NCBI GenBank assembly: GCA_022825085.1
Contig: JAJDYQ010000107.1
Location: 5,409-69,408, forward strand
Source: Gammaproteobacteria bacterium
GTDB lineage: Bacteria; Pseudomonadota; Gammaproteobacteria; JAJDYQ01
DNA: 64,000 nt
Reading direction: 5' to 3'
Part shown: positions 1 to 64,000 of the stretch, piece by piece
How the letters are laid out: each line of letters starts with the position of its first letter
Position numbering within the stretch: the stretch's first letter is position 1
The notes under the pieces: model-generated
Database searches by the model: none
Told to the model about the DNA's origin: nothing
What the model saw: the letters and a program-made list of their open reading frames with translations, nothing else
Position numbers and translations under genes: made by a program

Positions 1-1549
1 AAGCTTCCGCCCAGGCCACCATGCCGGCAGCGACATAGGCGTAGTCTTGCAGGCTGACCCGACCGGCCGGTTTGCCGTTATGTATGAAACGCCATAATTG
101 CTCACCATCCCATAGCTGTTCGGCAAGCAGTCGGTAAAGTCTGGCAGCATATGGGCGATACCGGCTGTCCTGTCCGGCTGCCATACTCAGGCTTTCCAGC
201 ATCAGGCCGTTCCAGGCCGCCAGCACTTTGGTGTCAATCGGTAATATGCGATTCTGGCGTACTTTGAGCAGCTTTTGTTGGGCCGATGTCAGCCGTTTTT
301 TCACTTCAGCGGGTTGCAGCCCTGTTTCATTTGAGATCTCAGCAGGGCTGGCCACCTGCTTCAGGTGGTGACCGGCCTCCAGGTAGGGTGCCCCCCGTAC
401 ACCCCAGATCTGACCGGCAACAGTAAGTTCGTCCCCAGTCAACAGGGTTTCAAGTTCGCTGAGCTGCCATAGGTAGTACCCTCCTTCAATACCTTTGTCA
501 TCAACCGCAGACAGGCTGGCATGGAAGCCACCATTATCCGATTGCATTTCACGAATCAGAAAGTCCAGTGTTTCATAGGCTGTATCACGATAATGAGGTC
601 GATCCAGAATATCGGCCGCCTGTAAATATGCCTTGCTCAGCATGGCGTTGTCATACAGCATTTTCTCGAAGTGTGGTATGTCCCATGACGGATCAACGGT
701 ATAGCGGTAAAAACCTCCTCCAATGTGGTCGCGCAGTCCAAGATTGGCCATTTGATCGAACGTCAGTGTCAAAAAACCGGCCATCTCTTCATTCGGGAAT
801 CGCCGCTGGCTTTCCAGCAGGGAAAGCAGGATCGGGGTCATGGGAAATTTGTTCTGGTCACCAAAACCGCCTGAGATATTGTCGGCCCGGGACAGGGCCT
901 GCTGAATCTGCGCCCTCATCAAAAGCGCGTCCATACCGGTTTGCGGCAACTGTGTCGAATAGGTTTGCTGCTCAGGCTTCATGGCATTAAAGGCGTTTAT
1001 GGCAATCTCCCGCAGCCCGTCTTCATCCTCGGCCCAGCGTTGCTGAAGCCGGGTGATTACATTGAGGAAGTTTTCTTGTGGTAAATAGGTCATGCCAACC
1101 AGTGGGTAGCCATCGGGAGTGAGGAAGACATTCAGAGGCCAGCCGGCGTGCCCTGTCGTGCGCTCGGTAAAATCAATCAACCAGGCATCCAGGGCTGGTT
1201 GTAGTTCACGATCAATTTTTACGGCAATGGCCAGCTTATCGAGTTGTTCTGCCAGATGCCGCTCGGAAAAGCTTTCACGCTGCATGACGTGACACCAGTG
1301 GCAGGAAAAGTAGCCGCTCGATATAAAGATAAGTTTACTTTCCTGTTTTGCATGTTTGACGACCTGTTCAGACCAGTCCTGCCAGGCAATCGGGTCGTTG
1401 CCGTGCAGGGCAAGATACGGTGAAGGATGGTTTTGCAGTTGGTTGTCCAGCGGCACCGAGGCACTGACGGGGGTGTGCGCCACAATGATCAGCAGCACCA
1501 AAAACGGGAAAGCAGGGAAGCTGTTTATTTTTATCGTCATTTTGTTATC
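1..1549 (-). CDS. DUF255 thioredoxin-domain protein (YyaL/SPATA20-like), 3-prime partial, runs off window start
   Basis: Minus-strand translation from ATG at 1549 gives MTIKINSFPAFPFLVLLIIVAHTPVSA (signal peptide), then NHPSPYLALHGNDPIAWQDW and the CHWCHVM thioredoxin-like motif typical of DUF255. No stop before position 1, so it is absent from the ORF track. Confidence 0.75.
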
Positions 1550-1642
1550 CACCAGGGTTATATCAGTAGTTTGCCGGTAGCTCCGAAGCATTTTCAGCGG
1601 GATTTTCCCTTCACCGTCATCTTCTGACAGTAACTTTTCAGG

Positions 1643-2623
1643 TCAGTTGCCACTCAGTTCTGCTGGAGGGGGGCGATCTCCAGCGTCGCTGTCCCATTCA
1701 GAGGCTTTGTCCAGCTCGCTTTCCATTTCTTCCTGGGACAGTGGTCTGTAGTCATCCGGATAGGCGGCGGTGCTGTACCCCTTTGGCGGCGCTGCCGCCG
1801 CAGTGGCAGATTGATTCCCGCCTTGAGATGTTCTGACGCTTTCGTCGGCATCCGCTTGCTCATTATGCCCGTTGTCATTCGCCGGCTTGATTAAAATATG
1901 CGACATGATGATGCCACCCTCAAACAGCAGCCACATCGGTAGTGCCAGCATGATCTGTGAGATAACATCCGGCGGGGTCAGTAACATGCCGACAACAAAG
2001 GCGCTGACGATGATGTAGGGACGCTTTTTGGTAAGCGATTCGGCGGTTGTAATACCCATGGCAATTAAAATAATGGTTGCCACCGGCACCTCAAATGCCA
2101 GCCCAAAGGCGAAAAACAGCGCCAGCACAAAATCAAGGTATTTGTTTATGTCGGTCATTACAGCAACGCCCTCTGGAGCAACATTGATCAGAAAACCAAA
2201 TACCAGAGGGAAAACAACGAAATAAGCAAAAGCTACGCCAGCATAAAACAGTACCACGCTTGAGATGAGCAGTGGTACCGCCAGGCGCTTTTCCTTGTGG
2301 TAAAGGCCGGGCGCCACAAAGGCCCATATCTGGTAGAGCAGGTAGGGCATGCCCAGCATAAGCGAGGCGTACATGGCCATCTTCAAAGGCGTCAGAAAGG
2401 GGGATACTACTTCGACGGCGATCATGCTGGAACCCTGCGGCATGTGCGCCAGCAAAGGGGTGGCCAGAAAATTATAGACATCGTTGGCAAAGGGAAATAT
2501 CACCGCAAAAATCAATGCCAGAAAGATGACAATGCGCAGCAGGCGGTCACGTAGTTCAATCAGGTGGGAGATAAATCCCGCTTCGGTATCCGGCAAACCG
2601 GCATCGTCCTCAGACTGACTCAT
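1643..2623 (-). CDS. tatC: Sec-independent protein translocase TatC (with about 70 aa acidic C-terminal extension)
   Basis: 326 aa ORF with a polytopic membrane profile and the TatC-like N-terminus [17 protein letters not shown] overlap with tatB. Confidence 0.9.
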
Positions 2624-3000
2624 GGCTCAATATGTCCCTGAGAGGCAGGCTTCGAGGGGGCTCTTTCATCCCTGCCATCGGATAGGTCTGGGCCGGTCTC
2701 CGATAGATTGCCAGCCTTGATGCCATTGCTCAGGTTCTGTTTGACTTGCCCGGCAACCTGTCTGGTCTCTTCAACAATTTCATAGATGTCGTCCATGGCA
2801 TTTTGTTTGTCGAGCACTTTTTTTAGTTCTTCAGCCGCCAGTTCCTTGTCAATCTCCGATTTTGCATCGGTCACAAAGCGCCTGACTCTGCCGACCCACA
2901 GGCCAACCGTGCGGGCAAGACCGGGCAGACGCTCCGGGCCAACCACAATGAGGCCAACCAGCAGAATCATGATGATTTCCCAGAAACCGAAGTCAAACAT
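2620..3000 (-). CDS. tatB: Tat translocase subunit TatB
   Basis: 126 aa; [27 protein letters not shown]-terminal TM plus amphipathic helix. Lies between tatA and tatC. Confidence 0.9.
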
Positions 3001-3065
3001 GGGCGGGACTGGATCGCGAGGCCGGAACGCTGCCGTATCGGCAAGGTCGTCCGCAACCTGAGTCG

Positions 3066-3299
3066 CTAGGCCTGCTCTTTCTTTTCAGACACTTTTTCCT
3101 CGTCGAATCTGCTGTCCGCCATGCTTTCAAGGGAATCCGCCGAAGGCTGATCTTCACCTTCCTTCAGCGATTTCTTGAAATTTTTGATCGCACCACCCAA
3201 ATCTGTGCCAACATTGCGTAATTTTTTGGTGCCAAACAGTAGAATCACAATCAACAGGATCAATATGATTGAACCGGGGCCAATACCACCAAAACCCAT
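3066..3299 (-). CDS. tatA: Tat translocase subunit TatA
   Basis: 77 aa; [43 protein letters not shown] matches the TatA/E family. Confidence 0.9.
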
Positions 3300-3441
3300 C
3301 TTCCTTCTCCTAAATAATGACTGTATTGAGGGATAGTATCAGAGATAAGGGCATCGCGTGTGAAATTAATGCACATATCTACTCCATTTGTCCGAGTCAG
3401 CGCAGCAGACTAATGGCATGGGTCGGTACCGATTGCGCTGC

Positions 3442-4407
3442 CTAAAAGCGAATATTGTCCAGACTGGAAAGATACCATTGGTAGGTTTGTTGCAAACCGC
3501 TTTCCAGCGGGATGGATGACTGCCAGCCCAGTGACTTCAATTTGGATACTTCCATTAGTTTGCGAGGTGACCCATCGGGCTTGCTGTCATCAAAAACAAG
3601 CTGCCCATCAAATCCGGTCACTTTTGCAACGGTTTCGGCCAGTTCTCTTATGGTGCAGTCAACTCCGCTGCCTACGTTTATATGCGATAGCATCGGCTGC
3701 GTCTTCGATTGGTAGATTGCCGGCTCCAGTTCCATGACAAATATACTGGCTGCCGCCATGTCATCTACATGCAGAAATTCCCGCCTGGGCCTGCCGCTCC
3801 CCCAGATGACGATTTCATCATGTCCTTCAGTTACAGCATCGTGGAATCGCCTCAATAAACCAGGTATGACATGGGAGTTTTCCGCATGAAAGTTGTCACC
3901 CGGCCCGTAAAGATTGGTCGGCATTACACTACGATAGTTACGCTGATATTGGCGATTGTAGCTTTCGCATAGTTTAATGCCTGCAATTTTTGCAATCGCA
4001 TATGGCTCATTGGTCGGTTCAAGTGGACCGGTCAGGAGCGCATCTTCGCGCATTGGTTGCTCGGCACAACGCGGATAAATACATGAGGAACCCAGAAAAA
4101 GAATATTATTCACGTCGCTAAAGTGTGCAGCATGTATAATATTCGCCTCAATCATCATGTTCTGATAGATAAACTCCGCGGGACAGGTGTTGTTTGCTTG
4201 TATGCCACCTACTTTTGCAGCGGCCACATAGATGTCGTCAATTTTATGTTTCTGAAAAAAAGCCGATACCTGAGCCTGACTGGTCAGATCACATTCCTGA
4301 CGTGAGGCTGTGATAATATTTTCATATCCTCTCTCTTTCAGTTGTCTGACAATGGCCGCTCCTGCCATCCCTCGATGACCGGCAACAAAAATGGTTTTAT
4401 CTGTCAT
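3442..4407 (-). CDS. fcl: GDP-L-fucose synthase (GDP-4-keto-6-deoxymannose 3,5-epimerase/4-reductase)
   Basis: 321 aa. [31 protein letters not shown] and GSSCIYP motifs closely match E. coli Fcl/WcaG. Confidence 0.9.
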
Positions 4408-4446
4408 AAAGAGTCGTTAGTCGCAGGCAGTTGAGAGTGTTGCTTA

Positions 4447-5538
4447 CTAAGCAGGCTTTTCCAGCAAGGCGTGATTTCTGGCATCTTTAATATCTCTGGC
4501 TATCATCTCTTTGCACATTTCTTCAACGGTAATTTCCGGAACCCAGCCCAACTCATCTCTGGCTTTGGTGGCGTCACCAAGCAGCGTATTTACCTCAGCA
4601 GGACGAAAATATTGCGAATCAATCAATACTATTTGATCACCAATCGACAGCGCCGGGGCATCATCTCCTGTAATATGCTCAACGATACCAACTTCATCCG
4701 TCCCCTCTCCCTCGAAACGCAGTGTAATGCCTAACATGGAGGCTGACATACACACAAAATCTCTTACGGTCATCTGCTTGCCCGTCGCAATAACAAGGTC
4801 CTTTGGCTGTTCCTGTTGAAGCATCATCCATTGTGTACGCACATAGTCTTTGGCATGGCCCCAGTCTCTCAGCGCATCCAACTGCCCCAGGCAAAGACAT
4901 TTTTGCAGGCCCTGCGCCACCCTGGATAAATCACGTGTAATTTTACGGGTAACAAACGTTTCACCGCGCCTTGGTGATTCATGATTAAACAAAATCCCGT
5001 TACAGGCAAAAATTCCGTATGCCTCTCTGTAATTGATCGTTATCCAGTAGGCATACAGCTTGGCAACCGCATACGGGCTTCGCGGGTAAAACGGGGTGGT
5101 TTCTTTCTGTGGAATCTCTTGAACAAGACCATAAAGCTCGGATGTTGATGCCTGATAATAGCGCACCTTGTTTGACAGGCCAAGAGTATGAACAGCCTCC
5201 AGAATTCGTAGAGCACCGAGGCCAACCATATTGGCAGTGTATTCAGGTATTTCAAAACTTATTCCCACATGGGATTGCGAGGCCAGATTATATATTTCAT
5301 CAGGCTGGACTTTTTCGATGATCCTGAGAGTATTTATACTGTCTGTCAAATCACCGTAATGCAGAAAGAAATGTTGGTTTCGTTCATGCTTATCCTGATA
5401 AATATGATTTATTCTCTCGGTATTAAAGGAGGAGAAGCGGCGCTTGACTCCATGCACCTCATATCCCTTATCCAGCAGAAATTCGGCAAGATAGGAACCG
5501 TCCTGGCCGGTGACGCCTGTAATTAATGCTTTTTTCAC
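4447..5538 (-). CDS. gmd: GDP-mannose 4,6-dehydratase
   Basis: 363 aa; [28 protein letters not shown]-terminus is canonical Gmd. Start ATG overlaps the thrS stop (ATGA). Confidence 0.92.
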
Positions 5539-7472
5539 TGAATTTGCTCCTCTATTTTGGTGCGACCATGGCTATCAACTTCCTGTACAAGCCTTTCGAT
5601 AAACACTTCAATCGGCATGCTGCCCATGTCTGTGCCATTTCTTGTGCGCACAGATACGGTTTTCTGCTCCATTTCTCTGTCACCTGCTATTAACTGAAAG
5701 GGGATGCGCTGCATACTGAGCTCGCGTATTTTTAGTCCGATCTTTTCATTTCTGAGGTCAGCCTCGGCCCTTATGCCTCGCTCGACAAGCATTGCCTGAA
5801 CCTGTCTGGCATACTCTTCGTGTTTGCTCGTGATATTGATGACGGTAACCTGTACAGGCGATAGCCAGACAGGCAGTGAGCCTGCATAATGTTCTATGAG
5901 TATCCCTATGAAGCGCTCAAAAGATCCCAGAATCGCTCTGTGCAACATGACGGGCACCTGCTTTTCACTGTTTTCATCGATATAATGCGCATCCAGCCGT
6001 CCGGGCATCGAAAAATCGACCTGCATCGTGCCACATTGCCAGACTCGACCTATGCAGTCTTTCATGGAAAACTCGATTTTCGGACCGTAAAAAGCACCCT
6101 CTCCCGATAGTTCTTCCCAAGGCAGCCCATGGTGGTCCAGCGCATCGGCCAGCGCCTTTTCTGCCCTGTCCCAGTCTGCATCGCTGCCTACCCGTTGTTC
6201 CGGGCGCGTGGAAAGCCGGTAAATTATCTCCTCAAAACCAAAGTCAAGATATACTTCGTGCAGAAAGTCTATAAAGCGTGAAACTTCTGGCTGGATCTGT
6301 TGCTCAGTACAAAAAATATGGGCGTCATCCTGAGTAAAGCCGCGCACACGCATCAGACCGTGTAATGCGCCCGAAAGCTCATTACGGTGGCATGAACCAA
6401 ATTCTGCAAGCCGCAGTGGTAAATCACGGTAGCTTTTTAGTCCCTGATTGAACACCTGTATATGACACGGGCAGTTCATGGGCTTGATGGCGAAGTTTCT
6501 GTCTTCCGATTTGACGGCAAACATGTCATCACCAAACTTGGAGGCATGCCCCGATTTTTCCCACAGCGAGTAGTCAATTATCTGTGGAGTGTTGATCTCT
6601 TTGTAACCATGGGTGTGCAGCTTCTGCCGCATATAGTTTTCAATGGTTTTATAGATTGTCCAGCCCTTGTCATGCCAGAAAACCATGCCCGGCGCCTCTT
6701 CCTGCATGTGGAAAAGGTTTTGCTGCCTGCCAATTCTACGGTGATCACGCTTTTCTGCTTCTTCCATCTGGTGCAGATGCTGCTTGAGCTGTTTTTTGTC
6801 TGCCCAGGCGGTGCCGTAAATGCGTTGCAGCATTTCATTATTGGAGTCACCGCGCCAGTAGGCCCCGGCAATCTTCATCAGCTTGTAGGCTTTCGGTAGT
6901 TTGCCTGTGCTTGGAAGGTGGGGGCCACGGCAAACATCAAACCAGTCGCCCTGACGATATATCGATATCGTCTCTCCAGCCGGTATCGCTTTAATGATCT
7001 GGACTTTGTACTCCTCACCAATTTTCTGAAATGTCCCGATCGCCTGATCACGGCTCCATTCTTCCCGTTCTATCGGCAGATTACGGCCCACGATTTCATT
7101 CATCCTGGCTTCTATCTTCTGCAAATCATCCGGAGTGAACGGCTGTTCACGCGCAAAGTCGTAGTAAAAGCCATTTTCTATCGCAGGACCTATGGTAACC
7201 TGGGTACCGGGATACAGTTCCTGAACGGCTTGGGCCATGACATGCGCCGCATCGTGGCGAATCAGCTCAAGTGCTTCCGCATTTTTGGCAGTAATGATCG
7301 ATAATTCGGCATCCTCCGTGATAAGGTAAGATGTATCCACCATCCTGTTATCGACCTTGCCCGCCAGGGCTGCTCCGGCGAGACCCGAACCAATATCCCG
7401 GGCCACCTGCATGACCGTTACCGGATGATCAAATTGACGTTGGCTGCCATCCGGCAGAGTGATGTTTGGCAT
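5535..7472 (-). CDS. thrS: Threonine--tRNA ligase
   Basis: The ORF is open to 7565, but the conserved ThrS N-terminus [14 protein letters not shown] begins at 7472. The upstream extension overlaps tRNA-Val and is not coding. Confidence 0.92.
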
Positions 7473-7526
7473 TATGTTGTCCTTTTCAGTGGCGACCCTT
7501 ACGTGAGGCCGCGTGAGTATGGGATT

Positions 7527-7602
7527 GGTAGGCACGATTGGACTCGAACCAACGACCCCCACCATGTCAAGGTGGTGCTCTAACCAGCTGAGCTACGCGC
7601 CT
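7527..7602 (-). tRNA. tRNA-Val (anticodon GAC)
   Basis: Reverse complement AGGCGCGTAGCTCAGCTGGTTAGAGCACCACCTTGACATGGTGGGGGTCGTTGGTTCGAGTCCAATCGTGCCTACCA. Cloverleaf with anticodon loop TTGACAT; near-identical to E. coli tRNA-Val2. Confidence 0.9.
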
Positions 7603-7784
7603 GAAGCTTGAAAACAAGTGCGCGATCATACCAGCACATATACCCGTTGTCAATCCCAAATCAGGGGAGAAGTCTCAACAGATCATCCGACACACATCCG
7701 GCATGAAAAGACTGCTCTTCGCACCAAAATGAATCGGTTGCTGTGCTTTAGGGATATATCTCCGGCATCACCAATGATTCCGAT

Positions 7785-9833
7785 CTAATCAGCATTTTCA
7801 TGGGTGCCTACAAAGTTTTCGTTAATGTCATTGATCTGGTCCCTGATGGCGGCCGCCTGCTCAAATTCAAGGTTGCGGGCGTGTTGATACATCTTCTGCT
7901 CCAGTTGCCTGATCTGTCTGGCCAGTTGGCCGGGCGACATGCCAGAGTAGCTTTGCTTTGTCTCGGCTGCTTTTAATCCTCTGGATTTTTTCCTCGCATA
8001 TCCGGAGTCTCTGCCGGGGACCGCTTCCATAATGTCGCTGATCTTTCTTTGGACGGATTGTGGTGTAATGCCGTGTTTTTCATTGTGTGCAATCTGCTTT
8101 GCCCGGCGTCGCCCGGTTTCATCAATCGCTCTTTGCATGGAACCGGTGATTCTGTCGGCATATAAAATCGCCTTGCCGTTTATATTACGTGCGGTTCGCC
8201 CGATGGTCTGAATAAGCGATCCCTCCGACCTCAGAAAGCCCTCCTTATCGGCATCAAGAATCGCCACTAACGAAACCTCCGGCATATCCAGGCCCTCGCG
8301 CAGCAGGTTGATACCTACCAGCACATCAAACTCACCGGCTCTCAAGTCCCGGATAATCTCCACCCGCTCCACGGTATCAATATCGGAGTGCAGATAACGC
8401 ACACGTATCCCGTGTTCGTTCAAATACTCTGTCAAATCCTCTGCCATACGCTTGGTCAGAGTTGTAATCAATACACGCTCATTCGCTTTTACACGGAGAC
8501 GAATTTCGGACATCACATCATCGACCTGAGTCACAGCAGGCCGGATATCGACCTGTGGGTCAACCAGCCCGGTAGGTCTGACAACCTGCTCTACCACGTC
8601 AGGATTCTTTTTCAGTTCATAAGGCCCAGGGGTCGCTGATACATAAATCGTTTGAGGTGATCGTGCTGCAAACTCTTCAAACTTCAGAGGCCGATTGTCC
8701 AAGGCGGAAGGTAACCGAAACCCGTATTCCACCAGATTTTCTTTTCGGGAGCGGTCACCTCGATACATCCCGCCTATCTGGGGTACCGTGACGTGACTTT
8801 CGTCAATAATCATGATCGCATTGCCGGGAAGGTAGTCAAGCAGGGTGGGCGGTGGTTCACCGGGTGCCCTGCCGGTCAGCAAACGCGAGTAGTTTTCAAT
8901 TCCCTTGCAGTGTCCGAGCTCTTGCAGCATTTCCATATCGTAATGTGTGCGTTGCTGCAGCCGCTGCGCCTCAACCAGCTTGTCCATCGTGTGGAGTTGT
9001 TCCAGACGCTCTTTGAGTTCCTCCCGAATTTTTTCGATGGCGTTGATAACTCGGTCCCGTGGAGTGACATAGTGGCTGGTCGGATAAATAGTCAGGCGCG
9101 GTACGGCTCTCTGTACATGACCAGTCAGAGGATCAAACCAGCTCAGGCTCTCAATTTCATCATCAAACAGCTCGACCCGAACGGCTTCCTGTTCCGACTC
9201 CGCCGGAAAAATATCAATCACATCACCACGCACCCGAAAGGTACCGCGATGCAGCTCAATATCATTCCGTTCATATTGCAGAGCAGCCAGTCGGCGTAAA
9301 ATTTCCCGCTGGCTGATTTCATGCCCCCGGGCCAGATGCAAAACCATACTGAGGTAGGCCTGTGGGTCACCCAAACCATATATGGCGGAAACCGATGCGA
9401 CAATGATGGCATCCGAGCGCTCCAGCAATACCCGGGTCGCCGACAATCGCATCTGTTCAATATGTTCATTTATGGCACTGTCTTTTTCTATGTAGATGTC
9501 ACTTGAAGGTATATAGGCCTCTGGCTGGTAGTAATCATAGTAGGAAACAAAATACTCAACCCGGTTATCCGGGAAAAATTCCTTCATCTCACCGTATAAC
9601 TGGGCAGCCAGAGTTTTATTGGGTGCCAGCACAATAGCCGGGCGCCGCACACGCTGAATGACATTGGCCACCGTGAAAGTCTTGCCAGACCCTGTCACAC
9701 CCAATAACGTTTGGTGGGCAAGACCGCTTTCCAGCCCCTCAACCAGTGCATCAATGGCACCAGGTTGATCACCTGCCGGTTGAAATTCACTACGCAGGGA
9801 AAATTCCTTCTGCTCTGTTTTATGTTCAGGCAT
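7785..9833 (-). CDS. uvrB: Excinuclease ABC subunit B
   Basis: 682 aa; GVTGSGKTF Walker [15 protein letters not shown], and a C-terminal UvrB/UvrC interaction region ([13 protein letters not shown]). Confidence 0.95.
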
Positions 9834-9930
9834 ATTCGGGTTTTATCGCTTTGTTATCCAGTCAGAATTCCAGTATGATAGGTATTTGCTTTTCAGCCGT
9901 ATCCAAACAAACATTTTAAGGTAGCATACA

Positions 9931-11115
9931 TTGTCCAGAGCACTTTCAAATCGCGTTCAAAAGGTCAGGCCCTCACCAACCCTGGCAATCACCGCCCAGG
10001 CTGCCGAGCTCCGCGCCCAGGGAAAGGATGTCATAAGCCTCGGGGCCGGAGAGCCGGATTTTGACACCCCCGCGCACATCAAGTCAGCCGCCGCTGAGGC
10101 GATACAGTCCGGATTTACCAAATATACCGCTGTTGACGGCACGACAGAATTAAAATCCGCCATCATCGATAAGTTCAGACGTGATAACAACCTCGAATTT
10201 ACGGAAGATCAGATCCTGGTTTCGTGTGGTGCCAAGCATGGCTTTTACAATCTGTGTCAGGCGATTATCAACCCCGGCGACGAGGTTGTTATCCCGGCCC
10301 CTTACTGGGTTTCCTATCCGGATATAGTACTACTGGCAAATGGCATACCTGTCATTATAGAGGCAGGGATGGAGCAGCATTTCAAGATCACGCCGGAGCA
10401 ACTGGACTCGGTTATCACGGATAAAACCCGGCTTTTTGTCATCAATAGTCCGTCCAACCCGACGGGTGTCGCCTATAGCCGTGCGGAACTGGAAGCGCTG
10501 GGCGAGGTTTTGCGCCACTATCCGCAGGTGTTCATCATAACAGATGATATATATGAACATATTATCTGGGGTGAGCAGCCTTTCTGCAATATCGCCATGA
10601 CCTGTCCCGACCTGTCAGACCGTATCATGGTGCTGAATGGCGTCTCCAAAGCATATGCCATGACAGGCTGGCGCATCGGCTATGCGGGCGGGCCTGCTGA
10701 GGTTATTAAGGCGATGAAAAAGATACAATCGCAAAGTACATCCAATCCAGCTTCAATTTCTCAGGCTGCATCTGTGGCAGCTCTGAACGGCAGTCAGTCG
10801 TGCGTCACCAGCATGGTTGCTGAATTTAAGAAACGTCACGATTATGTCGTTGATCTGTTTAACCAGATTCCAGGAATATCCTGTCTGGCCGGCGACGGTA
10901 CTTTTTATGCCTTCCCCAATGCCAGCGAGGCAATAGCAAATAAGCCCGGTATCAGCAATGATCTTGAGCTGGCTTCTTTTCTGATTAATGAAGGCGGCGT
11001 CGCCATCGTTCCAGGCAGTGCCTTTGGCTCTTCAGGCAGTTTTCGTGTATCCTTCGCAACCAGCATGGAAAGCCTGCAGTCTGCAATGGAAAGAATATCG
11101 GCAATATTGACCTGA
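9931..11115 (+). CDS. Class I/II (AspC-family) aminotransferase
   Basis: 394 aa; PLP-lysine context SKAYAMTGWRIGY. Fold-type I aminotransferase pattern. Confidence 0.85.
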   Translation: MSRALSNRVQKVRPSPTLAITAQAAELRAQGKDVISLGAGEPDFDTPAHIKSAAAEAIQSGFTKYTAVDGTTELKSAIIDKFRRDNNLEFTEDQILVSCGAKHGFYNLCQAIINPGDEVVIPAPYWVSYPDIVLLANGIPVIIEAGMEQHFKITPEQLDSVITDKTRLFVINSPSNPTGVAYSRAELEALGEVLRHYPQVFIITDDIYEHIIWGEQPFCNIAMTCPDLSDRIMVLNGVSKAYAMTGWRIGYAGGPAEVIKAMKKIQSQSTSNPASISQAASVAALNGSQSCVTSMVAEFKKRHDYVVDLFNQIPGISCLAGDGTFYAFPNASEAIANKPGISNDLELASFLINEGGVAIVPGSAFGSSGSFRVSFATSMESLQSAMERISAILT

Positions 11116-11203
11116 GTGAGTAAAAAATATGTTCGGGCATGTACCAGTCTCGAAACATATTGCAAAAGTTGCCATGTTGCAGTAGGGTATGCGCCCTTGC
11201 CAA

Positions 11204-11279
11204 TCCCCTGTAGCTCAGTTGGTAGAGCAAATGACTGTTAATCATTGGGTCGCTGGTTCGAGCCCGGCCGGGGGAGCCA
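11204..11279 (+). tRNA. tRNA-Asn (anticodon GTT)
   Basis: TCCCCTGTAGCTCAGTTGGTAGAGCAAATGACTGTTAATCATTGGGTCGCTGGTTCGAGCCCGGCCGGGGGAGCCA; anticodon loop CTGTTAA; CCA end. Confidence 0.9.
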
Positions 11280-11286
11280 TTCAACT

Positions 11287-11316
11287 AAAAAAGGCCGCTT
11301 TACGCGGCCTTTTTTA
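11287..11316. terminator. Bidirectional rho-independent terminator (A-run, GGCCGC/GCGGCC stem, T-run)
   Basis: AAAAAAGGCCGCTTTACGCGGCCTTTTTT lies between the tRNA-Asn 3-prime end and the galU stop. Confidence 0.7.
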
Positions 11317-11330
11317 TCAGCCATCCTGGC

Positions 11331-12200
11331 TTATAGCTCATTGAGGTATTTCCTGAATCCGTCAGCCAGATCCGGGTGCTTCATTGCATACTGAACCGTC
11401 GCCTTCAGGAAACCCAGCTTTGAACCACAATCATATCGGGTTCCGTGAAAGCGAAAAGCATAAACATCCTGCTGTCGCGCCAGAATCGCTATGGCATCAG
11501 TCAACTGGTTCTCTCCATCGGCATCTCGCCCGACCTTTGCCAAAATAGGGAATATCTCAGGCTGCAGAATATAGCGACCAATAACGGCCAGACGGGATGG
11601 CGCTTCTGTTCGGCACGGCTTCTCAACCATATGCCTCACGCGCGCAGGGCTGCTCTTGTCATCATCAACACTGACCACTCCATAGGCAGCGATGTCTTCA
11701 TCGGGCACCTCATCCACGGCGATAACGCTGCCGCCGGTCTGCTTTTGTACATCAACCATCTGCCCCAGACAGCCTGTTTCATGATCAACCATATCATCCG
11801 GTAGAATGACTGCAAAGGACTCATTGCTAACAACCGGTCTGGCACATAATACCGCATGGCCTAAACCAAGCGGATGAGATTGCCGAATGAAACTGCAACT
11901 GACATGCGGTGGAATAATGTTACGGACAATCTCAAGCAGACCGGCCTTTTGTCGAGACTCCAGCTCGGTCTCCAACTCCACGGCAGCATCAAAGTGGTCC
12001 TCAATGGATTTTTTGGTTCGTCCGGTTACAAAAACCATATGGTCACAACCCGCTTCCACAGCTTCTTCAACCGCATACTGGATTAACGGCTTGTCCACTA
12101 TGGGCAGCATCTCCTTGGCAACAGCCTTGGTTGCCGGCAGAAAGCGAGTGCCTAGCCCACCCACGGGAAAAACAGCTTTTTTGATGATCGGCTGTGTCAT
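11331..12200 (-). CDS. galU: UTP--glucose-1-phosphate uridylyltransferase
   Basis: 289 aa; KAVFPVGGLGTRFLPATKAVAKEMLPIVDKPLIQY is canonical GalU. Confidence 0.92.
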   Translation of the reverse strand: MTQPIIKKAVFPVGGLGTRFLPATKAVAKEMLPIVDKPLIQYAVEEAVEAGCDHMVFVTGRTKKSIEDHFDAAVELETELESRQKAGLLEIVRNIIPPHVSCSFIRQSHPLGLGHAVLCARPVVSNESFAVILPDDMVDHETGCLGQMVDVQKQTGGSVIAVDEVPDEDIAAYGVVSVDDDKSSPARVRHMVEKPCRTEAPSRLAVIGRYILQPEIFPILAKVGRDADGENQLTDAIAILARQQDVYAFRFHGTRYDCGSKLGFLKATVQYAMKHPDLADGFRKYLNEL

Positions 12201-14035
12201 GATGTTATGTCGCGCTGGTACTCAGGAACAAGATCGCTGATTATTTCAGCAATCCGGGCTTCCTCGTATGAACAACAGGCTTGCTCAAGTGCATTTAAGG
12301 CATCGCTTATATCTGCATGGACCTGTTCTCCGCTGCGCACAAGTCTGATTTTATGGTGGCTTGTCGGATCCAGGACCTCGCTGGAGTAGAACAACTCCTC
12401 ATAAAGTTTTTCTCCAGGGCGCAACCCCGTGTATATAATCTCAATTTCCTTGCCGACTTCTTTGCCGGATAACAGGATCATCTGCTCTGCCAGATAACTG
12501 ATTTTTACAGACTCGCCCATATCCAGAACAAATATCTCTCCTCCTCTTCCAATGGCTTTTGCCTGTAGAATCAACTGACAGGCCTCAGGTATCGTCATAA
12601 AATATCGCGTCATATCCGGGTGCGTCACCGTCAAGGGCCCGCCACGCTCTATCTGCTTACGGAACAGGGGGACAACACTTCCAGCAGAATTTAATACATT
12701 ACCAAACCGAACCGTTATAAATCGGGTACGGCCTTGCTCGGGAAACGCCTGACACATGATTTCAGATATTCGCTTGGTTGCCCCCATGATGCTCGTCGGG
12801 TTGACTGCCTTATCAGTAGAGATCAGAACAAAATTGCTGACATTGTTTTCTATAGCTGATTGAATTGTATTTTTTGTGCCGATGACATTATTCAAAACAG
12901 CTTCACGAATATGTGCCTCCAGCATCGGCACATGCTTATAAGCTGCCGCATGAAAAATAATATCTGGAGCAAACTGCTTTATTGCCCGGCTGACAGACTG
13001 ATAATCACTGACATTAATTAACCGCATATCCAGACTCACGCCCGGATAATCATGTCGTATTTCCTGCTCTATTTGATAAAGGCTATACTCATTATGATCG
13101 ATAATAAGCAGTCGCTGAGGCCCAAGGCGACATATCTGACGGCAGAGCTCAGAACCGATAGACCCTCCACCCCCTGTAACAAATACCGCTTTGCCCGCAA
13201 TGCCGGCACGAATAGACTGCCAGTCCAACGATACCGGATCACGTCCCAGTAAATCCTCGATCGAAACCTCTCGAAGATCATTGACAGTAACTTTTCCAGA
13301 TATGACATCGGATACTTTCGGCATGGTAATAAAGGGCAGCAGGGTATGCTCACATGCCTCCACAATATGCTTCATGTCAGCATGAGAAGCGGATGGGATG
13401 GCAATGATGATCAGGTCGATATTATTCTGTGCGACCACCTGATGGATATTGGTAACCGTATCAATCACTCGCAGGCCATGTATTTCCCTGCCATGCTTAC
13501 TTTCATCATCATCCAGGAACCCCACCGGCACATAATCTCCGTCGTGGGACCTGATCAGGTCTCTGACCAACTGCTCACCCGCATCTCCTGCTCCAATGAT
13601 CAGCACTTTCTTTTCAGGAGAGTCCGTCAGTTTGTAATCTTTGCTCCACCGATAAATCAGGCGTGGCCCCCCAAGCAATACCAGCAAAAGGATACTGTAC
13701 ATAGGTAAAATTGATCGTGGAACAATGCTCGATGATGGCATCAGTAAATAGATAATTACCGCCAGCGGTAGAGCAGCCATGACGATTGATTGACCGATTC
13801 GAAGCAGATCGGGAATTGAGGCATAACGCCAGACACCCCGGTGCAAACCAAAGTACCAAAACATAAAACCCTGGATGCCCACTACCAGAACAAGCATCTG
13901 AAGGCCCGGATAAAGGTATGTCTGCGGAATGGCCTCCAGATTAAAACGCAGCCAGTATGCGCCCAGCCATGATAGGGGCACCGCCATAATATCATGCAGG
14001 AATACCGCAAAACGCTTTCCCGGATATGGTTTCAA
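12197..14035 (-). CDS. Membrane-anchored nucleotide-sugar 4,6-dehydratase (PglF/WbpM/CapD family)
   Basis: 612 aa with an N-terminal multi-TM region, then a Rossmann VLIIGAGDAGEQL and a second SDR fold FVTGGGGSIGSEL. Confidence 0.85.
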   Translation of the reverse strand: MKPYPGKRFAVFLHDIMAVPLSWLGAYWLRFNLEAIPQTYLYPGLQMLVLVVGIQGFMFWYFGLHRGVWRYASIPDLLRIGQSIVMAALPLAVIIYLLMPSSSIVPRSILPMYSILLLVLLGGPRLIYRWSKDYKLTDSPEKKVLIIGAGDAGEQLVRDLIRSHDGDYVPVGFLDDDESKHGREIHGLRVIDTVTNIHQVVAQNNIDLIIIAIPSASHADMKHIVEACEHTLLPFITMPKVSDVISGKVTVNDLREVSIEDLLGRDPVSLDWQSIRAGIAGKAVFVTGGGGSIGSELCRQICRLGPQRLLIIDHNEYSLYQIEQEIRHDYPGVSLDMRLINVSDYQSVSRAIKQFAPDIIFHAAAYKHVPMLEAHIREAVLNNVIGTKNTIQSAIENNVSNFVLISTDKAVNPTSIMGATKRISEIMCQAFPEQGRTRFITVRFGNVLNSAGSVVPLFRKQIERGGPLTVTHPDMTRYFMTIPEACQLILQAKAIGRGGEIFVLDMGESVKISYLAEQMILLSGKEVGKEIEIIYTGLRPGEKLYEELFYSSEVLDPTSHHKIRLVRSGEQVHADISDALNALEQACCSYEEARIAEIISDLVPEYQRDITS

Positions 14036-15111
14036 AGTGCCTTCTCTGTATTGAGATACTTTATAAATCTGGTTTCTATCAAAAAAACAATCATCGCATA
14101 GGCTATGAATAAAAATGAAAAAACAGCTATCTGGATAGAAACTGCCGCATCAGCCATGAATATCGCGCACAAAGAGACGATAAGCATAATGATGTACTCG
14201 GCGAATACGGTCTTTCTATGCCCCCATCCAGAGCGAACCATTGCCTGATAATAGTGGCTTTTATGTGCCCGCCAGAATTTTTTTCTCCGATAGATACGCT
14301 TAATCAATGTCAGGGAGGCGTCAATAATGAAGGGAGAAAAAATAACAGCAGACAACCAGATCGGTATAACATCCTCATTATGCGCATACAGCGATAATAC
14401 GGCGACCGAAAAACCAAGCAGGCAGGAACCGGTGTCACCCATAAATATCTTCGCTGGCGGCAAATTGTAGTATAGAAATCCTGCGCTTGACGCGGCCAGG
14501 CTGAGGCTCATAAAAAACAGTAAGCTGTTGCTCTCCATATGAGCCAGAACAGCATAAGTACCAAAACCAATAACAGCCATACCGCCGGCAAATCCATCCA
14601 TACCATCCATGAAGTTGTATAAATTGATTATCCAGACAATGTATATGACGGTCACCATAATGGACAACCAGTCTGCAAGTGCCCATTCAATTCCAGGTAA
14701 TGATATGGCAGAAAGGAGTGTGCCTTTCCATGCGACACAGGCAGCGACTGTCACATGGGCAACCAACCGAATGAAAACGGACAAATCATAAAGATCGTCC
14801 GCAAGTGCAACAATCATCAACACAGTAGCCAGCAGGCCATACAGCATCAGAAATGGCATCTGACCATGCATGAAGTAGTTATAAACAACACCCGATAGCA
14901 TGGATACATAAATGGCCAGTCCTCCGGTTCGAGGTGTCGGCATCGTATGCAGGGATCGATCATTTGGTTCATCCAGAATGCGCAGTCTTGATTGGCGGCG
15001 CGACAAATAGCGCGTTATAATCAAAGACCCCATAAACATCATGAATAAGATCGCAGCCATGGATGGTGGATCAGACAACACCCTCAATACCCCCCTGAAA
15101 ACCGGCGACAT
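14032..15111 (-). CDS. Glycosyltransferase family 4 polyprenol-phosphate sugar-1-phosphate transferase (WecA/WbpL-like)
   Basis: 359 aa polytopic membrane protein in the MraY/WecA family. Overlaps the upstream dehydratase gene. Confidence 0.8.
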   Translation of the reverse strand: MSPVFRGVLRVLSDPPSMAAILFMMFMGSLIITRYLSRRQSRLRILDEPNDRSLHTMPTPRTGGLAIYVSMLSGVVYNYFMHGQMPFLMLYGLLATVLMIVALADDLYDLSVFIRLVAHVTVAACVAWKGTLLSAISLPGIEWALADWLSIMVTVIYIVWIINLYNFMDGMDGFAGGMAVIGFGTYAVLAHMESNSLLFFMSLSLAASSAGFLYYNLPPAKIFMGDTGSCLLGFSVAVLSLYAHNEDVIPIWLSAVIFSPFIIDASLTLIKRIYRRKKFWRAHKSHYYQAMVRSGWGHRKTVFAEYIIMLIVSLCAIFMADAAVSIQIAVFSFLFIAYAMIVFLIETRFIKYLNTEKAL

Positions 15112-15443
15112 GTCATTACGATAGCCAGCTATTTAATATACCTGAAAAACAAAGGTGCCACCGGCCAAAATCAGATTGATTTTCGGTCCGATCTTATGGA
15201 GTACGGTAGTATAATCGCAAAGGCCAGCTGTGTGTGATGGTCACCGCAAAGACTTTATGTTAATCTGGCTTGAGGTTTGGACAAATCAGCCGTAGGATCG
15301 GCACCATTGTCGCATTTCGAGCCTTGGACCGGCATCGGTCGAGATCGTGTATAAATCGTGTGGCCTGATAGTATCAGGCGGGCACCCATAACCGATCTTC
15401 TGCCCGCTTCCGGTCTGGTGTATTTTTTTCGGAGGATTATAAT

Positions 15444-15959
15444 ATCGCAGCAAAAGAGAACCGCCTGAATGGGGACATTGCCGCCCCAGAGGTCAGACTG
15501 ATTCAGGCTGACGGAAATCAGATGGGTATCGTCGATATTCAGCAGGCCCTGAAAATCGCTGAAGAGGCCGGTCTGGATCTGGTGGAAATTGTGCCGAACG
15601 CGAAGCCGCCTGTCTGCCGAGTGATGGACTTCGGCAAGTTCAAATATGAGCGAAGCAAGAAAGCTCAACAGGCCCGAAAAAAGCAGAAGCAAACAACGGT
15701 AAAGGAAATAAAGTTCCGGCCCGGCACAGAGGAAGCAGATTATCAGGTAAAATTAAAAAACCTGATCCGTTTTCTTTCCGATGGCGATAAAACCAAAGTG
15801 ACACTGCGTTTCCGCGGGCGGGAGATGGCTCATCAGGAACTGGGGGCGAAATTACTGGGCCGGATTGAAGAAGACCTGCAGAAATACGGCAAAGTAGAGC
15901 AGTACCCCAAGATGGAAGGCCGTCAAATGATTATGGTGATTGGTCCACACAAGAAGTAA
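15444..15959 (+). CDS. infC: Translation initiation factor IF-3, probable non-AUG (AUC) start
   Basis: The conserved IF-3 N-terminus [14 protein letters not shown] lies in-frame upstream of the first ATG (15522). In-frame stop at 15369. The only plausible start is ATC at 15444, 8 nt after GGAGG. Confidence 0.8.
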
Positions 15960-16043
15960 TCCCGGTTCGCCGGTAATCCAGGGAACACTCTGAGATCATC
16001 AGGGTTCCCCTTGAGAATTTTTGTTTTTATTCAGGAATGTCTT

Positions 16044-16241
16044 ATGCCCAAGATCAAGACTAACAGCGGAGCCGCAAAGCGGTTCAAGAGAACTACATCC
16101 GGCAGATTCAAGCGCAATCAGTCGCATCGTCGTCATATTCTGACGAAAAAGCCAAACAAGCGTATGCGCCACCTGCGTGAGACTGCTTATATTCATAAGG
16201 CGGATGAAGCTCTGGTAAAACAGATGCTTCCCTACGCCTGA
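16044..16241 (+). CDS. rpmI: 50S ribosomal protein L35
   Basis: [24 protein letters not shown]. Confidence 0.95.
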
Positions 16242-16263
16242 TGCTGCCATCAGGAGAAACATC

Positions 16264-16623
16264 GTGGCGAGAGTAAAACGTGGTGTGGTTGCACACACAA
16301 AGCATAAGAAAGTATTGAAGAAAGCAAAGGGCTATTATGGTGCCCGTAGCCGTGTATATCGTGTTGCCAAACAAGCCGTCATCAAGGCAGAACAGTATGC
16401 CTATCGCGACCGCCGCCAGAAAAAACGTCAGTTTCGTTCCTTGTGGATTGTGCGCATCAATGCCGCAGCGCGTGAGTGTGGTTTATCATATAGCCGCTTA
16501 ATGGATGGCCTGCACAAAACAGGCATTGAAGTAGATCGCAAAGTTCTGGCGGAGCTGGCGGCTGAAGACAAAATCGCTTTTGCCGCATTGGCCGAGAAAG
16601 CAAAGACGGGACTCACAGCCTGA
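16264..16623 (+). CDS. rplT: 50S ribosomal protein L20
   Basis: [39 protein letters not shown]. Confidence 0.95.
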
Positions 16624-16671
16624 TTTTCTGAACATTCTGTTCGAGAATATCCGGGCATAGATTTATTTCCA

Positions 16672-16710
16672 GGGGGAAGGGCTTATCGTATGCTCTCCCC
16701 CTTTTTTATT
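16672..16710 (+). terminator. G+C-rich hairpin plus T-run after rplT (terminator / possible pheST attenuator)
   Basis: GGGGGAAGGGC-TTATCGTAT-GCTCTCCCCC followed by TTTTTTATTTT. Confidence 0.6.
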
Positions 16711-16733
16711 TTCAGCCTTAAACATATTTCTGA

Positions 16734-17774
<1,041 letters not shown>

Positions 17775-17786
17775 CCTGGGCATACG

Positions 17787-20165
17787 ATGAAAGTCAGTGA
17801 ACAATGGTTGCGCGAATGGATTGACCCAGAGGTTGATACAGACATACTGGTAAGCCAGCTTACGACTGCTGGCCTTGAGGTTAGTGGCGTACAACCTGCC
17901 GCTGGAAATTTCAGCGGTGTGGTAGTTGGCAAAATCATGGATGTTCAGCCTCACCCGAATGCCGAAAGGCTGACAGTCTGCCGAATCAATGACGGTCAGA
18001 GTGAATCGCTTCAAGTCGTTTGTGGTGCAGCCAATGTAAGAGTCGGGATGAAGGCACCATTGGCTCGGATAAACGCCAAACTACCGGGCGACATAACGAT
18101 CAGAAAAACCAAAATCCGAGGGATAGAGTCTTTCGGCATGTTGTGCTCCGGACCGGAACTGGGCATGGCGGACAGCATTGGCGGAGTGGTAGATTTACCG
18201 TCCGAGGCACCGACAGGCGTTGCAGTTGCCGACTATCTGGGTCTGGATGATCGGATTATCAAGCTGGACTTGACACCAAATCGTGGTGACTGCCTGGGAA
18301 TGCTTGGCGTTGCACGCGAGGTCGCTGCAATCAATGGCATGGATTTTCAAGAGTGGCATAGTCCGAGTGTCAAAGCTCTGATCGAAGATACATTGTCGAT
18401 TGAGCTAAGCATGCCTGAGCATTGCCCTGTATATGCAGGGCGAATTGTAAAAGATATCAACCCCTGTGCAGAAACCCCCGTGTGGATGCGGGAGAGGCTG
18501 AGACGCGCCGGCCTGCGCACGATCAGTCCGGTGGTTGACATTACCAACTATGTTCTATTGGAGTCAGGGCAACCCATGCATGCCTTTGATCTGCACAAGC
18601 TGACAGGGAGCATCCAGATCAGGATGGCACAGCCATTTGAAACACTGACACTGCTGGATGGCAGGGAGGTCAAGCTGGATGATGACGTACTGGTCATCGC
18701 GGATGAAGCGCGGGCACTGGCCATGGCCGGCATTATGGGAGGTCAATATTCCGCTGTCAGCGATCAAACACAGGATGTCTTTCTTGAAGCTGCCTGTTTC
18801 AATCCGCTGACGATCACCGGCAAGGCACGCCGCCATGACATGTACACCGATTCATCACATCGCTTTGAGCGTGGCGTTGACTCCACTCTTCAGATGAAAG
18901 CCATGGAGCGGGCAACCGGGCTGTTATTGGAGATATGCGGCGGTCTGGCGGGGCCAGTAAAGAAGGTCAGCAGCCAGCCTGATTGGCTCATAAGGAACGA
19001 GATACCACTAACAAGCGAAAAAATCCAGAAACTGCTTGGGGTTGAACTATCGACAAAGCAGATTGAGCTTTATTTGAGCAGACTGCAGATAAGTTACACC
19101 GGTGAAAATGGTAAATGGTCCGCGATTGCCCCATCACATCGGTTTGATCTGAACATAGAAGTTGATCTTATTGAGGAAATCGCACGCCTTTATGGCTATG
19201 ACAATATACCTCAGACATTGCCTGAAGTGCCGCAAACCATGGTGGCGCAACCTGAGTGCCAGCTCACACTGGACAGTCTGAAAAATGTTATGGTGGAAAG
19301 AGGGTGGCAAGAGGCGATAACTTATTCTTTTATTGAACCCCAATTACAGGAAATACTTTCACCGGACAGGCCGGCTGTTGACTTGAGTAATCCGCTGTCC
19401 AGCGAGCTATCGCAAATGCGCACCAGCCACTGGACCGGACTACTGACCGCGTTGCGTCATAATCAGAACCGACAGCAAAGACAAATTCGATTATTTGAAA
19501 CCGGCTTGAACTTTATAGAGACGCCTGACGGGATTGATCAACAATCATGGTTTTCGGGTATTGCCAGCGGGCCTTATGCCGGAGAACACTGGTCTGCGGG
19601 TTCCCGCTTGATTGATTTTTATGATGTGAAAGGTGACATTGAGGCACTGTTTTCACGCGCACGAACATACCATCGCCTTGCCTTTAAAGCCGATAAACAT
19701 GCGGCGCTGCATCCAGGGCAAGCTGCGAAGATATATCATGATGAGAATCCGGTGGGCTGGCTCGGTGCCCTTCACCCGGAAGCGGCAAAGAATCTGTCGA
19801 TCGAAGGCCCCGTTATTTTATTTGAAATAAAGGGAAGCGCACTGCTTGATGCGGCCCCCCGCCAGTTTACTCCAATATCCAGATTTCCAAGTATTCGACG
19901 TGATCTGGCAATTATTGTGGACGAAGCCGTCACATCTGATGAAGTTCTGGCAGTCATCCAGCAAATAGAAGACAAGGCCATACAGAAATCGTGGATTTTT
20001 GATATTTATCGAGGACGGGAAATAGGGCCGGGGAGAAAAAGTGTAGCTCTGGGCTTGATTTTCTCGGATTCTTCCAGCACTCTTACGGATCAAGATGTAG
20101 AGACAGCTATTAGTAAGATTATTAGTAGCTTAGCCGAAAAAATTAATGCAATATTGAGAAACTGA
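17787..20165 (+). CDS. pheT: Phenylalanine--tRNA ligase beta subunit
   Basis: 792 aa; tRNA-binding N-domain plus B3/B4 and B5 domains. Immediately follows pheS. Confidence 0.95.
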
Positions 20166-20178
20166 ACCGCACGGTAAT

Positions 20179-20484
20179 ATGGCACTAACCAAGGCACACA
20201 TTGCAGATAAACTGTTCGAGGAGCTGGGCCTCAATAAGCGCGAGGCCAAGGAGCTTGTGGATTGCTTTTTTGAGGAGATTCGCAGTTCGCTGGCCAGTGG
20301 CAGTCAGGTGAAGCTGTCCGGTTTCGGTAATTTCGATTTAAGGGATAAAAACCAGCGTCCGGGGCGTAATCCCAAAACAGGGGAGGAAATTCCAATTACC
20401 GCTCGCCGTGTAGTGACCTTCCGTCCAGGACAAAAACTAAAAACAAGAGTAGAGGCATATGCTGGATCCAGGCGATACAAGTGA
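20179..20484 (+). CDS. ihfA: Integration host factor subunit alpha
   Basis: [57 protein letters not shown]. Confidence 0.95.
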
Positions 20485-20815
20485 TTTACCACCCATTCCG
20501 GGAAAGCGTTACTTTACCATTGGTGAAGTGAGTGATCTGTGTGCAGTAAAACCCCATGTTTTACGTTACTGGGAGCAGGAGTTTCCACAGTTAAAGCCTG
20601 TGAAACGCCGCGGTAATCGCCGATATTATCAACGCCGTGATGTGCTTGTGATTCGACAAATTCGGAATTTATTGTACGAGCAGGGGTTCACGATCGGCGG
20701 CGCAAGACAGAAGCTTTCCGGCGAAGACGCCAAAGATGATGTTAATCAGAGCCAGCAGATTATTCGCCAGCTTCGCATGGAACTGGAAGAGGTACTGCAG
20801 ATCCTCAAGCGCTGA
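20459..20815 (+). CDS. MerR-family transcriptional regulator (conserved ihfA neighbour)
   Basis: 118 aa; [28 protein letters not shown]. Overlaps the ihfA 3-prime end. Confidence 0.8.
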
Positions 20816-20925
20816 TTTTTAGCCTGTCTTCCGGCCCGATTTCCGGCAAGTCCTTATTAGCTTCAGCACCTCTTCTGGCTTTAACTTCACAGCGAGGTTA
20901 TTTCCCTTTACAATAGCTACTTGTC

Positions 20926-21003
<78 letters not shown>

Positions 21004-21099
21004 TTGAATACAATCTATTAGTAAGCGGTGTATTGATCCGGCAGTCCTAGCATCTGGGACTATAATGTGGTACCTATTCTTGCAAGGCAACTGTTCTCT

Positions 21100-21936
21100 A
21101 TGCGCAATCATTCAGAAAACCCAACCATTTCGATAGTCACGATATGTTTGAACTCTGCCAGATTCATTCGGCACTGTATCAACAGTGTGAAGAATCAAAC
21201 ATATCCGCATATAGAGTACATTGTTGTGGACGGAGGCTCGACCGATGGGACACTGGACATTGTCCAGGAGTACAATGGCCTCGTCAATAAATTTATCAGT
21301 GAACCGGATAAAGGAATTACAGACGCCTTCAACAAAGGTTATTTACTCTCTTCCGGCATGTATATCATGTATCTGAATTCAGATGATATGCTGCGAGATA
21401 AAAACTCGATTGAAACGCTGATGCAACAGGCGATTGCCGACCGGTTCCCCTCCATCGTCTATGGTAATTGCACAATAATAGACCGGGACTCCGAAGAACT
21501 GATATTCACAATTAGAACGGATTTCACCAAAAGATGGATTCCCTGGTTTCATCTCTATCACACCATACCACATCCCAGCTCCATGACTCATAGACGCTAT
21601 TTTGAGCGCTATGGAATGTTCGATTACAGTTTCGACTATGCCACGGACTACGATTTTTTTTGTCGTGGTACACTAAAAGAAACGATCAGCTATATCCCCG
21701 AGACAATTACCGATATGAGATATGGAGGAATAAGCACCAAGGATGGTTTAAAAAGTGTAAGATTAAATACCAGATCACTGTTGAAAGAGAAACAGATAAG
21801 TCCGATCATAGGACCTTTGATGTTGAGGGTGCTTCGTATCCTTATGAAGGTTCGGAGTATTATCAAGAAAACTCTAAAGTTAAACTATCGTCGCTTTTTA
21901 TCGGACAATGACAACCTTGAACTTTATAAGCACTAA
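21100..21936 (+). CDS. Family 2 glycosyltransferase
   Basis: PTISIVTICLNSARFIRHCINSVKNQTYPHIEYIVVDGGSTDGT GT2 signature. AT-rich relative to flanks. An alternative start lies at 21067. Confidence 0.8.
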   Translation: MRNHSENPTISIVTICLNSARFIRHCINSVKNQTYPHIEYIVVDGGSTDGTLDIVQEYNGLVNKFISEPDKGITDAFNKGYLLSSGMYIMYLNSDDMLRDKNSIETLMQQAIADRFPSIVYGNCTIIDRDSEELIFTIRTDFTKRWIPWFHLYHTIPHPSSMTHRRYFERYGMFDYSFDYATDYDFFCRGTLKETISYIPETITDMRYGGISTKDGLKSVRLNTRSLLKEKQISPIIGPLMLRVLRILMKVRSIIKKTLKLNYRRFLSDNDNLELYKH

Positions 21937-21974
21937 AAAGGCCAGCTTGTTGATACCAATGTAACTGACTATAG

Positions 21975-22931
21975 ATGAGAAAGGTAATTGTAACGGGTGC
22001 AACGGGTTTCATTGGAAACCATCTCTGTGGTCACCTGAAAAAAAAAGGATGTTACGTGATAGCCATCGGCTTACGGGATAAGGCCGACGGTTGCTGGGAT
22101 CAATATCATTCTATCGATCTATCGAATCTGACTGTTCCCTCCGATCTGTTCACCGACATAGATACACTTTTTCATCTGGCTGGCAAGGCACATGCGCCAT
22201 CTGAAATATCCGCAACTGCTGACAAGGAATATGACAGAATCAACTACCGCGTAACGCTGTCGCTACTGGAACAGTGTAAAATAAAAAATGTCAGATCTTT
22301 CGTGCTTTTCAGCACGGTAGGGGTATTTGGAGAGATCGCAGACAAAGACTGTTTTGATGACTCATCACCAGCGAATCCGGTAACACCGTATGCGGTATCA
22401 AAATTTCATTCGGAAGAGGCGCTGATCACAGGAGAATACGTTGCTCATCCGGTATGCCTGCGTCTGAGCATGGTTTATGGCCCTGGCAGCAAGGGAAATC
22501 TTGACAGAATGATAGCAGCTATTAAAGCGGGGTGGTTCCCTCCATTACAAAATATAAAGAACAGGCGTTCCATGGTCCATGTTGATGACGTAATAAGAGT
22601 TGCTTATCTAAGCTCATTATCGGATATCGCAAAAGGCAAGCGATACATTGTATCTGATGACATGTATTACTCGACGGGCCAGATATACTCAAGAGTTTGC
22701 AAAGCCTTGAAAAGAAAAACATTACCTTTCTCGATTCCGATTTTTATATTGCGCATACTGGCATTTTGGGGTGACATATATGGCTTCCTTTTCAGGCGGC
22801 GCTTCCCGCTAAACTCGGACTCCCTGAGAAAGCTGACCACCTCTCAGTGTCATGACAACACAACAACCATGCGAGAACTTGGATATAATATAAAAAACAA
22901 CGTCCTGGATTTTATTGATCGCACTGTTTGA
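21975..22931 (+). CDS. NAD-dependent epimerase/dehydratase (SDR family)
   Basis: 318 aa; VIVTGATGFIGNHL Rossmann motif; AT-rich. Confidence 0.8.
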   Translation: MRKVIVTGATGFIGNHLCGHLKKKGCYVIAIGLRDKADGCWDQYHSIDLSNLTVPSDLFTDIDTLFHLAGKAHAPSEISATADKEYDRINYRVTLSLLEQCKIKNVRSFVLFSTVGVFGEIADKDCFDDSSPANPVTPYAVSKFHSEEALITGEYVAHPVCLRLSMVYGPGSKGNLDRMIAAIKAGWFPPLQNIKNRRSMVHVDDVIRVAYLSSLSDIAKGKRYIVSDDMYYSTGQIYSRVCKALKRKTLPFSIPIFILRILAFWGDIYGFLFRRRFPLNSDSLRKLTTSQCHDNTTTMRELGYNIKNNVLDFIDRTV

Positions 22932-23060
22932 TCAGTTGCTTGTCATTAAATATTAGCTATAATTTTTAACTCCATGTCAGGAACAAAGTCATCGTGCCTT
23001 CCATGCAGGGCCAGATAGCTATCTGCGCCATACTACGGAAACACCATATACTAACAATCC

Positions 23061-23591
23061 CTAATTCAGGGCCCTGGAATCAGAGACAGCTTCACTGGCT
23101 GTGGCTGTCATCAAACTTTTATCAAGATCCAGTCCCCAGTCTGCTTTGCCCGTGGCATCCTGCAACAGCTTGCATATCGAGTGCAGCAAAGTCTGATCCA
23201 TGGCCAGATCAATCCCCTGCCCCTGTTCAGGCTGTATGCAAAGTATCCGCGTGCCATCCGGCTTGTTTTTTACGGAAACTCTGGAAAGCAGAATCGGCTC
23301 AGGGCCAAGCGGCTGTGACCGGGACTGTTCCTCAAATTTTTGAGAATAATCCATTTTTTGAGCAACCTGTTGATGCTGAAATGATAAAACCTCTTTTTTG
23401 GCCTGCACGGTTTTATGCACGGTCACCTGTCGATCACTGGCCAACATTTTTATCAACACCGGCCACAGCAGCTTCAGGTAGCGGCGCGTCAACCAGAACT
23501 GAAAGCTGCTGGAGTCAGTGGTATTCAGCCGCAACAGGATGCGATCCTCCAGCGGCTGAAAAATCATCTGTATCTGGCTAATCTGGCTCAT
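23061..23591 (-). CDS. Hypothetical protein
   Basis: 183 aa ORF (176 aa from the MSQISQ start) with balanced composition. The opposite-strand ORF 22994..23581 has a skewed, non-protein-like composition. No family recognised. Confidence 0.45.
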   Translation of the reverse strand: MSQISQIQMIFQPLEDRILLRLNTTDSSSFQFWLTRRYLKLLWPVLIKMLASDRQVTVHKTVQAKKEVLSFQHQQVAQKMDYSQKFEEQSRSQPLGPEPILLSRVSVKNKPDGTRILCIQPEQGQGIDLAMDQTLLHSICKLLQDATGKADWGLDLDKSLMTATASEAVSDSRALN

Positions 23592-23916
23592 GGTGGCGAC
23601 ATATTTTATCAAACTTCGACAAACAAACTAAGGAGGCACTGACAAAGCCATTCAAAGAGTAAATGAGAGCTTGCCGATACCATATCAAAAAGACGATTAT
23701 ATCAGGCATTCGGAGTGCAGACCCATTCGCGCAGAGCAGCCTAACGGATTTCCCGATAACACCGCATGAGGTCCGCAAGAACAATCAGCCAAAAGAATAT
23801 AACGAGCAGCAAGTCGGCAGGCAATCCGGTTTGGCCTCTGGTCAGGAAGCATGGTAACCTGTCTGCATATCCGACCTGTCTAGGCCGGCTACATTTTTTC
23901 CATGGGGTTTGTATTG

Positions 23917-24135
23917 ATGAGCAGTCAGAAAACGATTGTTGCGGCACGCGATGAAAACCTGCCCAATTCGCCTGTCAGCAATGAAGAAGACGATACGGTT
24001 ACGGTGGATGAGGGGGCGAAGTGTTTATGGAATGGTCAGGAATTCGCGGACGGCGATGCAATATGCGCTGACGGTGAATATTTTGTTTGCAGCTATGGCA
24101 GTTGGATGAAATTACCTGCCGAGGCGCTACCCTGA
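23917..24135 (+). CDS. Small Cys-containing hypothetical protein (DUF1496-like C-x-WNG...C...C..G.W pattern)
   Basis: CLWNGQEFADGDAICADGEYFVCSYGSWMKL resembles the YnjH/DUF1496 motif (recalled from memory). No signal peptide. Confidence 0.4.
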   Translation: MSSQKTIVAARDENLPNSPVSNEEDDTVTVDEGAKCLWNGQEFADGDAICADGEYFVCSYGSWMKLPAEALP

Positions 24136-24230
24136 TCTTGTTCTACGGCTCAAACATCTTGCTGTAGTTGCGACATCAGGGCACAGCAGATTCAGTCTGA
24201 TTTCGACCAAAGTCAATACTTTGAAGTGCT

Positions 24231-25040
24231 ATGCCGGAAGGATTTGATATCCCTACTTGTCTGGTATTTTCCGGCCACGACCCAAGTGGCGGAGCAGGCG
24301 TTCAGGCTGATATTGAGGTATTGGCCAGCATGGGCTGTCATGCCGCAACGGTATTGACCTGCCTGACGGTGCAGGACTCCCACGATGTTTATGCCGTGCA
24401 ACCAATGCCAGCGTCTTTTTTGGCCGAGCAGGCCAGAACAGTACTGGCCGACATGCCGGTACAAGCGGTCAAGATCGGTCTGGTCGCTGATGCAGAGTCG
24501 GCCAAAGCAATCCACGCTGTGCTGACAGAGTATCCGGGTATGCCAGTGGTGCTGGACCCGATTGTCCGCGCCGGCGGCGGCGAACTGTTGCAGGCCACTC
24601 CTGCCCGTGATGCGATCCGCCGTTTGTTATTTCCCTTGGCCTCAGTACTGACTCCCAACTTCCCAGAAGCACATGCTTTTACAGGGTCAGACGAACCACC
24701 GGATATATGCGCCGCTGCTTTGCTGGAGCATGGCTGTGAGTTTGTTTTACTGAGCGGCGGGCATGGTTCGGGTGAGTTCGTGATCAATACCCTGTTTTGC
24801 CGAAACCGCGTCCCGGAACAATTCCAATGGCCGCGGCTACCACATGAATACCATGGCTCCGGCTGTACGCTGTCTGCTGCTATCGCCGGTTTACTGGCAC
24901 ATGGGCATGATGTTGATTCTGCCGTCAGAAGGGCGCAGGACTATACATGGAAAGCCTTAAGACAGGCCTATCCAACGGGAAGAGGACAACTGCAACCGCA
25001 ACACTTTTTCTGGACTGACACTGCGGGCTGGTCGAAATGA
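24231..25040 (+). CDS. thiD: Hydroxymethylpyrimidine/phosphomethylpyrimidine kinase
   Basis: 269 aa; LVFSGHDPSGGAGVQADIEVL and ribokinase-like fold motifs. Confidence 0.9.
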   Translation: MPEGFDIPTCLVFSGHDPSGGAGVQADIEVLASMGCHAATVLTCLTVQDSHDVYAVQPMPASFLAEQARTVLADMPVQAVKIGLVADAESAKAIHAVLTEYPGMPVVLDPIVRAGGGELLQATPARDAIRRLLFPLASVLTPNFPEAHAFTGSDEPPDICAAALLEHGCEFVLLSGGHGSGEFVINTLFCRNRVPEQFQWPRLPHEYHGSGCTLSAAIAGLLAHGHDVDSAVRRAQDYTWKALRQAYPTGRGQLQPQHFFWTDTAGWSK

Positions 25041-25651
25041 AGGGCCTGTATGTCATTACAGATCATGCCTTATTATCAGCGCAGACATTACTCGATGGAG
25101 TTGATGCCGCAATTATGGGGGGTGCCTCGGTGGTGCAATATCGGGATAAAGTTTCGACACCGGAGGTATGTGAAAAAAATGCCATGGCGCTAAAGGCGTT
25201 ATGCCATGAGCGCGGTGCCCTGTTTATTATCAATGACGACGTATTGCTGGCACAGCGCGTCAATGCCGATGGGGTGCATCTTGGAAGTGAGGATGCCTCT
25301 TTGAGGGATGCCTGTGAACGTCTGGGAGCTGCCAAAATTGTCGGGGTATCGTGCCATGCCAGTGTCAGTCGCGCACGGCAGGCAGAGCAAGAAGGTGCCG
25401 GCTATGTGGCATTCGGACGATTTTTCCCGTCGAAAACCAAGCCGGAGGCACCTCTCGCCAGACTTGAAGTCCTGAAAAAAGCCCGCAGGAAATTGAAAAT
25501 TCCGATAGTTGCTATCGGCGGTATTAACGCCGGAAACGGTGCTCCACTGATAAAGGCCGGCGCAGATATGCTGGCAGTGGTGGATGGAGTTTTCGGCCAA
25601 CAGGACATCATCGAAGCGGCCGGACGCTTAACCACCCTGTTTCGAGCATGA
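25037..25651 (+). CDS. thiE: Thiamine-phosphate synthase
   Basis: 204 aa; ATGA overlap with thiD. TMP-TENI motifs (VQYRDK, IVAIGGI). Confidence 0.9.
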   Translation: MKGLYVITDHALLSAQTLLDGVDAAIMGGASVVQYRDKVSTPEVCEKNAMALKALCHERGALFIINDDVLLAQRVNADGVHLGSEDASLRDACERLGAAKIVGVSCHASVSRARQAEQEGAGYVAFGRFFPSKTKPEAPLARLEVLKKARRKLKIPIVAIGGINAGNGAPLIKAGADMLAVVDGVFGQQDIIEAAGRLTTLFRA

Positions 25652-25879
25652 ACCACGACCATGAATACATTTCTGAGCGGCATGATAACAACCGGCCGAG
25701 AGATAACCTGCCCTGGCGACATGAGAGTCTGCTGCCGCCATACCGTATTTGCCTGATGATGGCGGAAGAGCTATGCTAGGGGGGTGACTTTTGTCAAACT
25801 CTTCTGATAGGTATTATTTTCCAGAAAAATCCGACCGGATTCGGAATCACCCTGACTCAATTAATATGGCAAATTCACC

Positions 25880-27160
25880 ATGAATCGTTCGGAATCATTG
25901 TTTCAGAAAGCGCAGGCCGTTATCCCCGGAGGCGTTAATTCACCGGTACGAGCGTTTACCGGGGTTGGCGGCACACCTGTCTTTTTCAAAAGCGCCAGAG
26001 GAGCGTATGTTTATGATGAAGATGACCGGCAATATATTGATTATGTAGCCTCCTGGGGGCCGATGATCCTTGGCCATGCCCACACAGAAGTGATCAGTGC
26101 AGTGCGGCAGAAGGCCGGAGAGGGCTTAAGCTTCGGGGCTCCCACAACAGTCGAAACCGAGCTTGCCGAAAGAGTCGTTGATCTGATTCCATCCATGGAT
26201 ATGGTACGGTTTGTCAGTTCGGGAACGGAAGCGACCATGAGCGCGATCCGTCTGGCACGGGGCTATACCGGTCGTGACAAGATTATAAAATTTGAGGGCT
26301 GTTATCACGGTCACTCGGACTCGCTGCTCGTCAAAGCCGGCTCTGGAGCACTGACTCTCGGTGTGCCGACATCACCGGGCGTGCCGGCATCACTGGCCGG
26401 ACTTACTTTGACACTGACCTTTAACGATACGGAGCAGTTAGCCGAAGCGTTCGAGCAGTATGGCGAGCAACTGGCCTGCGTCATTATCGAACCGGTGGCA
26501 GGCAATATGAGTTGTATTCCACCGCTACCCGGCTTTCTGGAAGAGCTGCGCCGATTGTGCGATCAATACGGCACCGTATTGATCTTTGATGAAGTTATGA
26601 CAGGCTTTCGCATCTCTGCCGGTGGCGCCCAAAGCCATTATGGCATTACTCCGGATATGACCACACTTGGCAAGATCATCGGTGGTGGTTTGCCGGTCGG
26701 TGCCTTCGGTGGCAGGCATGAAATCATGCGGCATATTGCCCCACTGGGACCGGTTTATCAGGCTGGAACACTGTCAGGTTGCCCGATAGCGATGGCCGCA
26801 GGTCTGAAAACTCTGGAACTGATCAATCAGGAAGGCTTTTATCAATCTCTGGAATACAAGACAGAGAAGCTGGCTCGTGGCATTATAGAGGCCGCCCGGC
26901 AGGCTGATATACCCATGACGGAAAACCATGTCGGCGGCATGTTTGGTCTGTTTTTCACCAGTGCAGAATCAGTAACTGATTTTGCCGGAGTCACGGACTG
27001 TGATCAGGAAAGATTTAAGAAGTTTTTTCACGGCATGCTGGAAGCCGGGGTATATCTGGCACCTTCCGCATTCGAGGCCGGTTTTATGTCAGCGGTGCAT
27101 ACACACGAAGACATTCAAACGACCATTGATGTGGCGGCGGAAGTATTAAAAAAACTGTGA
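25880..27160 (+). CDS. hemL: Glutamate-1-semialdehyde 2,1-aminomutase
   Basis: 426 aa; [21 protein letters not shown]-terminus and class III aminotransferase PLP site. Confidence 0.95.
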
Positions 27161-27354
27161 CCATCAGCGATTTTCCGACATTTAATGATCCGGGGCTGTC
27201 CTCACCCTGATAAGCGATTACGTCTTGTTTTTATCATTCTGGCAATAAATCCTGTGTTCTGGAAAACTCCGAGTGAAACAGAATGTCCTTTACTGGCTCA
27301 ATCAATGATGAAACGGGTTTTACATGATGTGCCCTGCCAACAGGAACAGAAAGA

Positions 27355-27951
27355 ATGGATATACAACTGATGCTATCCGTTGCAATATTTGCAACAGCAA
27401 CTTCCGGCACCCCGGGACCTAACAATGTAATGCTGGCGGCATCCGGTGCCAACTTCGGTTATCGGCGCACGCTGCCACACATGTTCGGTATCGTGCTCGG
27501 CATGTTGGTCATGAACCTGCTGGTAGCCGGCGGCCTGGGGGTAATCTTCAAACAATATCCGGCTGTGCAGCAGATACTGAAACTGGCTGCCAGTGCTTAT
27601 CTGCTTTATCTGGCGTGGAGGATCGCGAACGCCAGACCGGCAAATGTTGAGGGTGAGAGCGACGCACGACCGATGAATCTCATGGAGAGTGCCCTGTTCC
27701 AGTTCGTAAACCCGAAGGCATGGATGGCAGTGATTACTGCGATGGGTTCGTTTACCCTGACTGGCGACAATTACTGGGTATCCGTGCTGTGGATCGCAGC
27801 GATCTTTATGCTGACGGGATTTCCCTGCATCTCATTCTGGGCCGCGTTCGGCACGGTAGTTGGGCGACTGCTTTCATCACCGGCCGCATGGCGCGGATTT
27901 AATCTGGTAATGGGGCTATTGACCGCAGGCTGCCTGTTATTTATCTGGTGA
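27355..27951 (+). CDS. LysE/RhtB-family amino-acid exporter
   Basis: 198 aa, 6 TM; TSGTPGPNNVMLAASGANFGYRRTLP is the LysE signature. Confidence 0.85.
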   Translation: MDIQLMLSVAIFATATSGTPGPNNVMLAASGANFGYRRTLPHMFGIVLGMLVMNLLVAGGLGVIFKQYPAVQQILKLAASAYLLYLAWRIANARPANVEGESDARPMNLMESALFQFVNPKAWMAVITAMGSFTLTGDNYWVSVLWIAAIFMLTGFPCISFWAAFGTVVGRLLSSPAAWRGFNLVMGLLTAGCLLFIW

Positions 27952-28143
27952 ACATCCGGGAACACTGACATTCTTATTGCTTCGATGCGAAAACAGATCC
28001 GGACCATTACCGTAAACAGGTTCTGAGCTTTTCTCAATGCGGGCGGTGTGATCGCTCCCCCGATACAGTGGCTGGTTCGCGACAATGAAAGCCGCTATGC
28101 TGCATGCCCCTGGCATGGCAGTGCCATTTCCCCTTTTTTATCC

Positions 28144-29931
28144 ATGGTTCGAACTCACGCCTATACCGAACGTCCTCACAGAGACCGTGATGACTGGAAC
28201 AACCTGAAAAAACTCTCACCGTTTTTATGGGATTACCGTGGTCGGGTATTGCTGGCACTGCTCTGCCTGGTATTCGCCAAACTGGCGAATGTCGGTGTTC
28301 CGCTTGTATTAAAGGAAATAGTGGATGCGCTTGACCGACCTGAAACACAGGCACTGGCATTGCCTGTTATGCTGCTGCTGGTCTATGGGGTACTGAAGCT
28401 ATTCGCCTCACTATTCAATGAGCTGCGTGATGCGTTGTTTGCGCGGGTACGTTATCGCGCCATGCGCCATGTGGGCAACCGTGTTTTACAGCATCTGTAC
28501 AACCTGTCCCTGCGCTATCATTTAGAGCGCAAAACCGGTGCGCTAACGCGCGATCTGGAGCGCGGCGCACAAAGCGTTAGCTCTATTCTGAACTACCTGA
28601 CATTTAACATTATACCGGTATCAGTCGAATTCATACTGGTGATCGGCATTTTATTTATCGGCTACGACTGGCAATTTGTCGTCATTACCTTTTTGACTGT
28701 GGTCGTTTATATCATTTTCACACTCATGGTGACTGAATGGCGCATGTCCTATCGACTGAAGATGAACGAAATGGACTCACAGGCATCCATGCAGGCAGTT
28801 GATGGCCTGATCAACTATGAAACAGTCAAATATTTCGGCAATGAGCGGTTCGAGCTTGACCGCTATGACAGGACACTCGGCATCTGGGAAGATGCCGCGG
28901 TTAAAAGCCAAACATCCATGTCGGCGCTGAACTTTGGGCAGGGTTCCATTATTGCCATTGGTGTTACCCTTATCATGGTTTTTGCAGCAAATGGCGTAGT
29001 TCAGGGTCGTATGAGCCTGGGAGATCTGGTACTGGTTAACACCTTTTTAATCCAGATCTTTCTACCGCTGGGCTTTCTCGGTATTGTTTATCGGCAGGTT
29101 AAATACTCACTGGCGGACATGGACCGCATGTTAAATCTGCTGGAAACCGGCCCGGAAATTGTTGACGCTGATAACGCAAAGGACCTGCTTTTGAAAGAGG
29201 GAACGGTCAGATTTGAAAATGTCAGCTTTTTCTATCAAGAAGAGCGCCAGATTCTGAAGAATATCAACCTGCACATTCCAGCAGGCCAAAAAATCGCCGT
29301 AGTCGGTGCCAGCGGAGCCGGGAAATCAACGCTATCCCGGCTGTTATTTCGTTTTTATGAAACCAGTGAAGGACAAATTACCATTGATAACCAAAACATA
29401 GCTGCCGTAACCCAACGCAGTTTAAGAGAAGCGATTGGTATCGTGCCTCAGGATACAGTATTATTTAATGACTCCATCCGATTCAATATCTCCTACGCAC
29501 GATCAGATGCCACCGAAGCCGGGATAATCAAAGCGGCTCGCAAAGCACACATTCATCATTTTATTGAAAGCCTGCCGGATGGATATGATACGATTGTTGG
29601 CGAACGCGGCCTGAAACTTTCCGGTGGTGAGAAACAACGTATTGCGATAGCGCGTGCCATCCTGAAAAATCCACGCATCCTGGTATTTGATGAAGCCACA
29701 TCATCACTGGACTCACACTCCGAACGCGAGATTCAAAAGGCACTTCAGGAAGTCGCCGAGGAGCATACCACTCTGGTTATCGCGCACCGACTATCCACTA
29801 TTATTGATGCCGATGAAATCCTGGTCATCGAACATGGCGAGATTGCCGAGCGTGGTTCACATCAGCACCTGTATGAACGCAAGGGCATTTACCGCACTAT
29901 GTGGGACTTACAGCTGCAGGAGGAATATTGA
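28144..29931 (+). CDS. ABC transporter permease/ATPase fusion, ATM1/HMT1-type exporter
   Basis: TM domain plus NBD (GASGAGKST Walker A, LSGGEKQRIAIARA signature). ORF is open from 28048 but the conserved region starts at MVRTHAY (28144). Confidence 0.85.
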   Translation: MVRTHAYTERPHRDRDDWNNLKKLSPFLWDYRGRVLLALLCLVFAKLANVGVPLVLKEIVDALDRPETQALALPVMLLLVYGVLKLFASLFNELRDALFARVRYRAMRHVGNRVLQHLYNLSLRYHLERKTGALTRDLERGAQSVSSILNYLTFNIIPVSVEFILVIGILFIGYDWQFVVITFLTVVVYIIFTLMVTEWRMSYRLKMNEMDSQASMQAVDGLINYETVKYFGNERFELDRYDRTLGIWEDAAVKSQTSMSALNFGQGSIIAIGVTLIMVFAANGVVQGRMSLGDLVLVNTFLIQIFLPLGFLGIVYRQVKYSLADMDRMLNLLETGPEIVDADNAKDLLLKEGTVRFENVSFFYQEERQILKNINLHIPAGQKIAVVGASGAGKSTLSRLLFRFYETSEGQITIDNQNIAAVTQRSLREAIGIVPQDTVLFNDSIRFNISYARSDATEAGIIKAARKAHIHHFIESLPDGYDTIVGERGLKLSGGEKQRIAIARAILKNPRILVFDEATSSLDSHSEREIQKALQEVAEEHTTLVIAHRLSTIIDADEILVIEHGEIAERGSHQHLYERKGIYRTMWDLQLQEEY

Positions 29932-30006
29932 AACGACCCTTTGACCACCATCGTTATTCCACATGATCGAGCATCACGGCCTGTTTTTATGTAAAATCCC
30001 GTCATT

Positions 30007-30384
30007 ATGAACAGAGCAGGTAGAATTATCCCCTTACAGCCCGCTGTCAACGAGTCCGGGGCTGGCTTTGCCGATACCGGCGGCGTATGTGCCGAAGCCG
30101 AACCCTTTGCCCTGATGGTCAGAGGCAACAGCATGGAACCGGAGTTTTGTGACGGGCATATCATCATGATCGACCCCGGCATGTCACCGTCTGACGGCAG
30201 TTACATTATAGCCGAAAGTGAAGATGGACATATTTTTCGCCAGCTAAGGATTATTGACGGCAGAAAATATCTGGTACCCTTGAACGAACTGTATCCAACG
30301 CAGGAGCTTGGACGGGACAGCACGATCAGCGGGGTCATAACACAACGTTGCGGACGCCGGCGCCAGGAGCGCAAATACTACTGA
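30007..30384 (+). CDS. Stand-alone S24-family (LexA/UmuD-like) peptidase-domain protein
   Basis: 125 aa; GNSMEPEF Ser motif, Ala-Gly upstream, DGRKYLVPLNE C-terminal strand. No HTH domain. Confidence 0.7.
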   Translation: MNRAGRIIPLQPAVNESGAGFADTGGVCAEAEPFALMVRGNSMEPEFCDGHIIMIDPGMSPSDGSYIIAESEDGHIFRQLRIIDGRKYLVPLNELYPTQELGRDSTISGVITQRCGRRRQERKYY

Positions 30385-30476
30385 TTTTGGCGACATCCCC
30401 TATATCACCGAAAGTTCTGAATTAAGGGGGCTTCCCCTCACTAACCAAGAGGCTCCTTGCCAAGGGGCCGGTCGGA

Positions 30477-32030
30477 TTGAATATCATGTCATGGAATGAC
30501 TACTCCTGGATTCGCGACCCTGCTCTGGCAGGCTGGGCTCTTCGTTTACTGGCGGTGCTTTTTGCACTGTTTGTAATCGCAGCCGCAACGATATGGGGGC
30601 TTTACCGATTTCCAGACAAGATCGGTTTTATTTTACTCGTCCAGATATTGCTGCTCATTCTATGTACCACCATACTGCTGATGCTCGTCAAACGCTTTTA
30701 TCGTGAGTTGATCCAGCCCATCAGTAGCGTCCGCAGCTGGACATCACGTATGCACAAGGGCGACTATTCGGCAGAAATCACACTACCCAGCAAGGGGCAG
30801 TTCGCCGGTCTGCTGCACGATATATCGCAGATGGGGCGCTGGTATAAAAATATCAGCGTGGCAAGTGACGAAGAAATCAGCGAACAGATGCGGCAAATGG
30901 CAAGAAAAACGCGCCTGCTGGAAATTCTCTATGACATTGCAGCCAACATCAGCGTGGCACGCGATCTGAATGAATTGCTGGAACGCTTTCTACGCATTTC
31001 GGCAGAAATGACCCATGCACGGGCAGCTCTGGTTCGCCTGACAACAGCGGACGGCGACATGAAACTGATCGCTGCCGTCGGTGAGACATCCAATCAGTAC
31101 GAAAAGAGCATACCGATGGTCGATGTTATACCCGGCCAAGGCTCAAAAATTAAAAATGTTTACGTTATCTCGCCGGGAGCATCGAGAGACTTTCGCCGAT
31201 TCAGCGAATATGCCATCGATTTTGAGTGCGTGATCGTATCCCTGATCCATCAAGACGATGTCATGGGAGCCTATCAGCTACTGGTAGATCAATCTGTTTC
31301 CAATATAAGCTACGACCTGCATGAGCTGTTGACCAGCATTGGCTTTCACTTGGGTCTGGCGATCCACAAGGCACAGCTCGATGAAGAGGCACAAAAGCAA
31401 TCGATCTTTCGAGAACGACTCACTCTGGCACATGAACTGCATGACTCACTGGCCCAGAGCATAGCCAGCCTGCGCTTTCAGTGCAAAGCACTGGAGGCGA
31501 GTGTGGATGAGTCCAATCTGGACTCGGCAGCGCGAGAGGTCGCTCGATTAAGAGAAGGCGTTGACCGCGCCAACGGCGAACTGCGCGAACTGCTGGTGCA
31601 TTTTCGCGCACCGATTGACCATAGAGGACTGGTGCCAGTATTGAACGACATGCTGAAAAAATTTCAAGAAGAAAACCAGATACTGGTTTTCAGCCAGTTT
31701 CACAATGGCGAGATGAATCCGCCGGTACACATCCAGCGTCAGGTCATCCGAATTGTCCAAGAAGCCTTGGCCAATGTTAAAAAACATGCCAACGCGCGCA
31801 TTATTCGGGTACTGCTGCGTTTGTCAGATAAAGGCACATGCCGGCTACTGCTGGAAGATGACGGATGTGGCTTTACAGGAGAAATCGACCAAGGCACCTC
31901 CGGCGGCAGGCATATCGGGCTGCAAGTGATGCGGGAACGAGCGGCCTATATTGGTGCCGACCTGAACATCGAATCCGAATCTGGAGAAGGATCACGTGTT
32001 GAACTGAGCTTTCGTTGGGACGTGAAGTAG
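30477..32030 (+). CDS. Sensor histidine kinase, TM-(HAMP)-GAF-HisKA_3-HATPase architecture
   Basis: 517 aa; two N-terminal TM segments with a short loop, a GAF-like middle region, HELHDSLAQSIASLRF (HisKA_3 H-box) and a C-terminal HATPase. Confidence 0.85.
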   Translation: MNIMSWNDYSWIRDPALAGWALRLLAVLFALFVIAAATIWGLYRFPDKIGFILLVQILLLILCTTILLMLVKRFYRELIQPISSVRSWTSRMHKGDYSAEITLPSKGQFAGLLHDISQMGRWYKNISVASDEEISEQMRQMARKTRLLEILYDIAANISVARDLNELLERFLRISAEMTHARAALVRLTTADGDMKLIAAVGETSNQYEKSIPMVDVIPGQGSKIKNVYVISPGASRDFRRFSEYAIDFECVIVSLIHQDDVMGAYQLLVDQSVSNISYDLHELLTSIGFHLGLAIHKAQLDEEAQKQSIFRERLTLAHELHDSLAQSIASLRFQCKALEASVDESNLDSAAREVARLREGVDRANGELRELLVHFRAPIDHRGLVPVLNDMLKKFQEENQILVFSQFHNGEMNPPVHIQRQVIRIVQEALANVKKHANARIIRVLLRLSDKGTCRLLLEDDGCGFTGEIDQGTSGGRHIGLQVMRERAAYIGADLNIESESGEGSRVELSFRWDVK

Positions 32031-32115
32031 GCATTCTGGTATCGGTGAACAGGCAAATGAGATAAACTCTGATGCGGGCATAGTTACAGGCTGGATACCA
32101 GCCAGGAGATAAGGT

Positions 32116-32559
32116 TTGACCAGCATTTCTGATGATGCCGCACCTTTGGCCATATTATCCAATCCCGATATCAGTATCCTTTACATCGAGGATAATTCCG
32201 CCAATCTGATTCTTGTTCAAAAGGTCATTGAAAAAAAAACTGCCTTCCGCTTTTTGTCCGCAGCGGACCCTGTGTCTGGATTAGAACTGGCCATTTCCAA
32301 GCAGCCCGATCTTATATTGCTGGATATTTTTTTACCGATCATGGATGGCTATGAGGTGATGAAAAGATTCAGAGAAAACGAGCTGACGGCCAACATACCG
32401 GTTATTGCCTTAAGCGCCAATGTGATGCAGGCAGACATTCAACGAAGTATCGAGGCTGGATTTGCTGCTTATGTGCCCAAACCGATCAATATTGCCAGCT
32501 TTCTGGAACAGATTGCACGAGTGCTTGAGCATTCATTAATAGAACGCCGGACATCCTGA
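32116..32559 (+). CDS. Single-domain response regulator (CheY-like receiver), TTG start
   Basis: 147 aa; LYIEDNSANL ... DLILLDIFLPIMDGYEV ... YVPKP receiver motifs. No output domain. Confidence 0.8.
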   Translation: MTSISDDAAPLAILSNPDISILYIEDNSANLILVQKVIEKKTAFRFLSAADPVSGLELAISKQPDLILLDIFLPIMDGYEVMKRFRENELTANIPVIALSANVMQADIQRSIEAGFAAYVPKPINIASFLEQIARVLEHSLIERRTS

Positions 32560-32661
32560 GGGAATGCCTGCTTTTATGATGAGCTTTTACAATCGCGATT
32601 TGTTACGGGCTTTTATCGGTGGCGGTAACACAGCTTCCTGTGTACTGATGAGCTTCCACTG

Positions 32662-33999
32662 ATGCGATCTCAATCTCAGTTTTCTCTGCTAAGAGAAAGA
32701 AGGTTTTTGCCCTTTTTTGTTACTCAGTTCTTCGGCGCATTTAACGATAATGTATTCAAAAATGCCCTCATTATTTTGATTGCGTTCCAGAGTATGGGCC
32801 ACGATGCGACACATTCACGGTATCTGGTCAACATCAGTGCGGCGTTGTTTATTTTACCGTTCTTTTTGTTTTCTTCGACCGCAGGTCAGATTGGCGATGG
32901 TTATGAAAAATCGACCCTGATAAGGAGTATTAAACTTGGGGAAATTTTCGTAATGCTTCTGGCTGTGGTCGGTTTCATGCTCAATTCAGTCGGCCTGCTG
33001 ATGGCGGTGCTTTTTCTGATGGGCACCCAATCGTCTTTATTTGGCCCCGTGAAATATGGCTATCTCCCGCAGCATCTGAACGGTGCCGAGCTGACTGGCG
33101 GCAATGGCCTTGTCGAGATGGGTACATTCATGGCCATTTTATTCGGCATGATGCTCGGCAGCGCCATGATGGCTATGGATGGCGGAAAATACTGGGTGTC
33201 CACCGTGGTGATGATAGTTGCGATCACTGGCTATATCAGCGCAAAAAAAATTCCATATACTCCAGCAGTGCAGCCGGGGTTGAAAATCAACTGGAATGTA
33301 TTGACTCAGACATGGGCGACAGTCCGCATGATACACAACAATAGAACGGTACTTTTTTCCGTGTTGGGAATATCCTGGTTCTGGTTTATTGGTTCGACCT
33401 ATATGGTGCAACTGCCTAACTATACGCGGGAAGTGCTGAATGGCGATGAGTCTGTCTATATCCTCCTGATAACAGTTTTTTGTATCGGTATCAGCGCGGG
33501 CTCATTATTCTGTGAAAAGCTGTCTGGTCGTCAGGTGGAGCTCGGACTCGTACCAATCGGTGCGGCAGGCATCAGTCTGTTCGGAGTCGATCTATATTTT
33601 TCAGCACCAACCATGATGCAGACCGGCACCGGACCATTTGCGGTTAAGCAGTTTTTGCAGGCAGAGGGCGGCCTGCATTGTCTGGCAGATATAGCTCTTA
33701 TCGGAATATTTGGTGGCCTGTATATTGTACCGCTGTTTGCCGTTGTTCAGGAACGCAGCCCGAAGGATATTTTGTCGCGTGTTATCGCCGCCAATAATAT
33801 ATTGAATGCTTTTTTTATGGTGTTGGCAGCAGTCTTTGGCATTGTGTTGCTGGGCAAGCTGGCCTACACCGAGGATGAAGTGTTTCTTGTTATTGCCGCC
33901 TTGAATGTCATGGTGACGGGCACTATCTTTCTACTGGTCCCTGAATTTGTCCAGCGCCTCAGAGAACGACTTGGCAGCTTTATGCGAGATCTGCCATGA
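32662..33999 (+). CDS. MFS transporter, LplT-like (lysophospholipid transporter family)
   Basis: 445 aa, 12 TM; FFVTQFFGAFNDNVFKNAL is the LplT-type N-terminus. Confidence 0.75.
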   Translation: MRSQSQFSLLRERRFLPFFVTQFFGAFNDNVFKNALIILIAFQSMGHDATHSRYLVNISAALFILPFFLFSSTAGQIGDGYEKSTLIRSIKLGEIFVMLLAVVGFMLNSVGLLMAVLFLMGTQSSLFGPVKYGYLPQHLNGAELTGGNGLVEMGTFMAILFGMMLGSAMMAMDGGKYWVSTVVMIVAITGYISAKKIPYTPAVQPGLKINWNVLTQTWATVRMIHNNRTVLFSVLGISWFWFIGSTYMVQLPNYTREVLNGDESVYILLITVFCIGISAGSLFCEKLSGRQVELGLVPIGAAGISLFGVDLYFSAPTMMQTGTGPFAVKQFLQAEGGLHCLADIALIGIFGGLYIVPLFAVVQERSPKDILSRVIAANNILNAFFMVLAAVFGIVLLGKLAYTEDEVFLVIAALNVMVTGTIFLLVPEFVQRLRERLGSFMRDLP

Positions 34000-34062
34000 A
34001 CTGTCTGCTATCATGGTCCGTCACTGTCCGATACATGGCTTGAGCTATATGGAGATTATGTT

Positions 34063-34815
34063 GTGAAAAAGATAACGAGTGCTGTGTTCATTCTCCATCT
34101 TGGATTGCTGTCTGGCATTTTCGGGGATGCCATGGCCGACTGGCGGAACTTGCTGAAAGAACAGCTCGAAGCATTGCCGGGGAAAAAGGACAGTCAGCCA
34201 TCAACATCGGACCATCAGGATATTGTTGCCGGATTGAAAGAGGCTCTGGACAAAGGGGCGGAGTATGCAGTCGGACATCTTGGCAGAAAAGATGGCTTCT
34301 GGGGAAATACCAATGTCAAAATTTCAATGCCTGAAAACCTTGTAAAAGTGGAGAAAACCCTGCGCAAGCTGGGACAGGATAAATATGTGGACGATTTTTT
34401 ATTGACGATGAATCGTGCTGCGGAATCTGCCGTACCATTCACTCTGGATATTGTTAAAAAATCCGTGAAGGACATGGATGTGGTTGAGGCAAAAAAAATA
34501 CTTGAGGGTCCGGATGATGCAGCAACCCGTTATCTGCGCCGTTCAGGGGGAGACGATATGACAAGAAAAATCAGCCCGATTGTCGAGCAGGCCACTGCCC
34601 GGGCCGGAGTCACAAGTCACTATAAGAAACTATTCAGTCACCTCGGAACCCTGGGGAATTATATGGACCCGGATGATTACGATGTCGATAGGTATGTTAC
34701 CCAAAAAACCGTTGATGGCATCTTCCACCTAATTGCCGAGGAAGAAAAGAAGATACGTCGAGATCCCGTGGCGCGAACGACTGACCTGTTAAAGCAGGTA
34801 TTCGGCCATCGGTAA
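34063..34815 (+). CDS. Secreted DUF4197-family protein
   Basis: 250 aa with a signal peptide (MKKITSAVFILHLGLLSGIFGDAMA) and a charged helical body typical of DUF4197. Confidence 0.6.
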   Translation: MKKITSAVFILHLGLLSGIFGDAMADWRNLLKEQLEALPGKKDSQPSTSDHQDIVAGLKEALDKGAEYAVGHLGRKDGFWGNTNVKISMPENLVKVEKTLRKLGQDKYVDDFLLTMNRAAESAVPFTLDIVKKSVKDMDVVEAKKILEGPDDAATRYLRRSGGDDMTRKISPIVEQATARAGVTSHYKKLFSHLGTLGNYMDPDDYDVDRYVTQKTVDGIFHLIAEEEKKIRRDPVARTTDLLKQVFGHR

Positions 34816-34837
34816 CAGCAATGTTCAGGAGTGAGGC

Positions 34838-35377
34838 TTATCGTTTGTTTGCCTTACGGTAATGTTCGATGCCATTTGTGATTTCTCTCTTCGCTTCTTC
34901 AACGTCACTCCAGCCTATGATCTTTACCCATTTCCCTTTTTCCAAATCCTTATAGTGCTTGAAAAAGTGGGCGATTGAGTCCAGCAGCGGTTGAGGCATA
35001 TCACGCCAAGTGTTGATATCACGGTACATACCCGTCAGTTTGTCAATGGGTACGGCCAGTACCTTGGCGTCCATACCTGATTCATCCTCCATGCCTAGTA
35101 TGCCGATGGGACGACAACGAATGACAGAACCGGGAATTAACGGAATAGGAGTCACAACCAGCACATCCACCGGATCACCATCATCGGACAGGGTATGGGG
35201 CACATAACCGTAATTACAGGGATAGTGCATGGCCGTACCCATAAAGCGGTCAACGAACATGGCCCCGGAGTCCTTGTCGGCTTCATATTTCACGGGATCA
35301 CTGCGCGAAGGTATTTCAATAATGACATTGATGTCATTTGGTACGTCGCTACCCGGCGGGACGCGGTCCGGTATCAT
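34838..35377 (-). CDS. ppa: Inorganic pyrophosphatase
   Basis: 179 aa; near-colinear with E. coli Ppa ([33 protein letters not shown]). Confidence 0.95.
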
Positions 35378-35955
35378 GGCTTTCTCCTTGAAAACGATTG
35401 AAGCTGAGTCGGCACTATTATGACACGGTTGGCTGGCGATACGTTAATACTTGAGGGGAGCGCTATGCACAAGCAGGGGCAAAGATAGGCCTCAACCTGC
35501 CGGCTACGGGATTGAACCACAACTCTGCAGCCGTGCAAGGCCCTCGATTTCCTTCTTCAGCGCGGTGAATGCCTTGCCAGCCGGCACTCAACCCGCAGGC
35601 ACAGACAGGTCCATTCGACAAGCACAGCGCCAGCTTTATGTGCCAGCACGATCTCCACATCGACATTGCGGCAGATACTGCCGTCAGAAAAATCCCTCCC
35701 CCCGGCTTCCTTTTCAGCACCGGAACAATCTCACTCAACAGGAACATACCTGATAAGAATAAGGACCGTTAGCCATGAACATCCGGCATGATCAGTGCCA
35801 TCAACCGCAGGCGGGTCGAACCACTTGCCAGAAGGCATTTGTATTTTTATACTTCGCTTTCCGAAAGATTGTTTATCGGGGCTTCCGCGTTAAACGGGCA
35901 ACCAAGTCACCATGACCCCGGTACCCGTCTCCCCGATATGTTCAATGCCGGATGT

Positions 35956-36032
35956 CGGGGTGTAGCTCAGCCTGGTAGAGCACTGCCTTCGGGAGGCAGG
36001 GGGCGGAGGTTCGAATCCTCTCACCCCGACCA
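35956..36032 (+). tRNA. tRNA-Pro (anticodon CGG)
   Basis: CGGGGTGTAGCTCAGCCTGGTAGAGCACTGCCTTCGGGAGGCAGGGGGCGGAGGTTCGAATCCTCTCACCCCGACCA; anticodon loop TTCGGGA. Confidence 0.88.
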
Positions 36033-36082
36033 ATAAATTTCAACAGACCATGGATCATGTATAACGGGAAGGAGGAATTGCA

Positions 36083-36922
36083 ATGCCGGAAAGCGGCTTA
36101 TCCAGAGATATTGATGGCACACCGTATTGCTTTGAAGAATCCCGGCTACCCTTTTTGCAGGAGCTGTCAAATCGCGTTGTGGAACTGCGAAAAGCCGGAC
36201 GACTGACGCCGAAAATATTAAGCAATATAAGACGGTATTTCAAAATAAAGAACATTTATCACTCAAATGCCATTGAAGGCAATGTACTGAGCATCGACGA
36301 AACAAGGCAGGTTGTAGAGCATGGCTTGACGATTACCGGCAAGCCGCTGAAAAACCAGACAGAAGCCAAAAATCTAAAGGAAGCTCTGGATTTTCTGGAA
36401 GATCTGGCAGCACAGCCGAGGAAGCCGATTACTGCGACTAATGTGAGGCAAATTCATCGTTTTGTATTGAAAGATATCGATGATGATAACGCCGGAAAGT
36501 ACAGAAGTAACGATGTTGAGATAAGCGGTTCTGATTATAAGCCCCCGCCCCCCGAATCAGTGCCACCCCAGATGCACGATTTCGGTAACTGGCTGTCAAG
36601 CACCTCGACTGTGGATGATAATCAGGGCACTCTGGAGGCAATACTTTATGCCGCTGTCGCCCATACATGGCTGATGTATATTCATCCTTTCATTGATGGC
36701 AATGGCAGGGTTGCTCGCCTGCTCATGAACCTGATTTTGATGCGGCATGGATATCCCATAGCCATTATCGGAAAAGAGGACAGGTTGCGTTATTACGATG
36801 CGCTTGAAATTTCCCAGTATGCAGATTTATCACCATTTATTACCCTCGTAGAAGAGTGCATAAACGAAAGTCTGGAAGAATATGAAAGGTCAGTAAAGGA
36901 GCGGCAAGAGCAAAAAGAATGA
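36083..36922 (+). CDS. Fic-family protein (AMPylase/phosphocholine transferase fold); frame stays open for 80 codons past the TGA stop
   Basis: HPFIDGNGRVARLL Fic motif. Lies directly 3-prime of tRNA-Pro(CGG). See the finding on the in-frame continuation to 37165. Confidence 0.8.
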   Translation: MPESGLSRDIDGTPYCFEESRLPFLQELSNRVVELRKAGRLTPKILSNIRRYFKIKNIYHSNAIEGNVLSIDETRQVVEHGLTITGKPLKNQTEAKNLKEALDFLEDLAAQPRKPITATNVRQIHRFVLKDIDDDNAGKYRSNDVEISGSDYKPPPPESVPPQMHDFGNWLSSTSTVDDNQGTLEAILYAAVAHTWLMYIHPFIDGNGRVARLLMNLILMRHGYPIAIIGKEDRLRYYDALEISQYADLSPFITLVEECINESLEEYERSVKERQEQKE

Positions 36923-37542
36923 GCGGAAAGTCCGGTTACCCGATTCTCAAAGCAGGAGAAAATCAAGGCCAGAAATGAATATGAAGTATGGAAAAGTGCC
37001 ATGGAATTACTTCGCAGCCACTTTCGCCAGACCGCAGAAATGCTGGATAGCAATACAGCACTTACAGGTCGGGTCTATTTCAAGAATTTTGGCGACCTGG
37101 AATTTGAAAAATACCTGAGTCTGAAGCAAGGCATGTTCTCGAAAAAACATCATTCTTTCGGATAGATTTTGTTAGTGATCATAAATCGGCACGATATCTG
37201 TTTTTTTCGGTTGGCCGAGTCAATCACTCAAAGTTGACACTGACGTCACTCTTCACCTGTCACGTGAGGAACCGCCAAAGTCCTTCCACTATGAAAGGCT
37301 GGAAAATATTGATTCGTCAAACATACTCAGTACCATCGAGCTTGGTTATTGTGTCAGCAGGGAAAGTTTTGTCACAAAAGGAAAATCCGGGCGCAAAAAA
37401 ATGGATAAAATAGAAAATATTTGGAAAAAAATTCTTCGATGAGGTCACCAAGCATCACTTTCAAGCGTAGGGGAGCACTGAAGCAATTATGTTCAATATG
37501 GATATATGGATTAAAGTCCGGCCGGGCAAACAAGAGAATCAG

Positions 37543-38418
37543 TTATATCTCGCTCAACAGCTTTTCCGTCATGGATTCTGCCTGTCGCAGATAACTGCCG
37601 CCAAACAGATTATAGTGATTAAGGATATGGTACAGGTTGTATAGCGTTTTTCTGACCGGATAACCCTCGTTCAGGGGCCAGACGCCGTTATAGGCATCAT
37701 AAAACTTTGTTCCGGGTGCGCCAAACAGTTCAGTCATAGCTATATCTGCTTCACGATCTCCGTAGTAGGTTGCCGGATCATATATAACCGGTTCGCCGTG
37801 GTCGTCAAATGACCAGTTACCTGCCCATAAATCGCCATGCAGCAGTGAGGCTTGTGGCTGGTAAGCCGAAAAGAAGCGGGGCATGGCTTCCATCAGCTCA
37901 TTTCCCCGGTCTATCAGGCGACCCCCACAACCATTTTGCCTCGCCAGCCGAAGTTGGTATCCCAGGCGTCGGTTCTGCCAGAATCTGGCCCAGTTCTTAT
38001 CCGAATTGTTCTGCTGGGGAGTTGAACCGATGGTGTTGTCGATCCTGAAACCAAATGTTTCATTCGTATGTCTGTGCATGGCTGCCAGCTTTTCGCCAAA
38101 TTTTGCGGCACTCCCCTGTCTGGTAAGGGTTATGTACTCCAGTACCAGATAGCTGTGTCCACCTGCTTCGCCGTAGCAGATGGGGCGCGGCACGTTTATT
38201 GTGCCGGTATCCGTCATTGCCCACAGGCCTGCTGCCTCAGCAATAAACATGTCCAACAGTGATGCGGCATTGGTCTTTATAAAGTAGCGACAGGCACCGC
38301 TATCGAGCCGAAAGGCGGTATTGATACTGCCGCCACTTATCGGTTGTTGTCCATCAGCCTGAAAGGGGATGCCGGTTACACGGGTGATATTTTCAGTAAT
38401 GGCCCGGATCAATTCCAT
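37543..38418 (-). CDS. Fructosamine/ketosamine-3-kinase family protein
   Basis: 291 aa; aminoglycoside-phosphotransferase-like fold with HGDLWAGN and YDPATYYGDRE motifs. Confidence 0.85.
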   Translation of the reverse strand: MELIRAITENITRVTGIPFQADGQQPISGGSINTAFRLDSGACRYFIKTNAASLLDMFIAEAAGLWAMTDTGTINVPRPICYGEAGGHSYLVLEYITLTRQGSAAKFGEKLAAMHRHTNETFGFRIDNTIGSTPQQNNSDKNWARFWQNRRLGYQLRLARQNGCGGRLIDRGNELMEAMPRFFSAYQPQASLLHGDLWAGNWSFDDHGEPVIYDPATYYGDREADIAMTELFGAPGTKFYDAYNGVWPLNEGYPVRKTLYNLYHILNHYNLFGGSYLRQAESMTEKLLSEI

Positions 38419-39047
38419 TATTTGCCGAGAATGTTCATTTCCCGGCTGAGGCGATCATGCAGTGGACTGCTCCGGGGGAAGTGTGCGAGCAGAAATTTCA
38501 TCTGATCCGCCAGCACTTGCCTGCCCTGCAGATAAACATATTCAGCATGAGTCGGGGTGAACGGGATCGCCAGAAGTTCCATGCCTGCTTCTTCCGGTGT
38601 ACGCCCGGCTTTATGGTTGTTGCAGCGCTTGCAGGCGGTGACGACATTGTTCCAGACATCCTGTCCCTGCCGGCTGATTGGTGTTACATGGTCGCGGGAG
38701 AGTAGCTTTGCCTGAAATTTGTTGCCACAGTAGAGGCACATATGGCCATCTCTCTTGAATAGTGACGAGTTGTTCAGTGGTGCCGAATAACGCCGCTGTG
38801 CCTTGTACAGGCCACCAGCATGGCCTTTGGTCGCAATAATCGAGTTCACTTCAACAATGCTGCGTCTGCCACTGGTAGCGTTTATGCCGCCATGTATTTC
38901 ATATAGCAGGGCACCGCAGGTATAGGCAATCACGTCAAGGTAGTGAAACCGAACGGCTTCCCGATAAGAAATCCATTCCAGCGGCATACCGGAGGCATCT
39001 GTCCGGAGAACTTGTTGATTCAGGCCGCTACTGGCGTTTGCTGTCAT
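38418..39047 (-). CDS. HNH endonuclease-domain protein
   Basis: 209 aa; CLYCG ... H ... N ... CKRCNNHK HNH/zinc-finger core. Its stop overlaps the start of the downstream kinase-fold gene. Confidence 0.75.
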   Translation of the reverse strand: MTANASSGLNQQVLRTDASGMPLEWISYREAVRFHYLDVIAYTCGALLYEIHGGINATSGRRSIVEVNSIIATKGHAGGLYKAQRRYSAPLNNSSLFKRDGHMCLYCGNKFQAKLLSRDHVTPISRQGQDVWNNVVTACKRCNNHKAGRTPEEAGMELLAIPFTPTHAEYVYLQGRQVLADQMKFLLAHFPRSSPLHDRLSREMNILGK

Positions 39048-39118
39048 AAGTCCGTCCCGTGGTTTTCAGGCATTCTCCAGAAAATCGGCATCATTGCAAT
39101 GCCTTTCTTATACCCCGA

Positions 39119-40351
39119 TCATTTGAATTTGTGGATAGCCTCAATCAGTTCGGCAGCAGATTGAAATCGCCCATCAGGAGACTTGGATAACATTTTCTCC
39201 AGCAGAGGTTGGTATTTTTGATGCGGTGCCTGAAGTTTTGGGATTTCCGCATGTACATGCTTGTAGAACATCGCCATTGGGTTATCGGCTCGATATGGCT
39301 TTTTTCCGGTCAGCATCTGGTAATAGATGATACCCAGACTGTAAATGTCGGAACGGTGATCAACATTTTTGCCGCGTGCCTGTTCTGGACTGACATAGGA
39401 GGGAGTCCCATAAACTTCACCATGGTCGCTCAGGTCCTCTTCTATGACCATTCGGGCCAGACCAAAATCAAGAATGGCAAGGGTATCGTCTGCGCGGAAC
39501 AGTATGTTGCCGGGCTTAAGGTCTCTATGGACGATCTTTTTTCGATGTACATCATCCAACCCACTGGCTATCTGCCGCAGGTAGTCCAGTGCTTTGTCAG
39601 GTTTTATTCCTCCGCGGATGCGGCGTATCAGATTACCGCCAGAAAATCTTTCCATCACGATGAAGGCATACTCATCGGTGAATGTCTGATCGAAAATTTT
39701 GGCGACATGAATGTTTTCAATACTGGCCAGTATGTTGTATTCACGGATGAAGCGCTCAATCATGCGGTCGTCATCTATGTTATTTACATCCAGCACCTTG
39801 ACTGCCACTTCGAGGCCATCCAGAGCTCTTTCTGCCAACCAGACCCGTGACATACCGCCCCGACCGAGTTCGCGTATCAGGCGATAGCCACGCAGACCAT
39901 GGATTTTCTTTGTCAGCGTGTCATTGTCGGCGTATTGATTGGTGGCGGGTTCAGCGATGCCAGATGCGGTATTAGCATCTCGCAATCCACGGTCCGAGAA
40001 GCGTTTCATGCCTTCTGCGACCGCATTGTTCAGCGAAGATGTGGTCAACCCCTCCAAGGGCAGTATATTCGGCAAATCGGGGACGCTCCGGCTGGTGCTG
40101 AGCAGGATTATCAGAGGCAGGCTGCCATTTTCAGATTGCTCAAGCAGTTTGCGCATGGCTTCATCGGCATGGTCAAAACCGCTCAGTATTATAGCATCGG
40201 AGTTTTTGAGTTTCGGGTCGGAACCTATGTCTTCCAGATTGTATTTGTGTATGTCGGCGCCCGGCCAGCCTAAATCAAGATACTGGCTCAGGAGAAGAAA
40301 GTGCTCTTCCAATCGGTCAATGATGGCAAAATGACGTTCCATAATCAGCAT
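39119..40351 (-). CDS. Hanks-type Ser/Thr protein kinase with N-terminal pseudo-receiver-like domain
   Basis: LGRGGMSRVWLAERALDGLEVAVKVL (Gly-loop, VAVK), HRDLKPGNILF, DFGLA and GTPSYVSPE. The N-terminal ~145 aa have a receiver-like hhhD/hhhhS pattern. Confidence 0.85.
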   Translation of the reverse strand: MLIMERHFAIIDRLEEHFLLLSQYLDLGWPGADIHKYNLEDIGSDPKLKNSDAIILSGFDHADEAMRKLLEQSENGSLPLIILLSTSRSVPDLPNILPLEGLTTSSLNNAVAEGMKRFSDRGLRDANTASGIAEPATNQYADNDTLTKKIHGLRGYRLIRELGRGGMSRVWLAERALDGLEVAVKVLDVNNIDDDRMIERFIREYNILASIENIHVAKIFDQTFTDEYAFIVMERFSGGNLIRRIRGGIKPDKALDYLRQIASGLDDVHRKKIVHRDLKPGNILFRADDTLAILDFGLARMVIEEDLSDHGEVYGTPSYVSPEQARGKNVDHRSDIYSLGIIYYQMLTGKKPYRADNPMAMFYKHVHAEIPKLQAPHQKYQPLLEKMLSKSPDGRFQSAAELIEAIHKFK

Positions 40352-40362
40352 TGTTCCACAAA

Positions 40363-40390
40363 TATGGTCCCTGGGCTTTAATGGACCATA
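40363..40390. promoter_or_regulatory. Perfect 8-bp inverted repeat (TATGGTCC-N12-GGACCATA) abutting the Ser/Thr kinase start
   Basis: Located 12 nt upstream of the kinase ATG. Could form an RNA hairpin in the 5-prime UTR or a dimeric protein operator. Confidence 0.3.
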
Positions 40391-40852
40391 ATATAGTACA
40401 CGCCCCCAATCAAAGATGGTCTGTATTGGCAGAGGCTACCAGCGAACGCTCACCAACACCTGTCTTGTCCGGGTCATCAATAATAAAGTATCCGGATAAA
40501 TCATTTTTTCTTTTTTCGCAGCCTGCCATACCGACTTTGTGTTGAGACAGGCAGGTGGGTTGATTCTTTTCAGGTAACCATAAGAATAGGGACACCGTGA
40601 TAGTATCAGCTCGACCCTGGGCCTATGCGGAGACAATCAGATGACAGCTTTTGTAGATAATTATTTACTCAGTTTTCCGGCCACAGTAGCAGCTTCACAT
40701 TGTCAGAGCAGATATGGATAAATGGCAGTGGAAGGTGCCAAGAGCCGCCTTTGTGAATCTGACAAAACATTGCAGACAGTCTCGGGCAGGTTCAGGCCAC
40801 CTGAGGTATATAGCCGGGCAGCCTATAACCGGACATAGGCCCCGCGTCTGAA

Positions 40853-41131
40853 TCAACGCCCAAACAATTTGCCGATGAGGCCACCGAAAAGTCCCTTTTT
40901 TCTGGCACCTCGCTTGCTTGGGCGAGATCTCCCCATCACATTCAGGAAACGGTCACCCGCATCGTCACCAATCTCCCTGCATAGCATCTTGAATACGTAA
41001 TCCACCGAAATTCCGCGCTCAGCAAGCTCTTTGGCCTGCTCCTTAATCCACGCATCAGACGGTTTTTTCTTCATCCCATTGATAAAGCCATCAAGCAGGG
41101 TTTTTGACCACATTGTATGTTCATCAGCCAT
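40853..41131 (-). CDS. Small hypothetical protein with cationic amphipathic C-terminal tail
   Basis: 92 aa, ends KRGARKKGLFGGLIGKLFGR. Lies between the kinase and the VWA-FHA gene on the same strand. Confidence 0.5.
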   Translation of the reverse strand: MADEHTMWSKTLLDGFINGMKKKPSDAWIKEQAKELAERGISVDYVFKMLCREIGDDAGDRFLNVMGRSRPSKRGARKKGLFGGLIGKLFGR

Positions 41132-41213
41132 GAGCGAGCTCCTTAATAATTGCCAATCAGAGTAAATTTACCGGATTATGCCGGAAAATACCATGAAATG
41201 AATAGATATTTTA

Positions 41214-42683
41214 TTATTTGGATGGCAGCCGGGTACGAAACATCCGAGTAGCCTGCATATCGTTTGCCGGGGCACCTTCTGTCACAAAACGCAGGCGGAT
41301 ATCACCAATTTCTATGACATCGTCGTTCTTCAGGTCATGCTTCTTTACTTCCTGATTATTGATCAGCAAGCCATTTTTGGAACCAAGGTCTTTGATGGTG
41401 AACTGCCCCATATCATTGAGGCATATTTCAGCATGGTATCGAGATATGGCAGAGTCTGGCAAGGCAATGTCATTTTCCCGATATCGACCGATCTTTGTTG
41501 AAAGTGAACGAACAGGATAACGTCGCGTCTTTTGTTCACCATCCAAAATCTCCAGCCAGGCCGCCGCAGGGGGAGCTCCATTTTCTTCTCTGTCCACCTG
41601 AGGCAGGGGGGCGCTACCACGGGGTCTGAGACGCCATAGCAGGACGATAATGGATATGGCAAGCAGTAGGCTTAATAGCAGCAACGACCAGTACAGAGTA
41701 TCATCTTCAATCTGCCCGTTTTCCTGTACGCGCTCGATAATAACTGTGGGCGGCGGGACCGGTTCCTCGACCTTGGGCTGTATCTTGACTTTATCCGGCA
41801 GGGTGACTGGAACAGGTATCGATATCTGTCCAGATAAGGCTTGCAGAGCAATTTGTAAATGATGCCTGCCAGCAAGATTGGCAGCTATGGCATCCGAGAG
41901 ATCTATGTCATAGCTGCCAGATACATTCAGGCTATTGATTACCGCATGGATATCTTCTTGTTGCAAGCCATAGTATGCCGGTTTTGCCGCGATGTAGGTG
42001 CCGCCCGTATCTTCAGATAAGCGTCGCAGGGTTTGCAGGGCAACACTGTTGGATATGTTGTCAGCATAGCCGATCGTATGCAGGCTGATGTCATTTTGTA
42101 TGGCCGACTGCACTACATCACGGTGAAAATAGGCATAGTCCTCCGCCAATCCGTCGGACATCATCAATATCGATTTAACGTCCGCTGCAACCTGCCTGAG
42201 AATATTAATGGCCCCAAGGGTGTTCCTGTAGAGCTCGGTTGTTTTGCCCTTTGCGCGAATCGATCTGGCTGCCTGTATAATTTCTTCCCTGCTGCTGCCC
42301 GGCGGGGCCAGCAGATGCAGCTCTGTATCAAATCGGGCAATACCTGTCAGGGTGTGGCCCGGCAGCCGGTTGACAATTTCTTCGACGTGAGCAGCCTGAC
42401 TTCGAAGTGAGTCGGCTCGACGAGGATCACTGGAATCGATCAATATCAACAGAGCCGACACAAGCTGCCGCTCACTTTCCTGCAATGACAGGTCAACATC
42501 GTCCAGACTTGCCCTCGGTTGCGGGTAAGGACCCGGGGGTGTGCGCAGCATGACCCACAGGTGATCGCTGCTCCCCTGTTTGTAAAGCACCGCTGTCCCA
42601 TCACGCACAATCATGCTGGCATCAAGAAGCCCGGCACGCAATATGAGCACCACCAGCAGGCAGATTTGATATATTTGTCGCAT
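41214..42683 (-). CDS. Signal peptide-VWA (periplasmic)-TM-FHA (cytoplasmic) protein
   Basis: 489 aa; N-terminal signal-like hydrophobic segment; VWA-like region (ILIDSSDP ... LMMSDG); TM LYWSLLLLSLLLAISIIVLLW; C-terminal FHA (GRYRENDIALPDSAISRYHAEI ... DLGSKNGLLINNQEV). Confidence 0.8.
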   Translation of the reverse strand: MRQIYQICLLVVLILRAGLLDASMIVRDGTAVLYKQGSSDHLWVMLRTPPGPYPQPRASLDDVDLSLQESERQLVSALLILIDSSDPRRADSLRSQAAHVEEIVNRLPGHTLTGIARFDTELHLLAPPGSSREEIIQAARSIRAKGKTTELYRNTLGAINILRQVAADVKSILMMSDGLAEDYAYFHRDVVQSAIQNDISLHTIGYADNISNSVALQTLRRLSEDTGGTYIAAKPAYYGLQQEDIHAVINSLNVSGSYDIDLSDAIAANLAGRHHLQIALQALSGQISIPVPVTLPDKVKIQPKVEEPVPPPTVIIERVQENGQIEDDTLYWSLLLLSLLLAISIIVLLWRLRPRGSAPLPQVDREENGAPPAAAWLEILDGEQKTRRYPVRSLSTKIGRYRENDIALPDSAISRYHAEICLNDMGQFTIKDLGSKNGLLINNQEVKKHDLKNDDVIEIGDIRLRFVTEGAPANDMQATRMFRTRLPSK

Positions 42684-42962
42684 ACTTCACAAATTATAGA
42701 TCAAAATACTGATACTTGGGCTGGATCAGGCATTCTTACATAGGACTACCATAGTCAGCCTTGAAGCGGTTCTAGGTTTAATCAGAGCCTTTCTTAGTCT
42801 GGCAGCTTGCAGGAAAGGACAAAACTCAGAAAGCCGGTATCAGTTATGAGACACCGACAACAGGACGCAATGGTTACACCGGCACTGTAGATGTGGCATG
42901 GTAACCAAGGGAGGAAGCACCGCGGGAAAGGTACCGACCCGACGAGAAAAAATGATACTGTA

Positions 42963-43328
42963 TCAGCAACCGAGCGCTCTGTCGATTTTCGCGAACATCA
43001 TCGCCTTATCAAACGGCTTTACTATGTATTCAACCGCACCCTGACGCTGCCCATAAACAATATCTGCTTCCTGATCTTTCGATGAAACGATAATGACAGG
43101 AATATTTGAAGTTTCAGGGTCATGGTTCAGTTTGCGCATGGCCTGAAAACCATTCATGCCGGGCATAATCAGATCCATCAAAACAAGGTCCGGTTTTTTC
43201 GTACGGACCTTTTTGATACCGCTTTCCCCATCTCTTGCGAAAGAGACGCTATGCCCTCCCTGTTGTACTATCTTTGCGATTATCTGCGAACAGGTCGGGG
43301 AATCATCAATAATCAGTATGGATGCCAT
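42963..43328 (-). CDS. Single-domain response regulator (CheY-like)
   Basis: 121 aa; ILIIDDSPT ... DLVLMDLIMPGMNGF ... YIVKPF. Confidence 0.85.
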   Translation of the reverse strand: MASILIIDDSPTCSQIIAKIVQQGGHSVSFARDGESGIKKVRTKKPDLVLMDLIMPGMNGFQAMRKLNHDPETSNIPVIIVSSKDQEADIVYGQRQGAVEYIVKPFDKAMMFAKIDRALGC

Positions 43329-43365
43329 AATTTTATACCTTGAATACGAATGTATTGATAGTTAA

Positions 43366-43701
43366 TCAGGTAATAATTTCCGTGAGCGAAGGATCGCCTG
43401 AAGTATCAATATGCAGCTCTCTTATATCTGGAATTCGCCAGGCAATATAAGCAGCCATGGCCACCTTCAGGGAAAGATTGTCGCTTTCAAGAGCAAGCAT
43501 CAGGCGCTCAGCAACAATCTGACTGCGCTGAAGCAGATCCGGTTCATGGACATATTCAGGCCCCATGCGCCATCCTCGGTCCATGTCTCTGTCCATAGTG
43601 GCAAAAAAGCCCATGCCCTGTTTAATATCGGCATGATCAACGTATATCGTGTACTGATCGCCTTCTATAAACACATCGAATTCAATACTATCGTTTGACA
43701 T
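43366..43701 (-). CDS. Hypothetical protein
   Basis: 111 aa ORF immediately upstream of the CheY-like gene on the same strand. No family recognised. Confidence 0.5.
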   Translation of the reverse strand: MSNDSIEFDVFIEGDQYTIYVDHADIKQGMGFFATMDRDMDRGWRMGPEYVHEPDLLQRSQIVAERLMLALESDNLSLKVAMAAYIAWRIPDIRELHIDTSGDPSLTEIIT

Positions 43702-44207
43702 TGTTGAGCTGCTTCGCGGATTTCCAGCTTAAAAATTTAAAGATGCTGTCCATTATTCTACAAGGCAATAAAGACAATACAAAATTATAGAGGATGCTTT
43801 TGGCTCAATGGTTAATAACTTCAGACAAACGGCAACAATCCACATCATACCACTAATTATTTATGTATTTTATTGCGCGTCAGCTACGTAGAGCCCTGCT
43901 TTTTCTGTTCTGGACTGTATTGTGAGGGTGTGGCGGCGGAAATATTCTGGATTGAGTGGTTACAAATTCTGGATAAGCGGTGATCGATTACATCGATTGT
44001 AGCCCAATTATTGCTTGGGTTTCATTATAGATGCACTACAAAAGCCCGCTCATCCTCAGTTGCTGCATTTCAGGAGATGGCAGTAACGGGCCAGAAGGAC
44101 ACGAGGTACTGGCATTGCACCAGCCCGATGAGAACATGGCGCATGGGAATTCCGGCGGGGCGATGCCCGTCTCAGCCTCCCCGATGTGTGGCAGAAAATC
44201 TGGCTGG

Positions 44208-44390
44208 TCAGTTCATGACATGCTCAAGCCTTTGCGGGGCATAGCCACCTGGATCAAAGCTGTAACGAACCGGTTCAGAGATGAACTCGATGCGATTACA
44301 TGCCGGGCATTGATGCCACTCCAGAAAGCTATCCTGATGATTTTCCCTCTTTATCAAACGCATATGGGAGTAACAACGCGTGCACTGCAT
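44208..44390 (-). CDS. Small zinc-ribbon (CxxC...CxxC) hypothetical protein downstream of nrdB
   Basis: 60 aa; MQCTRCYSH ... QCPACN. Starts 60 nt after the nrdB stop on the same strand. Confidence 0.4.
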   Translation of the reverse strand: MQCTRCYSHMRLIKRENHQDSFLEWHQCPACNRIEFISEPVRYSFDPGGYAPQRLEHVMN

Positions 44391-44451
44391 AGACCACCTC
44401 CTATGGTTTTAACCATTATATGCGGACCAGTATGGCCCGTTTCAGCAAATT

Positions 44452-45684
44452 TCAGTCCCAATTCAACCCGCCGCCTGTCTGATATTCGGTGACGCGCGTT
44501 TCAAAAAAATTCTTTTCCTTGCGCAGATTGACTTGCTCGTCCAGCCACGGCAGAGCAGCCTCTCTGGTTGCCGGGAAAGGTTCTTCCAACCCCAGCTGGC
44601 GGGCACGGCGATTGGCGACGAAGCGAAACTGGCAGCTATGATCTTCTTTGGCATAGCCCAGAATAGGGGTACGCAGAATATAACCAGCATACGCAGATTC
44701 GGCTGCCTCGGCTTCGTCCCACATGGCACGAATGGTCAGCGGATCCAGCTTGACATTTTCTTCCAGAATGATCTGTTTGACCACGCGGATACCGAAGGAT
44801 GCGTGCATAACCTCATCGCGCATGATGTATTGCAGTTGTTCGGCGGTACCTTTCATCAGACCACGGCGCTGTAATGCAAAGATAGGACTGAAGCCGTTAT
44901 AAAACCAGCAACCCTCAAAAATGCCACCGAAGAAAATGTATGCCATAACAAAATTCTCCAACTCATCACGATCATTCAGATCGATATCGCTACGTAAAAT
45001 GGAGTGCAACCGGCGATTCGCAATCTGAATTTTACCATTGATTTCCGGCACCACCCGGTAGCGGTTGTAAATCTCTCCCTGATCCAGACCTATGGTTTCA
45101 ATGCAGTGCTGGTAAGTCCAGGTGTGAAGTGACTCTTCATACACCTGGCGAGCCTGATAAATTTGCAGTTCCGGGGCGCTCATCTTTTCCATAACAGCCA
45201 GACCGATATTGCGCATGGCCAGAATATCGGAAGTGGTCAAATAGGAAAGCACATTCTCATAGACATGGCGTTCTTCCGGTGTCAGCTTATGGTGATAATC
45301 ATGCACATCCTGCGCCATATTGATATCCAGCGGTGTCCAGTGATTTTTGTTGGCATTGAGAAAGTAATTCCATGCCCAGGGATATTTAAACGGCGCCAGT
45401 TGATTGATGTCTGTCATGCCATTGATGACACGCTTATCGTCCGGATTGACAGGACTGGTGTCTGTAACTTTCGGAGGAGCATGGGCACCAGTAGCATAGG
45501 AACCTGCCAGCGCATGGTATGTGTCAGGCGATGTGTGCATATCGCTATTCGACTGACATCCGGAGTCGGTGGCAGTCATTGAAGCGTTAATCGCCCGGGC
45601 AGCAGATGGTGCGGTCGCTTCGGCTTTCACCGTTGCGGATTCCGCTTTCAACCCGGCCAGTGGATCTTCCCATTGTTGAAACAC
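44452..45684 (-). CDS. nrdB: Ribonucleoside-diphosphate reductase class Ia beta subunit (long N-terminal form)
   Basis: 410 aa; di-iron ligand helices (EESLHTWTYQ, MRDEVMHASFG). About 90 aa N-terminal extension as in Pseudomonas-type NrdB. Confidence 0.92.
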   Translation of the reverse strand: MFQQWEDPLAGLKAESATVKAEATAPSAARAINASMTATDSGCQSNSDMHTSPDTYHALAGSYATGAHAPPKVTDTSPVNPDDKRVINGMTDINQLAPFKYPWAWNYFLNANKNHWTPLDINMAQDVHDYHHKLTPEERHVYENVLSYLTTSDILAMRNIGLAVMEKMSAPELQIYQARQVYEESLHTWTYQHCIETIGLDQGEIYNRYRVVPEINGKIQIANRRLHSILRSDIDLNDRDELENFVMAYIFFGGIFEGCWFYNGFSPIFALQRRGLMKGTAEQLQYIMRDEVMHASFGIRVVKQIILEENVKLDPLTIRAMWDEAEAAESAYAGYILRTPILGYAKEDHSCQFRFVANRRARQLGLEEPFPATREAALPWLDEQVNLRKEKNFFETRVTEYQTGGGLNWD

Positions 45685-45725
45685 TCTATAATCTCCAGTT
45701 ATTCATTGGTATGCTGCCTGCGCTT

Positions 45726-48578
45726 TTATTGACATGCCTCACAATCAGGATCGAGAATGGAACAGACTCCAGATGATGTAGAGTCAGCATTATCACCCTG
45801 CATGTTATCGCTGCCAGTTTTTTCCATATGGGTCGCGCCCATAGATCGCAGGTAATAGGTAGTTTTAAGGCCCCGCACCCAAGCCAATTTATACAGATTA
45901 TCCATCTTTCTGCCGGACGGTTCGGCCATATAAAGGTTGAGCGATTGAGCCTGATCAATCCATTTCTGGCGACGGGCAGCAGCCTCGACCAGCCAGCGCG
46001 GGTCGATTTCGAATGCCGTAGCATACTGATTTTTAAGATCCTGCGGAATGCGATCAATTGGCTGCACACTGCCATCAAAATATTTCAGATCACCGACCAT
46101 AACTTCATCCCATAGATTGCGGGATTTCAGCTCCTTGACAAGATAGGGATTAATCACAGTAAATTCACCCGACAGGTTTGATTTTACGAACAGATTTTGA
46201 TAGGTGGGCTCAATCGATTGACTGATGCCACAAATATTGGAAATTGTCGCGGTAGGGGCAATAGCCATACAGTTGGAATTGCGCATACCAACTGCCATTA
46301 CCTGCTTGCGCAGCGCCTGCCAATCCAGTGTAGTGGAACGATCCACCTGTAGATAACCACCTCGATCGTCCTCCAGCCTTTCAATCGAGTCAATAGGCAA
46401 TATGCCCTGGGACCAGAGTGAACCGTCGAATGATGGATATTTACCACGCTCGGAAGCCAGATTACTGGACGCCTTGATTGCATAATAGCTGACAGCTTCC
46501 ATGGAACGGTCAGCAAACTCCACAGCCTCTTCGGAAGCATAAGCCATTTTCAATTTATACAGCGCATCCTGAAAACCCATGATACCCATGCCGACTGGAC
46601 GGTGCTTCATATTGGAGTGGCGCGCCTGCGGCACACTGTAGTAGTTGTAATCAACCACATTATCCAGCATGCGCATTGCGGTACCAATCGTCTTTTCCAG
46701 CTTTTCCATATCCAGGCCACTCTCGTCAACATGCCGCACCAGATTGATGCTGCCAAGATTGCATACGGCAACTTCTTCATCACTGGTATTTAAAGTGATC
46801 TCAGTGCATAGATTGGAGGAATGTACGACACCGGCATGTTGCTGAGGTGAGCGCAAATTACATGGGTCCTTAAATGTAATCCATGGATGACCCGTCTCAA
46901 ATAATAAACCCAGCATTTTGCGCCACAGATCAACAGCCTGCACTTTTTTATGGATGCGCAGCTCTCCATTGTCTGCCATGGCCTCGTATTCCTGATAGCG
47001 CTTCTCAAACGCCAGACCGGTCAATTCATGCAGGTCCGATGTCTCATCCGGCGAGAACAGCGTCCACACACCCTCCTCGCTGACTCGCTTCATAAACAGA
47101 TCCGGAATCCAGTTGGCGGTATTCATATCATGAGTGCGACGGCGGTCGTCACCGGTGTTCTTGCGCAGCTCCAGAAACTCCTCGATATCCAGATGCCATG
47201 TCTCCAGATAAGCACACATGGCACCTTTGCGCTTGCCGCCCTGATTGACCGCAACAGCGGTATCGTTGGCCACCTTCAGAAAGGGCACAACACCCTGAGA
47301 CTTGCCATTGGTACCCTTGATGTGCGAACCGAGGGCGCGCACACGGCTCCAGTCGTTGCCGAGACCTCCGGCAAACTTTGACAGCAGCGCATCGTCCCGG
47401 ATGGCACTGAAAATGCCATCAAGATCGTCCGGAACAGTGGTCAGATAGCAAGAGGAAAGCTGAGGCCGCAGGGTCCCCGAATTGAACAGGGTCGGAGTCG
47501 AGCTCATAAAGTCGAATGATGACAGCAGGTTGTAGAACTCCACCGCACGGGCTTCACGTTCCACCTCGTTAATAGCCAGACCCATGCTGACACGCATGAA
47601 AAAGGCCTGTGGCAATTCGATGCGTATGCCGTTCTCTGTATGCAGCAAATAACGATCATAAAGAGTTTGCAGCCCCAGATAAGTAAAATGCAGGTCACGC
47701 TCCGGCATGATGGCGGCAGCCAGCTTTTCTAAATCATAGGCGCCCAGTTGATCATCGAGCAACTCCAGATCGATGCCGGTTTTAATGTACTGTCTAAAGT
47801 AATCCGCATACATACTCTGCATATCGGCCTGGGCGGCACAGGTTGGCACACCACTGATACAGGTCAATACTTCAGTACGCAAGCCATCAAGCAGCAGGCG
47901 GGCGGCGACATAAGAATAATCAGGGTCCTGTTCGATCATGGTACGGGCTGACATAACCATCGCCGGACAGACATCCTCTTCCTTAATGCCATCAAACAGA
48001 CTTTTCATTGCATCTTCAATGATTTTGTCGCCGCTGACCGACTCAAGGCCGGCGGTAGCCTCGCCCATGACCACCCTGAGACGTTCCGTATCGAGATTGG
48101 CAGCCGAGCCATCGGGGCGAGTGACATGGATGGCACTGCTGACTTCAGCGGCTTCAGATGATACCTCCGTCTTGCGTCGGGCACGGGCATGTTCTTCACG
48201 GTACAACACATAGGCGCGGGCAACCTTGTGTTCACCATTGCGCATCAGGGCGAGCTCAACCTGATCCTGAATGGACTCGATATGCACGGCACCACCCACA
48301 TCAAGATGACGTGTGACTGCCCGGCAAACTTGGTCCGTCAGCTCATCAACAATCTGATGAACCCGGCTGGAAGCCGCCGCACTACCACCTTCAACCGCCA
48401 AAAATGCCTTGGTCATTGCAACCCTGATTTTGTTGGCATCAAAGCCGGTAGTTTTGCCATTCCGACGAATGACCCTGAAATCACCAGGGCTGGAAACATG
48501 ACCATCGATCAGTGACCCAACGGTACCGACAGACTGGGTGATGGTCTCAGCCACATCATGCATGACATTGGTTCGCAT
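45726..48578 (-). CDS. nrdA: Ribonucleoside-diphosphate reductase class Ia alpha subunit
   Basis: 950 aa; tandem ATP-cone N-terminus, catalytic core, C-terminal CxxC tail (DPDCEACQ). Confidence 0.95.
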   Translation of the reverse strand: MRTNVMHDVAETITQSVGTVGSLIDGHVSSPGDFRVIRRNGKTTGFDANKIRVAMTKAFLAVEGGSAAASSRVHQIVDELTDQVCRAVTRHLDVGGAVHIESIQDQVELALMRNGEHKVARAYVLYREEHARARRKTEVSSEAAEVSSAIHVTRPDGSAANLDTERLRVVMGEATAGLESVSGDKIIEDAMKSLFDGIKEEDVCPAMVMSARTMIEQDPDYSYVAARLLLDGLRTEVLTCISGVPTCAAQADMQSMYADYFRQYIKTGIDLELLDDQLGAYDLEKLAAAIMPERDLHFTYLGLQTLYDRYLLHTENGIRIELPQAFFMRVSMGLAINEVEREARAVEFYNLLSSFDFMSSTPTLFNSGTLRPQLSSCYLTTVPDDLDGIFSAIRDDALLSKFAGGLGNDWSRVRALGSHIKGTNGKSQGVVPFLKVANDTAVAVNQGGKRKGAMCAYLETWHLDIEEFLELRKNTGDDRRRTHDMNTANWIPDLFMKRVSEEGVWTLFSPDETSDLHELTGLAFEKRYQEYEAMADNGELRIHKKVQAVDLWRKMLGLLFETGHPWITFKDPCNLRSPQQHAGVVHSSNLCTEITLNTSDEEVAVCNLGSINLVRHVDESGLDMEKLEKTIGTAMRMLDNVVDYNYYSVPQARHSNMKHRPVGMGIMGFQDALYKLKMAYASEEAVEFADRSMEAVSYYAIKASSNLASERGKYPSFDGSLWSQGILPIDSIERLEDDRGGYLQVDRSTTLDWQALRKQVMAVGMRNSNCMAIAPTATISNICGISQSIEPTYQNLFVKSNLSGEFTVINPYLVKELKSRNLWDEVMVGDLKYFDGSVQPIDRIPQDLKNQYATAFEIDPRWLVEAAARRQKWIDQAQSLNLYMAEPSGRKMDNLYKLAWVRGLKTTYYLRSMGATHMEKTGSDNMQGDNADSTSSGVCSILDPDCEACQ

Positions 48579-48786
48579 TCTCTATCCTTGGGCTCTGCCC
48601 TGATGTATGAGCCTTATCCGGCGAGTCTTTGTTGTTTGGGTTCTCAATCTTGTTTTCATCCATAATAAGTAAGGCTTATTGGGCAAGCCTTTGTCGCTAT
48701 ACTACTACTGATTAATTAAGCATATACTACCTAAACATAAAAATATACCCTAAAACTCAACATGTCGTAGCAAAGATCTAACTTCA

Positions 48787-48802
48787 GCACAATATGTTGT
48801 GC
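48787..48802. promoter_or_regulatory. Candidate NrdR box (near-palindrome GCACAATATGTTGTGC) upstream of nrdA
   Basis: Matches the acaCwAtATaTwGtgt consensus recalled for NrdR operators; about 210 nt upstream of the nrdA start. Confidence 0.45.
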
Positions 48803-49120
48803 TTTTTCTCTGGATACACCGGGGAATAGCTGGGAGCAAATTGTGGATAAACCAGCAAGAGGACAATCTGCCGAAACGATTGAAATTTTTATTGGAGGGG
48901 AAATTATCTGGAAAATCTGGGAAGCAGGCAGGCTGCCAACGAATAAATGTAATCGAGCACCTTAAACAGCGATATGCGACCAGATCCGAGGTTGTTTGAT
49001 CTGAATCCGTGATAACGGAATCAGAACAGTTATCAATTCAGCATCAGATCATCGGAAAGTACTGTGGCGTTAAAACCATGAACGGATATGCCGGACAATA
49101 TGCGGTCGGCTCGATAATTT

Positions 49121-49705
49121 CTAATTAAACCTGAAATTATTCATCTGATCTGCCGCCTCTTTCGGTGCTTTTCTTGAGGTGGCCTCAAATTCGTCACCGA
49201 CATCAACCGGGTTCGGAACCTTGATGGTTGGGGCAGTCCAGCCGCCAGGCATTTCACCCATTTCACCTGGAGCCTCCAGCAGATCGTCCCACATTTTTGA
49301 CATGCCCCCCCTTGGATCCTCAGGATCCATCCAGCTTCCGGGCCAGCTATCAAAGAAATTGTTCCTTTGCCACCTGCGGTTGTTCATCCAGCCAGAGTTC
49401 CAGGGACCACGGTTCCAGGGGCCGGAGAAGGTTCCGAAGGGGGCTCTGTTCCACAGAGTGTTGCCACCGCCCCCCCGATGTAATTTTCCGTATGGATACG
49501 GCGGCGGATAGTATGGTTGTTGCGGGACTACCGGTGGATAGGCATATGGCAGCATGGGCGCTGCATATCCGCCATGATGGCTTCCGCTCCAAGGCACGCT
49601 ATCGCCCCAATACGGGCCCGGCCAGAGCTGCGCGGCTGCGGCAAAGCTCAGCGCAACTAATGGCAGGCTGACAAGCAGGTATTTTGCTTTCAAGGGATTT
49701 TTCAC
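49121..49705 (-). CDS. Secreted low-complexity Trp/Pro/Gly/Tyr/Asn-rich protein
   Basis: 194 aa; signal peptide MKNPLKAKYLLVSLPLVALSFAAAA, then repetitive W/P/G/N-rich segments (12 Trp). Confidence 0.65.
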   Translation of the reverse strand: MKNPLKAKYLLVSLPLVALSFAAAAQLWPGPYWGDSVPWSGSHHGGYAAPMLPYAYPPVVPQQPYYPPPYPYGKLHRGGGGNTLWNRAPFGTFSGPWNRGPWNSGWMNNRRWQRNNFFDSWPGSWMDPEDPRGGMSKMWDDLLEAPGEMGEMPGGWTAPTIKVPNPVDVGDEFEATSRKAPKEAADQMNNFRFN

Positions 49706-49833
49706 CGACGTGACGGGACTTTGTTGACTGATATTGTTCAGAGGATGATCATCTTAATACAAAATCGGCTTTTGCGATAGTCGTTGCAGATTGCTGCATG
49801 GAGACAAGCCGGAAGCCAATCAATCATTCCGAC

Positions 49834-52116
49834 TTACTCGCCCTCGGTTGCGACGACTTTGCTGTAATGACAGTCTTTTTCTGGACAGACCTGTTCAGCA
49901 CCCTTGCGCTTGGTGGTTTTCATTGTCAGCATGGGCCAATTACAGGAAGGGCAGGGCTCATCAACAGGTTCGTTCCATACAGCGTAGTCACAATCGGGGT
50001 AACGTGAACAGGAATAAAATATTTTTCCACGGCGTGACCGGCGGGAAACCATCTTCCCCTTTTTACATTTTGGGCAGGCAACCCCGGTATCAGTCGGCTT
50101 TTCCAGCGGCTCTATGAATGTGCAGTCAGGGTAGGCACTACACCCAATAAACTTACCATACTTTCCCTGCCGGACGAGCAATGCGGAACCACACAAAGGG
50201 CAACTGCGCCCCTCTACTATTTCGTGGCTTTCCTGCTTGCTTTCCCCGTTGATATTGCAAGTGTAATCACAATCAGGGTAGGTACTGCACCCGATAAAGC
50301 GCCCTCTTCGGCCAAGCCGTATAAGCAGAGGCGAACTGCATTTGGGACATTTTTCATCGATTTTTTCTGTTGTGGCATCTGTCCGGCTGACCGACTGCTC
50401 CTTATGTTTTACCAGCTTGATAAATGGCTTCCAGAAACTATCCATCACCGGAATCCAGTCTTTTTCTCCACGGGAAACCGCGTCCAGATCATCCTCCATA
50501 TGGGCCGTAAAGTCGTAATCGACATAGTTGGGGAAATGATTAGTCAGAAAACGGTTAACCACCCGGCCGACATCCGTGGGAAAAAAGCGCCGACGGTCCA
50601 TTTCCACATATTCCCGGTTTTGCAGCGTGGAGATAATGGACGCATACGTAGAAGGCCGACCAATACCATATTCTTCCAGGGCACGAACCAGTGTAGCTTC
50701 AGTATAGCGTGGAGGGGGCTCGGTAAAATGCTGATCCGCCCGGATAGCCTTCAAGTGAATCTCATCGCCCTTCTCCATATTGGGCAGCATTTTTTCATCG
50801 TCACCCTTATTGTCATCCCTGCCCTCAAGATAGATCGACATAAAACCCGGTTTAGCGATTGTTGAACCCGTTGAGCGGAAGGCATTACCTTCGCCGCAGG
50901 CGAAATCTACGGTTACGGTATTCAGCGTGGCATGAATCATCTGACAGGCCACAGTTCGCTTCCAGATGAGGCTGTACAGTCCATACTGGTCTTTGCTCAG
51001 TGAATTTTTAAGCGAATCGGGGGTTCGCATCACGGATGTAGGACGTATGGCCTCGTGGGCCTCTTGGGCATTTTTGGCTTTGGTCTTATATATCTGTGGT
51101 TTGGTCGGTAAATTTTCTTTGCCGTACTCGCTTGTGATATAGCCGCGTATCTCATCTATCGCATCTTTTGCCAGTGTCACAGAGTCCGTACGCATATAGG
51201 TAATCAGACCAACGGTGCCACTCCCGGTGTCGATACCCTCGTACAGTGTCTGGGCAGTACGCATGGTACGTTGAGCAGAAAATCGCAGCTTGCGAACTGC
51301 CTCCTGCTGCATGGTTGAAGTGGTAAATGGAGCAGAGGGATTGCGCCGGCGGGATTTTTTTTCCACGCTGGAAACAATAAGCCTTTTTCCTCCGTGCTTT
51401 TTCAGATTCTTATGGGCAGCTTTCGCATCTTTTTCATTATTGATGGTGAACTGTTTGACTTTTTCACCGTTATACATATTGAGTCTAGCGACAAAATCCT
51501 GCTCGTCTTTATTCAAATCAGCCTCAAGAGTCCAGTATTCGCGGGGCTTGAACGCCTCGATTTCATCTTCCCTTTCGGCGATCAGGCGAAGAGCGGGGCT
51601 TTGCACACGCCCGGCAGACAGTCCACGGCGGATTTTTTTCCATAACAGCGGCGACAGATTAAAACCTACGAGGTAATCCATACCCCGGCGCGCCAGTTGT
51701 GCATTAATCAGTTCCTGTGAAAGCTCTCGCGGATGTTCCATGGCTTCCTGTATGGCATGCCTGGTAATTTCATGGAAGACAACACGATAGACTCTTTTAT
51801 TCTTTAAGAGCTTTTTATCGTGCAACATTTCATGCAGATGCCAGGAAATGGCCTCCCCCTCACGATCCGGATCAGTTGCCAGATACAGGACGCTGGATTT
51901 TTTCAATGCCCTGGCAATGGTTTCAACATGCCTTTCGTTTTTCTCGATTGGTTCGTAAGACATTTCATAGTTATGCTCGGTATCTATGGCACCTTCACGC
52001 GGCACAAGATCACGAACATGCCCGTAAGAAGCCAGTACCAGAAAATCCCTGCCAAGATATTTGGTAATAGTTTTGGATTTTGCAGGCGATTCAACAATGA
52101 CAAGATTTTTGGCCAT
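49834..52116 (-). CDS. topA: DNA topoisomerase I
   Basis: 760 aa; Toprim N-terminus (LVIVESPAKSKTITKYLG), active-site region, and C-terminal C4 zinc ribbons. Confidence 0.95.
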   Translation of the reverse strand: MAKNLVIVESPAKSKTITKYLGRDFLVLASYGHVRDLVPREGAIDTEHNYEMSYEPIEKNERHVETIARALKKSSVLYLATDPDREGEAISWHLHEMLHDKKLLKNKRVYRVVFHEITRHAIQEAMEHPRELSQELINAQLARRGMDYLVGFNLSPLLWKKIRRGLSAGRVQSPALRLIAEREDEIEAFKPREYWTLEADLNKDEQDFVARLNMYNGEKVKQFTINNEKDAKAAHKNLKKHGGKRLIVSSVEKKSRRRNPSAPFTTSTMQQEAVRKLRFSAQRTMRTAQTLYEGIDTGSGTVGLITYMRTDSVTLAKDAIDEIRGYITSEYGKENLPTKPQIYKTKAKNAQEAHEAIRPTSVMRTPDSLKNSLSKDQYGLYSLIWKRTVACQMIHATLNTVTVDFACGEGNAFRSTGSTIAKPGFMSIYLEGRDDNKGDDEKMLPNMEKGDEIHLKAIRADQHFTEPPPRYTEATLVRALEEYGIGRPSTYASIISTLQNREYVEMDRRRFFPTDVGRVVNRFLTNHFPNYVDYDFTAHMEDDLDAVSRGEKDWIPVMDSFWKPFIKLVKHKEQSVSRTDATTEKIDEKCPKCSSPLLIRLGRRGRFIGCSTYPDCDYTCNINGESKQESHEIVEGRSCPLCGSALLVRQGKYGKFIGCSAYPDCTFIEPLEKPTDTGVACPKCKKGKMVSRRSRRGKIFYSCSRYPDCDYAVWNEPVDEPCPSCNWPMLTMKTTKRKGAEQVCPEKDCHYSKVVATEGE

Positions 52117-52146
52117 TAGTAAGGATATTCCTTGTAAAGATTCAGT

Positions 52147-52486
52147 TCAGAGGGATGGCACCCTGGATAAATGCTGTCGATTTAGCCCCTCAAAGGCCAC
52201 CTGTTCGTGGCTCTGGTTCAATAATACAGCCAGAACCACCCATTCGAGCTGGTCAAGTGTAATGTCATATTCGACTAATGCAATGACACGATCCACTACA
52301 GACTCGAAACTGTTGGGGAATAAAATCCCGGTACTGACCAGATTGAGTAGATAGTTGCCACAATCAGCGAAAGCAGAGGCCGCAGTCTGGAGCCGCCCAG
52401 CATCACCTGGGCCGTCAGCCTCCTGTAGAGTCCACTCCGGTCACCAATCATGTACAAACCATATCATCTCTGATTATTGCGAACAT
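52147..52486 (-). pseudogene. smg: smg (DUF494) remnant: frameshifted and shortened
   Basis: ATG at 52486 (overlapping the dprA stop) gives only MFAIIRDDMVCT*. The +1 frame then carries an Smg-like C-terminal half (CGNYLL ... VVDRVIALVEYDITLDQLEWVVLAVLLNQSHEQVAFEGL) with no start codon. Total span is shorter than a canonical smg. Confidence 0.45.
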
Positions 52487-53579
52487 AGTAGCCTCCACCT
52501 TCCGCACTGACTTTATTTTCCAGCTCCAGTATTAGCAGAATGGATGACAACTCGGCAACTGCCATGCCGGTTCTCTGGGACAGCGTGTCCACACTGACCG
52601 GATCAAAAGACATTGCCTCGAGAACAACCTGATGTGCATCGTTGTCAGAGCGATCATGAGGAACCCGGGCGGCATTCTCTGAGTCGCTGATTTCCAGCTG
52701 GGCACCTGCCAGAGTACCCAGCTCTTCGAGTATATCCTGGGCGGACTCAACAAGTTTGGCACCCTGTTTGATCAGTCGATGGCATCCTCTGGCCAGCGGA
52801 CTATGAATGGATCCGGGCACCGCAAACACCTCTCGATTCTGTTCAAGGGCGCGGTAAGCCGTGATTAAGGAACCGCTTTTTTGCGCCGCTTCAACGACCA
52901 GAGTTCCCAGAGAAAGCCCGGCAATAATACGATTGCGCTGAGGAAAATGCTGTGCCAGCGGCTTTGTGCCGGGCAGATACTCGGAAATCAACAGCCCCTG
53001 TTCAGCGATACGATGAGCAAGCTGACGATGCTTCGGAGGATAGACCATATCCAGTCCATTGCCGGTCACGGCTATGGTTTTACGATTCGCATCAAGGCAA
53101 CCAAGGTGACTTGCCGCATCGATGCCCAGGGCTAGCCCGCTGGTAATCGTCAACCCTGTCATGGCCAGATATGCGGAGAAATCATAAGCGGTTTCATAAC
53201 CGTTCCTTGTTGGATTACGGCTGCCGACAACGGCTATCTGGAGATTATTCAGAATACGGGGATCGCCTTTGGCAAACAATAATTGCGGAGGGGCACCAAT
53301 CTCCCTGAGGATGGCCGGATAAACCGGGTCGGTAACAGGTACAAGATGATGGTCGGCCGTGGCAAGCCACTGTAGCGCACCCTCAATCGCCCGCTCGTCC
53401 GGCTCTCGAAATGCTCTAAGCTGACCTTGATTCAAGCCGGCAGCCGTCAATTGGCTGTCATTGCACGAGGAAATGACCGGCGGCTCACCGAGTCTGGCCC
53501 GAAGTCTGCTGATTTTAAGCGGCCCCAGTCCGGGGACAAGAGTAAGAGCCAGCCAGCTACGCAGCTCGTATTCAGTCAT
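52464..53579 (-). CDS. dprA: DNA-processing protein DprA (Smf)
   Basis: 371 aa; Rossmann-like DprA core (IAVVGSRNPT, GLALGIDAASH) with a C-terminal winged helix. Confidence 0.92.
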   Translation of the reverse strand: MTEYELRSWLALTLVPGLGPLKISRLRARLGEPPVISSCNDSQLTAAGLNQGQLRAFREPDERAIEGALQWLATADHHLVPVTDPVYPAILREIGAPPQLLFAKGDPRILNNLQIAVVGSRNPTRNGYETAYDFSAYLAMTGLTITSGLALGIDAASHLGCLDANRKTIAVTGNGLDMVYPPKHRQLAHRIAEQGLLISEYLPGTKPLAQHFPQRNRIIAGLSLGTLVVEAAQKSGSLITAYRALEQNREVFAVPGSIHSPLARGCHRLIKQGAKLVESAQDILEELGTLAGAQLEISDSENAARVPHDRSDNDAHQVVLEAMSFDPVSVDTLSQRTGMAVAELSSILLILELENKVSAEGGGYYVRNNQR

Positions 53580-53588
53580 CTTACCGGT

Positions 53589-54698
53589 TTATTCCGGGGT
53601 ACGGACCTCATCAAGCAGACGCAAAGGCAAGCGAGACTCCATGACCAGAGCATAGCTCAGATTTTCAAAGGGGCGGATGACCATCAATGTCCCGGATCGT
53701 TCTGAGGGCAGCGTTACAGTATCGGTCGGATCGGCAGTCACGTCATCAGGAACCTGTATCGACTTGGTAAATGTGGACAGCACATGCCCCCGACCAAGGC
53801 CCTGCTGTGTGCCAGCATTAATAATAACAGTCTGATACCGACCGATTATGTTGGCACCATCCACCACATTTAAGATCTTTGCGGACACAAAGCTGTCAGG
53901 CACACTAGGGTAAAAGCTGGACAATTCGGCTTCTGATACGGTGGCAAGCAGGCGGTCCCCCACGCTGGCCTCCTGCTTGGAAGAGGTGATGCGCAGAGTT
54001 GACGGATCACCAACTCGTTCAAGTTTCGCATCACCAACAAAGATACCCTCGTAGGCAATAATATTGCCGACCACAGGGTCTCTGACAGGTTTTCCTCGGC
54101 TGTATATCTGGAATGACTGACCCGATTCGGCACGGCTTAGCCCTTTTACATAAATACGGTCTCCCCGTGCAAGGATGGTACGGTCTCCTTGCCCACGTAC
54201 AATATAGGGTGCCCTGTCTATGGTTGCCTTATCAAGCACCGTCAGACCGCGCAGAAGCTGCTGTATATCTTCGACCGGCACAACCGGGATGGCACTATCG
54301 ATGGGAGTAGCCTTGATCTGCGGCAATAACTTGACCGTTTCAGGGATAAAATCCGACTCATCCTGAACGGCATCGACAATATCCGGCGTGTCACTTCGGT
54401 TAATGGCCAATCTGGGCTGCCCATCAACATAGTAAAGCGAAATGACATCGCCCGGATAAATGAGATGAGGATTGGCAATTTGAGGATTATTTTCCCAAAG
54501 CTCTGGCCAACGCCAAGGCTTATCCAGATAACGGCCTGAAATATCCCAGAGGGTATCACCTTTTACCACGGTGTATGTATCTGGAGCACCCTCCCTGATG
54601 TTAAGAGTATCGGAAAAAGCCGGCAGAGCGGCCAGAAAACCCACTATCAGGCACAGAACCCGCGTCGGATGCAGCAACAAAAATGATTTCGCAGTCAT
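53589..54698 (-). CDS. LysM-domain periplasmic protein (TsaP-like, conserved dprA/def neighbour)
   Basis: 369 aa; signal peptide; LysM YTVVKGDTLWDISGRYL. Same position as Pseudomonas tsaP, between dprA and def. Confidence 0.8.
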   Translation of the reverse strand: MTAKSFLLLHPTRVLCLIVGFLAALPAFSDTLNIREGAPDTYTVVKGDTLWDISGRYLDKPWRWPELWENNPQIANPHLIYPGDVISLYYVDGQPRLAINRSDTPDIVDAVQDESDFIPETVKLLPQIKATPIDSAIPVVPVEDIQQLLRGLTVLDKATIDRAPYIVRGQGDRTILARGDRIYVKGLSRAESGQSFQIYSRGKPVRDPVVGNIIAYEGIFVGDAKLERVGDPSTLRITSSKQEASVGDRLLATVSEAELSSFYPSVPDSFVSAKILNVVDGANIIGRYQTVIINAGTQQGLGRGHVLSTFTKSIQVPDDVTADPTDTVTLPSERSGTLMVIRPFENLSYALVMESRLPLRLLDEVRTPE

Positions 54699-54829
54699 GG
54701 TTGTCCTTTAGTATAATGTGACAAAGACATATGCTGATTATATTCTAAGACAGAATTTCTCATTATTCCAGCATTATTTCTTAAATTTCGTGTACTTGGG
54801 ACAAAATACCAGAATTTTTCGAGAATATC

Positions 54830-55360
54830 ATGGCTTTACTGAACATACTGCATTTTCCTGACAAACGCCTGCGGTGCAAGGCGAAGCCAGTCGAAGAAAT
54901 CAACGACAGCACCCGCCAACTGGTGGAAGATATGTTTGAGACCATGTATGACGCCCCCGGAATAGGTCTTGCCGCCATTCAGGTGAATATTCCACAGCGA
55001 GTCATTGTTGTCGATGTGAGCGGGGACAGATCCCGGCCACTGGCACTGATCAACCCTGAAGTCACCGTTCTTGAAGGCATCGAAAGTATGGATGAAGGCT
55101 GCCTGTCCGTGCCGGGTGTATTCGAGAAGGTAGAAAGAGCAGACAAAATTACGGTCAAGGCACTAAACCCGCACGGTGAAGAGTTTGTAATGGATGCGGA
55201 TGGTTTACTTGCGGTGTGTATTCAACATGAGATTGATCATCTGGATGGCAAGCTGTTTATTGATTATCTTTCTGAATTAAAGCGCCAGAGGATCCGCAAG
55301 AAGCTGGGCAAACAGGGCAGGAGACAGTCCGGTTTTGAAAATCGCAGGCAGGTAATTTAG
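54830..55360 (+). CDS. def: Peptide deformylase
   Basis: 176 aa; [17 protein letters not shown] and HEIDHLDG motifs. Confidence 0.95.
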
Positions 55361-55384
55361 CATCTTTTAATCGTGCTGGACAAT

Positions 55385-56350
55385 ATGCCTTCATCGCCTC
55401 TGGAGATAGTATTTGCCGGCACTCCTGACTTTGCTGTTCCAACTTTACAGGCCCTGATAGAAAGCCATCACAGAGTGATTGCAGCTTACACCCAACCGGA
55501 CCGGCTGGCAGGCCGGGGGAGAAAAATGCTGTCGTCTCCGGTTAAGCGGTTATCTGTTCAGCAGCAGATTAAAATTTATCAGCCTGAGAGCCTGCGCACA
55601 GAAGAAGCCAGAGAACATCTGCGGGCGCTGTGCCCGGATGTCATGGTCGTTGTGGCTTATGGACAGATATTACCGCCGGATATATTGCAGATACCAAAGT
55701 ATGGCTGCCTCAATGTTCACGCATCGCTGCTCCCGCGCTGGCGTGGCGCTGCCCCGATCCAGCGGGCGATACTCGCAGGAGACCGAGAAACGGGGATTGC
55801 CGTAATGCAGATGGATGAAGGGCTCGATACCGGCAATATATTGAGTCGTGTCAGAACCCCCATCCACGATAAAGATAACGGTCAGACACTGCACGACAGA
55901 TTGGCTGCAATGGGAGCAGCGGCCCTGATAAAAGCACTGGATGACATGGCTGGAGGCTCACTGCCACAGGCGATGCCGCAGAATGATAATGATGCCTGTT
56001 ACGCGGCAAAACTGACCAAAGCCGAAGCAGCCATAGACTGGTCTCGACCAACCGGAGAGATTGTGCGGGCGATAAGAGGTTTTAATCCCTGGCCGGTGGC
56101 CCATACGGAATTTGACGGCGAACCATTGCGCATCTGGCAGGCATCCGATGTAAGCCGCACCACACATGTCGCGGCGGGGGAGGTGATCTCGATCAATCAC
56201 AACATCACTGTCGCAACCGGCAATGGATGTCTGGAACTTCTGGAAGTTCAACCGGCCGGCGGAACACGCATGTCCGCACAGGCGTTTCTAAACTCCCGCA
56301 GAGAGATCATTGAACCCGGCTATATTTTTGGTCAATCGCAGAAAAAATAA
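55385..56350 (+). CDS. fmt: Methionyl-tRNA formyltransferase
   Basis: LEIVFAGTPDFAVPTL N-terminus, HASLLPRWRGAAPIQ. ORF is open from 55373. Confidence 0.93.
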   Translation: MPSSPLEIVFAGTPDFAVPTLQALIESHHRVIAAYTQPDRLAGRGRKMLSSPVKRLSVQQQIKIYQPESLRTEEAREHLRALCPDVMVVVAYGQILPPDILQIPKYGCLNVHASLLPRWRGAAPIQRAILAGDRETGIAVMQMDEGLDTGNILSRVRTPIHDKDNGQTLHDRLAAMGAAALIKALDDMAGGSLPQAMPQNDNDACYAAKLTKAEAAIDWSRPTGEIVRAIRGFNPWPVAHTEFDGEPLRIWQASDVSRTTHVAAGEVISINHNITVATGNGCLELLEVQPAGGTRMSAQAFLNSRREIIEPGYIFGQSQKK

Positions 56351-57647
56351 AAGCCCACCGGGAATAAATGTCCGTGAGCAGGCGGTGCGTGTGCTTGTGC
56401 GTATCATTGATGGGCACCAGACCCTGGACAACACCCTGGAGCGGCATCTGATCCGCGTAGAACCCATTGACCGCCCGTTACTGCAAGTCCTGTGCTATGG
56501 CGTTATGCGCTGGTATCCGCAACTCAGGGAATGGCTGGCACAGCTTTCGGACAAACCTGCTGGGCAACTAAAGCCGGAAGTCCGGGTATTAATACTGCTG
56601 GGAATTTACCAGCTGCGATATACACATATACCCCCACATGCGGCCATTCATGCCACCGTCGAGTGCGCCGCCTCTTTTTTGCAAGCCTCCCGTGCCGGCG
56701 GTTTCATCAATGCAATACTCCGGGAGTATCAGCGGTGCGACAAGCAGGGCTCACTAACAGATAACGAAGCGACCCGTTATGCACATCAGAGCTGGATGCT
56801 GGACATGATACGAATAGACTGGCCGGAAGACTGGCAGAGAGTGGTGCAGAATAATAATCAACAGGCACCGATGGTGCTGCGCCTGGATGTTGCCAACATG
56901 TCAGTCAGGAAATACCTTGAATTGCTGGACAAAACTGGAATTGAGGCCAATGTTCATCAATATGTACCCACAGCGATAGTTCTGAAAAAAGCTGTTGATG
57001 TAGAGCAGCTTCCCGGCTTCGAACAGGGTCTGGTCTCCGTTCAGGATGCAGCCGCCCAGCTGGCAGCACCGCTGCTGGAAGCGACACCGCAACATCGGGT
57101 ACTTGATGCCTGCGCTGCCCCCGGAGGGAAAACGGCGCATATTCTGCAACAGGTCAGGACTGCAAAACTGGTGGCGCTGGACTCCAATCCACAACGGCTG
57201 AAAAAACTTGAACAACTATTTGAGCGCATTCACCAGAACGCGGAAATTGTTACCGGCGATGCTTCCCAACCTGAGCACTGGTGGGATGGCAGACATTTCG
57301 ACCGAATCCTGCTTGATGTCCCTTGCAGTGCCAGCGGAGTCATACGTCGCCACCCTGACATTAAAACTCGTTCACCGCATGCCGTACAGAAAATAGCAAA
57401 ACGCCAGGCACGGATACTGGATGCTGTCTGGGGCCTCCTTGCCAAGGGAGGCAGAATGGTTTACGTCACCTGCTCCGTGTTCAAACTGGAAAATCAATAT
57501 CAAATAGAATGCTTTCTGCAACGCCAAAGTGATGCTATGACAAAACCGATTGAAAGCGAATGGGGTCAGGGACAAATCGGACGCCAGATACTACCAGGTG
57601 AAGGCGACATGGATGGATTTTATTTTGCGATACTGGAAAAAAGGTGA
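56310..57647 (+). CDS. rsmB: 16S rRNA (cytosine967-C5)-methyltransferase RsmB
   Basis: 445 aa; NusB-like N-domain and SAM-MTase core (DACAAPGGKT, DVPCSASGVIRRHPDIK, TCSV). Start overlaps the fmt 3-prime end and is uncertain. Confidence 0.88.
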   Translation: MNPAIFLVNRRKNKSPPGINVREQAVRVLVRIIDGHQTLDNTLERHLIRVEPIDRPLLQVLCYGVMRWYPQLREWLAQLSDKPAGQLKPEVRVLILLGIYQLRYTHIPPHAAIHATVECAASFLQASRAGGFINAILREYQRCDKQGSLTDNEATRYAHQSWMLDMIRIDWPEDWQRVVQNNNQQAPMVLRLDVANMSVRKYLELLDKTGIEANVHQYVPTAIVLKKAVDVEQLPGFEQGLVSVQDAAAQLAAPLLEATPQHRVLDACAAPGGKTAHILQQVRTAKLVALDSNPQRLKKLEQLFERIHQNAEIVTGDASQPEHWWDGRHFDRILLDVPCSASGVIRRHPDIKTRSPHAVQKIAKRQARILDAVWGLLAKGGRMVYVTCSVFKLENQYQIECFLQRQSDAMTKPIESEWGQGQIGRQILPGEGDMDGFYFAILEKR

Positions 57648-58240
57648 GGCACCTCACCGAATCGACAATATGCTTTTTGCTGCTTGCAGGCCAGCTTCTG
57701 CCGGGCATGGCCTGTGCAGACAACGAAACCTTTGCCAAGTATGATATTCAGGTAGAGCAGGAACAGGCACACTTAACTTTAAGGGGCGATATTCATTTTA
57801 ATTTCAGTCGGGTAGCCCTTGAAGCACTGGATAATGGTCTCCCCATTACGTTGATCACCGAAATTGAACTGGTGGAGCCCGGTGCATGGCCCTGGAGCCG
57901 TGCCATCTGGGAAAAATCATTCACCCATGAAATTCAGTACCACGCCCTGAGTCAACAGTACCTGGTCAAAAGCATTCAGGCCGGCTTCCCTAAAGCCTAT
58001 CTGACGCTCAGTTCGGCACTAAAGGCATTAGGCAGGATTGAAAACCTTGAAGTCCGCAAACCGGAAAAGTCAGATCCAGACAAAAACCATATCATACAGG
58101 TACGCACAGGACTGGACAGCGAGAAACTGCCGATTCCGCTCAGGCCACTGACCTATTTGTCCAATAGCTGGCGTCTGCGAGGCAACTGGCAGAAGATTTA
58201 CTGGCAGAATACTGAAAGGGAAGATGCAGATTTACGGTAA
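57644..58240 (+). CDS. DUF4390-domain protein (conserved rsmB/ntrY neighbour)
   Basis: 198 aa with a signal-like N-terminus. Same position as DUF4390 genes in fmt-rsmB-DUF4390-ntrY loci. Confidence 0.65.
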   Translation: MRHLTESTICFLLLAGQLLPGMACADNETFAKYDIQVEQEQAHLTLRGDIHFNFSRVALEALDNGLPITLITEIELVEPGAWPWSRAIWEKSFTHEIQYHALSQQYLVKSIQAGFPKAYLTLSSALKALGRIENLEVRKPEKSDPDKNHIIQVRTGLDSEKLPIPLRPLTYLSNSWRLRGNWQKIYWQNTEREDADLR

Positions 58241-60416
58241 AAACCAGTCCAGATGGGCGCTCGTTTTTCTGGTGCTGGCGTTATTTGCCGGCCTGCTGGT
58301 CTCGCTTTACCTGCTTAGTAATGCAACTGAAAACTCCGCCTCCATCGGCCCCTACTATTCATGGTTACTGCTCGGCAATGCCATCGGCCTCATCATTCTG
58401 GCGACCATACTGGGGCACCAGCTATACCACCTGTTTTTGGAATACAGACAACGTCGTGCCGGCATCCGCTTGACACTGCGCATGGTGATCATGTTTGTCA
58501 TACTGGCCATTGTGCCCGCATCACTGGTTTATGTTCTATCGATTCAGTTTTTACAGCGAGGCATTGATAGCTGGTTTGATGTCAGGATTGAGGCCGCCCT
58601 TGGTGACGCCCTCGACTTAAGCCGCGACGCCATGGCCGGGCGAATTCGTGAAAAGGCGCGCATAACCCTGGCAATGGCAGAGTCACTGGCCGATACACCG
58701 ACCAGTCTGGCCACCCTTGATATGGTCGATCTTCGGCTATCCGGCTCTGCCGATGAAATCGCGCTGCTTGACACTGCCGGGCGGGTTTATGCGTTCAGCA
58801 ATATCGATCCAGAGGTAGTTGTTCCCCACGCACCCAGCGAGCTGGTGTACAGCCAGTTACGTCAGGGGTATCCATATCTCGACATGGAACCAATTGAAGA
58901 CCGTGGTTTCTTTATTCGAGTTGTCATCGCCATACCCGACACAGCCAGCGTAATAACCGGAGAAAAACGGCTGATTCAGGCACTCTATCCGGTAGCAGAA
59001 CGATTAAACACCCTTGCACAAAGCGTACAATCTGCGTTTGGAGCCTATAAGGAGCTATCCTATATTCGGGATGAGCTGAAACAGAGCTTTATTCTTACGC
59101 TTTCTCTGGCGTTTGCGCTTAATATTCTGACGGCCGTTGTGGTTGCTGTACTGTCTGCCCGACGCATGGTTGAACCAATACGCATTCTTCTGGATGGCAC
59201 CCGGGCATTGTCCAGAGGGGAATACGATAAACAGCTGGCAGTAACCAGCCAGGATGAGCTGGGACAACTGGTGGGCTCATTCAATGACATGACACTGAAA
59301 ATTGCCGAAGCCAGCCAACAGGCCCGCCTGGGCCAGATAGCTGCTGAAGAAGAGCGGACCTATGTACAAACCGTATTGTCCCGTCTGACTTCTGGTCTGA
59401 TTACATTTAATAACCGGCGTCGAATCGTCACCATGAACCCCATGGCCTCCCGAATACTGTTCAACTCTGAACATGACATGGCCGGTCAGAGTCTGGATGA
59501 AGTCATTGACTCATACCCTTATTTGCAGGAACTTTATAACTGCCTGAGTCGAAATATGGATTCGGGCAAACACGAATGGCAGGAAGAACTCACCATTCTT
59601 AACCAGCATGGTCGTCAGGTATTAATTATTAACGGCACCCTGCTGTCCCAAGAGCCTGGTCACGAAGGCGAACATATCGTCATGTTTGATGATGTCACTG
59701 AATTTGTACAGGCACAGCGCGACGCCGCCTGGGAAGAAATGGCACGCCGGCTGGCGCATGAAATCAAGAACCCCCTGACGCCGATTCAGCTATCCGCCGA
59801 GCGGGTACGACATAAATGCCTGCAAGAAATATCGGGCCAACCTGCGGAAGTACTGGACAGATCGACCAGGACCATCATCGATCAAGTTGAGGCCATGAAG
59901 GGAATGGTTAATGCTTTTACACAGTATGCCCGCAACCCCGAACTGAAAATGATTCCGTTATCGCCGAACAAACTGATTAGCGAGATCATTAACATGTACG
60001 AAGGAGACCACCTTTTTCCACAAGTACGACTGGAACTGACCAGAGACGCTCACACGATAATTGCCGATCAGGATCGGCTGCGGCAACTACTGCACAACCT
60101 GATCAAAAACTCGATTGAAGCCATGGAGCAAACATTGCAGCCGATGTTAAGGGTTACAACAAAGCTATTCGGTGATGCGGATATCTGTAGTTTACAAATG
60201 ACTGTTCAGGACAATGGCCCCGGCTTTGATCGCAGCGTCATCAATAACATTTTTGAACCGTACGTAACGACCAAGGACCATGGCACCGGCCTGGGGATGG
60301 CCATCGTGAAAAAAATTGTTGAGGAACACAACGGCACCATATCGGTGAGCAATGTTGCTGAAGGTGGTGCCAGAATAACCATCACACTGCCCTGTCAGGC
60401 CAAACACAAGACATAA
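58224..60416 (+). CDS. NtrY-like sensor histidine kinase (4TM-HAMP-PAS-HisKA-HATPase)
   Basis: 730 aa; N-terminal TM bundle, PAS region, H-box LAHEIKNPLTPIQLSAE, C-terminal HATPase (GTGLGMAIVKKIVEEHNG). Confidence 0.88.
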   Translation: MQIYGKNQSRWALVFLVLALFAGLLVSLYLLSNATENSASIGPYYSWLLLGNAIGLIILATILGHQLYHLFLEYRQRRAGIRLTLRMVIMFVILAIVPASLVYVLSIQFLQRGIDSWFDVRIEAALGDALDLSRDAMAGRIREKARITLAMAESLADTPTSLATLDMVDLRLSGSADEIALLDTAGRVYAFSNIDPEVVVPHAPSELVYSQLRQGYPYLDMEPIEDRGFFIRVVIAIPDTASVITGEKRLIQALYPVAERLNTLAQSVQSAFGAYKELSYIRDELKQSFILTLSLAFALNILTAVVVAVLSARRMVEPIRILLDGTRALSRGEYDKQLAVTSQDELGQLVGSFNDMTLKIAEASQQARLGQIAAEEERTYVQTVLSRLTSGLITFNNRRRIVTMNPMASRILFNSEHDMAGQSLDEVIDSYPYLQELYNCLSRNMDSGKHEWQEELTILNQHGRQVLIINGTLLSQEPGHEGEHIVMFDDVTEFVQAQRDAAWEEMARRLAHEIKNPLTPIQLSAERVRHKCLQEISGQPAEVLDRSTRTIIDQVEAMKGMVNAFTQYARNPELKMIPLSPNKLISEIINMYEGDHLFPQVRLELTRDAHTIIADQDRLRQLLHNLIKNSIEAMEQTLQPMLRVTTKLFGDADICSLQMTVQDNGPGFDRSVINNIFEPYVTTKDHGTGLGMAIVKKIVEEHNGTISVSNVAEGGARITITLPCQAKHKT

Positions 60417-60424
60417 GACCGGAT

Positions 60425-61924
60425 TTACTTATTATAACGACGATAACCAATCGCCTCGGTTAAGTGCGGTGTTTCTATACCATCGCTGCCGGCAATATCC
60501 GCAATCGTGCGGGCCACCCTCAATATACGGTCATGGGCCCGAGACGACAGACCGAATTTTTCCGTTGTTGCCAGCAACAGCTTTTCATCTGCGGGAGCTA
60601 TGGTACAGACCTGCTTCATTCGGGCGGGTCTTAGCTTTCCATTGGCGACACCGTTCCGCTGTAACTGCCTTTGTCGTGCAGCCACGACACGCTCCCTGAT
60701 TGTTACGCTATCCTCCGGGGACTGCTGCCCCTGGAACTCGGCCGGTTTAATACGTGGAACCTCAATATATAAATCAATGCGGTCCAGAAAGGGGCCGGTA
60801 ATCCGGCCACGATAACGCTGAATCTGATCGGGGGTATCCGTACAGGCATGACGGGAATCACCGAGATAGCCACAGGGACAGGGATTCATGGCAGCGATAA
60901 GCTGCACATTGGCCGGAAACTCTGCCTGGCGGGCAGCGCGGGAAATAACGATATGTCCCGTTTCCAGGGGTTCACGCAGGCTGTCCAGCACACGTCGGTC
61001 GAACTCCGGCAGCTCATCAAGAAACAACACCCCATTGTGTGCGAGGGAGATCTCACCTGGTCTGGGATTGGAACCACCACCGACAAGTGCTACAGAAGAA
61101 GCCGTGTGATGAGGGGCCCTGTATGGCCTTTGGGCGTTGACTGTCACCTTCTGCACGCCAGACACCAATGACTGAACTGCTGCGGTTTCCAGTGTCTCCT
61201 GCTCCGTCATGGGGGGCATGATGGTAGGCAATCTTTCCGCCAGCATGGACTTGCCTGTCCCTGGAGGGCCGATAAACAACAGACTGTGCTGCCCGGCAGC
61301 GGCAATTTCGAGGGCGCGTTTGGCATGAGCCTGACCTTTTACCTCAGACATATCGACCCCGTATCGGCTCATTTCCACAGCCTCACTGGTGATAGTCAGA
61401 CTATGCAGGGCATTGCCATCCAGCAGATGCCGGGTCACATCCAGCAGATGCTGCGCCGGATAGATGGTAGCACACCGAATCAATGATGCCTCATGGCTGT
61501 TATGCTCCGGGATGATGATGCTTCGATTCAATTTCTGTGCCTGCAGAATGGACGGCAATACCCCGCGCACCGGTTGCAGCGCCCCTCCGAGAGACAACTC
61601 ACCGAAAAACTCATACTCGCCAAGCACATCCTTATCAATCTGGCCAGAGGCGGCGAGAATACCCAGAGCTATCGGCAGATCAAAGCGGCCACCTTCTTTG
61701 GGCAGATCGGCTGGTGCAAGGTTAATGGTCAGGCGTCTGGCGGGAAACTCAAAGCCGGAATTGATAATGGCGCTGCGCACGCGATCGCGGCTTTCCTTGA
61801 CGGCTGTTTCAGGCAGGCCAACGATTGAAAGGGCTGGCAGACCATTGGAGACATGTACCTCGACCGAAACTTCAGGAGCGTTGATGCCTGCCAGTGCGCG
61901 GGTATGGACATGGGCTAAAGACAT
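60425..61924 (-). CDS. comM: YifB/ComM Mg-chelatase-family AAA+ ATPase
   Basis: 499 aa; ChlI-like N-domain, Walker A FIGPPGTGKS, C-terminal Mg_chelatase_C. Confidence 0.92.
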   Translation of the reverse strand: MSLAHVHTRALAGINAPEVSVEVHVSNGLPALSIVGLPETAVKESRDRVRSAIINSGFEFPARRLTINLAPADLPKEGGRFDLPIALGILAASGQIDKDVLGEYEFFGELSLGGALQPVRGVLPSILQAQKLNRSIIIPEHNSHEASLIRCATIYPAQHLLDVTRHLLDGNALHSLTITSEAVEMSRYGVDMSEVKGQAHAKRALEIAAAGQHSLLFIGPPGTGKSMLAERLPTIMPPMTEQETLETAAVQSLVSGVQKVTVNAQRPYRAPHHTASSVALVGGGSNPRPGEISLAHNGVLFLDELPEFDRRVLDSLREPLETGHIVISRAARQAEFPANVQLIAAMNPCPCGYLGDSRHACTDTPDQIQRYRGRITGPFLDRIDLYIEVPRIKPAEFQGQQSPEDSVTIRERVVAARQRQLQRNGVANGKLRPARMKQVCTIAPADEKLLLATTEKFGLSSRAHDRILRVARTIADIAGSDGIETPHLTEAIGYRRYNK

Positions 61925-61930
61925 CGAAAA

Positions 61931-62170
61931 TCAAGAGCTTTTTTCGATCTCTGCCAGCCTTTGCTCAAGGGCTTCGAGTTTTTCGCGGGTACGACTCAAC
62001 ACCGTCTGCTGGGCATCAAACTCATCGCGCGTAACCAATGACATTCGGGCAAAAGCATTATCGAGCACGGCACGAAAGTTTTTTTGCAGATCTTCCTGCA
62101 AATGACCGATATCTGTGGGCAGGGCGGCAGCCAGCTGCCCAACGATCTCATCCAGTATTCTGGGATTCAT
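61931..62170 (-). CDS. ubiK: UbiK/YqiC-family accessory protein
   Basis: About 80 aa coiled-coil (DEFDAQQTVLSRTREKLEALEQRLAEIE). ORF is open to 62194; MNPRILDEIV start preferred. Confidence 0.7.
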   Translation of the reverse strand: MNPRILDEIVGQLAAALPTDIGHLQEDLQKNFRAVLDNAFARMSLVTRDEFDAQQTVLSRTREKLEALEQRLAEIEKSS

Positions 62171-62295
62171 AAGTCCTCCATGCGGACTCTGCATTATAAA
62201 GGCAGCACGGCAGTTTTACACCCCTATGAAGTTGCAGCGATTTCAAGTGCTGCCCCCACACACAAGGCATAGACCCGATGTCACCGATGGCTATA

Positions 62296-62323
62296 TTGAC
62301 AACGCACGGATTTGTGTTATGGT
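62296..62323 (+). promoter_or_regulatory. Candidate sigma70 promoter for glnK-amtB (TTGACA-16-TATGGT)
   Basis: Perfect -35 hexamer TTGACA at 62296, 16-nt spacer, then TATGGT. About 55 nt upstream of the glnK ATG. Confidence 0.4.
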
Positions 62324-62375
62324 GCGCCCTGTCGCTGACTGCCCGGTCAGTTTTTAGCACTTACAGGAGGCATGA

Positions 62376-62717
<342 letters not shown>

Positions 62718-62737
62718 CTTGCAGGGAGACTAAGACA

Positions 62738-64000
62738 ATGACAACTTTCAAATATCTGTTAGTAGCAGCGTCCATCATACTCCTGCCGGAGGCAGCAATT
62801 GCGCAGGGAGCACAACTGAATGAGGCCAATACCGGCTGGATCCTGACGGCTACAGCGCTGGTATTATTGATGACCCTGCCGGGACTATCCATGTTCTATG
62901 CGGGACTTGTGCGCAGCAAAAACGTCCTGTCCGTATTCATGCAGTGTTTTGCTGTGGCCTGCCTGATGTCACTGTTGTGGTTTGCGGTCGGTTACAGTCT
63001 GGCCTTTACTGAGGGCAATGCCGTCATTGGCGACTTCAGCAAGGTATTCATGGCGGGCGTTGGTCGCGACACATTAAGTGGCGACATACCGGAAAGCCTG
63101 TTCATGGCTTTTCAGATGACCTTTGCGGTTATTACACCGGCCCTGATAGTCGGCGGCTTTGCCGAGCGCATGCGTTTTTCGGCAATGCTGCTATTCTCAG
63201 CCGCCTGGTTGCTGCTGGTCTATGCGCCGGTGACACACTGGGTCTGGGGTGGCGGCTGGCTGGGCAGCATGGGCCTGTACGACTTTGCCGGCGGTACGGT
63301 GGTACATATTACTGCCGGTGTTGCCGCACTGACAGCTGCCGTTGTAATGGGTAGTCGCAAGGGCTTTCCTGACTCCGCCATGATGCCACACAACCTCTCC
63401 ATGACTATCGCCGGTGCCGGCCTGCTATGGGTTGGCTGGTTCGGTTTTAACGGTGGTTCCGCTCTGGCAGCCAATGGCGACGCCGCCATGGCACTGCTGG
63501 TGACACATATCTCGGCGGCCTGCGGTTCCCTGATGTGGATGGTGATGGAATGGATCAAGTACGGCAAACCCTCCGTGCTGGGCATCGTGACCGGCATGGT
63601 AGCCGGCCTGGGCACCATTACCCCCGCTTCCGGCTTTGTCGGCCCTGCAGGTGCCATGGTGATCGGCCTGCTGGCGGGATTTATCTGCTACAACGCAACG
63701 GTCTTCATCAAGCGCACACTGAAAATCGACGACTCCCTTGACGTATTCCCGGTTCACGGCGTAGGTGGTGTCCTTGGAACGCTGCTGGTCGGCATATTTG
63801 CCTCCACCGAACTGGGCATTTTCAGTGGTTACGGATTTGCTGATGGCATTACCGGCATGGGTAGTCAACTGGCCGTGCAGGCCATCGGTGCGATATCCGT
63901 ACTGGTCTATACAGCCATAGTGACCTTCGTGATTCTAAAGATCGTTGATGCAATCCTGGGATTGCGGGTAACCGCTGACGAAGAAATTGAAGGTCTTGAC
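62738..64000 (+). CDS. amtB: Ammonium transporter AmtB (5-prime partial view, continues beyond window)
   Basis: Signal peptide plus Amt/MEP/Rh signature region (DFAGGTVVHITAGVAAL, GFNGGSAL). No stop within the window. Confidence 0.93.
   Translation, partial: MTTFKYLLVAASIILLPEAAIAQGAQLNEANTGWILTATALVLLMTLPGLSMFYAGLVRSKNVLSVFMQCFAVACLMSLLWFAVGYSLAFTEGNAVIGDFSKVFMAGVGRDTLSGDIPESLFMAFQMTFAVITPALIVGGFAERMRFSAMLLFSAAWLLLVYAPVTHWVWGGGWLGSMGLYDFAGGTVVHITAGVAALTAAVVMGSRKGFPDSAMMPHNLSMTIAGAGLLWVGWFGFNGGSALAANGDAAMALLVTHISAACGSLMWMVMEWIKYGKPSVLGIVTGMVAGLGTITPASGFVGPAGAMVIGLLAGFICYNATVFIKRTLKIDDSLDVFPVHGVGGVLGTLLVGIFASTELGIFSGYGFADGITGMGSQLAVQAIGAISVLVYTAIVTFVILKIVDAILGLRVTADEEIEGLD

Follow-up and report, generated by a model that had tools for sequence, protein, structure and literature searches.

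Which of the five neighbouring, co-oriented genes that a sequence-only reading had grouped into one phospho-signalling cluster work together, and what might they do across the membrane? We addressed this in a gammaproteobacterial stretch of 64,000 nucleotides (hereafter, the window) and in its relatives. An ORF check of the window recovered all five ORFs exactly where that reading had placed them, all on the minus strand (Table 1) and transcribed in the order p111, REC, VWA-TM-FHA, p92 and STK. The gaps put at about 280 and 500 bp measured 279 bp between REC and VWA-TM-FHA (42684..42962) and 501 bp between p92 and STK (40352..40852), and the suggestion of more than one transcription unit was supported. 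Pfam searches of the five proteins upheld each of the Pkinase, FHA, VWA and Response_reg calls.

Table 1 Features of the five-gene locus, with positions in the 64-kb window
Feature	Position	Strand	Description
p111	43366..43701	-	111 aa; conserved, unannotated; no Pfam/NCBIfam match
Stand-alone receiver REC	42963..43328	-	121 aa; CheY-like; Response_reg E 7e-28
VWA-TM-FHA protein	41214..42683	-	489 aa; Pfam FHA E 8e-21, VWA E 6e-8
VWA domain	41988..42461	-	aa ~75-232; predicted periplasmic
Single transmembrane helix	41628..41702	-	aa ~328-352; hydropathy and model
FHA domain	41280..41561	-	aa ~375-468; predicted cytoplasmic
Conserved disordered C-terminal tail of VWA-TM-FHA	41217..41273	-	aa 471-489; alignment and model
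p92	40853..41131	-	92 aa; predicted cytoplasmic; no Pfam/NCBIfam match
Hanks-type Ser/Thr kinase STK	39119..40351	-	410 aa; Pkinase E 7e-49
Pseudo-receiver of STK	39977..40351	-	aa ~1-125; alignment with REC-Pkinase fusions and hhalign

Comparison of gene neighbourhoods revealed that only VWA-FHA, p92 and STK, not all five genes, are consistently linked. The p92 gene lies directly 3' of VWA-FHA in all nine clade loci that carry VWA-FHA (the window, L002, L004-L008, L085 and L087), and the kinase with its pseudo-receiver follows within 1.3 kb beyond p92 in all eight such loci whose contig reaches that far, as two tandem copies in L085 and L087. The three genes stay together even among relatives at about 40% identity, and six more metagenome contigs (8888, 18030, 9598, 6641, 6185 and 25610 bp) appear to hold VWA-FHA together with the kinase, since contigs of the same size occur in both homologue lists. 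The view of all five genes as one module did not stand: REC is missing in L087, p111 occurs alone beside a NUDIX gene in L088, VWA-FHA is not at the locus in L084, and PhoX, AhpC/redoxin or an adhesin/TPR-sulfotransferase pair are inserted between cluster genes in relatives. Since L084 is otherwise syntenic and keeps p111, REC, p92 and STK, the latter two can persist without VWA-FHA, at least locally.

The VWA-TM-FHA protein is the centrepiece of the unit. Pfam found both predicted domains within it, VWA at aa 78-228 (33.5 bits against a cut-off of 23.8 bits) and FHA at aa 396-460. The chain runs from an N-terminal signal/anchor helix (hydrophobic at aa 7-25 by hydropathy) through a split beta-sandwich that holds the VWA domain, a disordered linker rich in Pro and one transmembrane segment (hydropathy score 2.66; helix 328-352 in the model) to the FHA domain and a Thr-bearing tail. 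The segment is flanked by acidic residues (EDD) outside and basic residues (WRLRPR) inside, and the VWA and FHA domains are predicted on opposite faces of the inner membrane, in the periplasm and the cytoplasm, respectively. The AF2 model (pLDDT 85 overall, above 90 across VWA aa 76-232) builds the ectodomain from strands at 22-69, VWA at 76-232 and strands at 256-295; as modelled, this is the ArnB/YfbK-type layout in which the VWA is inserted in a split beta-sandwich. Foldseek matched the ectodomain to ArnB, 4fx5 and BatB, and the VWA to many VWA structures.

Alignment of 37 VWA-TM-FHA proteins (A1; 29-71% identity) showed no variation at the MIDAS-like positions D83, S85, T148/T149 and D177, but a Pro (Pro87) in third place of the DxSxS motif, beside a nearly invariant Asp86; the VWA is the most conserved portion of the ectodomain (40-82% identity). 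In the FHA domain, the pThr-binding residues G399, R400, S414, R415, H417 and N437 are all invariant. Its closest solved relatives are GarA and OdhI (PDB sequence search: E 3e-13, 37% identity; Foldseek TM-score of about 0.9 to GarA), the Bdellovibrio DgcB FHA (6hc1) is also among the fold matches, and profile searches of this part of the protein matched GltG in NCBIfam and Yop-YscD_cpl in Pfam. The same alignment showed T479 and P487 of the tail to be invariant and T484 nearly so, and the model leaves the tail disordered (pLDDT below 50 at aa 471-484) and undocked. The tail (aa 471-489) is a candidate phospho-acceptor and ligand of the FHA domain.

Judged from its sequence, STK is a soluble and catalytically intact kinase. 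Pkinase covers aa 156-399 with 167 bits against a cut-off of 31.7 bits, and K185, E204, HRDLKPGN (275-282) and DFG (295-297) are invariant (alignment A2). The usual activation-loop Thr ('LTxHG') is replaced by Ser309, which makes docking of the FHA domain on the kinase's own loop unlikely here. Over 96-98% of its length STK is 36-40% identical to PF00072 plus PF00069 proteins, the REC-Pkinase fusion regulators, to whose receivers its N-terminal domain is homologous. Its own N-terminus had no PF00072 match in Pfam, and direct profile comparison with REC was not significant; the receiver homology emerged through intermediates, as the clade's N-terminal kinase profile matched the N-termini of the fusions (hhalign probability 98%, E 1.8e-13) and these matched canonical REC (99.4%). 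Whereas the receivers of the fusions match canonical REC, the domain of the window's clade has lost the acceptor Asp (S57), the conserved Lys (L99) and the second acidic residue (DD to D12-R13), and alpha4 is shortened. These losses preclude canonical Asp phosphorylation and leave Pfam blind to the domain. Homology through intermediates together with the lost phosphotransfer residues confirms, at the level of sequence comparison, the pseudo-receiver proposed for this kinase. Receiver-like domains that lack the catalytic residues are known as a class of their own, the pseudo-receivers (PMC12632262).

The p92 gene is preceded by a ribosome-binding site (AAGGAG, 7 nt 5' of it) and encodes a conserved N-terminus ('TMWSxTLL'), a helical core, a basic linker and a MinD-like C-terminal amphipathic helix. 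The amphipathic basic tail described from the sequence was borne out, with a net charge of +9 and a helix conserved in remote homologues: a search of 1.8 billion proteins found only 8 representatives, which, with one exception, retain the terminal helix, while the linker varies. Topology prediction found no transmembrane segment in p92, STK, REC or p111, and p92 is probably a peripheral-membrane adaptor. The stand-alone receiver proved canonical as expected, all of its catalytic residues being present (D8, D9, D52, S82 and K104), and p111 carries an invariant acidic loop, 'MDxDMDxGxRMGPE'. REC adjoins p111 in L002, L004-L006 and L084; the two form a separate pair, loosely attached to the core and possibly coupled in translation.

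Analysis of a species-genome collection confirmed the VWA-TM-FHA family in 126 candidate stretches, and about 104 protein clusters share the architecture; the 80 family loci retrieved are all from uncultured organisms and nearly all labelled Gammaproteobacteria. Among the 63 loci with enough upstream sequence, 48 had a MotA/ExbB-like context, 10 had a Hanks kinase context and none had both. The MotA-type set is co-directional and consists of MotA_ExbB (PF01618, E 9e-11), two membrane proteins without known identity (p197 and p172) and VWA-FHA as the last gene, with all three partners present in 36 loci. With 48 of the 63 lacking an adjacent kinase, the kinase is not a universal partner of the family. 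Hanks kinases of two architectures nevertheless adjoin a minority of its members. L019, L022 and L075 have the second, Pkinase-cNMP_binding, directly upstream of VWA-FHA and co-oriented with it; in L024, L028, L060 and L047 ABC-transporter genes part the two, and in L087 this kinase is divergent. The second type also occurs in lineages whose VWA-FHA is about 33% identical and flanked by tilS, not HNH/frk. This recurrence of kinase adjacency in divergent relatives, with a second kinase architecture among them, makes the suggested partnership between the FHA protein and the neighbouring kinase plausible. The linkage of most family members to a MotA/ExbB-like module is an observation beyond the reach of a reading of the window alone.

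We consider, with slightly better than even confidence, that three genes, VWA-TM-FHA, p92 and the pseudo-receiver kinase, make up the functional unit, a module for phospho-threonine signalling at the inner membrane. Points against it are the narrowness of the clade, the persistence of p92 and STK without VWA-FHA in L084, the many family members without an adjacent kinase, the imperfect MIDAS motif, Ser309 in the activation loop, the undocked tail of the model and the lack of a phosphatase among the scanned ORFs. An unlikely competitor makes VWA-TM-FHA primarily a structural or scaffold component of a machine in the cell envelope, powered by a proton channel of the MotA/ExbB type and likened to the FHA-bearing inner-membrane scaffolds GltG and YscD; the machine would be encoded elsewhere in the window organism, and the kinase would modulate it or be unrelated. 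The prevalence of the MotA_ExbB-p197-p172-VWA-FHA set and the matches to GltG and Yop-YscD_cpl favour it, but no homologue of MotA, p197 or p172 occurs in the 64-kb window, and the mutual exclusion of kinase-linked and MotA-linked loci suggests replacement, not co-operation. Somewhat more doubtful is the reading that there is no functional unit at all, that the five genes are neighbours by descent in a stretch from nrdAB to fructosamine kinase of a narrow lineage, and that each acts alone. Synteny from nrdA to the kinase extends over L001/L005, L004, L006, L002, L084 and L087, and such nrdAB-linked synteny of the whole region in a narrow clade means that the adjacency is partly mere descent; the unrelated insertions and the dispensability of REC, p111 and VWA-FHA, each in some relative, fit this reading, the two long gaps speak against one operon, and promoter and terminator sites in a scan of the locus were no more numerous than in shuffled sequence. 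Descent alone sits poorly, however, with the invariant adjacency of VWA-FHA and p92 wherever VWA-FHA is present, and with a kinase adjacency that outlasts rearrangement and recurs with the second kinase type, at about 33% VWA-FHA identity and amid other flanks. FHA domains are, moreover, dedicated readers of Hanks-kinase products.

Two further readings connect the kinase with functions outside such a module. That the locus serves anti-phage defence, through a PD-T4-6-like kinase, the adjacent HNH nuclease and a nearby Fic protein, is very improbable: the kinase domain matches the PADLOC PD-T4-6 models (E 3e-76) and mad6, the HNH protein weakly matches PtuB and the Fic protein (36083..36922) matches SoFic (E 9e-37), but the coverage of the PD-T4-6 models does not extend beyond the generic Hanks kinase domain (aa 154-409), and VWA-FHA, p92 and p111 have no PADLOC match. 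The locus is, besides, stably syntenic in housekeeping DNA, not in a variable island, and the HNH gene adjoining the kinase shows 84-99% conservation and shares a single base with the fructosamine kinase gene. Least probable of all is a threonine phosphorylation pathway of the type VI secretion system (T6SS) kind, PpkA/PppA/Fha1-like with shuffled domains, for which the shared domain types (STK, VWA and FHA) of Pseudomonas aeruginosa H1-T6SS regulation could be cited. In line with the sequence-only reading, a Pfam scan that covered all ORFs of at least 150 aa except 54830..55360, 56310..57647 and 57644..58240, and a minority of the shorter ones, found housekeeping genes only in the 64 kb, with no T6SS core gene and no PP2C among the ORFs scanned. 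None of the related loci, which number more than 80, has T6SS neighbours; the kinase has no transmembrane segment, and it is the FHA protein that bears the VWA. Membership in that pathway is effectively refuted.

In the favoured three-gene module, apparently an uncharacterised unit for signalling across the membrane that is assembled from known parts, the kinase would phosphorylate Thr residues of VWA-FHA, the best candidates being T479 and T484 of the tail or the juxtamembrane linker. The FHA domain would then bind those pThr sites, whether in cis or in trans, a step that would parallel the self-binding of GarA/OdhI and the reading of ArnB-pThr by the ArnA FHA. In this way, capture of a ligand or protein by the VWA in the periplasm would be linked to an oligomeric or conformational change and to partner recruitment at the membrane. 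On the inner leaflet, p92 would serve as adaptor or output, and the pseudo-receiver may be a regulatory or docking domain of the kinase; REC and p111 may communicate with it as non-obligate neighbours. More speculatively, and with low probability, the VWA-TM-FHA proteins could be bacterial receptor-scaffolds of a class not recognised before, single-pass counterparts of ArnB/ArnA fused into one membrane-spanning chain, in which periplasmic VWA capture is coupled to cytoplasmic pThr reading. Their input or energising partner would have been exchanged during evolution, being either a proton-driven module of the MotA/ExbB type, accompanied by two new membrane proteins, or a Hanks kinase, accompanied by p92 as a new protein that binds the membrane. 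If true, the family would be a natural experiment joining motor-type and kinase-type transmembrane signalling.

Comparison with known systems showed that each part has relatives elsewhere. In the P. aeruginosa H1-T6SS, the Hanks kinase PpkA, with its periplasmic VWA, and the FHA protein Fha1 act across the inner membrane, so that the PpkA/PppA/Fha1 system, like the trio, combines a Hanks kinase, a periplasmic VWA and an FHA protein. There, the VWA is on the membrane-spanning kinase, Fha1 is soluble, and PP2C and T6SS genes are adjacent, whereas in the window the VWA and the transmembrane segment are on the FHA protein and the kinase is soluble; the analogy to PpkA/Fha1 drawn from the sequence is weak, and the archaeal Arn module is closer in structure and organisation. 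PpkA, Fha1 and a von Willebrand domain are mentioned in PMC3224232. Halves of VWA-TM-FHA are found in the membrane-anchored VWA proteins BatA/BatB (Foldseek: BatB 3ibs and 4jdu) and in mycobacterial FhaB/FipA, with TM and FHA (NCBIfam FhaB_Rv0019c, E 1e-11, under the family cut-off), but neither joins VWA to FHA, and their contexts, the MoxR/Bat operon and the PknA/B-PstP division cluster, are absent here. GarA and OdhI are actinobacterial proteins that regulate TCA-cycle enzymes and are phosphorylated by PknB/PknG; each combines an FHA domain with a short flexible Thr-bearing extension that, once phosphorylated, is bound by its own FHA domain (2kfu, 2kb3), and in Bdellovibrio DgcB (6hc1), too, the FHA domain binds a phosphorylated peptide from the protein's own N-terminus. 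The window FHA, to which GarA and OdhI are the closest solved relatives, shares the flexible Thr-bearing extension; whereas those proteins are small and soluble with an N-terminal phospho-motif, it ends a membrane protein, its Thr tail is C-terminal and phosphorylation is putative.

The closest parallel in modelled structure and organisation is the archaeal ArnA(FHA)/ArnB(vWA)/ArnC,D kinase module. This Sulfolobus module of archaellum regulation comprises ArnA (ZnF-FHA), ArnB (vWA) and the Hanks kinases ArnC and ArnD (PMC5007285, PMC12852372), and the phosphorylated Thr-rich C-terminal region of ArnB is bound by the ArnA FHA under the control of the two kinases (PMC5007285, PMC12852372). The Arn proteins are separate, soluble, cytoplasmic and archaeal, whereas the window VWA and FHA form one bacterial chain across the membrane; the zinc finger of ArnA and the ArnB_C helical bundle are both missing from the window model, and identity is only 12-14%. 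Nevertheless, the modelled ectodomain aligned with ArnB in Foldseek (8s05, E 1e-11 over 322 columns; 5a8j, E 1e-9), ArnB likewise holds its vWA in a split beta-sandwich (PMC12852372), and in the Arn module, as in the trio, FHA, vWA and Hanks kinases are encoded together.

The ORF reading of the window recovered, at the listed coordinates and all on the minus strand, the five genes that the sequence-only reading had assembled into one phospho-signalling cluster, encoding a kinase (STK), a 92-aa protein (p92), a VWA-TM-FHA protein (VWA-FHA), a stand-alone receiver (REC) and a 111-aa protein (p111). Pfam searches confirmed the domains proposed for them, with E values of 7e-49 for Pkinase, 8e-21 for FHA and 7e-28 for Response_reg, and the VWA match (E 6e-8) exceeded the gathering score. 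The intergenic gaps, put at about 280 and 500 bp beforehand, measured 279 bp and 501 bp; at the sites of these gaps (40352..40852 and 42684..42962), relatives have genes for AhpC/redoxin and PhoX that run on the opposite strand, and tblastn detected no remnant of either gene in the window. A scan for promoter and terminator consensus sites was uninformative on transcription units, since the sites were no more numerous than in shuffled sequence. The cluster is flanked on its 5' side by nrdA, nrdB and a 60-aa CxxC...CxxC protein (p60), and on its 3' side by an HNH protein and a fructosamine kinase. The remaining window is ordinary chromosome (tatABC, thrS, uvrB, infC-rpmI-rplT, pheST, thiDE, hemL, ppa, nrdAB, topA, dprA, fmt, ntrY and glnB-amtB). 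As expected from the sequence-only reading, the 64 kb contained no T6SS gene, and no PP2C phosphatase was found among the ORFs scanned, a scan that covered the ORFs of at least 150 aa apart from those at 54830..55360, 56310..57647 and 57644..58240.

Positions of the cluster genes, of other features of the window, of segments of the VWA-FHA protein, and of example loci in relatives
Feature	Position	Strand	Remark
p111	43701..43366	-	first in transcription order
REC	43328..42963	-	second in transcription order
VWA-TM-FHA	42683..41214	-	third in transcription order
p92	41131..40853	-	fourth in transcription order
STK	40351..39119	-	fifth in transcription order
p60	44208..44390	-	zinc-ribbon-like CxxC...CxxC ORF, directly 3' of nrdB
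HNH_5 protein	37543..39047 (region)	-	209 aa; 1-base overlap with start of fructosamine-kinase gene
tRNA-Pro(CGG), Fic-domain protein	35956..36922	+	tRNA, then immediately the 279-aa protein
Histidine kinase, receiver-like ORF	30477..32559	+	HisKA_3/HATPase_c (517 aa), then 147-aa ORF ('ILYIEDN...')
thrS, tRNA-Val(GAC)	5535..7602	-	longest thrS ORF (start 7565) overlaps the tRNA (7526..7602) on the same strand
VWA-FHA, β-strands	aa 22-69		AF2 model
VWA-FHA, VWA	aa 76-232		AF2 model
VWA-FHA, β-strands	aa 256-295		AF2 model; then disordered linker
VWA-FHA, TM	aa 328-352		AF2 model
VWA-FHA, FHA	aa 375-468		AF2 model; then disordered tail
Type 1 examples	L010:7842-9751, L012:7775-9707, L073:8090-9985		VWA-TM-FHA last of co-directional set
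Pkinase-cNMP_binding kinase	L084:5258-6538, L087:8545-9891, L019:1467-2762		L019 is a Type 2 example

Several features around the cluster deserve mention. The p60 ORF was kept at the same position, with 72-97% conservation, in L001, L002, L004, L006 and L084, and L087 has a 57-aa ORF there; p60 probably goes with the ribonucleotide reductase genes rather than with the signalling genes. The HNH_5 protein is 84-99% identical in relatives, above the level of the signalling genes; stand-alone HNH nucleases are not usually so well conserved. The Fic-domain protein is a match (E 9e-37) to the SoFic anti-phage model; together with tRNA-Pro(CGG) it makes up a segment of lower GC (0.458), which may represent a small defence islet acquired by integration. 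The HisKA_3/HATPase_c histidine kinase is the nearest one to the orphan REC; no link between the two was found. The true thrS start codon probably lies further downstream than that of the longest ORF, because the TGS domain starts at aa 34.

Hydropathy analysis revealed hydrophobic segments only in VWA-FHA among the five proteins, namely an N-terminal signal or anchor helix and one TM at about aa 331-352, with EDD on one side and WRLRPR on the other. The positive-inside rule applied to these flanks predicts a periplasmic VWA and a cytoplasmic FHA domain, the topology already proposed. An exact-sequence look-up of the window VWA-FHA returned no record, and relatives were used in its place. In the full-length AF2 model (pLDDT 85), Foldseek matched the ectodomain with a Catenulispora VWA (4fx5), ArnB in the ArnAB complex (8s05) and an ArnB paralogue (5a8j) over about 320 columns, and the FHA domain with GarA/OdhI at a TM-score of about 0.9, in agreement with the sequence search. 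Comparison of 37 members (29-71% identity) showed that the FHA pThr-binding residues G399, R400, S414, R415, H417 and N437 are invariant, as are D83, S85, T149 and S176-D177-G178 of the VWA domain, where Pro87 occupies the third MIDAS position. T479 and P487 in the C-terminal tail are also invariant, and T484 is nearly so. Conservation is concentrated in the VWA and FHA domains; the flanking β-strands, the linker and the juxtamembrane segment are fast-evolving.

The VWA-TM-FHA architecture is common to about 104 protein clusters, and the family has no family-level model or annotation. A species-level scan (one genome per species) yielded 138 pattern-matched stretches, 126 of which were confirmed by tblastn, and the best 80 of these were retrieved as distinct loci. 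Their hosts are all uncultured (MAGs and one uncultured isolate record) and nearly all labelled Gammaproteobacteria; hosts of the family are mostly of sulfur-oxidising or symbiont type. Since no cultured host is known, tests of VWA-TM-FHA will need heterologous expression.

The catalytic residues of STK (K185, E204, HRDLKPGN 275-282 and DFG 295-297) are all invariant. Its nearest relatives beyond the clade are proteins of about 400 aa carrying PF00072 and PF00069 (36-40% identity over 96-98% of length), and its N-terminal ~125 residues can be aligned with the receivers of these proteins, with loss of the phosphotransfer residues: D12-R13 stands in place of the DD pair, S57 in place of the acceptor Asp and L99 in place of the conserved Lys, and α4 is shortened. 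Direct hhalign comparison of the clade N-terminus with REC was not significant (probability 1.9%); profile-profile comparison linked it to the fusion receivers (98% probability, E 1.8e-13), and the latter to canonical REC (99.4%). The pseudo-receiver label thus held by transitive homology, because the REC-Pkinase fusions bridge the two. Remoter members of the STK family are solitary in housekeeping contexts (L086).

The p92 gene is preceded by a good ribosome-binding site, and an exhaustive HMMER search found only eight relatives of the protein among 1.8 billion representatives. They have in common that they begin with 'TMWSxTLL' and contain a helical core and a basic linker that varies, and all except the shortest (P0281, 73 aa) end in an amphipathic helix (GLLxKLFxK), in keeping with the amphipathic basic tail noted earlier. 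This helix resembles the MinD membrane-targeting helix, and p92 is therefore predicted to be peripheral to the membrane. Neither p92 nor p111 had a match in Pfam, NCBIfam or PADLOC, and even with the Pfam limit relaxed to E 5 nothing credible appeared for these two or for p197 and p172, the membrane proteins encoded beside a MotA/ExbB-like gene in relatives. REC retains the complete catalytic set (D8, D9, D52, S82, K104), and in L005 its reading frame overlaps that of p111 by 4 nt.

Analysis of the retrieved loci distinguished three contexts of VWA-FHA. In Type 1, found in 48 of the 63 loci with at least 3 kb upstream, VWA-FHA comes last after MotA_ExbB-like, p197 and p172 genes, in that order, and the set is convergent with tilS-accA-dnaE; all three partners were found in 36 loci. 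The partners are a MotA/ExbB-like protein of ~250 aa (PF01618), a single-TM protein of ~197 aa and a two-TM protein of ~172 aa, frequently preceded by YkuD and DUF302 genes, and this four-gene membrane module appears to be undescribed. In Type 2, a Pkinase-cNMP_binding kinase lies upstream on the same strand, adjoining VWA-FHA in L019, L022 and L075, and separated from it by ABC-transporter genes in L024, L028, L060 and L047. This fusion kinase recurs in several lineages, adjoining or replacing the VWA-FHA gene, and hints at a cyclic-nucleotide input into the same pathway. Type 3, the window clade (the window, L002, L004-L008, L085 and L087), has the order nrdAB, p60, p111, REC, VWA-FHA, p92 and pseudo-REC STK. 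Here p92 lies 3' of VWA-FHA in all nine loci having the latter, and the pseudo-REC kinase comes next in all eight whose contig reaches that far, with two copies of it in L085 and L087. L084 keeps p111, REC, p92 and STK without VWA-FHA, L087 has no REC, L088 has p111 only, and in relatives the cluster genes are interrupted by insertions of PhoX, AhpC/redoxin and an adhesin/TPR-sulfotransferase pair. Of the five-gene module first proposed, the linkage of VWA-FHA, p92 and kinase therefore stands and is the defensible unit, since the other parts are inconstant; REC and p111 are a looser neighbouring pair. A p92-family HMM matched only window-clade loci among all those fetched, which places p92 outside Types 1 and 2. 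Kinase-linked VWA-FHA proteins group together near the root of a rough NJ tree, so the linkage may have a single origin and have survived deep divergence and rearrangement.

With architecture, conserved residues, hydropathy topology and conserved adjacency directly observed, we infer the following phosphorylation steps. The soluble kinase would phosphorylate Thr residues in the cytoplasmic portion of VWA-FHA, with the conserved tail as prime candidate site, and the FHA domain would read such sites in cis or in trans, as modelled on GarA/OdhI, Bdellovibrio DgcB and ArnB/ArnA. The state of the periplasmic ectodomain would thereby be coupled to assembly at the membrane, where p92 would act as an inner-leaflet adaptor. 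Ser309 replaces the usual activation-loop Thr in the window STK, an argument against docking of FHA to the loop of the kinase itself in this clade; the AF2 model leaves the tail undocked from FHA and is neutral for the tail hypothesis. The main rival, which we consider unlikely, casts VWA-FHA as one subunit of an envelope machine driven by MotA/ExbB, the genes of which would lie elsewhere in the genome. The prevalence of Type 1 is consistent with such a machine; the 64-kb window holds no homologue of MotA-like, p197, p172, YkuD or DUF302, and a kinase and a MotA-module gene occurred together in none of the 63 loci. This either/or split between MotA/ExbB-linked and kinase-linked loci provides a testable hypothesis on what drives VWA-TM-FHA. 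If confirmed, the family would represent a new receptor architecture in bacterial Ser/Thr signalling.

The PpkA/Fha1 pathway of T6SS, to which the cluster had been likened, was rejected, since neither its T6SS context nor its kinase topology nor, among the ORFs scanned, its phosphatase features were found here. Anti-phage defence was set aside on context as improbable, and the PD-T4-6 PADLOC matches of the kinase span the generic kinase domain only. No account of a VWA-TM-FHA protein or of its partners emerged from the literature searches. Most of what is known of STK-FHA signalling in Gram-negative bacteria concerns T6SS control and a few systems of development, which combine a soluble FHA protein with a kinase that bears the extracellular sensor, whereas here the phospho-threonine reader is a transmembrane protein with an adhesion-type ectodomain. 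The signalling is of a known kind, with two orphan partner families and an unexpected alternative MotA/ExbB context, and the locus is of specialist interest rather than categorically new. In organisation as in structure, the archaeal ArnA/ArnB/ArnC,D module comes closest, but differs in being soluble and unfused and in having a zinc finger and a helical bundle, neither of which is present in the window system. The vWA of ArnB is described as interrupting a β-sandwich that is thereby split (PMC12852372), and the modelled VWA-FHA ectodomain has the same layout; if confirmed, the family would carry the ArnA/ArnB (Sec23/24-like) theme from archaea into bacteria.

Follow-up and report, generated by a model that had tools for sequence, protein, structure and literature searches.

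What kind of protein is encoded by the open reading frame that separates nrdA from topA in this gammaproteobacterial contig, and what might it do in the cell? The window, by which we mean the whole 64,000-nucleotide stretch of DNA that was analyzed, had been read from its letters in an original prediction, which placed between these two genes a secreted, disordered protein unusually rich in Trp, Pro, Gly, Tyr and Asn. Position, length and composition were all confirmed, and the gene lies on the minus strand, which had not been given (Table 1). The product contains 12 Trp, 27 Pro, 22 Gly, 13 Asn, 9 Tyr and no Cys residues, and the strings PYYPPPYPYG, GPWNRGPWNSGWMNNRRWQRNNFF and WPGSWMDPEDPRGG quoted for it all occur. 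In composition it stands out from the other 45 window ORFs of 150 aa or more (z-scores of 5.2 for Trp, 5.8 for Pro plus Gly and −3.5 for Ile plus Leu plus Val). The proposed signal peptide was upheld by sequence rules: the N-terminus MKNPLKAKYLLVSLPLVALSFAAAAQ has three parts, namely a basic part with three Lys, a hydrophobic core of 17 residues and a cleavage region rich in Ala. An equivalent hydrophobic N-terminus was present in 114 family members, and in relatives of the window protein the signal peptide ends in AxA followed by Trp or Phe.

Table 1. Coordinates of the gene, its parts, the upstream region and the flanking genes in the window
Feature	Position	Strand	Remarks
Whole gene	49121..49705	-	194 codons plus TAG stop (49121-49123); GTG start (49703-49705)
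Sec-type signal peptide	49628..49705	-	residues 1-~26, MKNPLKAKYLLVSLPLVALSFAAAAQ; rule-based, cleavage site approximate
Variable basic low-complexity region	49334..49627	-	residues 27-124; pI 9.9, no Cys, rich in P/G/Y/W/N; PYYPPPYPYG and GPWNxG repeats
Conserved C-terminal module	49187..49333	-	residues 125-173
Acidic C-terminal tail	49124..49186	-	residues 174-194, ending ..DQMNNFRFN; less conserved; modelled within second helix
Upstream intergenic region	49706..49833	-	128 bp, from topA stop to start codon
Upstream block GACTnTCGnAAAA			common to four relatives
Upstream block TTAAGAT	49751-49757		common to four relatives
Upstream block GTCAACAA	49721-49728		common to four relatives
ACG codon	49709-49711		ATG start in relatives
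nrdB	44452-45684	-	downstream of window gene
nrdA	45726-48578	-	downstream of window gene
topA	49834-52116	-	upstream of window gene

The pattern of substitution in the gene is that of a maintained coding sequence. Overall dN/dS was 0.17 against a homologue with 90% amino-acid identity (L001) and 0.16 against one with 64% (L002). The ratio was ∼0.5 in the signal peptide, relaxed as expected for signal peptides, 0.14–0.19 in the low-complexity middle and only 0.05–0.08 over residues 125–194. Judged by these ratios, the window gene is genuine and under purifying selection. Alignment of the upstream intergenic region identified three blocks common to four relatives (Table 1), which may represent promoter or ribosome-binding-site elements. 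The alignment also showed that the ATG start of the relatives is ACG in the window and that a GCA or GCG codon two codons downstream has become GTG; on this alignment, translation in the window must begin at that GTG. Such a compensated shift, in which an ATG was lost and a GTG was gained, argues for continued translation of the window gene. An Rfam scan of positions 48000–50500 found no RNA elements, and a six-frame motif search found no paralogue elsewhere in the window.

The original prediction recognized no family by eye, and database searches gave the same answer: neither Pfam nor NCBIfam contained a match to the window protein at E≤10, and the PDB yielded none by sequence or with Foldseek. 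An exact look-up of the window protein likewise retrieved no record. Homologues nevertheless exist and form a small family. A word-indexed search returned 19 relatives whose N-terminal two-thirds align poorly and whose C-terminal third is strikingly conserved. When 1.84 billion cluster representatives were searched exhaustively with an HMM, 154 clusters at 50% identity were recovered (E≤1e-3), and 358 clusters at 90% identity were recovered with a profile based on 138 members. Pairwise BLASTP of the window protein gave E=7e-10 with a Thiothrix member (P0331) and E=2e-11, over the conserved module, with a member that carries a PDZ domain (P0361). No functional name was attached to the 19 relatives from the word search or appeared among the cluster names for 20 relatives and TopA homologues, and the family was not mentioned in the literature on sulfur globule proteins, symbiont proteomics, disordered proteins and Thiothrix. 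On the basis of these searches, the window protein is a member of an undescribed family.

The usual architecture in this family is a Sec-type signal peptide, then a fast-evolving, basic, Cys-free disordered region rich in Pro, Gly, Asn, Tyr, Gln and Trp, and finally an acidic module. This bipartite build of a variable part joined to a conserved module was missed in the original prediction. Among 114 full-length members, the composition of the variable region was 16.8% Pro, 12.0% Gly, 10.1% Asn, 7.2% Tyr, 6.9% Gln, 6.5% Arg and 3.4% Trp, with depletion of Leu, Ile, Val, Glu, Asp and Lys, and Cys occurred in just 3 of the 114. The region keeps this composition across the family while sequence, length and repeat type differ (GPWDSG, SMPWNNN, QPGYGY and PQNYPP are among the repeats), so that it aligns poorly. 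The two parts carry opposite charges: the variable part has a median pI of 9.9, with a net positive charge in 84% of members, whereas the C-terminal part has a median pI of 4.2, with a net negative charge in 92%.

The module is ∼50 aa long and sits ∼40 residues from the C-terminus. Its pattern in the family is W..P..PK......WDDM(L/I)NAP..MGxMPGGWxAPS(I/L)SVP(N/D)PVDVGDEF, with SxP(N/D)PV in a looser form. Residues 125–173 of the window protein carry every conserved position, as W125..P128..W139-D-D-L-L-E-A-P146..M149-G-E-M152-P-G-G-W156-T-A-P159-T-I-K-V-P164-N-P166-V-D-V-G-D-E-F173. In an alignment of 147 sequences, M152, P153, G155, P159 and P164 were conserved in 100%, although the invariance of M152, P153 and G155 was set in advance by the regular expression used to choose the sequences (MP[GP]G[WF]). 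P146, G150 and P166 were conserved in 98–99% of these sequences and W125, W139 and W156 in 93–97%, and M149 was present in 64%. The signature of the family, as the alignments present it, is this C-terminal module and not the low-complexity part.

Structure prediction partly supported the earlier claim that the protein has almost no predicted structure. A full-length AlphaFold2 model based on 20 sequences had a mean pLDDT of 46.6, contained no residue at or above 70 and formed short helices only, with values below 50 over residues 19–66, 68–95 and 111–127. These low values fit disorder for most of residues 19–127. The claim did not hold for the C-terminal 70 residues, which form the conserved module and in which helices were predicted with moderate confidence. 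When the C-terminal 74 residues were modelled with a 138-sequence alignment, the mean pLDDT was 69 and the core reached 74–79, with a helix at ∼131–148, an extended Pro-rich loop and a second helix at ∼166–191; the five models disagree, their means ranging from 46 to 69. The module had no match in the PDB by sequence profile or Foldseek. Known C-terminal sorting signals (PEP-CTERM, GlyGly-CTERM and similar) consist of a short motif, a hydrophobic transmembrane helix and a basic tail. Such a signal was ruled out, since NCBIfam gave no match at E≤10 and the last 70 residues, which are acidic and hydrophilic, lack any hydrophobic stretch. Taken together, the sequence features and models predict that the window protein is exported, mostly disordered and bipartite.

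Which organisms keep such a protein? All 67 loci found in species-representative genomes belong to Gammaproteobacteria or Pseudomonadota. The informative host names among them are two Solemya gill symbionts, Sedimenticola, Sedimenticolaceae, Chromatiales, Thiotrichaceae, Thiotrichales and Arenicellales MAGs, and the profile search added Ca. Thiothrix moscowensis, Ca. T. putei, T. litoralis and Thiothrix sp. Every named host is a sulfur oxidizer, and the family is associated with sulfur-oxidizing lineages on the basis of these host names rather than of a genome-wide profile. No member was found in named Chromatiaceae or Beggiatoaceae, where divergent ones could escape the scans. The window's TopA shares 97% identity with that of a 2.5-Mb MAG chromosome, 75–87% within a clade and ∼68–70% with those of Thiohalobacter, Thiohalomonadaceae, Sedimenticola and Granulosicoccaceae. 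Two further observations count in favor of a sulfur link: by TopA the window is nearest to Thiohalobacter, Thiohalomonadaceae and Sedimenticola, and dsrC lies 4 kb from one family member.

The genomic neighborhood of the gene depends on the lineage. In the window's own clade, the gene follows topA on at least 8 contigs (TopA 80–97% identical), and the downstream genes vary (nrdAB in the window, glmS/glmU in L068). To this extent the suggestion that the gene is core rather than accessory held, whereas in more distant relatives it is found in wholly different neighborhoods. Past topA, the window contains dprA, a LysM protein gene, def, fmt and rsmB; its annotated larger ORFs are housekeeping genes and a few signalling genes (Fic, Ser/Thr kinase, FHA+VWA), with no sulfur-metabolism genes among them. 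A Solemya symbiont and a Sedimenticolaceae MAG both have a divergent ThiI-like PP-loop protein upstream, and glyQ/glyS lie downstream at the Solemya locus. A lineage of 13 loci has a secreted class-3 lipase upstream and, in most, a GGDEF/EAL protein downstream, and an Arenicellales-type lineage of 6 loci has an ABC exporter in 5 of 6, a divergent secreted G/Y/N-rich protein with four Cys, and DUF302. In Thiothrix, the next gene in the same orientation, which begins 72–92 bp downstream, always encodes an SLT_2 (MltB-like) lytic transglycosylase. On the upstream side there is a GH18 gene, which borders the family gene in L074, while in L069 and L071–L073 a divergent peptidase M20 gene intervenes; these neighbors are absent from the other 67 loci. 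Clustering of the 547 neighbor ORFs from the 67 loci revealed lineage-specific synteny only, and the family gene is not within a conserved operon.

The original prediction had named sulfur-globule proteins among those in which such a composition occurs, and we compared the family with the SgpA/SgpB family (PF17228), for which Beggiatoaceae Sgp sequences with experimental support were taken from PMC7356093 (supplement). The window protein does not belong to PF17228: it and six other family members gave no match at E≤10, whereas the positive control from Beggiatoa leptomitoformis (ALG67575.1) scored 27.7 bits against a gathering score of 26.7 bits. An hhalign comparison of the family alignment with the Beggiatoaceae Sgp alignment matched the signal peptide only (26 columns, probability 58%), and the PF17228 core GPFD(D)GSGWGDFNMSMGGGGRGYG followed by G/Y/A/P repeats was not found in the family. 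What survives of the suggestion is that the host range points to sulfur oxidizers, Thiothrix included, and that the proteins resemble SgpA/SgpB in kind. Like functional Sgp proteins (SgpA–D), they have a Sec-dependent signal peptide that by rule-based prediction would target them to the periplasm, and they are repetitive, proline-patterned and Cys-free, with 14–17% Pro. Further likenesses to SgpA/SgpB are the AxA cleavage motif followed by Trp in relatives of the window protein, the low-complexity composition rich in Pro, Gly, Tyr and Trp, the stand-alone transcription unit, and occurrence in sulfur-oxidizing Gammaproteobacteria. Set against SgpA/SgpB, the family is hydrophilic, contains more Asn, Gln and Arg and less Ala, lacks the GSGWGDFNMSMGGGGRGYG core and possesses a conserved C-terminal module of its own.

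Expression of Sgp genes increases 6- to 28-fold in response to sulfide or thiosulfate. Known Sgp proteins are Sec-exported, proline-patterned, separately transcribed and mutually non-homologous (PMC10386293; PMC7356093). One of them, SgpD (Alvin_2515) of Allochromatium vinosum, coats sulfur globules, as seen with an mCherry fusion, and is not essential (PMC10386293); because it is unrelated to the other Sgp proteins, unrelated families can share the role of a coat. SgpD resembles the window protein in being a non-homologous, Sec-exported, proline-patterned protein, and its mature N-terminus also begins with Trp. By its published description it differs in having two long, very confidently predicted alpha-helices and in being essentially confined to Chromatiaceae (PMC10386293); the window protein is predicted to be mostly disordered, belongs to other lineages and shows no such helices in its full-length AlphaFold2 model. 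Secreted low-complexity structural proteins are already known as a general kind in thiotrophs, and it is the family and its module that are undescribed.

Our preferred explanation, offered with low confidence, is that the window protein is a self-assembling periplasmic scaffold or coat that docks through its C-terminal module, perhaps on sulfur deposits. After export and cleavage of the signal peptide, the protein would stay in the periplasm and act there through self-association. The disordered region might provide a cohesive, sticky material, with Trp, Tyr, Phe and Arg as stickers and Gly, Asn and Pro as spacers; the module might serve as a specific docking or assembly element, and the opposite charges of the two blocks could favor head-to-tail association. 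Cohesive low-complexity domains are known from FG-nucleoporins and prion-like proteins, and disordered translocation domains from colicins. The family resembles cohesive domains of the FG-nucleoporin and prion-like kinds in its aromatic-Gly/Pro motifs (PW, GPW, MPW, PFG, WG) set in Asn/Gly/Ser spacers and in the apparent selection on composition rather than sequence, but these and the colicin domains function in eukaryotic or toxin contexts and are unrelated in sequence. Periplasmic sulfur deposition seems the most likely target because the hosts are sulfur oxidizers and the build parallels that of sulfur-globule envelope proteins, and the family would then be an analogue, not a homologue, of SgpA–D.

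Several observations weigh against the sulfur part of this explanation. Beyond the signal peptide the sequences are unrelated to PF17228, none of the conserved neighbors in the 67+ loci is a sulfur-metabolism gene, and scans that could have missed divergent members found none in named Chromatiaceae or Beggiatoaceae, the classic globule formers. The mature window protein is hydrophilic (GRAVY −0.93), whereas SgpA–C are described as extremely hydrophobic (PMC10386293). A member (L039) is also encoded by the symbiont of Solemya velum, in which no sulfur deposits are visible by microscopy (PMC4287430). Moreover, the conserved contexts that do exist point elsewhere, to the GH18 and lytic transglycosylase genes of Thiothrix and to a carbonic anhydrase in a second subfamily.

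In that subfamily, identified by profile search, the signal peptide is followed directly by a PDZ domain (PF13180, 36–45 bits, above the cut-off), which replaces most of the disordered region, and then by a Q/N/P-rich linker and the same module. A PDZ domain of this type is found in periplasmic HtrA/DegP-type proteins; unlike these, the subfamily lacks a protease domain, and the window protein lacks the PDZ domain itself. The gene is the last of a three-gene cluster that encodes a PDZ protein, an alpha-class carbonic anhydrase and the PDZ-plus-module protein, with gaps of 8–53 bp between the second and third genes, and the cluster was found in two unrelated places in the genomes, represented by four loci. 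Because the module is found behind a PDZ domain as well as behind a disordered region, it behaves as a portable unit.

One explanation that makes direct use of this portability is that the protein is an envelope anchor or adaptor without a direct role in sulfur storage. The module would dock on peptidoglycan or on a periplasmic or outer-membrane protein, and the N-terminal part would be the working end, either a disordered region serving as spacer or gel, or a PDZ domain to which clients would bind, for example the periplasmic carbonic anhydrase from its operon. We consider this possibility about as likely as a sulfur coat, or slightly less so. It is the better fit to the tight PDZ and carbonic anhydrase operon and to the lytic transglycosylase neighbor in Thiothrix, with GH18 on the other side, and it accounts for the retention of the gene in the S. 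velum symbiont without visible globules. On the other hand, the SLT_2 and GH18 neighbors are missing from the other 67 loci, the module is unlike any known peptidoglycan- or carbohydrate-binding domain in Pfam, the PDB or Foldseek searches, and its predicted structure is made of helices, not of a beta-rich binding fold. The anchor or adaptor explanation also leaves the restriction to sulfur oxidizers unexplained.

It is possible, if rather doubtful, that the family represents a new class of condensate- or coat-forming periplasmic proteins in sulfur-oxidizing Gammaproteobacteria, with the module as a portable docking element. In such a class, the module would nucleate or anchor an aromatic-rich disordered layer around periplasmic deposits or enzymes, the alternative cargo being a PDZ adaptor that carries carbonic anhydrase. 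If this were true, the class would add a structural component to those known for sulfur storage or periplasmic organization, chemosynthetic symbionts included. Storing sulfur in the periplasm is a central process in thiotrophic bacteria and chemosynthetic symbioses, and the known inventory of its proteins consists of a few unrelated small families (SgpA/B, SgpC, SgpD), mainly from purple sulfur bacteria. Whether the role is that of a coat, a tether or an enzyme scaffold, a conserved module joined to a fast-evolving cohesive region would offer a new handle on how the periplasm is organized, and the module is a candidate new domain for protein-family databases. Since culturable Thiothrix carry members, these hypotheses are directly testable, and we regard the family as a solid lead, not as a new system that has been demonstrated.

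A less probable role is that of an extracellular matrix, adhesin or sheath-associated protein, whose N/Q/G/Y-rich region would be amyloid-like or adhesive beyond the outer membrane. That composition is akin to prion-like and functional-amyloid sequences, Thiothrix forms sheaths and holdfasts and has a GH18 gene nearby, and one lineage has GGDEF/EAL and secreted lipase neighbors. Among the neighbors of the 67 loci, however, no gene for a secretion system, for curli-type export or for any other export route accompanies the family gene, AlphaFold2 gave no beta-rich prediction, and intracellular symbionts have kept the gene. We think this role improbable.

Metal binding of a periplasmic Cu(I)/Ag(I) type, with Met and Trp ligands in the MxxM-P-G-G-W of the module and in the SMPW/NMPW repeats of relatives, has even less in its favor and appears very unlikely. 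Cu(I) sites made of Met and Trp are known from CusF. In the family, M152 is present in every aligned sequence (partly by selection of the sequences) and M149 in 64%, beside the near-invariant W156, and MPW occurs 77 times across 31 members, with more than 15 SMPW repeats in some members, P0042 among them. Against this, a single Met is found throughout, there are no His or Cys ligands, Met in the variable region barely exceeds background (1.17-fold), and no locus has cop, cus or pco neighbors.

Marginally more remote still is a role as matrix protein for some other mineral in the periplasm, such as carbonate. The Gly-x-Asn-rich repeats and acidic block are reminiscent of shell-matrix proteins such as nacrein, and the PDZ subfamily shares its operon with carbonic anhydrase, but that link is confined to one subfamily and carbonate inclusions are not known from Thiothrix, Sedimenticola or Solemya symbionts. 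Extracytoplasmic CaCO3 is made by Achromatium, a related sulfur bacterium (PMC6995342), although no Achromatium member of the family was seen.

Finally, a spurious ORF or a decaying gene without function, for which one might cite the GTG start with its weak Shine-Dalgarno match, the lack of anything convincing in simple sigma-70 and terminator scans of the minus strand, and the adjacent smg, a pseudogene remnant in the window's lineage, is refuted by the dN/dS of 0.05–0.19 in the coding frame, the compensated loss of the start codon and the near-invariant module common to hundreds of homologues.

Three genes form a tight, conserved cluster in the PDZ-carrying subfamily: a PDZ protein, an alpha-class carbonic anhydrase and a PDZ protein bearing the module, the conserved acidic C-terminal part of the family. 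This cluster, which at L077 has dsrC ∼4 kb away, could be a periplasmic carbonic-anhydrase scaffold.

The neighborhood of the family gene takes other forms in other lineages. Thiothrix always carries an SLT_2 (MltB-like) lytic transglycosylase gene next after it on the same strand and a GH18 glycoside hydrolase gene upstream; the latter directly adjoins the family gene at L074 and is separated from it by a divergent peptidase M20 gene at L069 and L071. Neither neighbor was seen at the other 67 family loci. At six Arenicellales-type loci, the family gene adjoins a divergently transcribed gene for another secreted low-complexity protein. This protein is rich in G, Y and N, contains four conserved Cys (RECKSCQEHRNGGS..YYPGGVY..) and has no Pfam match.

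DGSGW of the sulfur-globule protein (Sgp) core has exactly the sequence of the colicin E9 TolB-box, a match that may be coincidental. The motif lies within the conserved core of the Beggiatoaceae Sgp sequences (supplement of PMC7356093).

Comparison of the family gene with those of related genomes revealed ACG in the window where L001, L002 and L003 start with ATG, and a new GTG two codons downstream of the lost ATG. This is a compensated start-codon shift. The homologue in L003, a MAG, (∼6001-6457) has an intact C-terminal half and its N-terminal half in a different frame, reflecting a frameshift, assembly error or pseudogene.

Between dprA and topA, where the relative L068 encodes a full Smg (158 aa), the window retains only a remnant with 75% identity to Smg residues 85-145 in alignment with L068. 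L001 has the same truncation. This pattern suggests gene decay in the sub-lineage, whose relatives have genomes of ∼2.5 Mb. Upstream of nrdA, the perfect palindrome AGCACAATATGTTGTGCT scored as terminator-like on the plus strand in a scan; it resembles an NrdR box, and on the basis of this likeness it probably belongs to nrdAB regulation.

Elsewhere, the window holds a group of signaling or defense-like genes (36083-42683) and four ORFs of 153-250 aa each without a family match in the database searched, one of which, 22994-23581, is overlapped by an antisense ORF (23061-23612).

Coordinates of features in the window and at family loci of other genomes
Feature	Location	Position	Strand	Remark
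PDZ / alpha-class carbonic anhydrase / PDZ+module cluster	L070	6469-8834		
Same cluster	L075	4549-6762		
Same cluster	L076	4549-6762		
Same cluster	L077	1187-3561		
Family gene with SLT_2 and GH18 neighbors	L069	5394-9937		
Same	L071	2390-6839		
Same	L074	3739-6915		
G/Y/N-rich four-Cys protein	L016	333-770	-	
Same	L023	4955-5395	-	
Same	L025	5029-5535	-	
Same	L028	4482-4913	-	
Same	L030	5150-5734	-	
Same	L063	5079-5519	-	
Shifted start of family gene	window	49703-49711	-	versus L001, L002, L003
smg (DUF494) remnant	window	52183-52365	-	inside dprA-topA gap, 52117-52463
Perfect palindrome	window	48786-48803		∼210 bp upstream of nrdA
Fic-domain protein	window	36083-36922		
Unannotated ORF	window	37543-38418		291 aa
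HNH-region protein	window	38418-39047		209 aa; HNH region matches IscB/Cas9d models
Ser/Thr kinase	window	39119-40351		
FHA+VWA protein	window	41214-42683		
ORF	window	22994-23581	+	no NCBIfam match
ORF	window	34063-34815	+	no NCBIfam match
ORF	window	44031-44492	+	no Pfam match
ORF	window	57644-58240	+	no NCBIfam match
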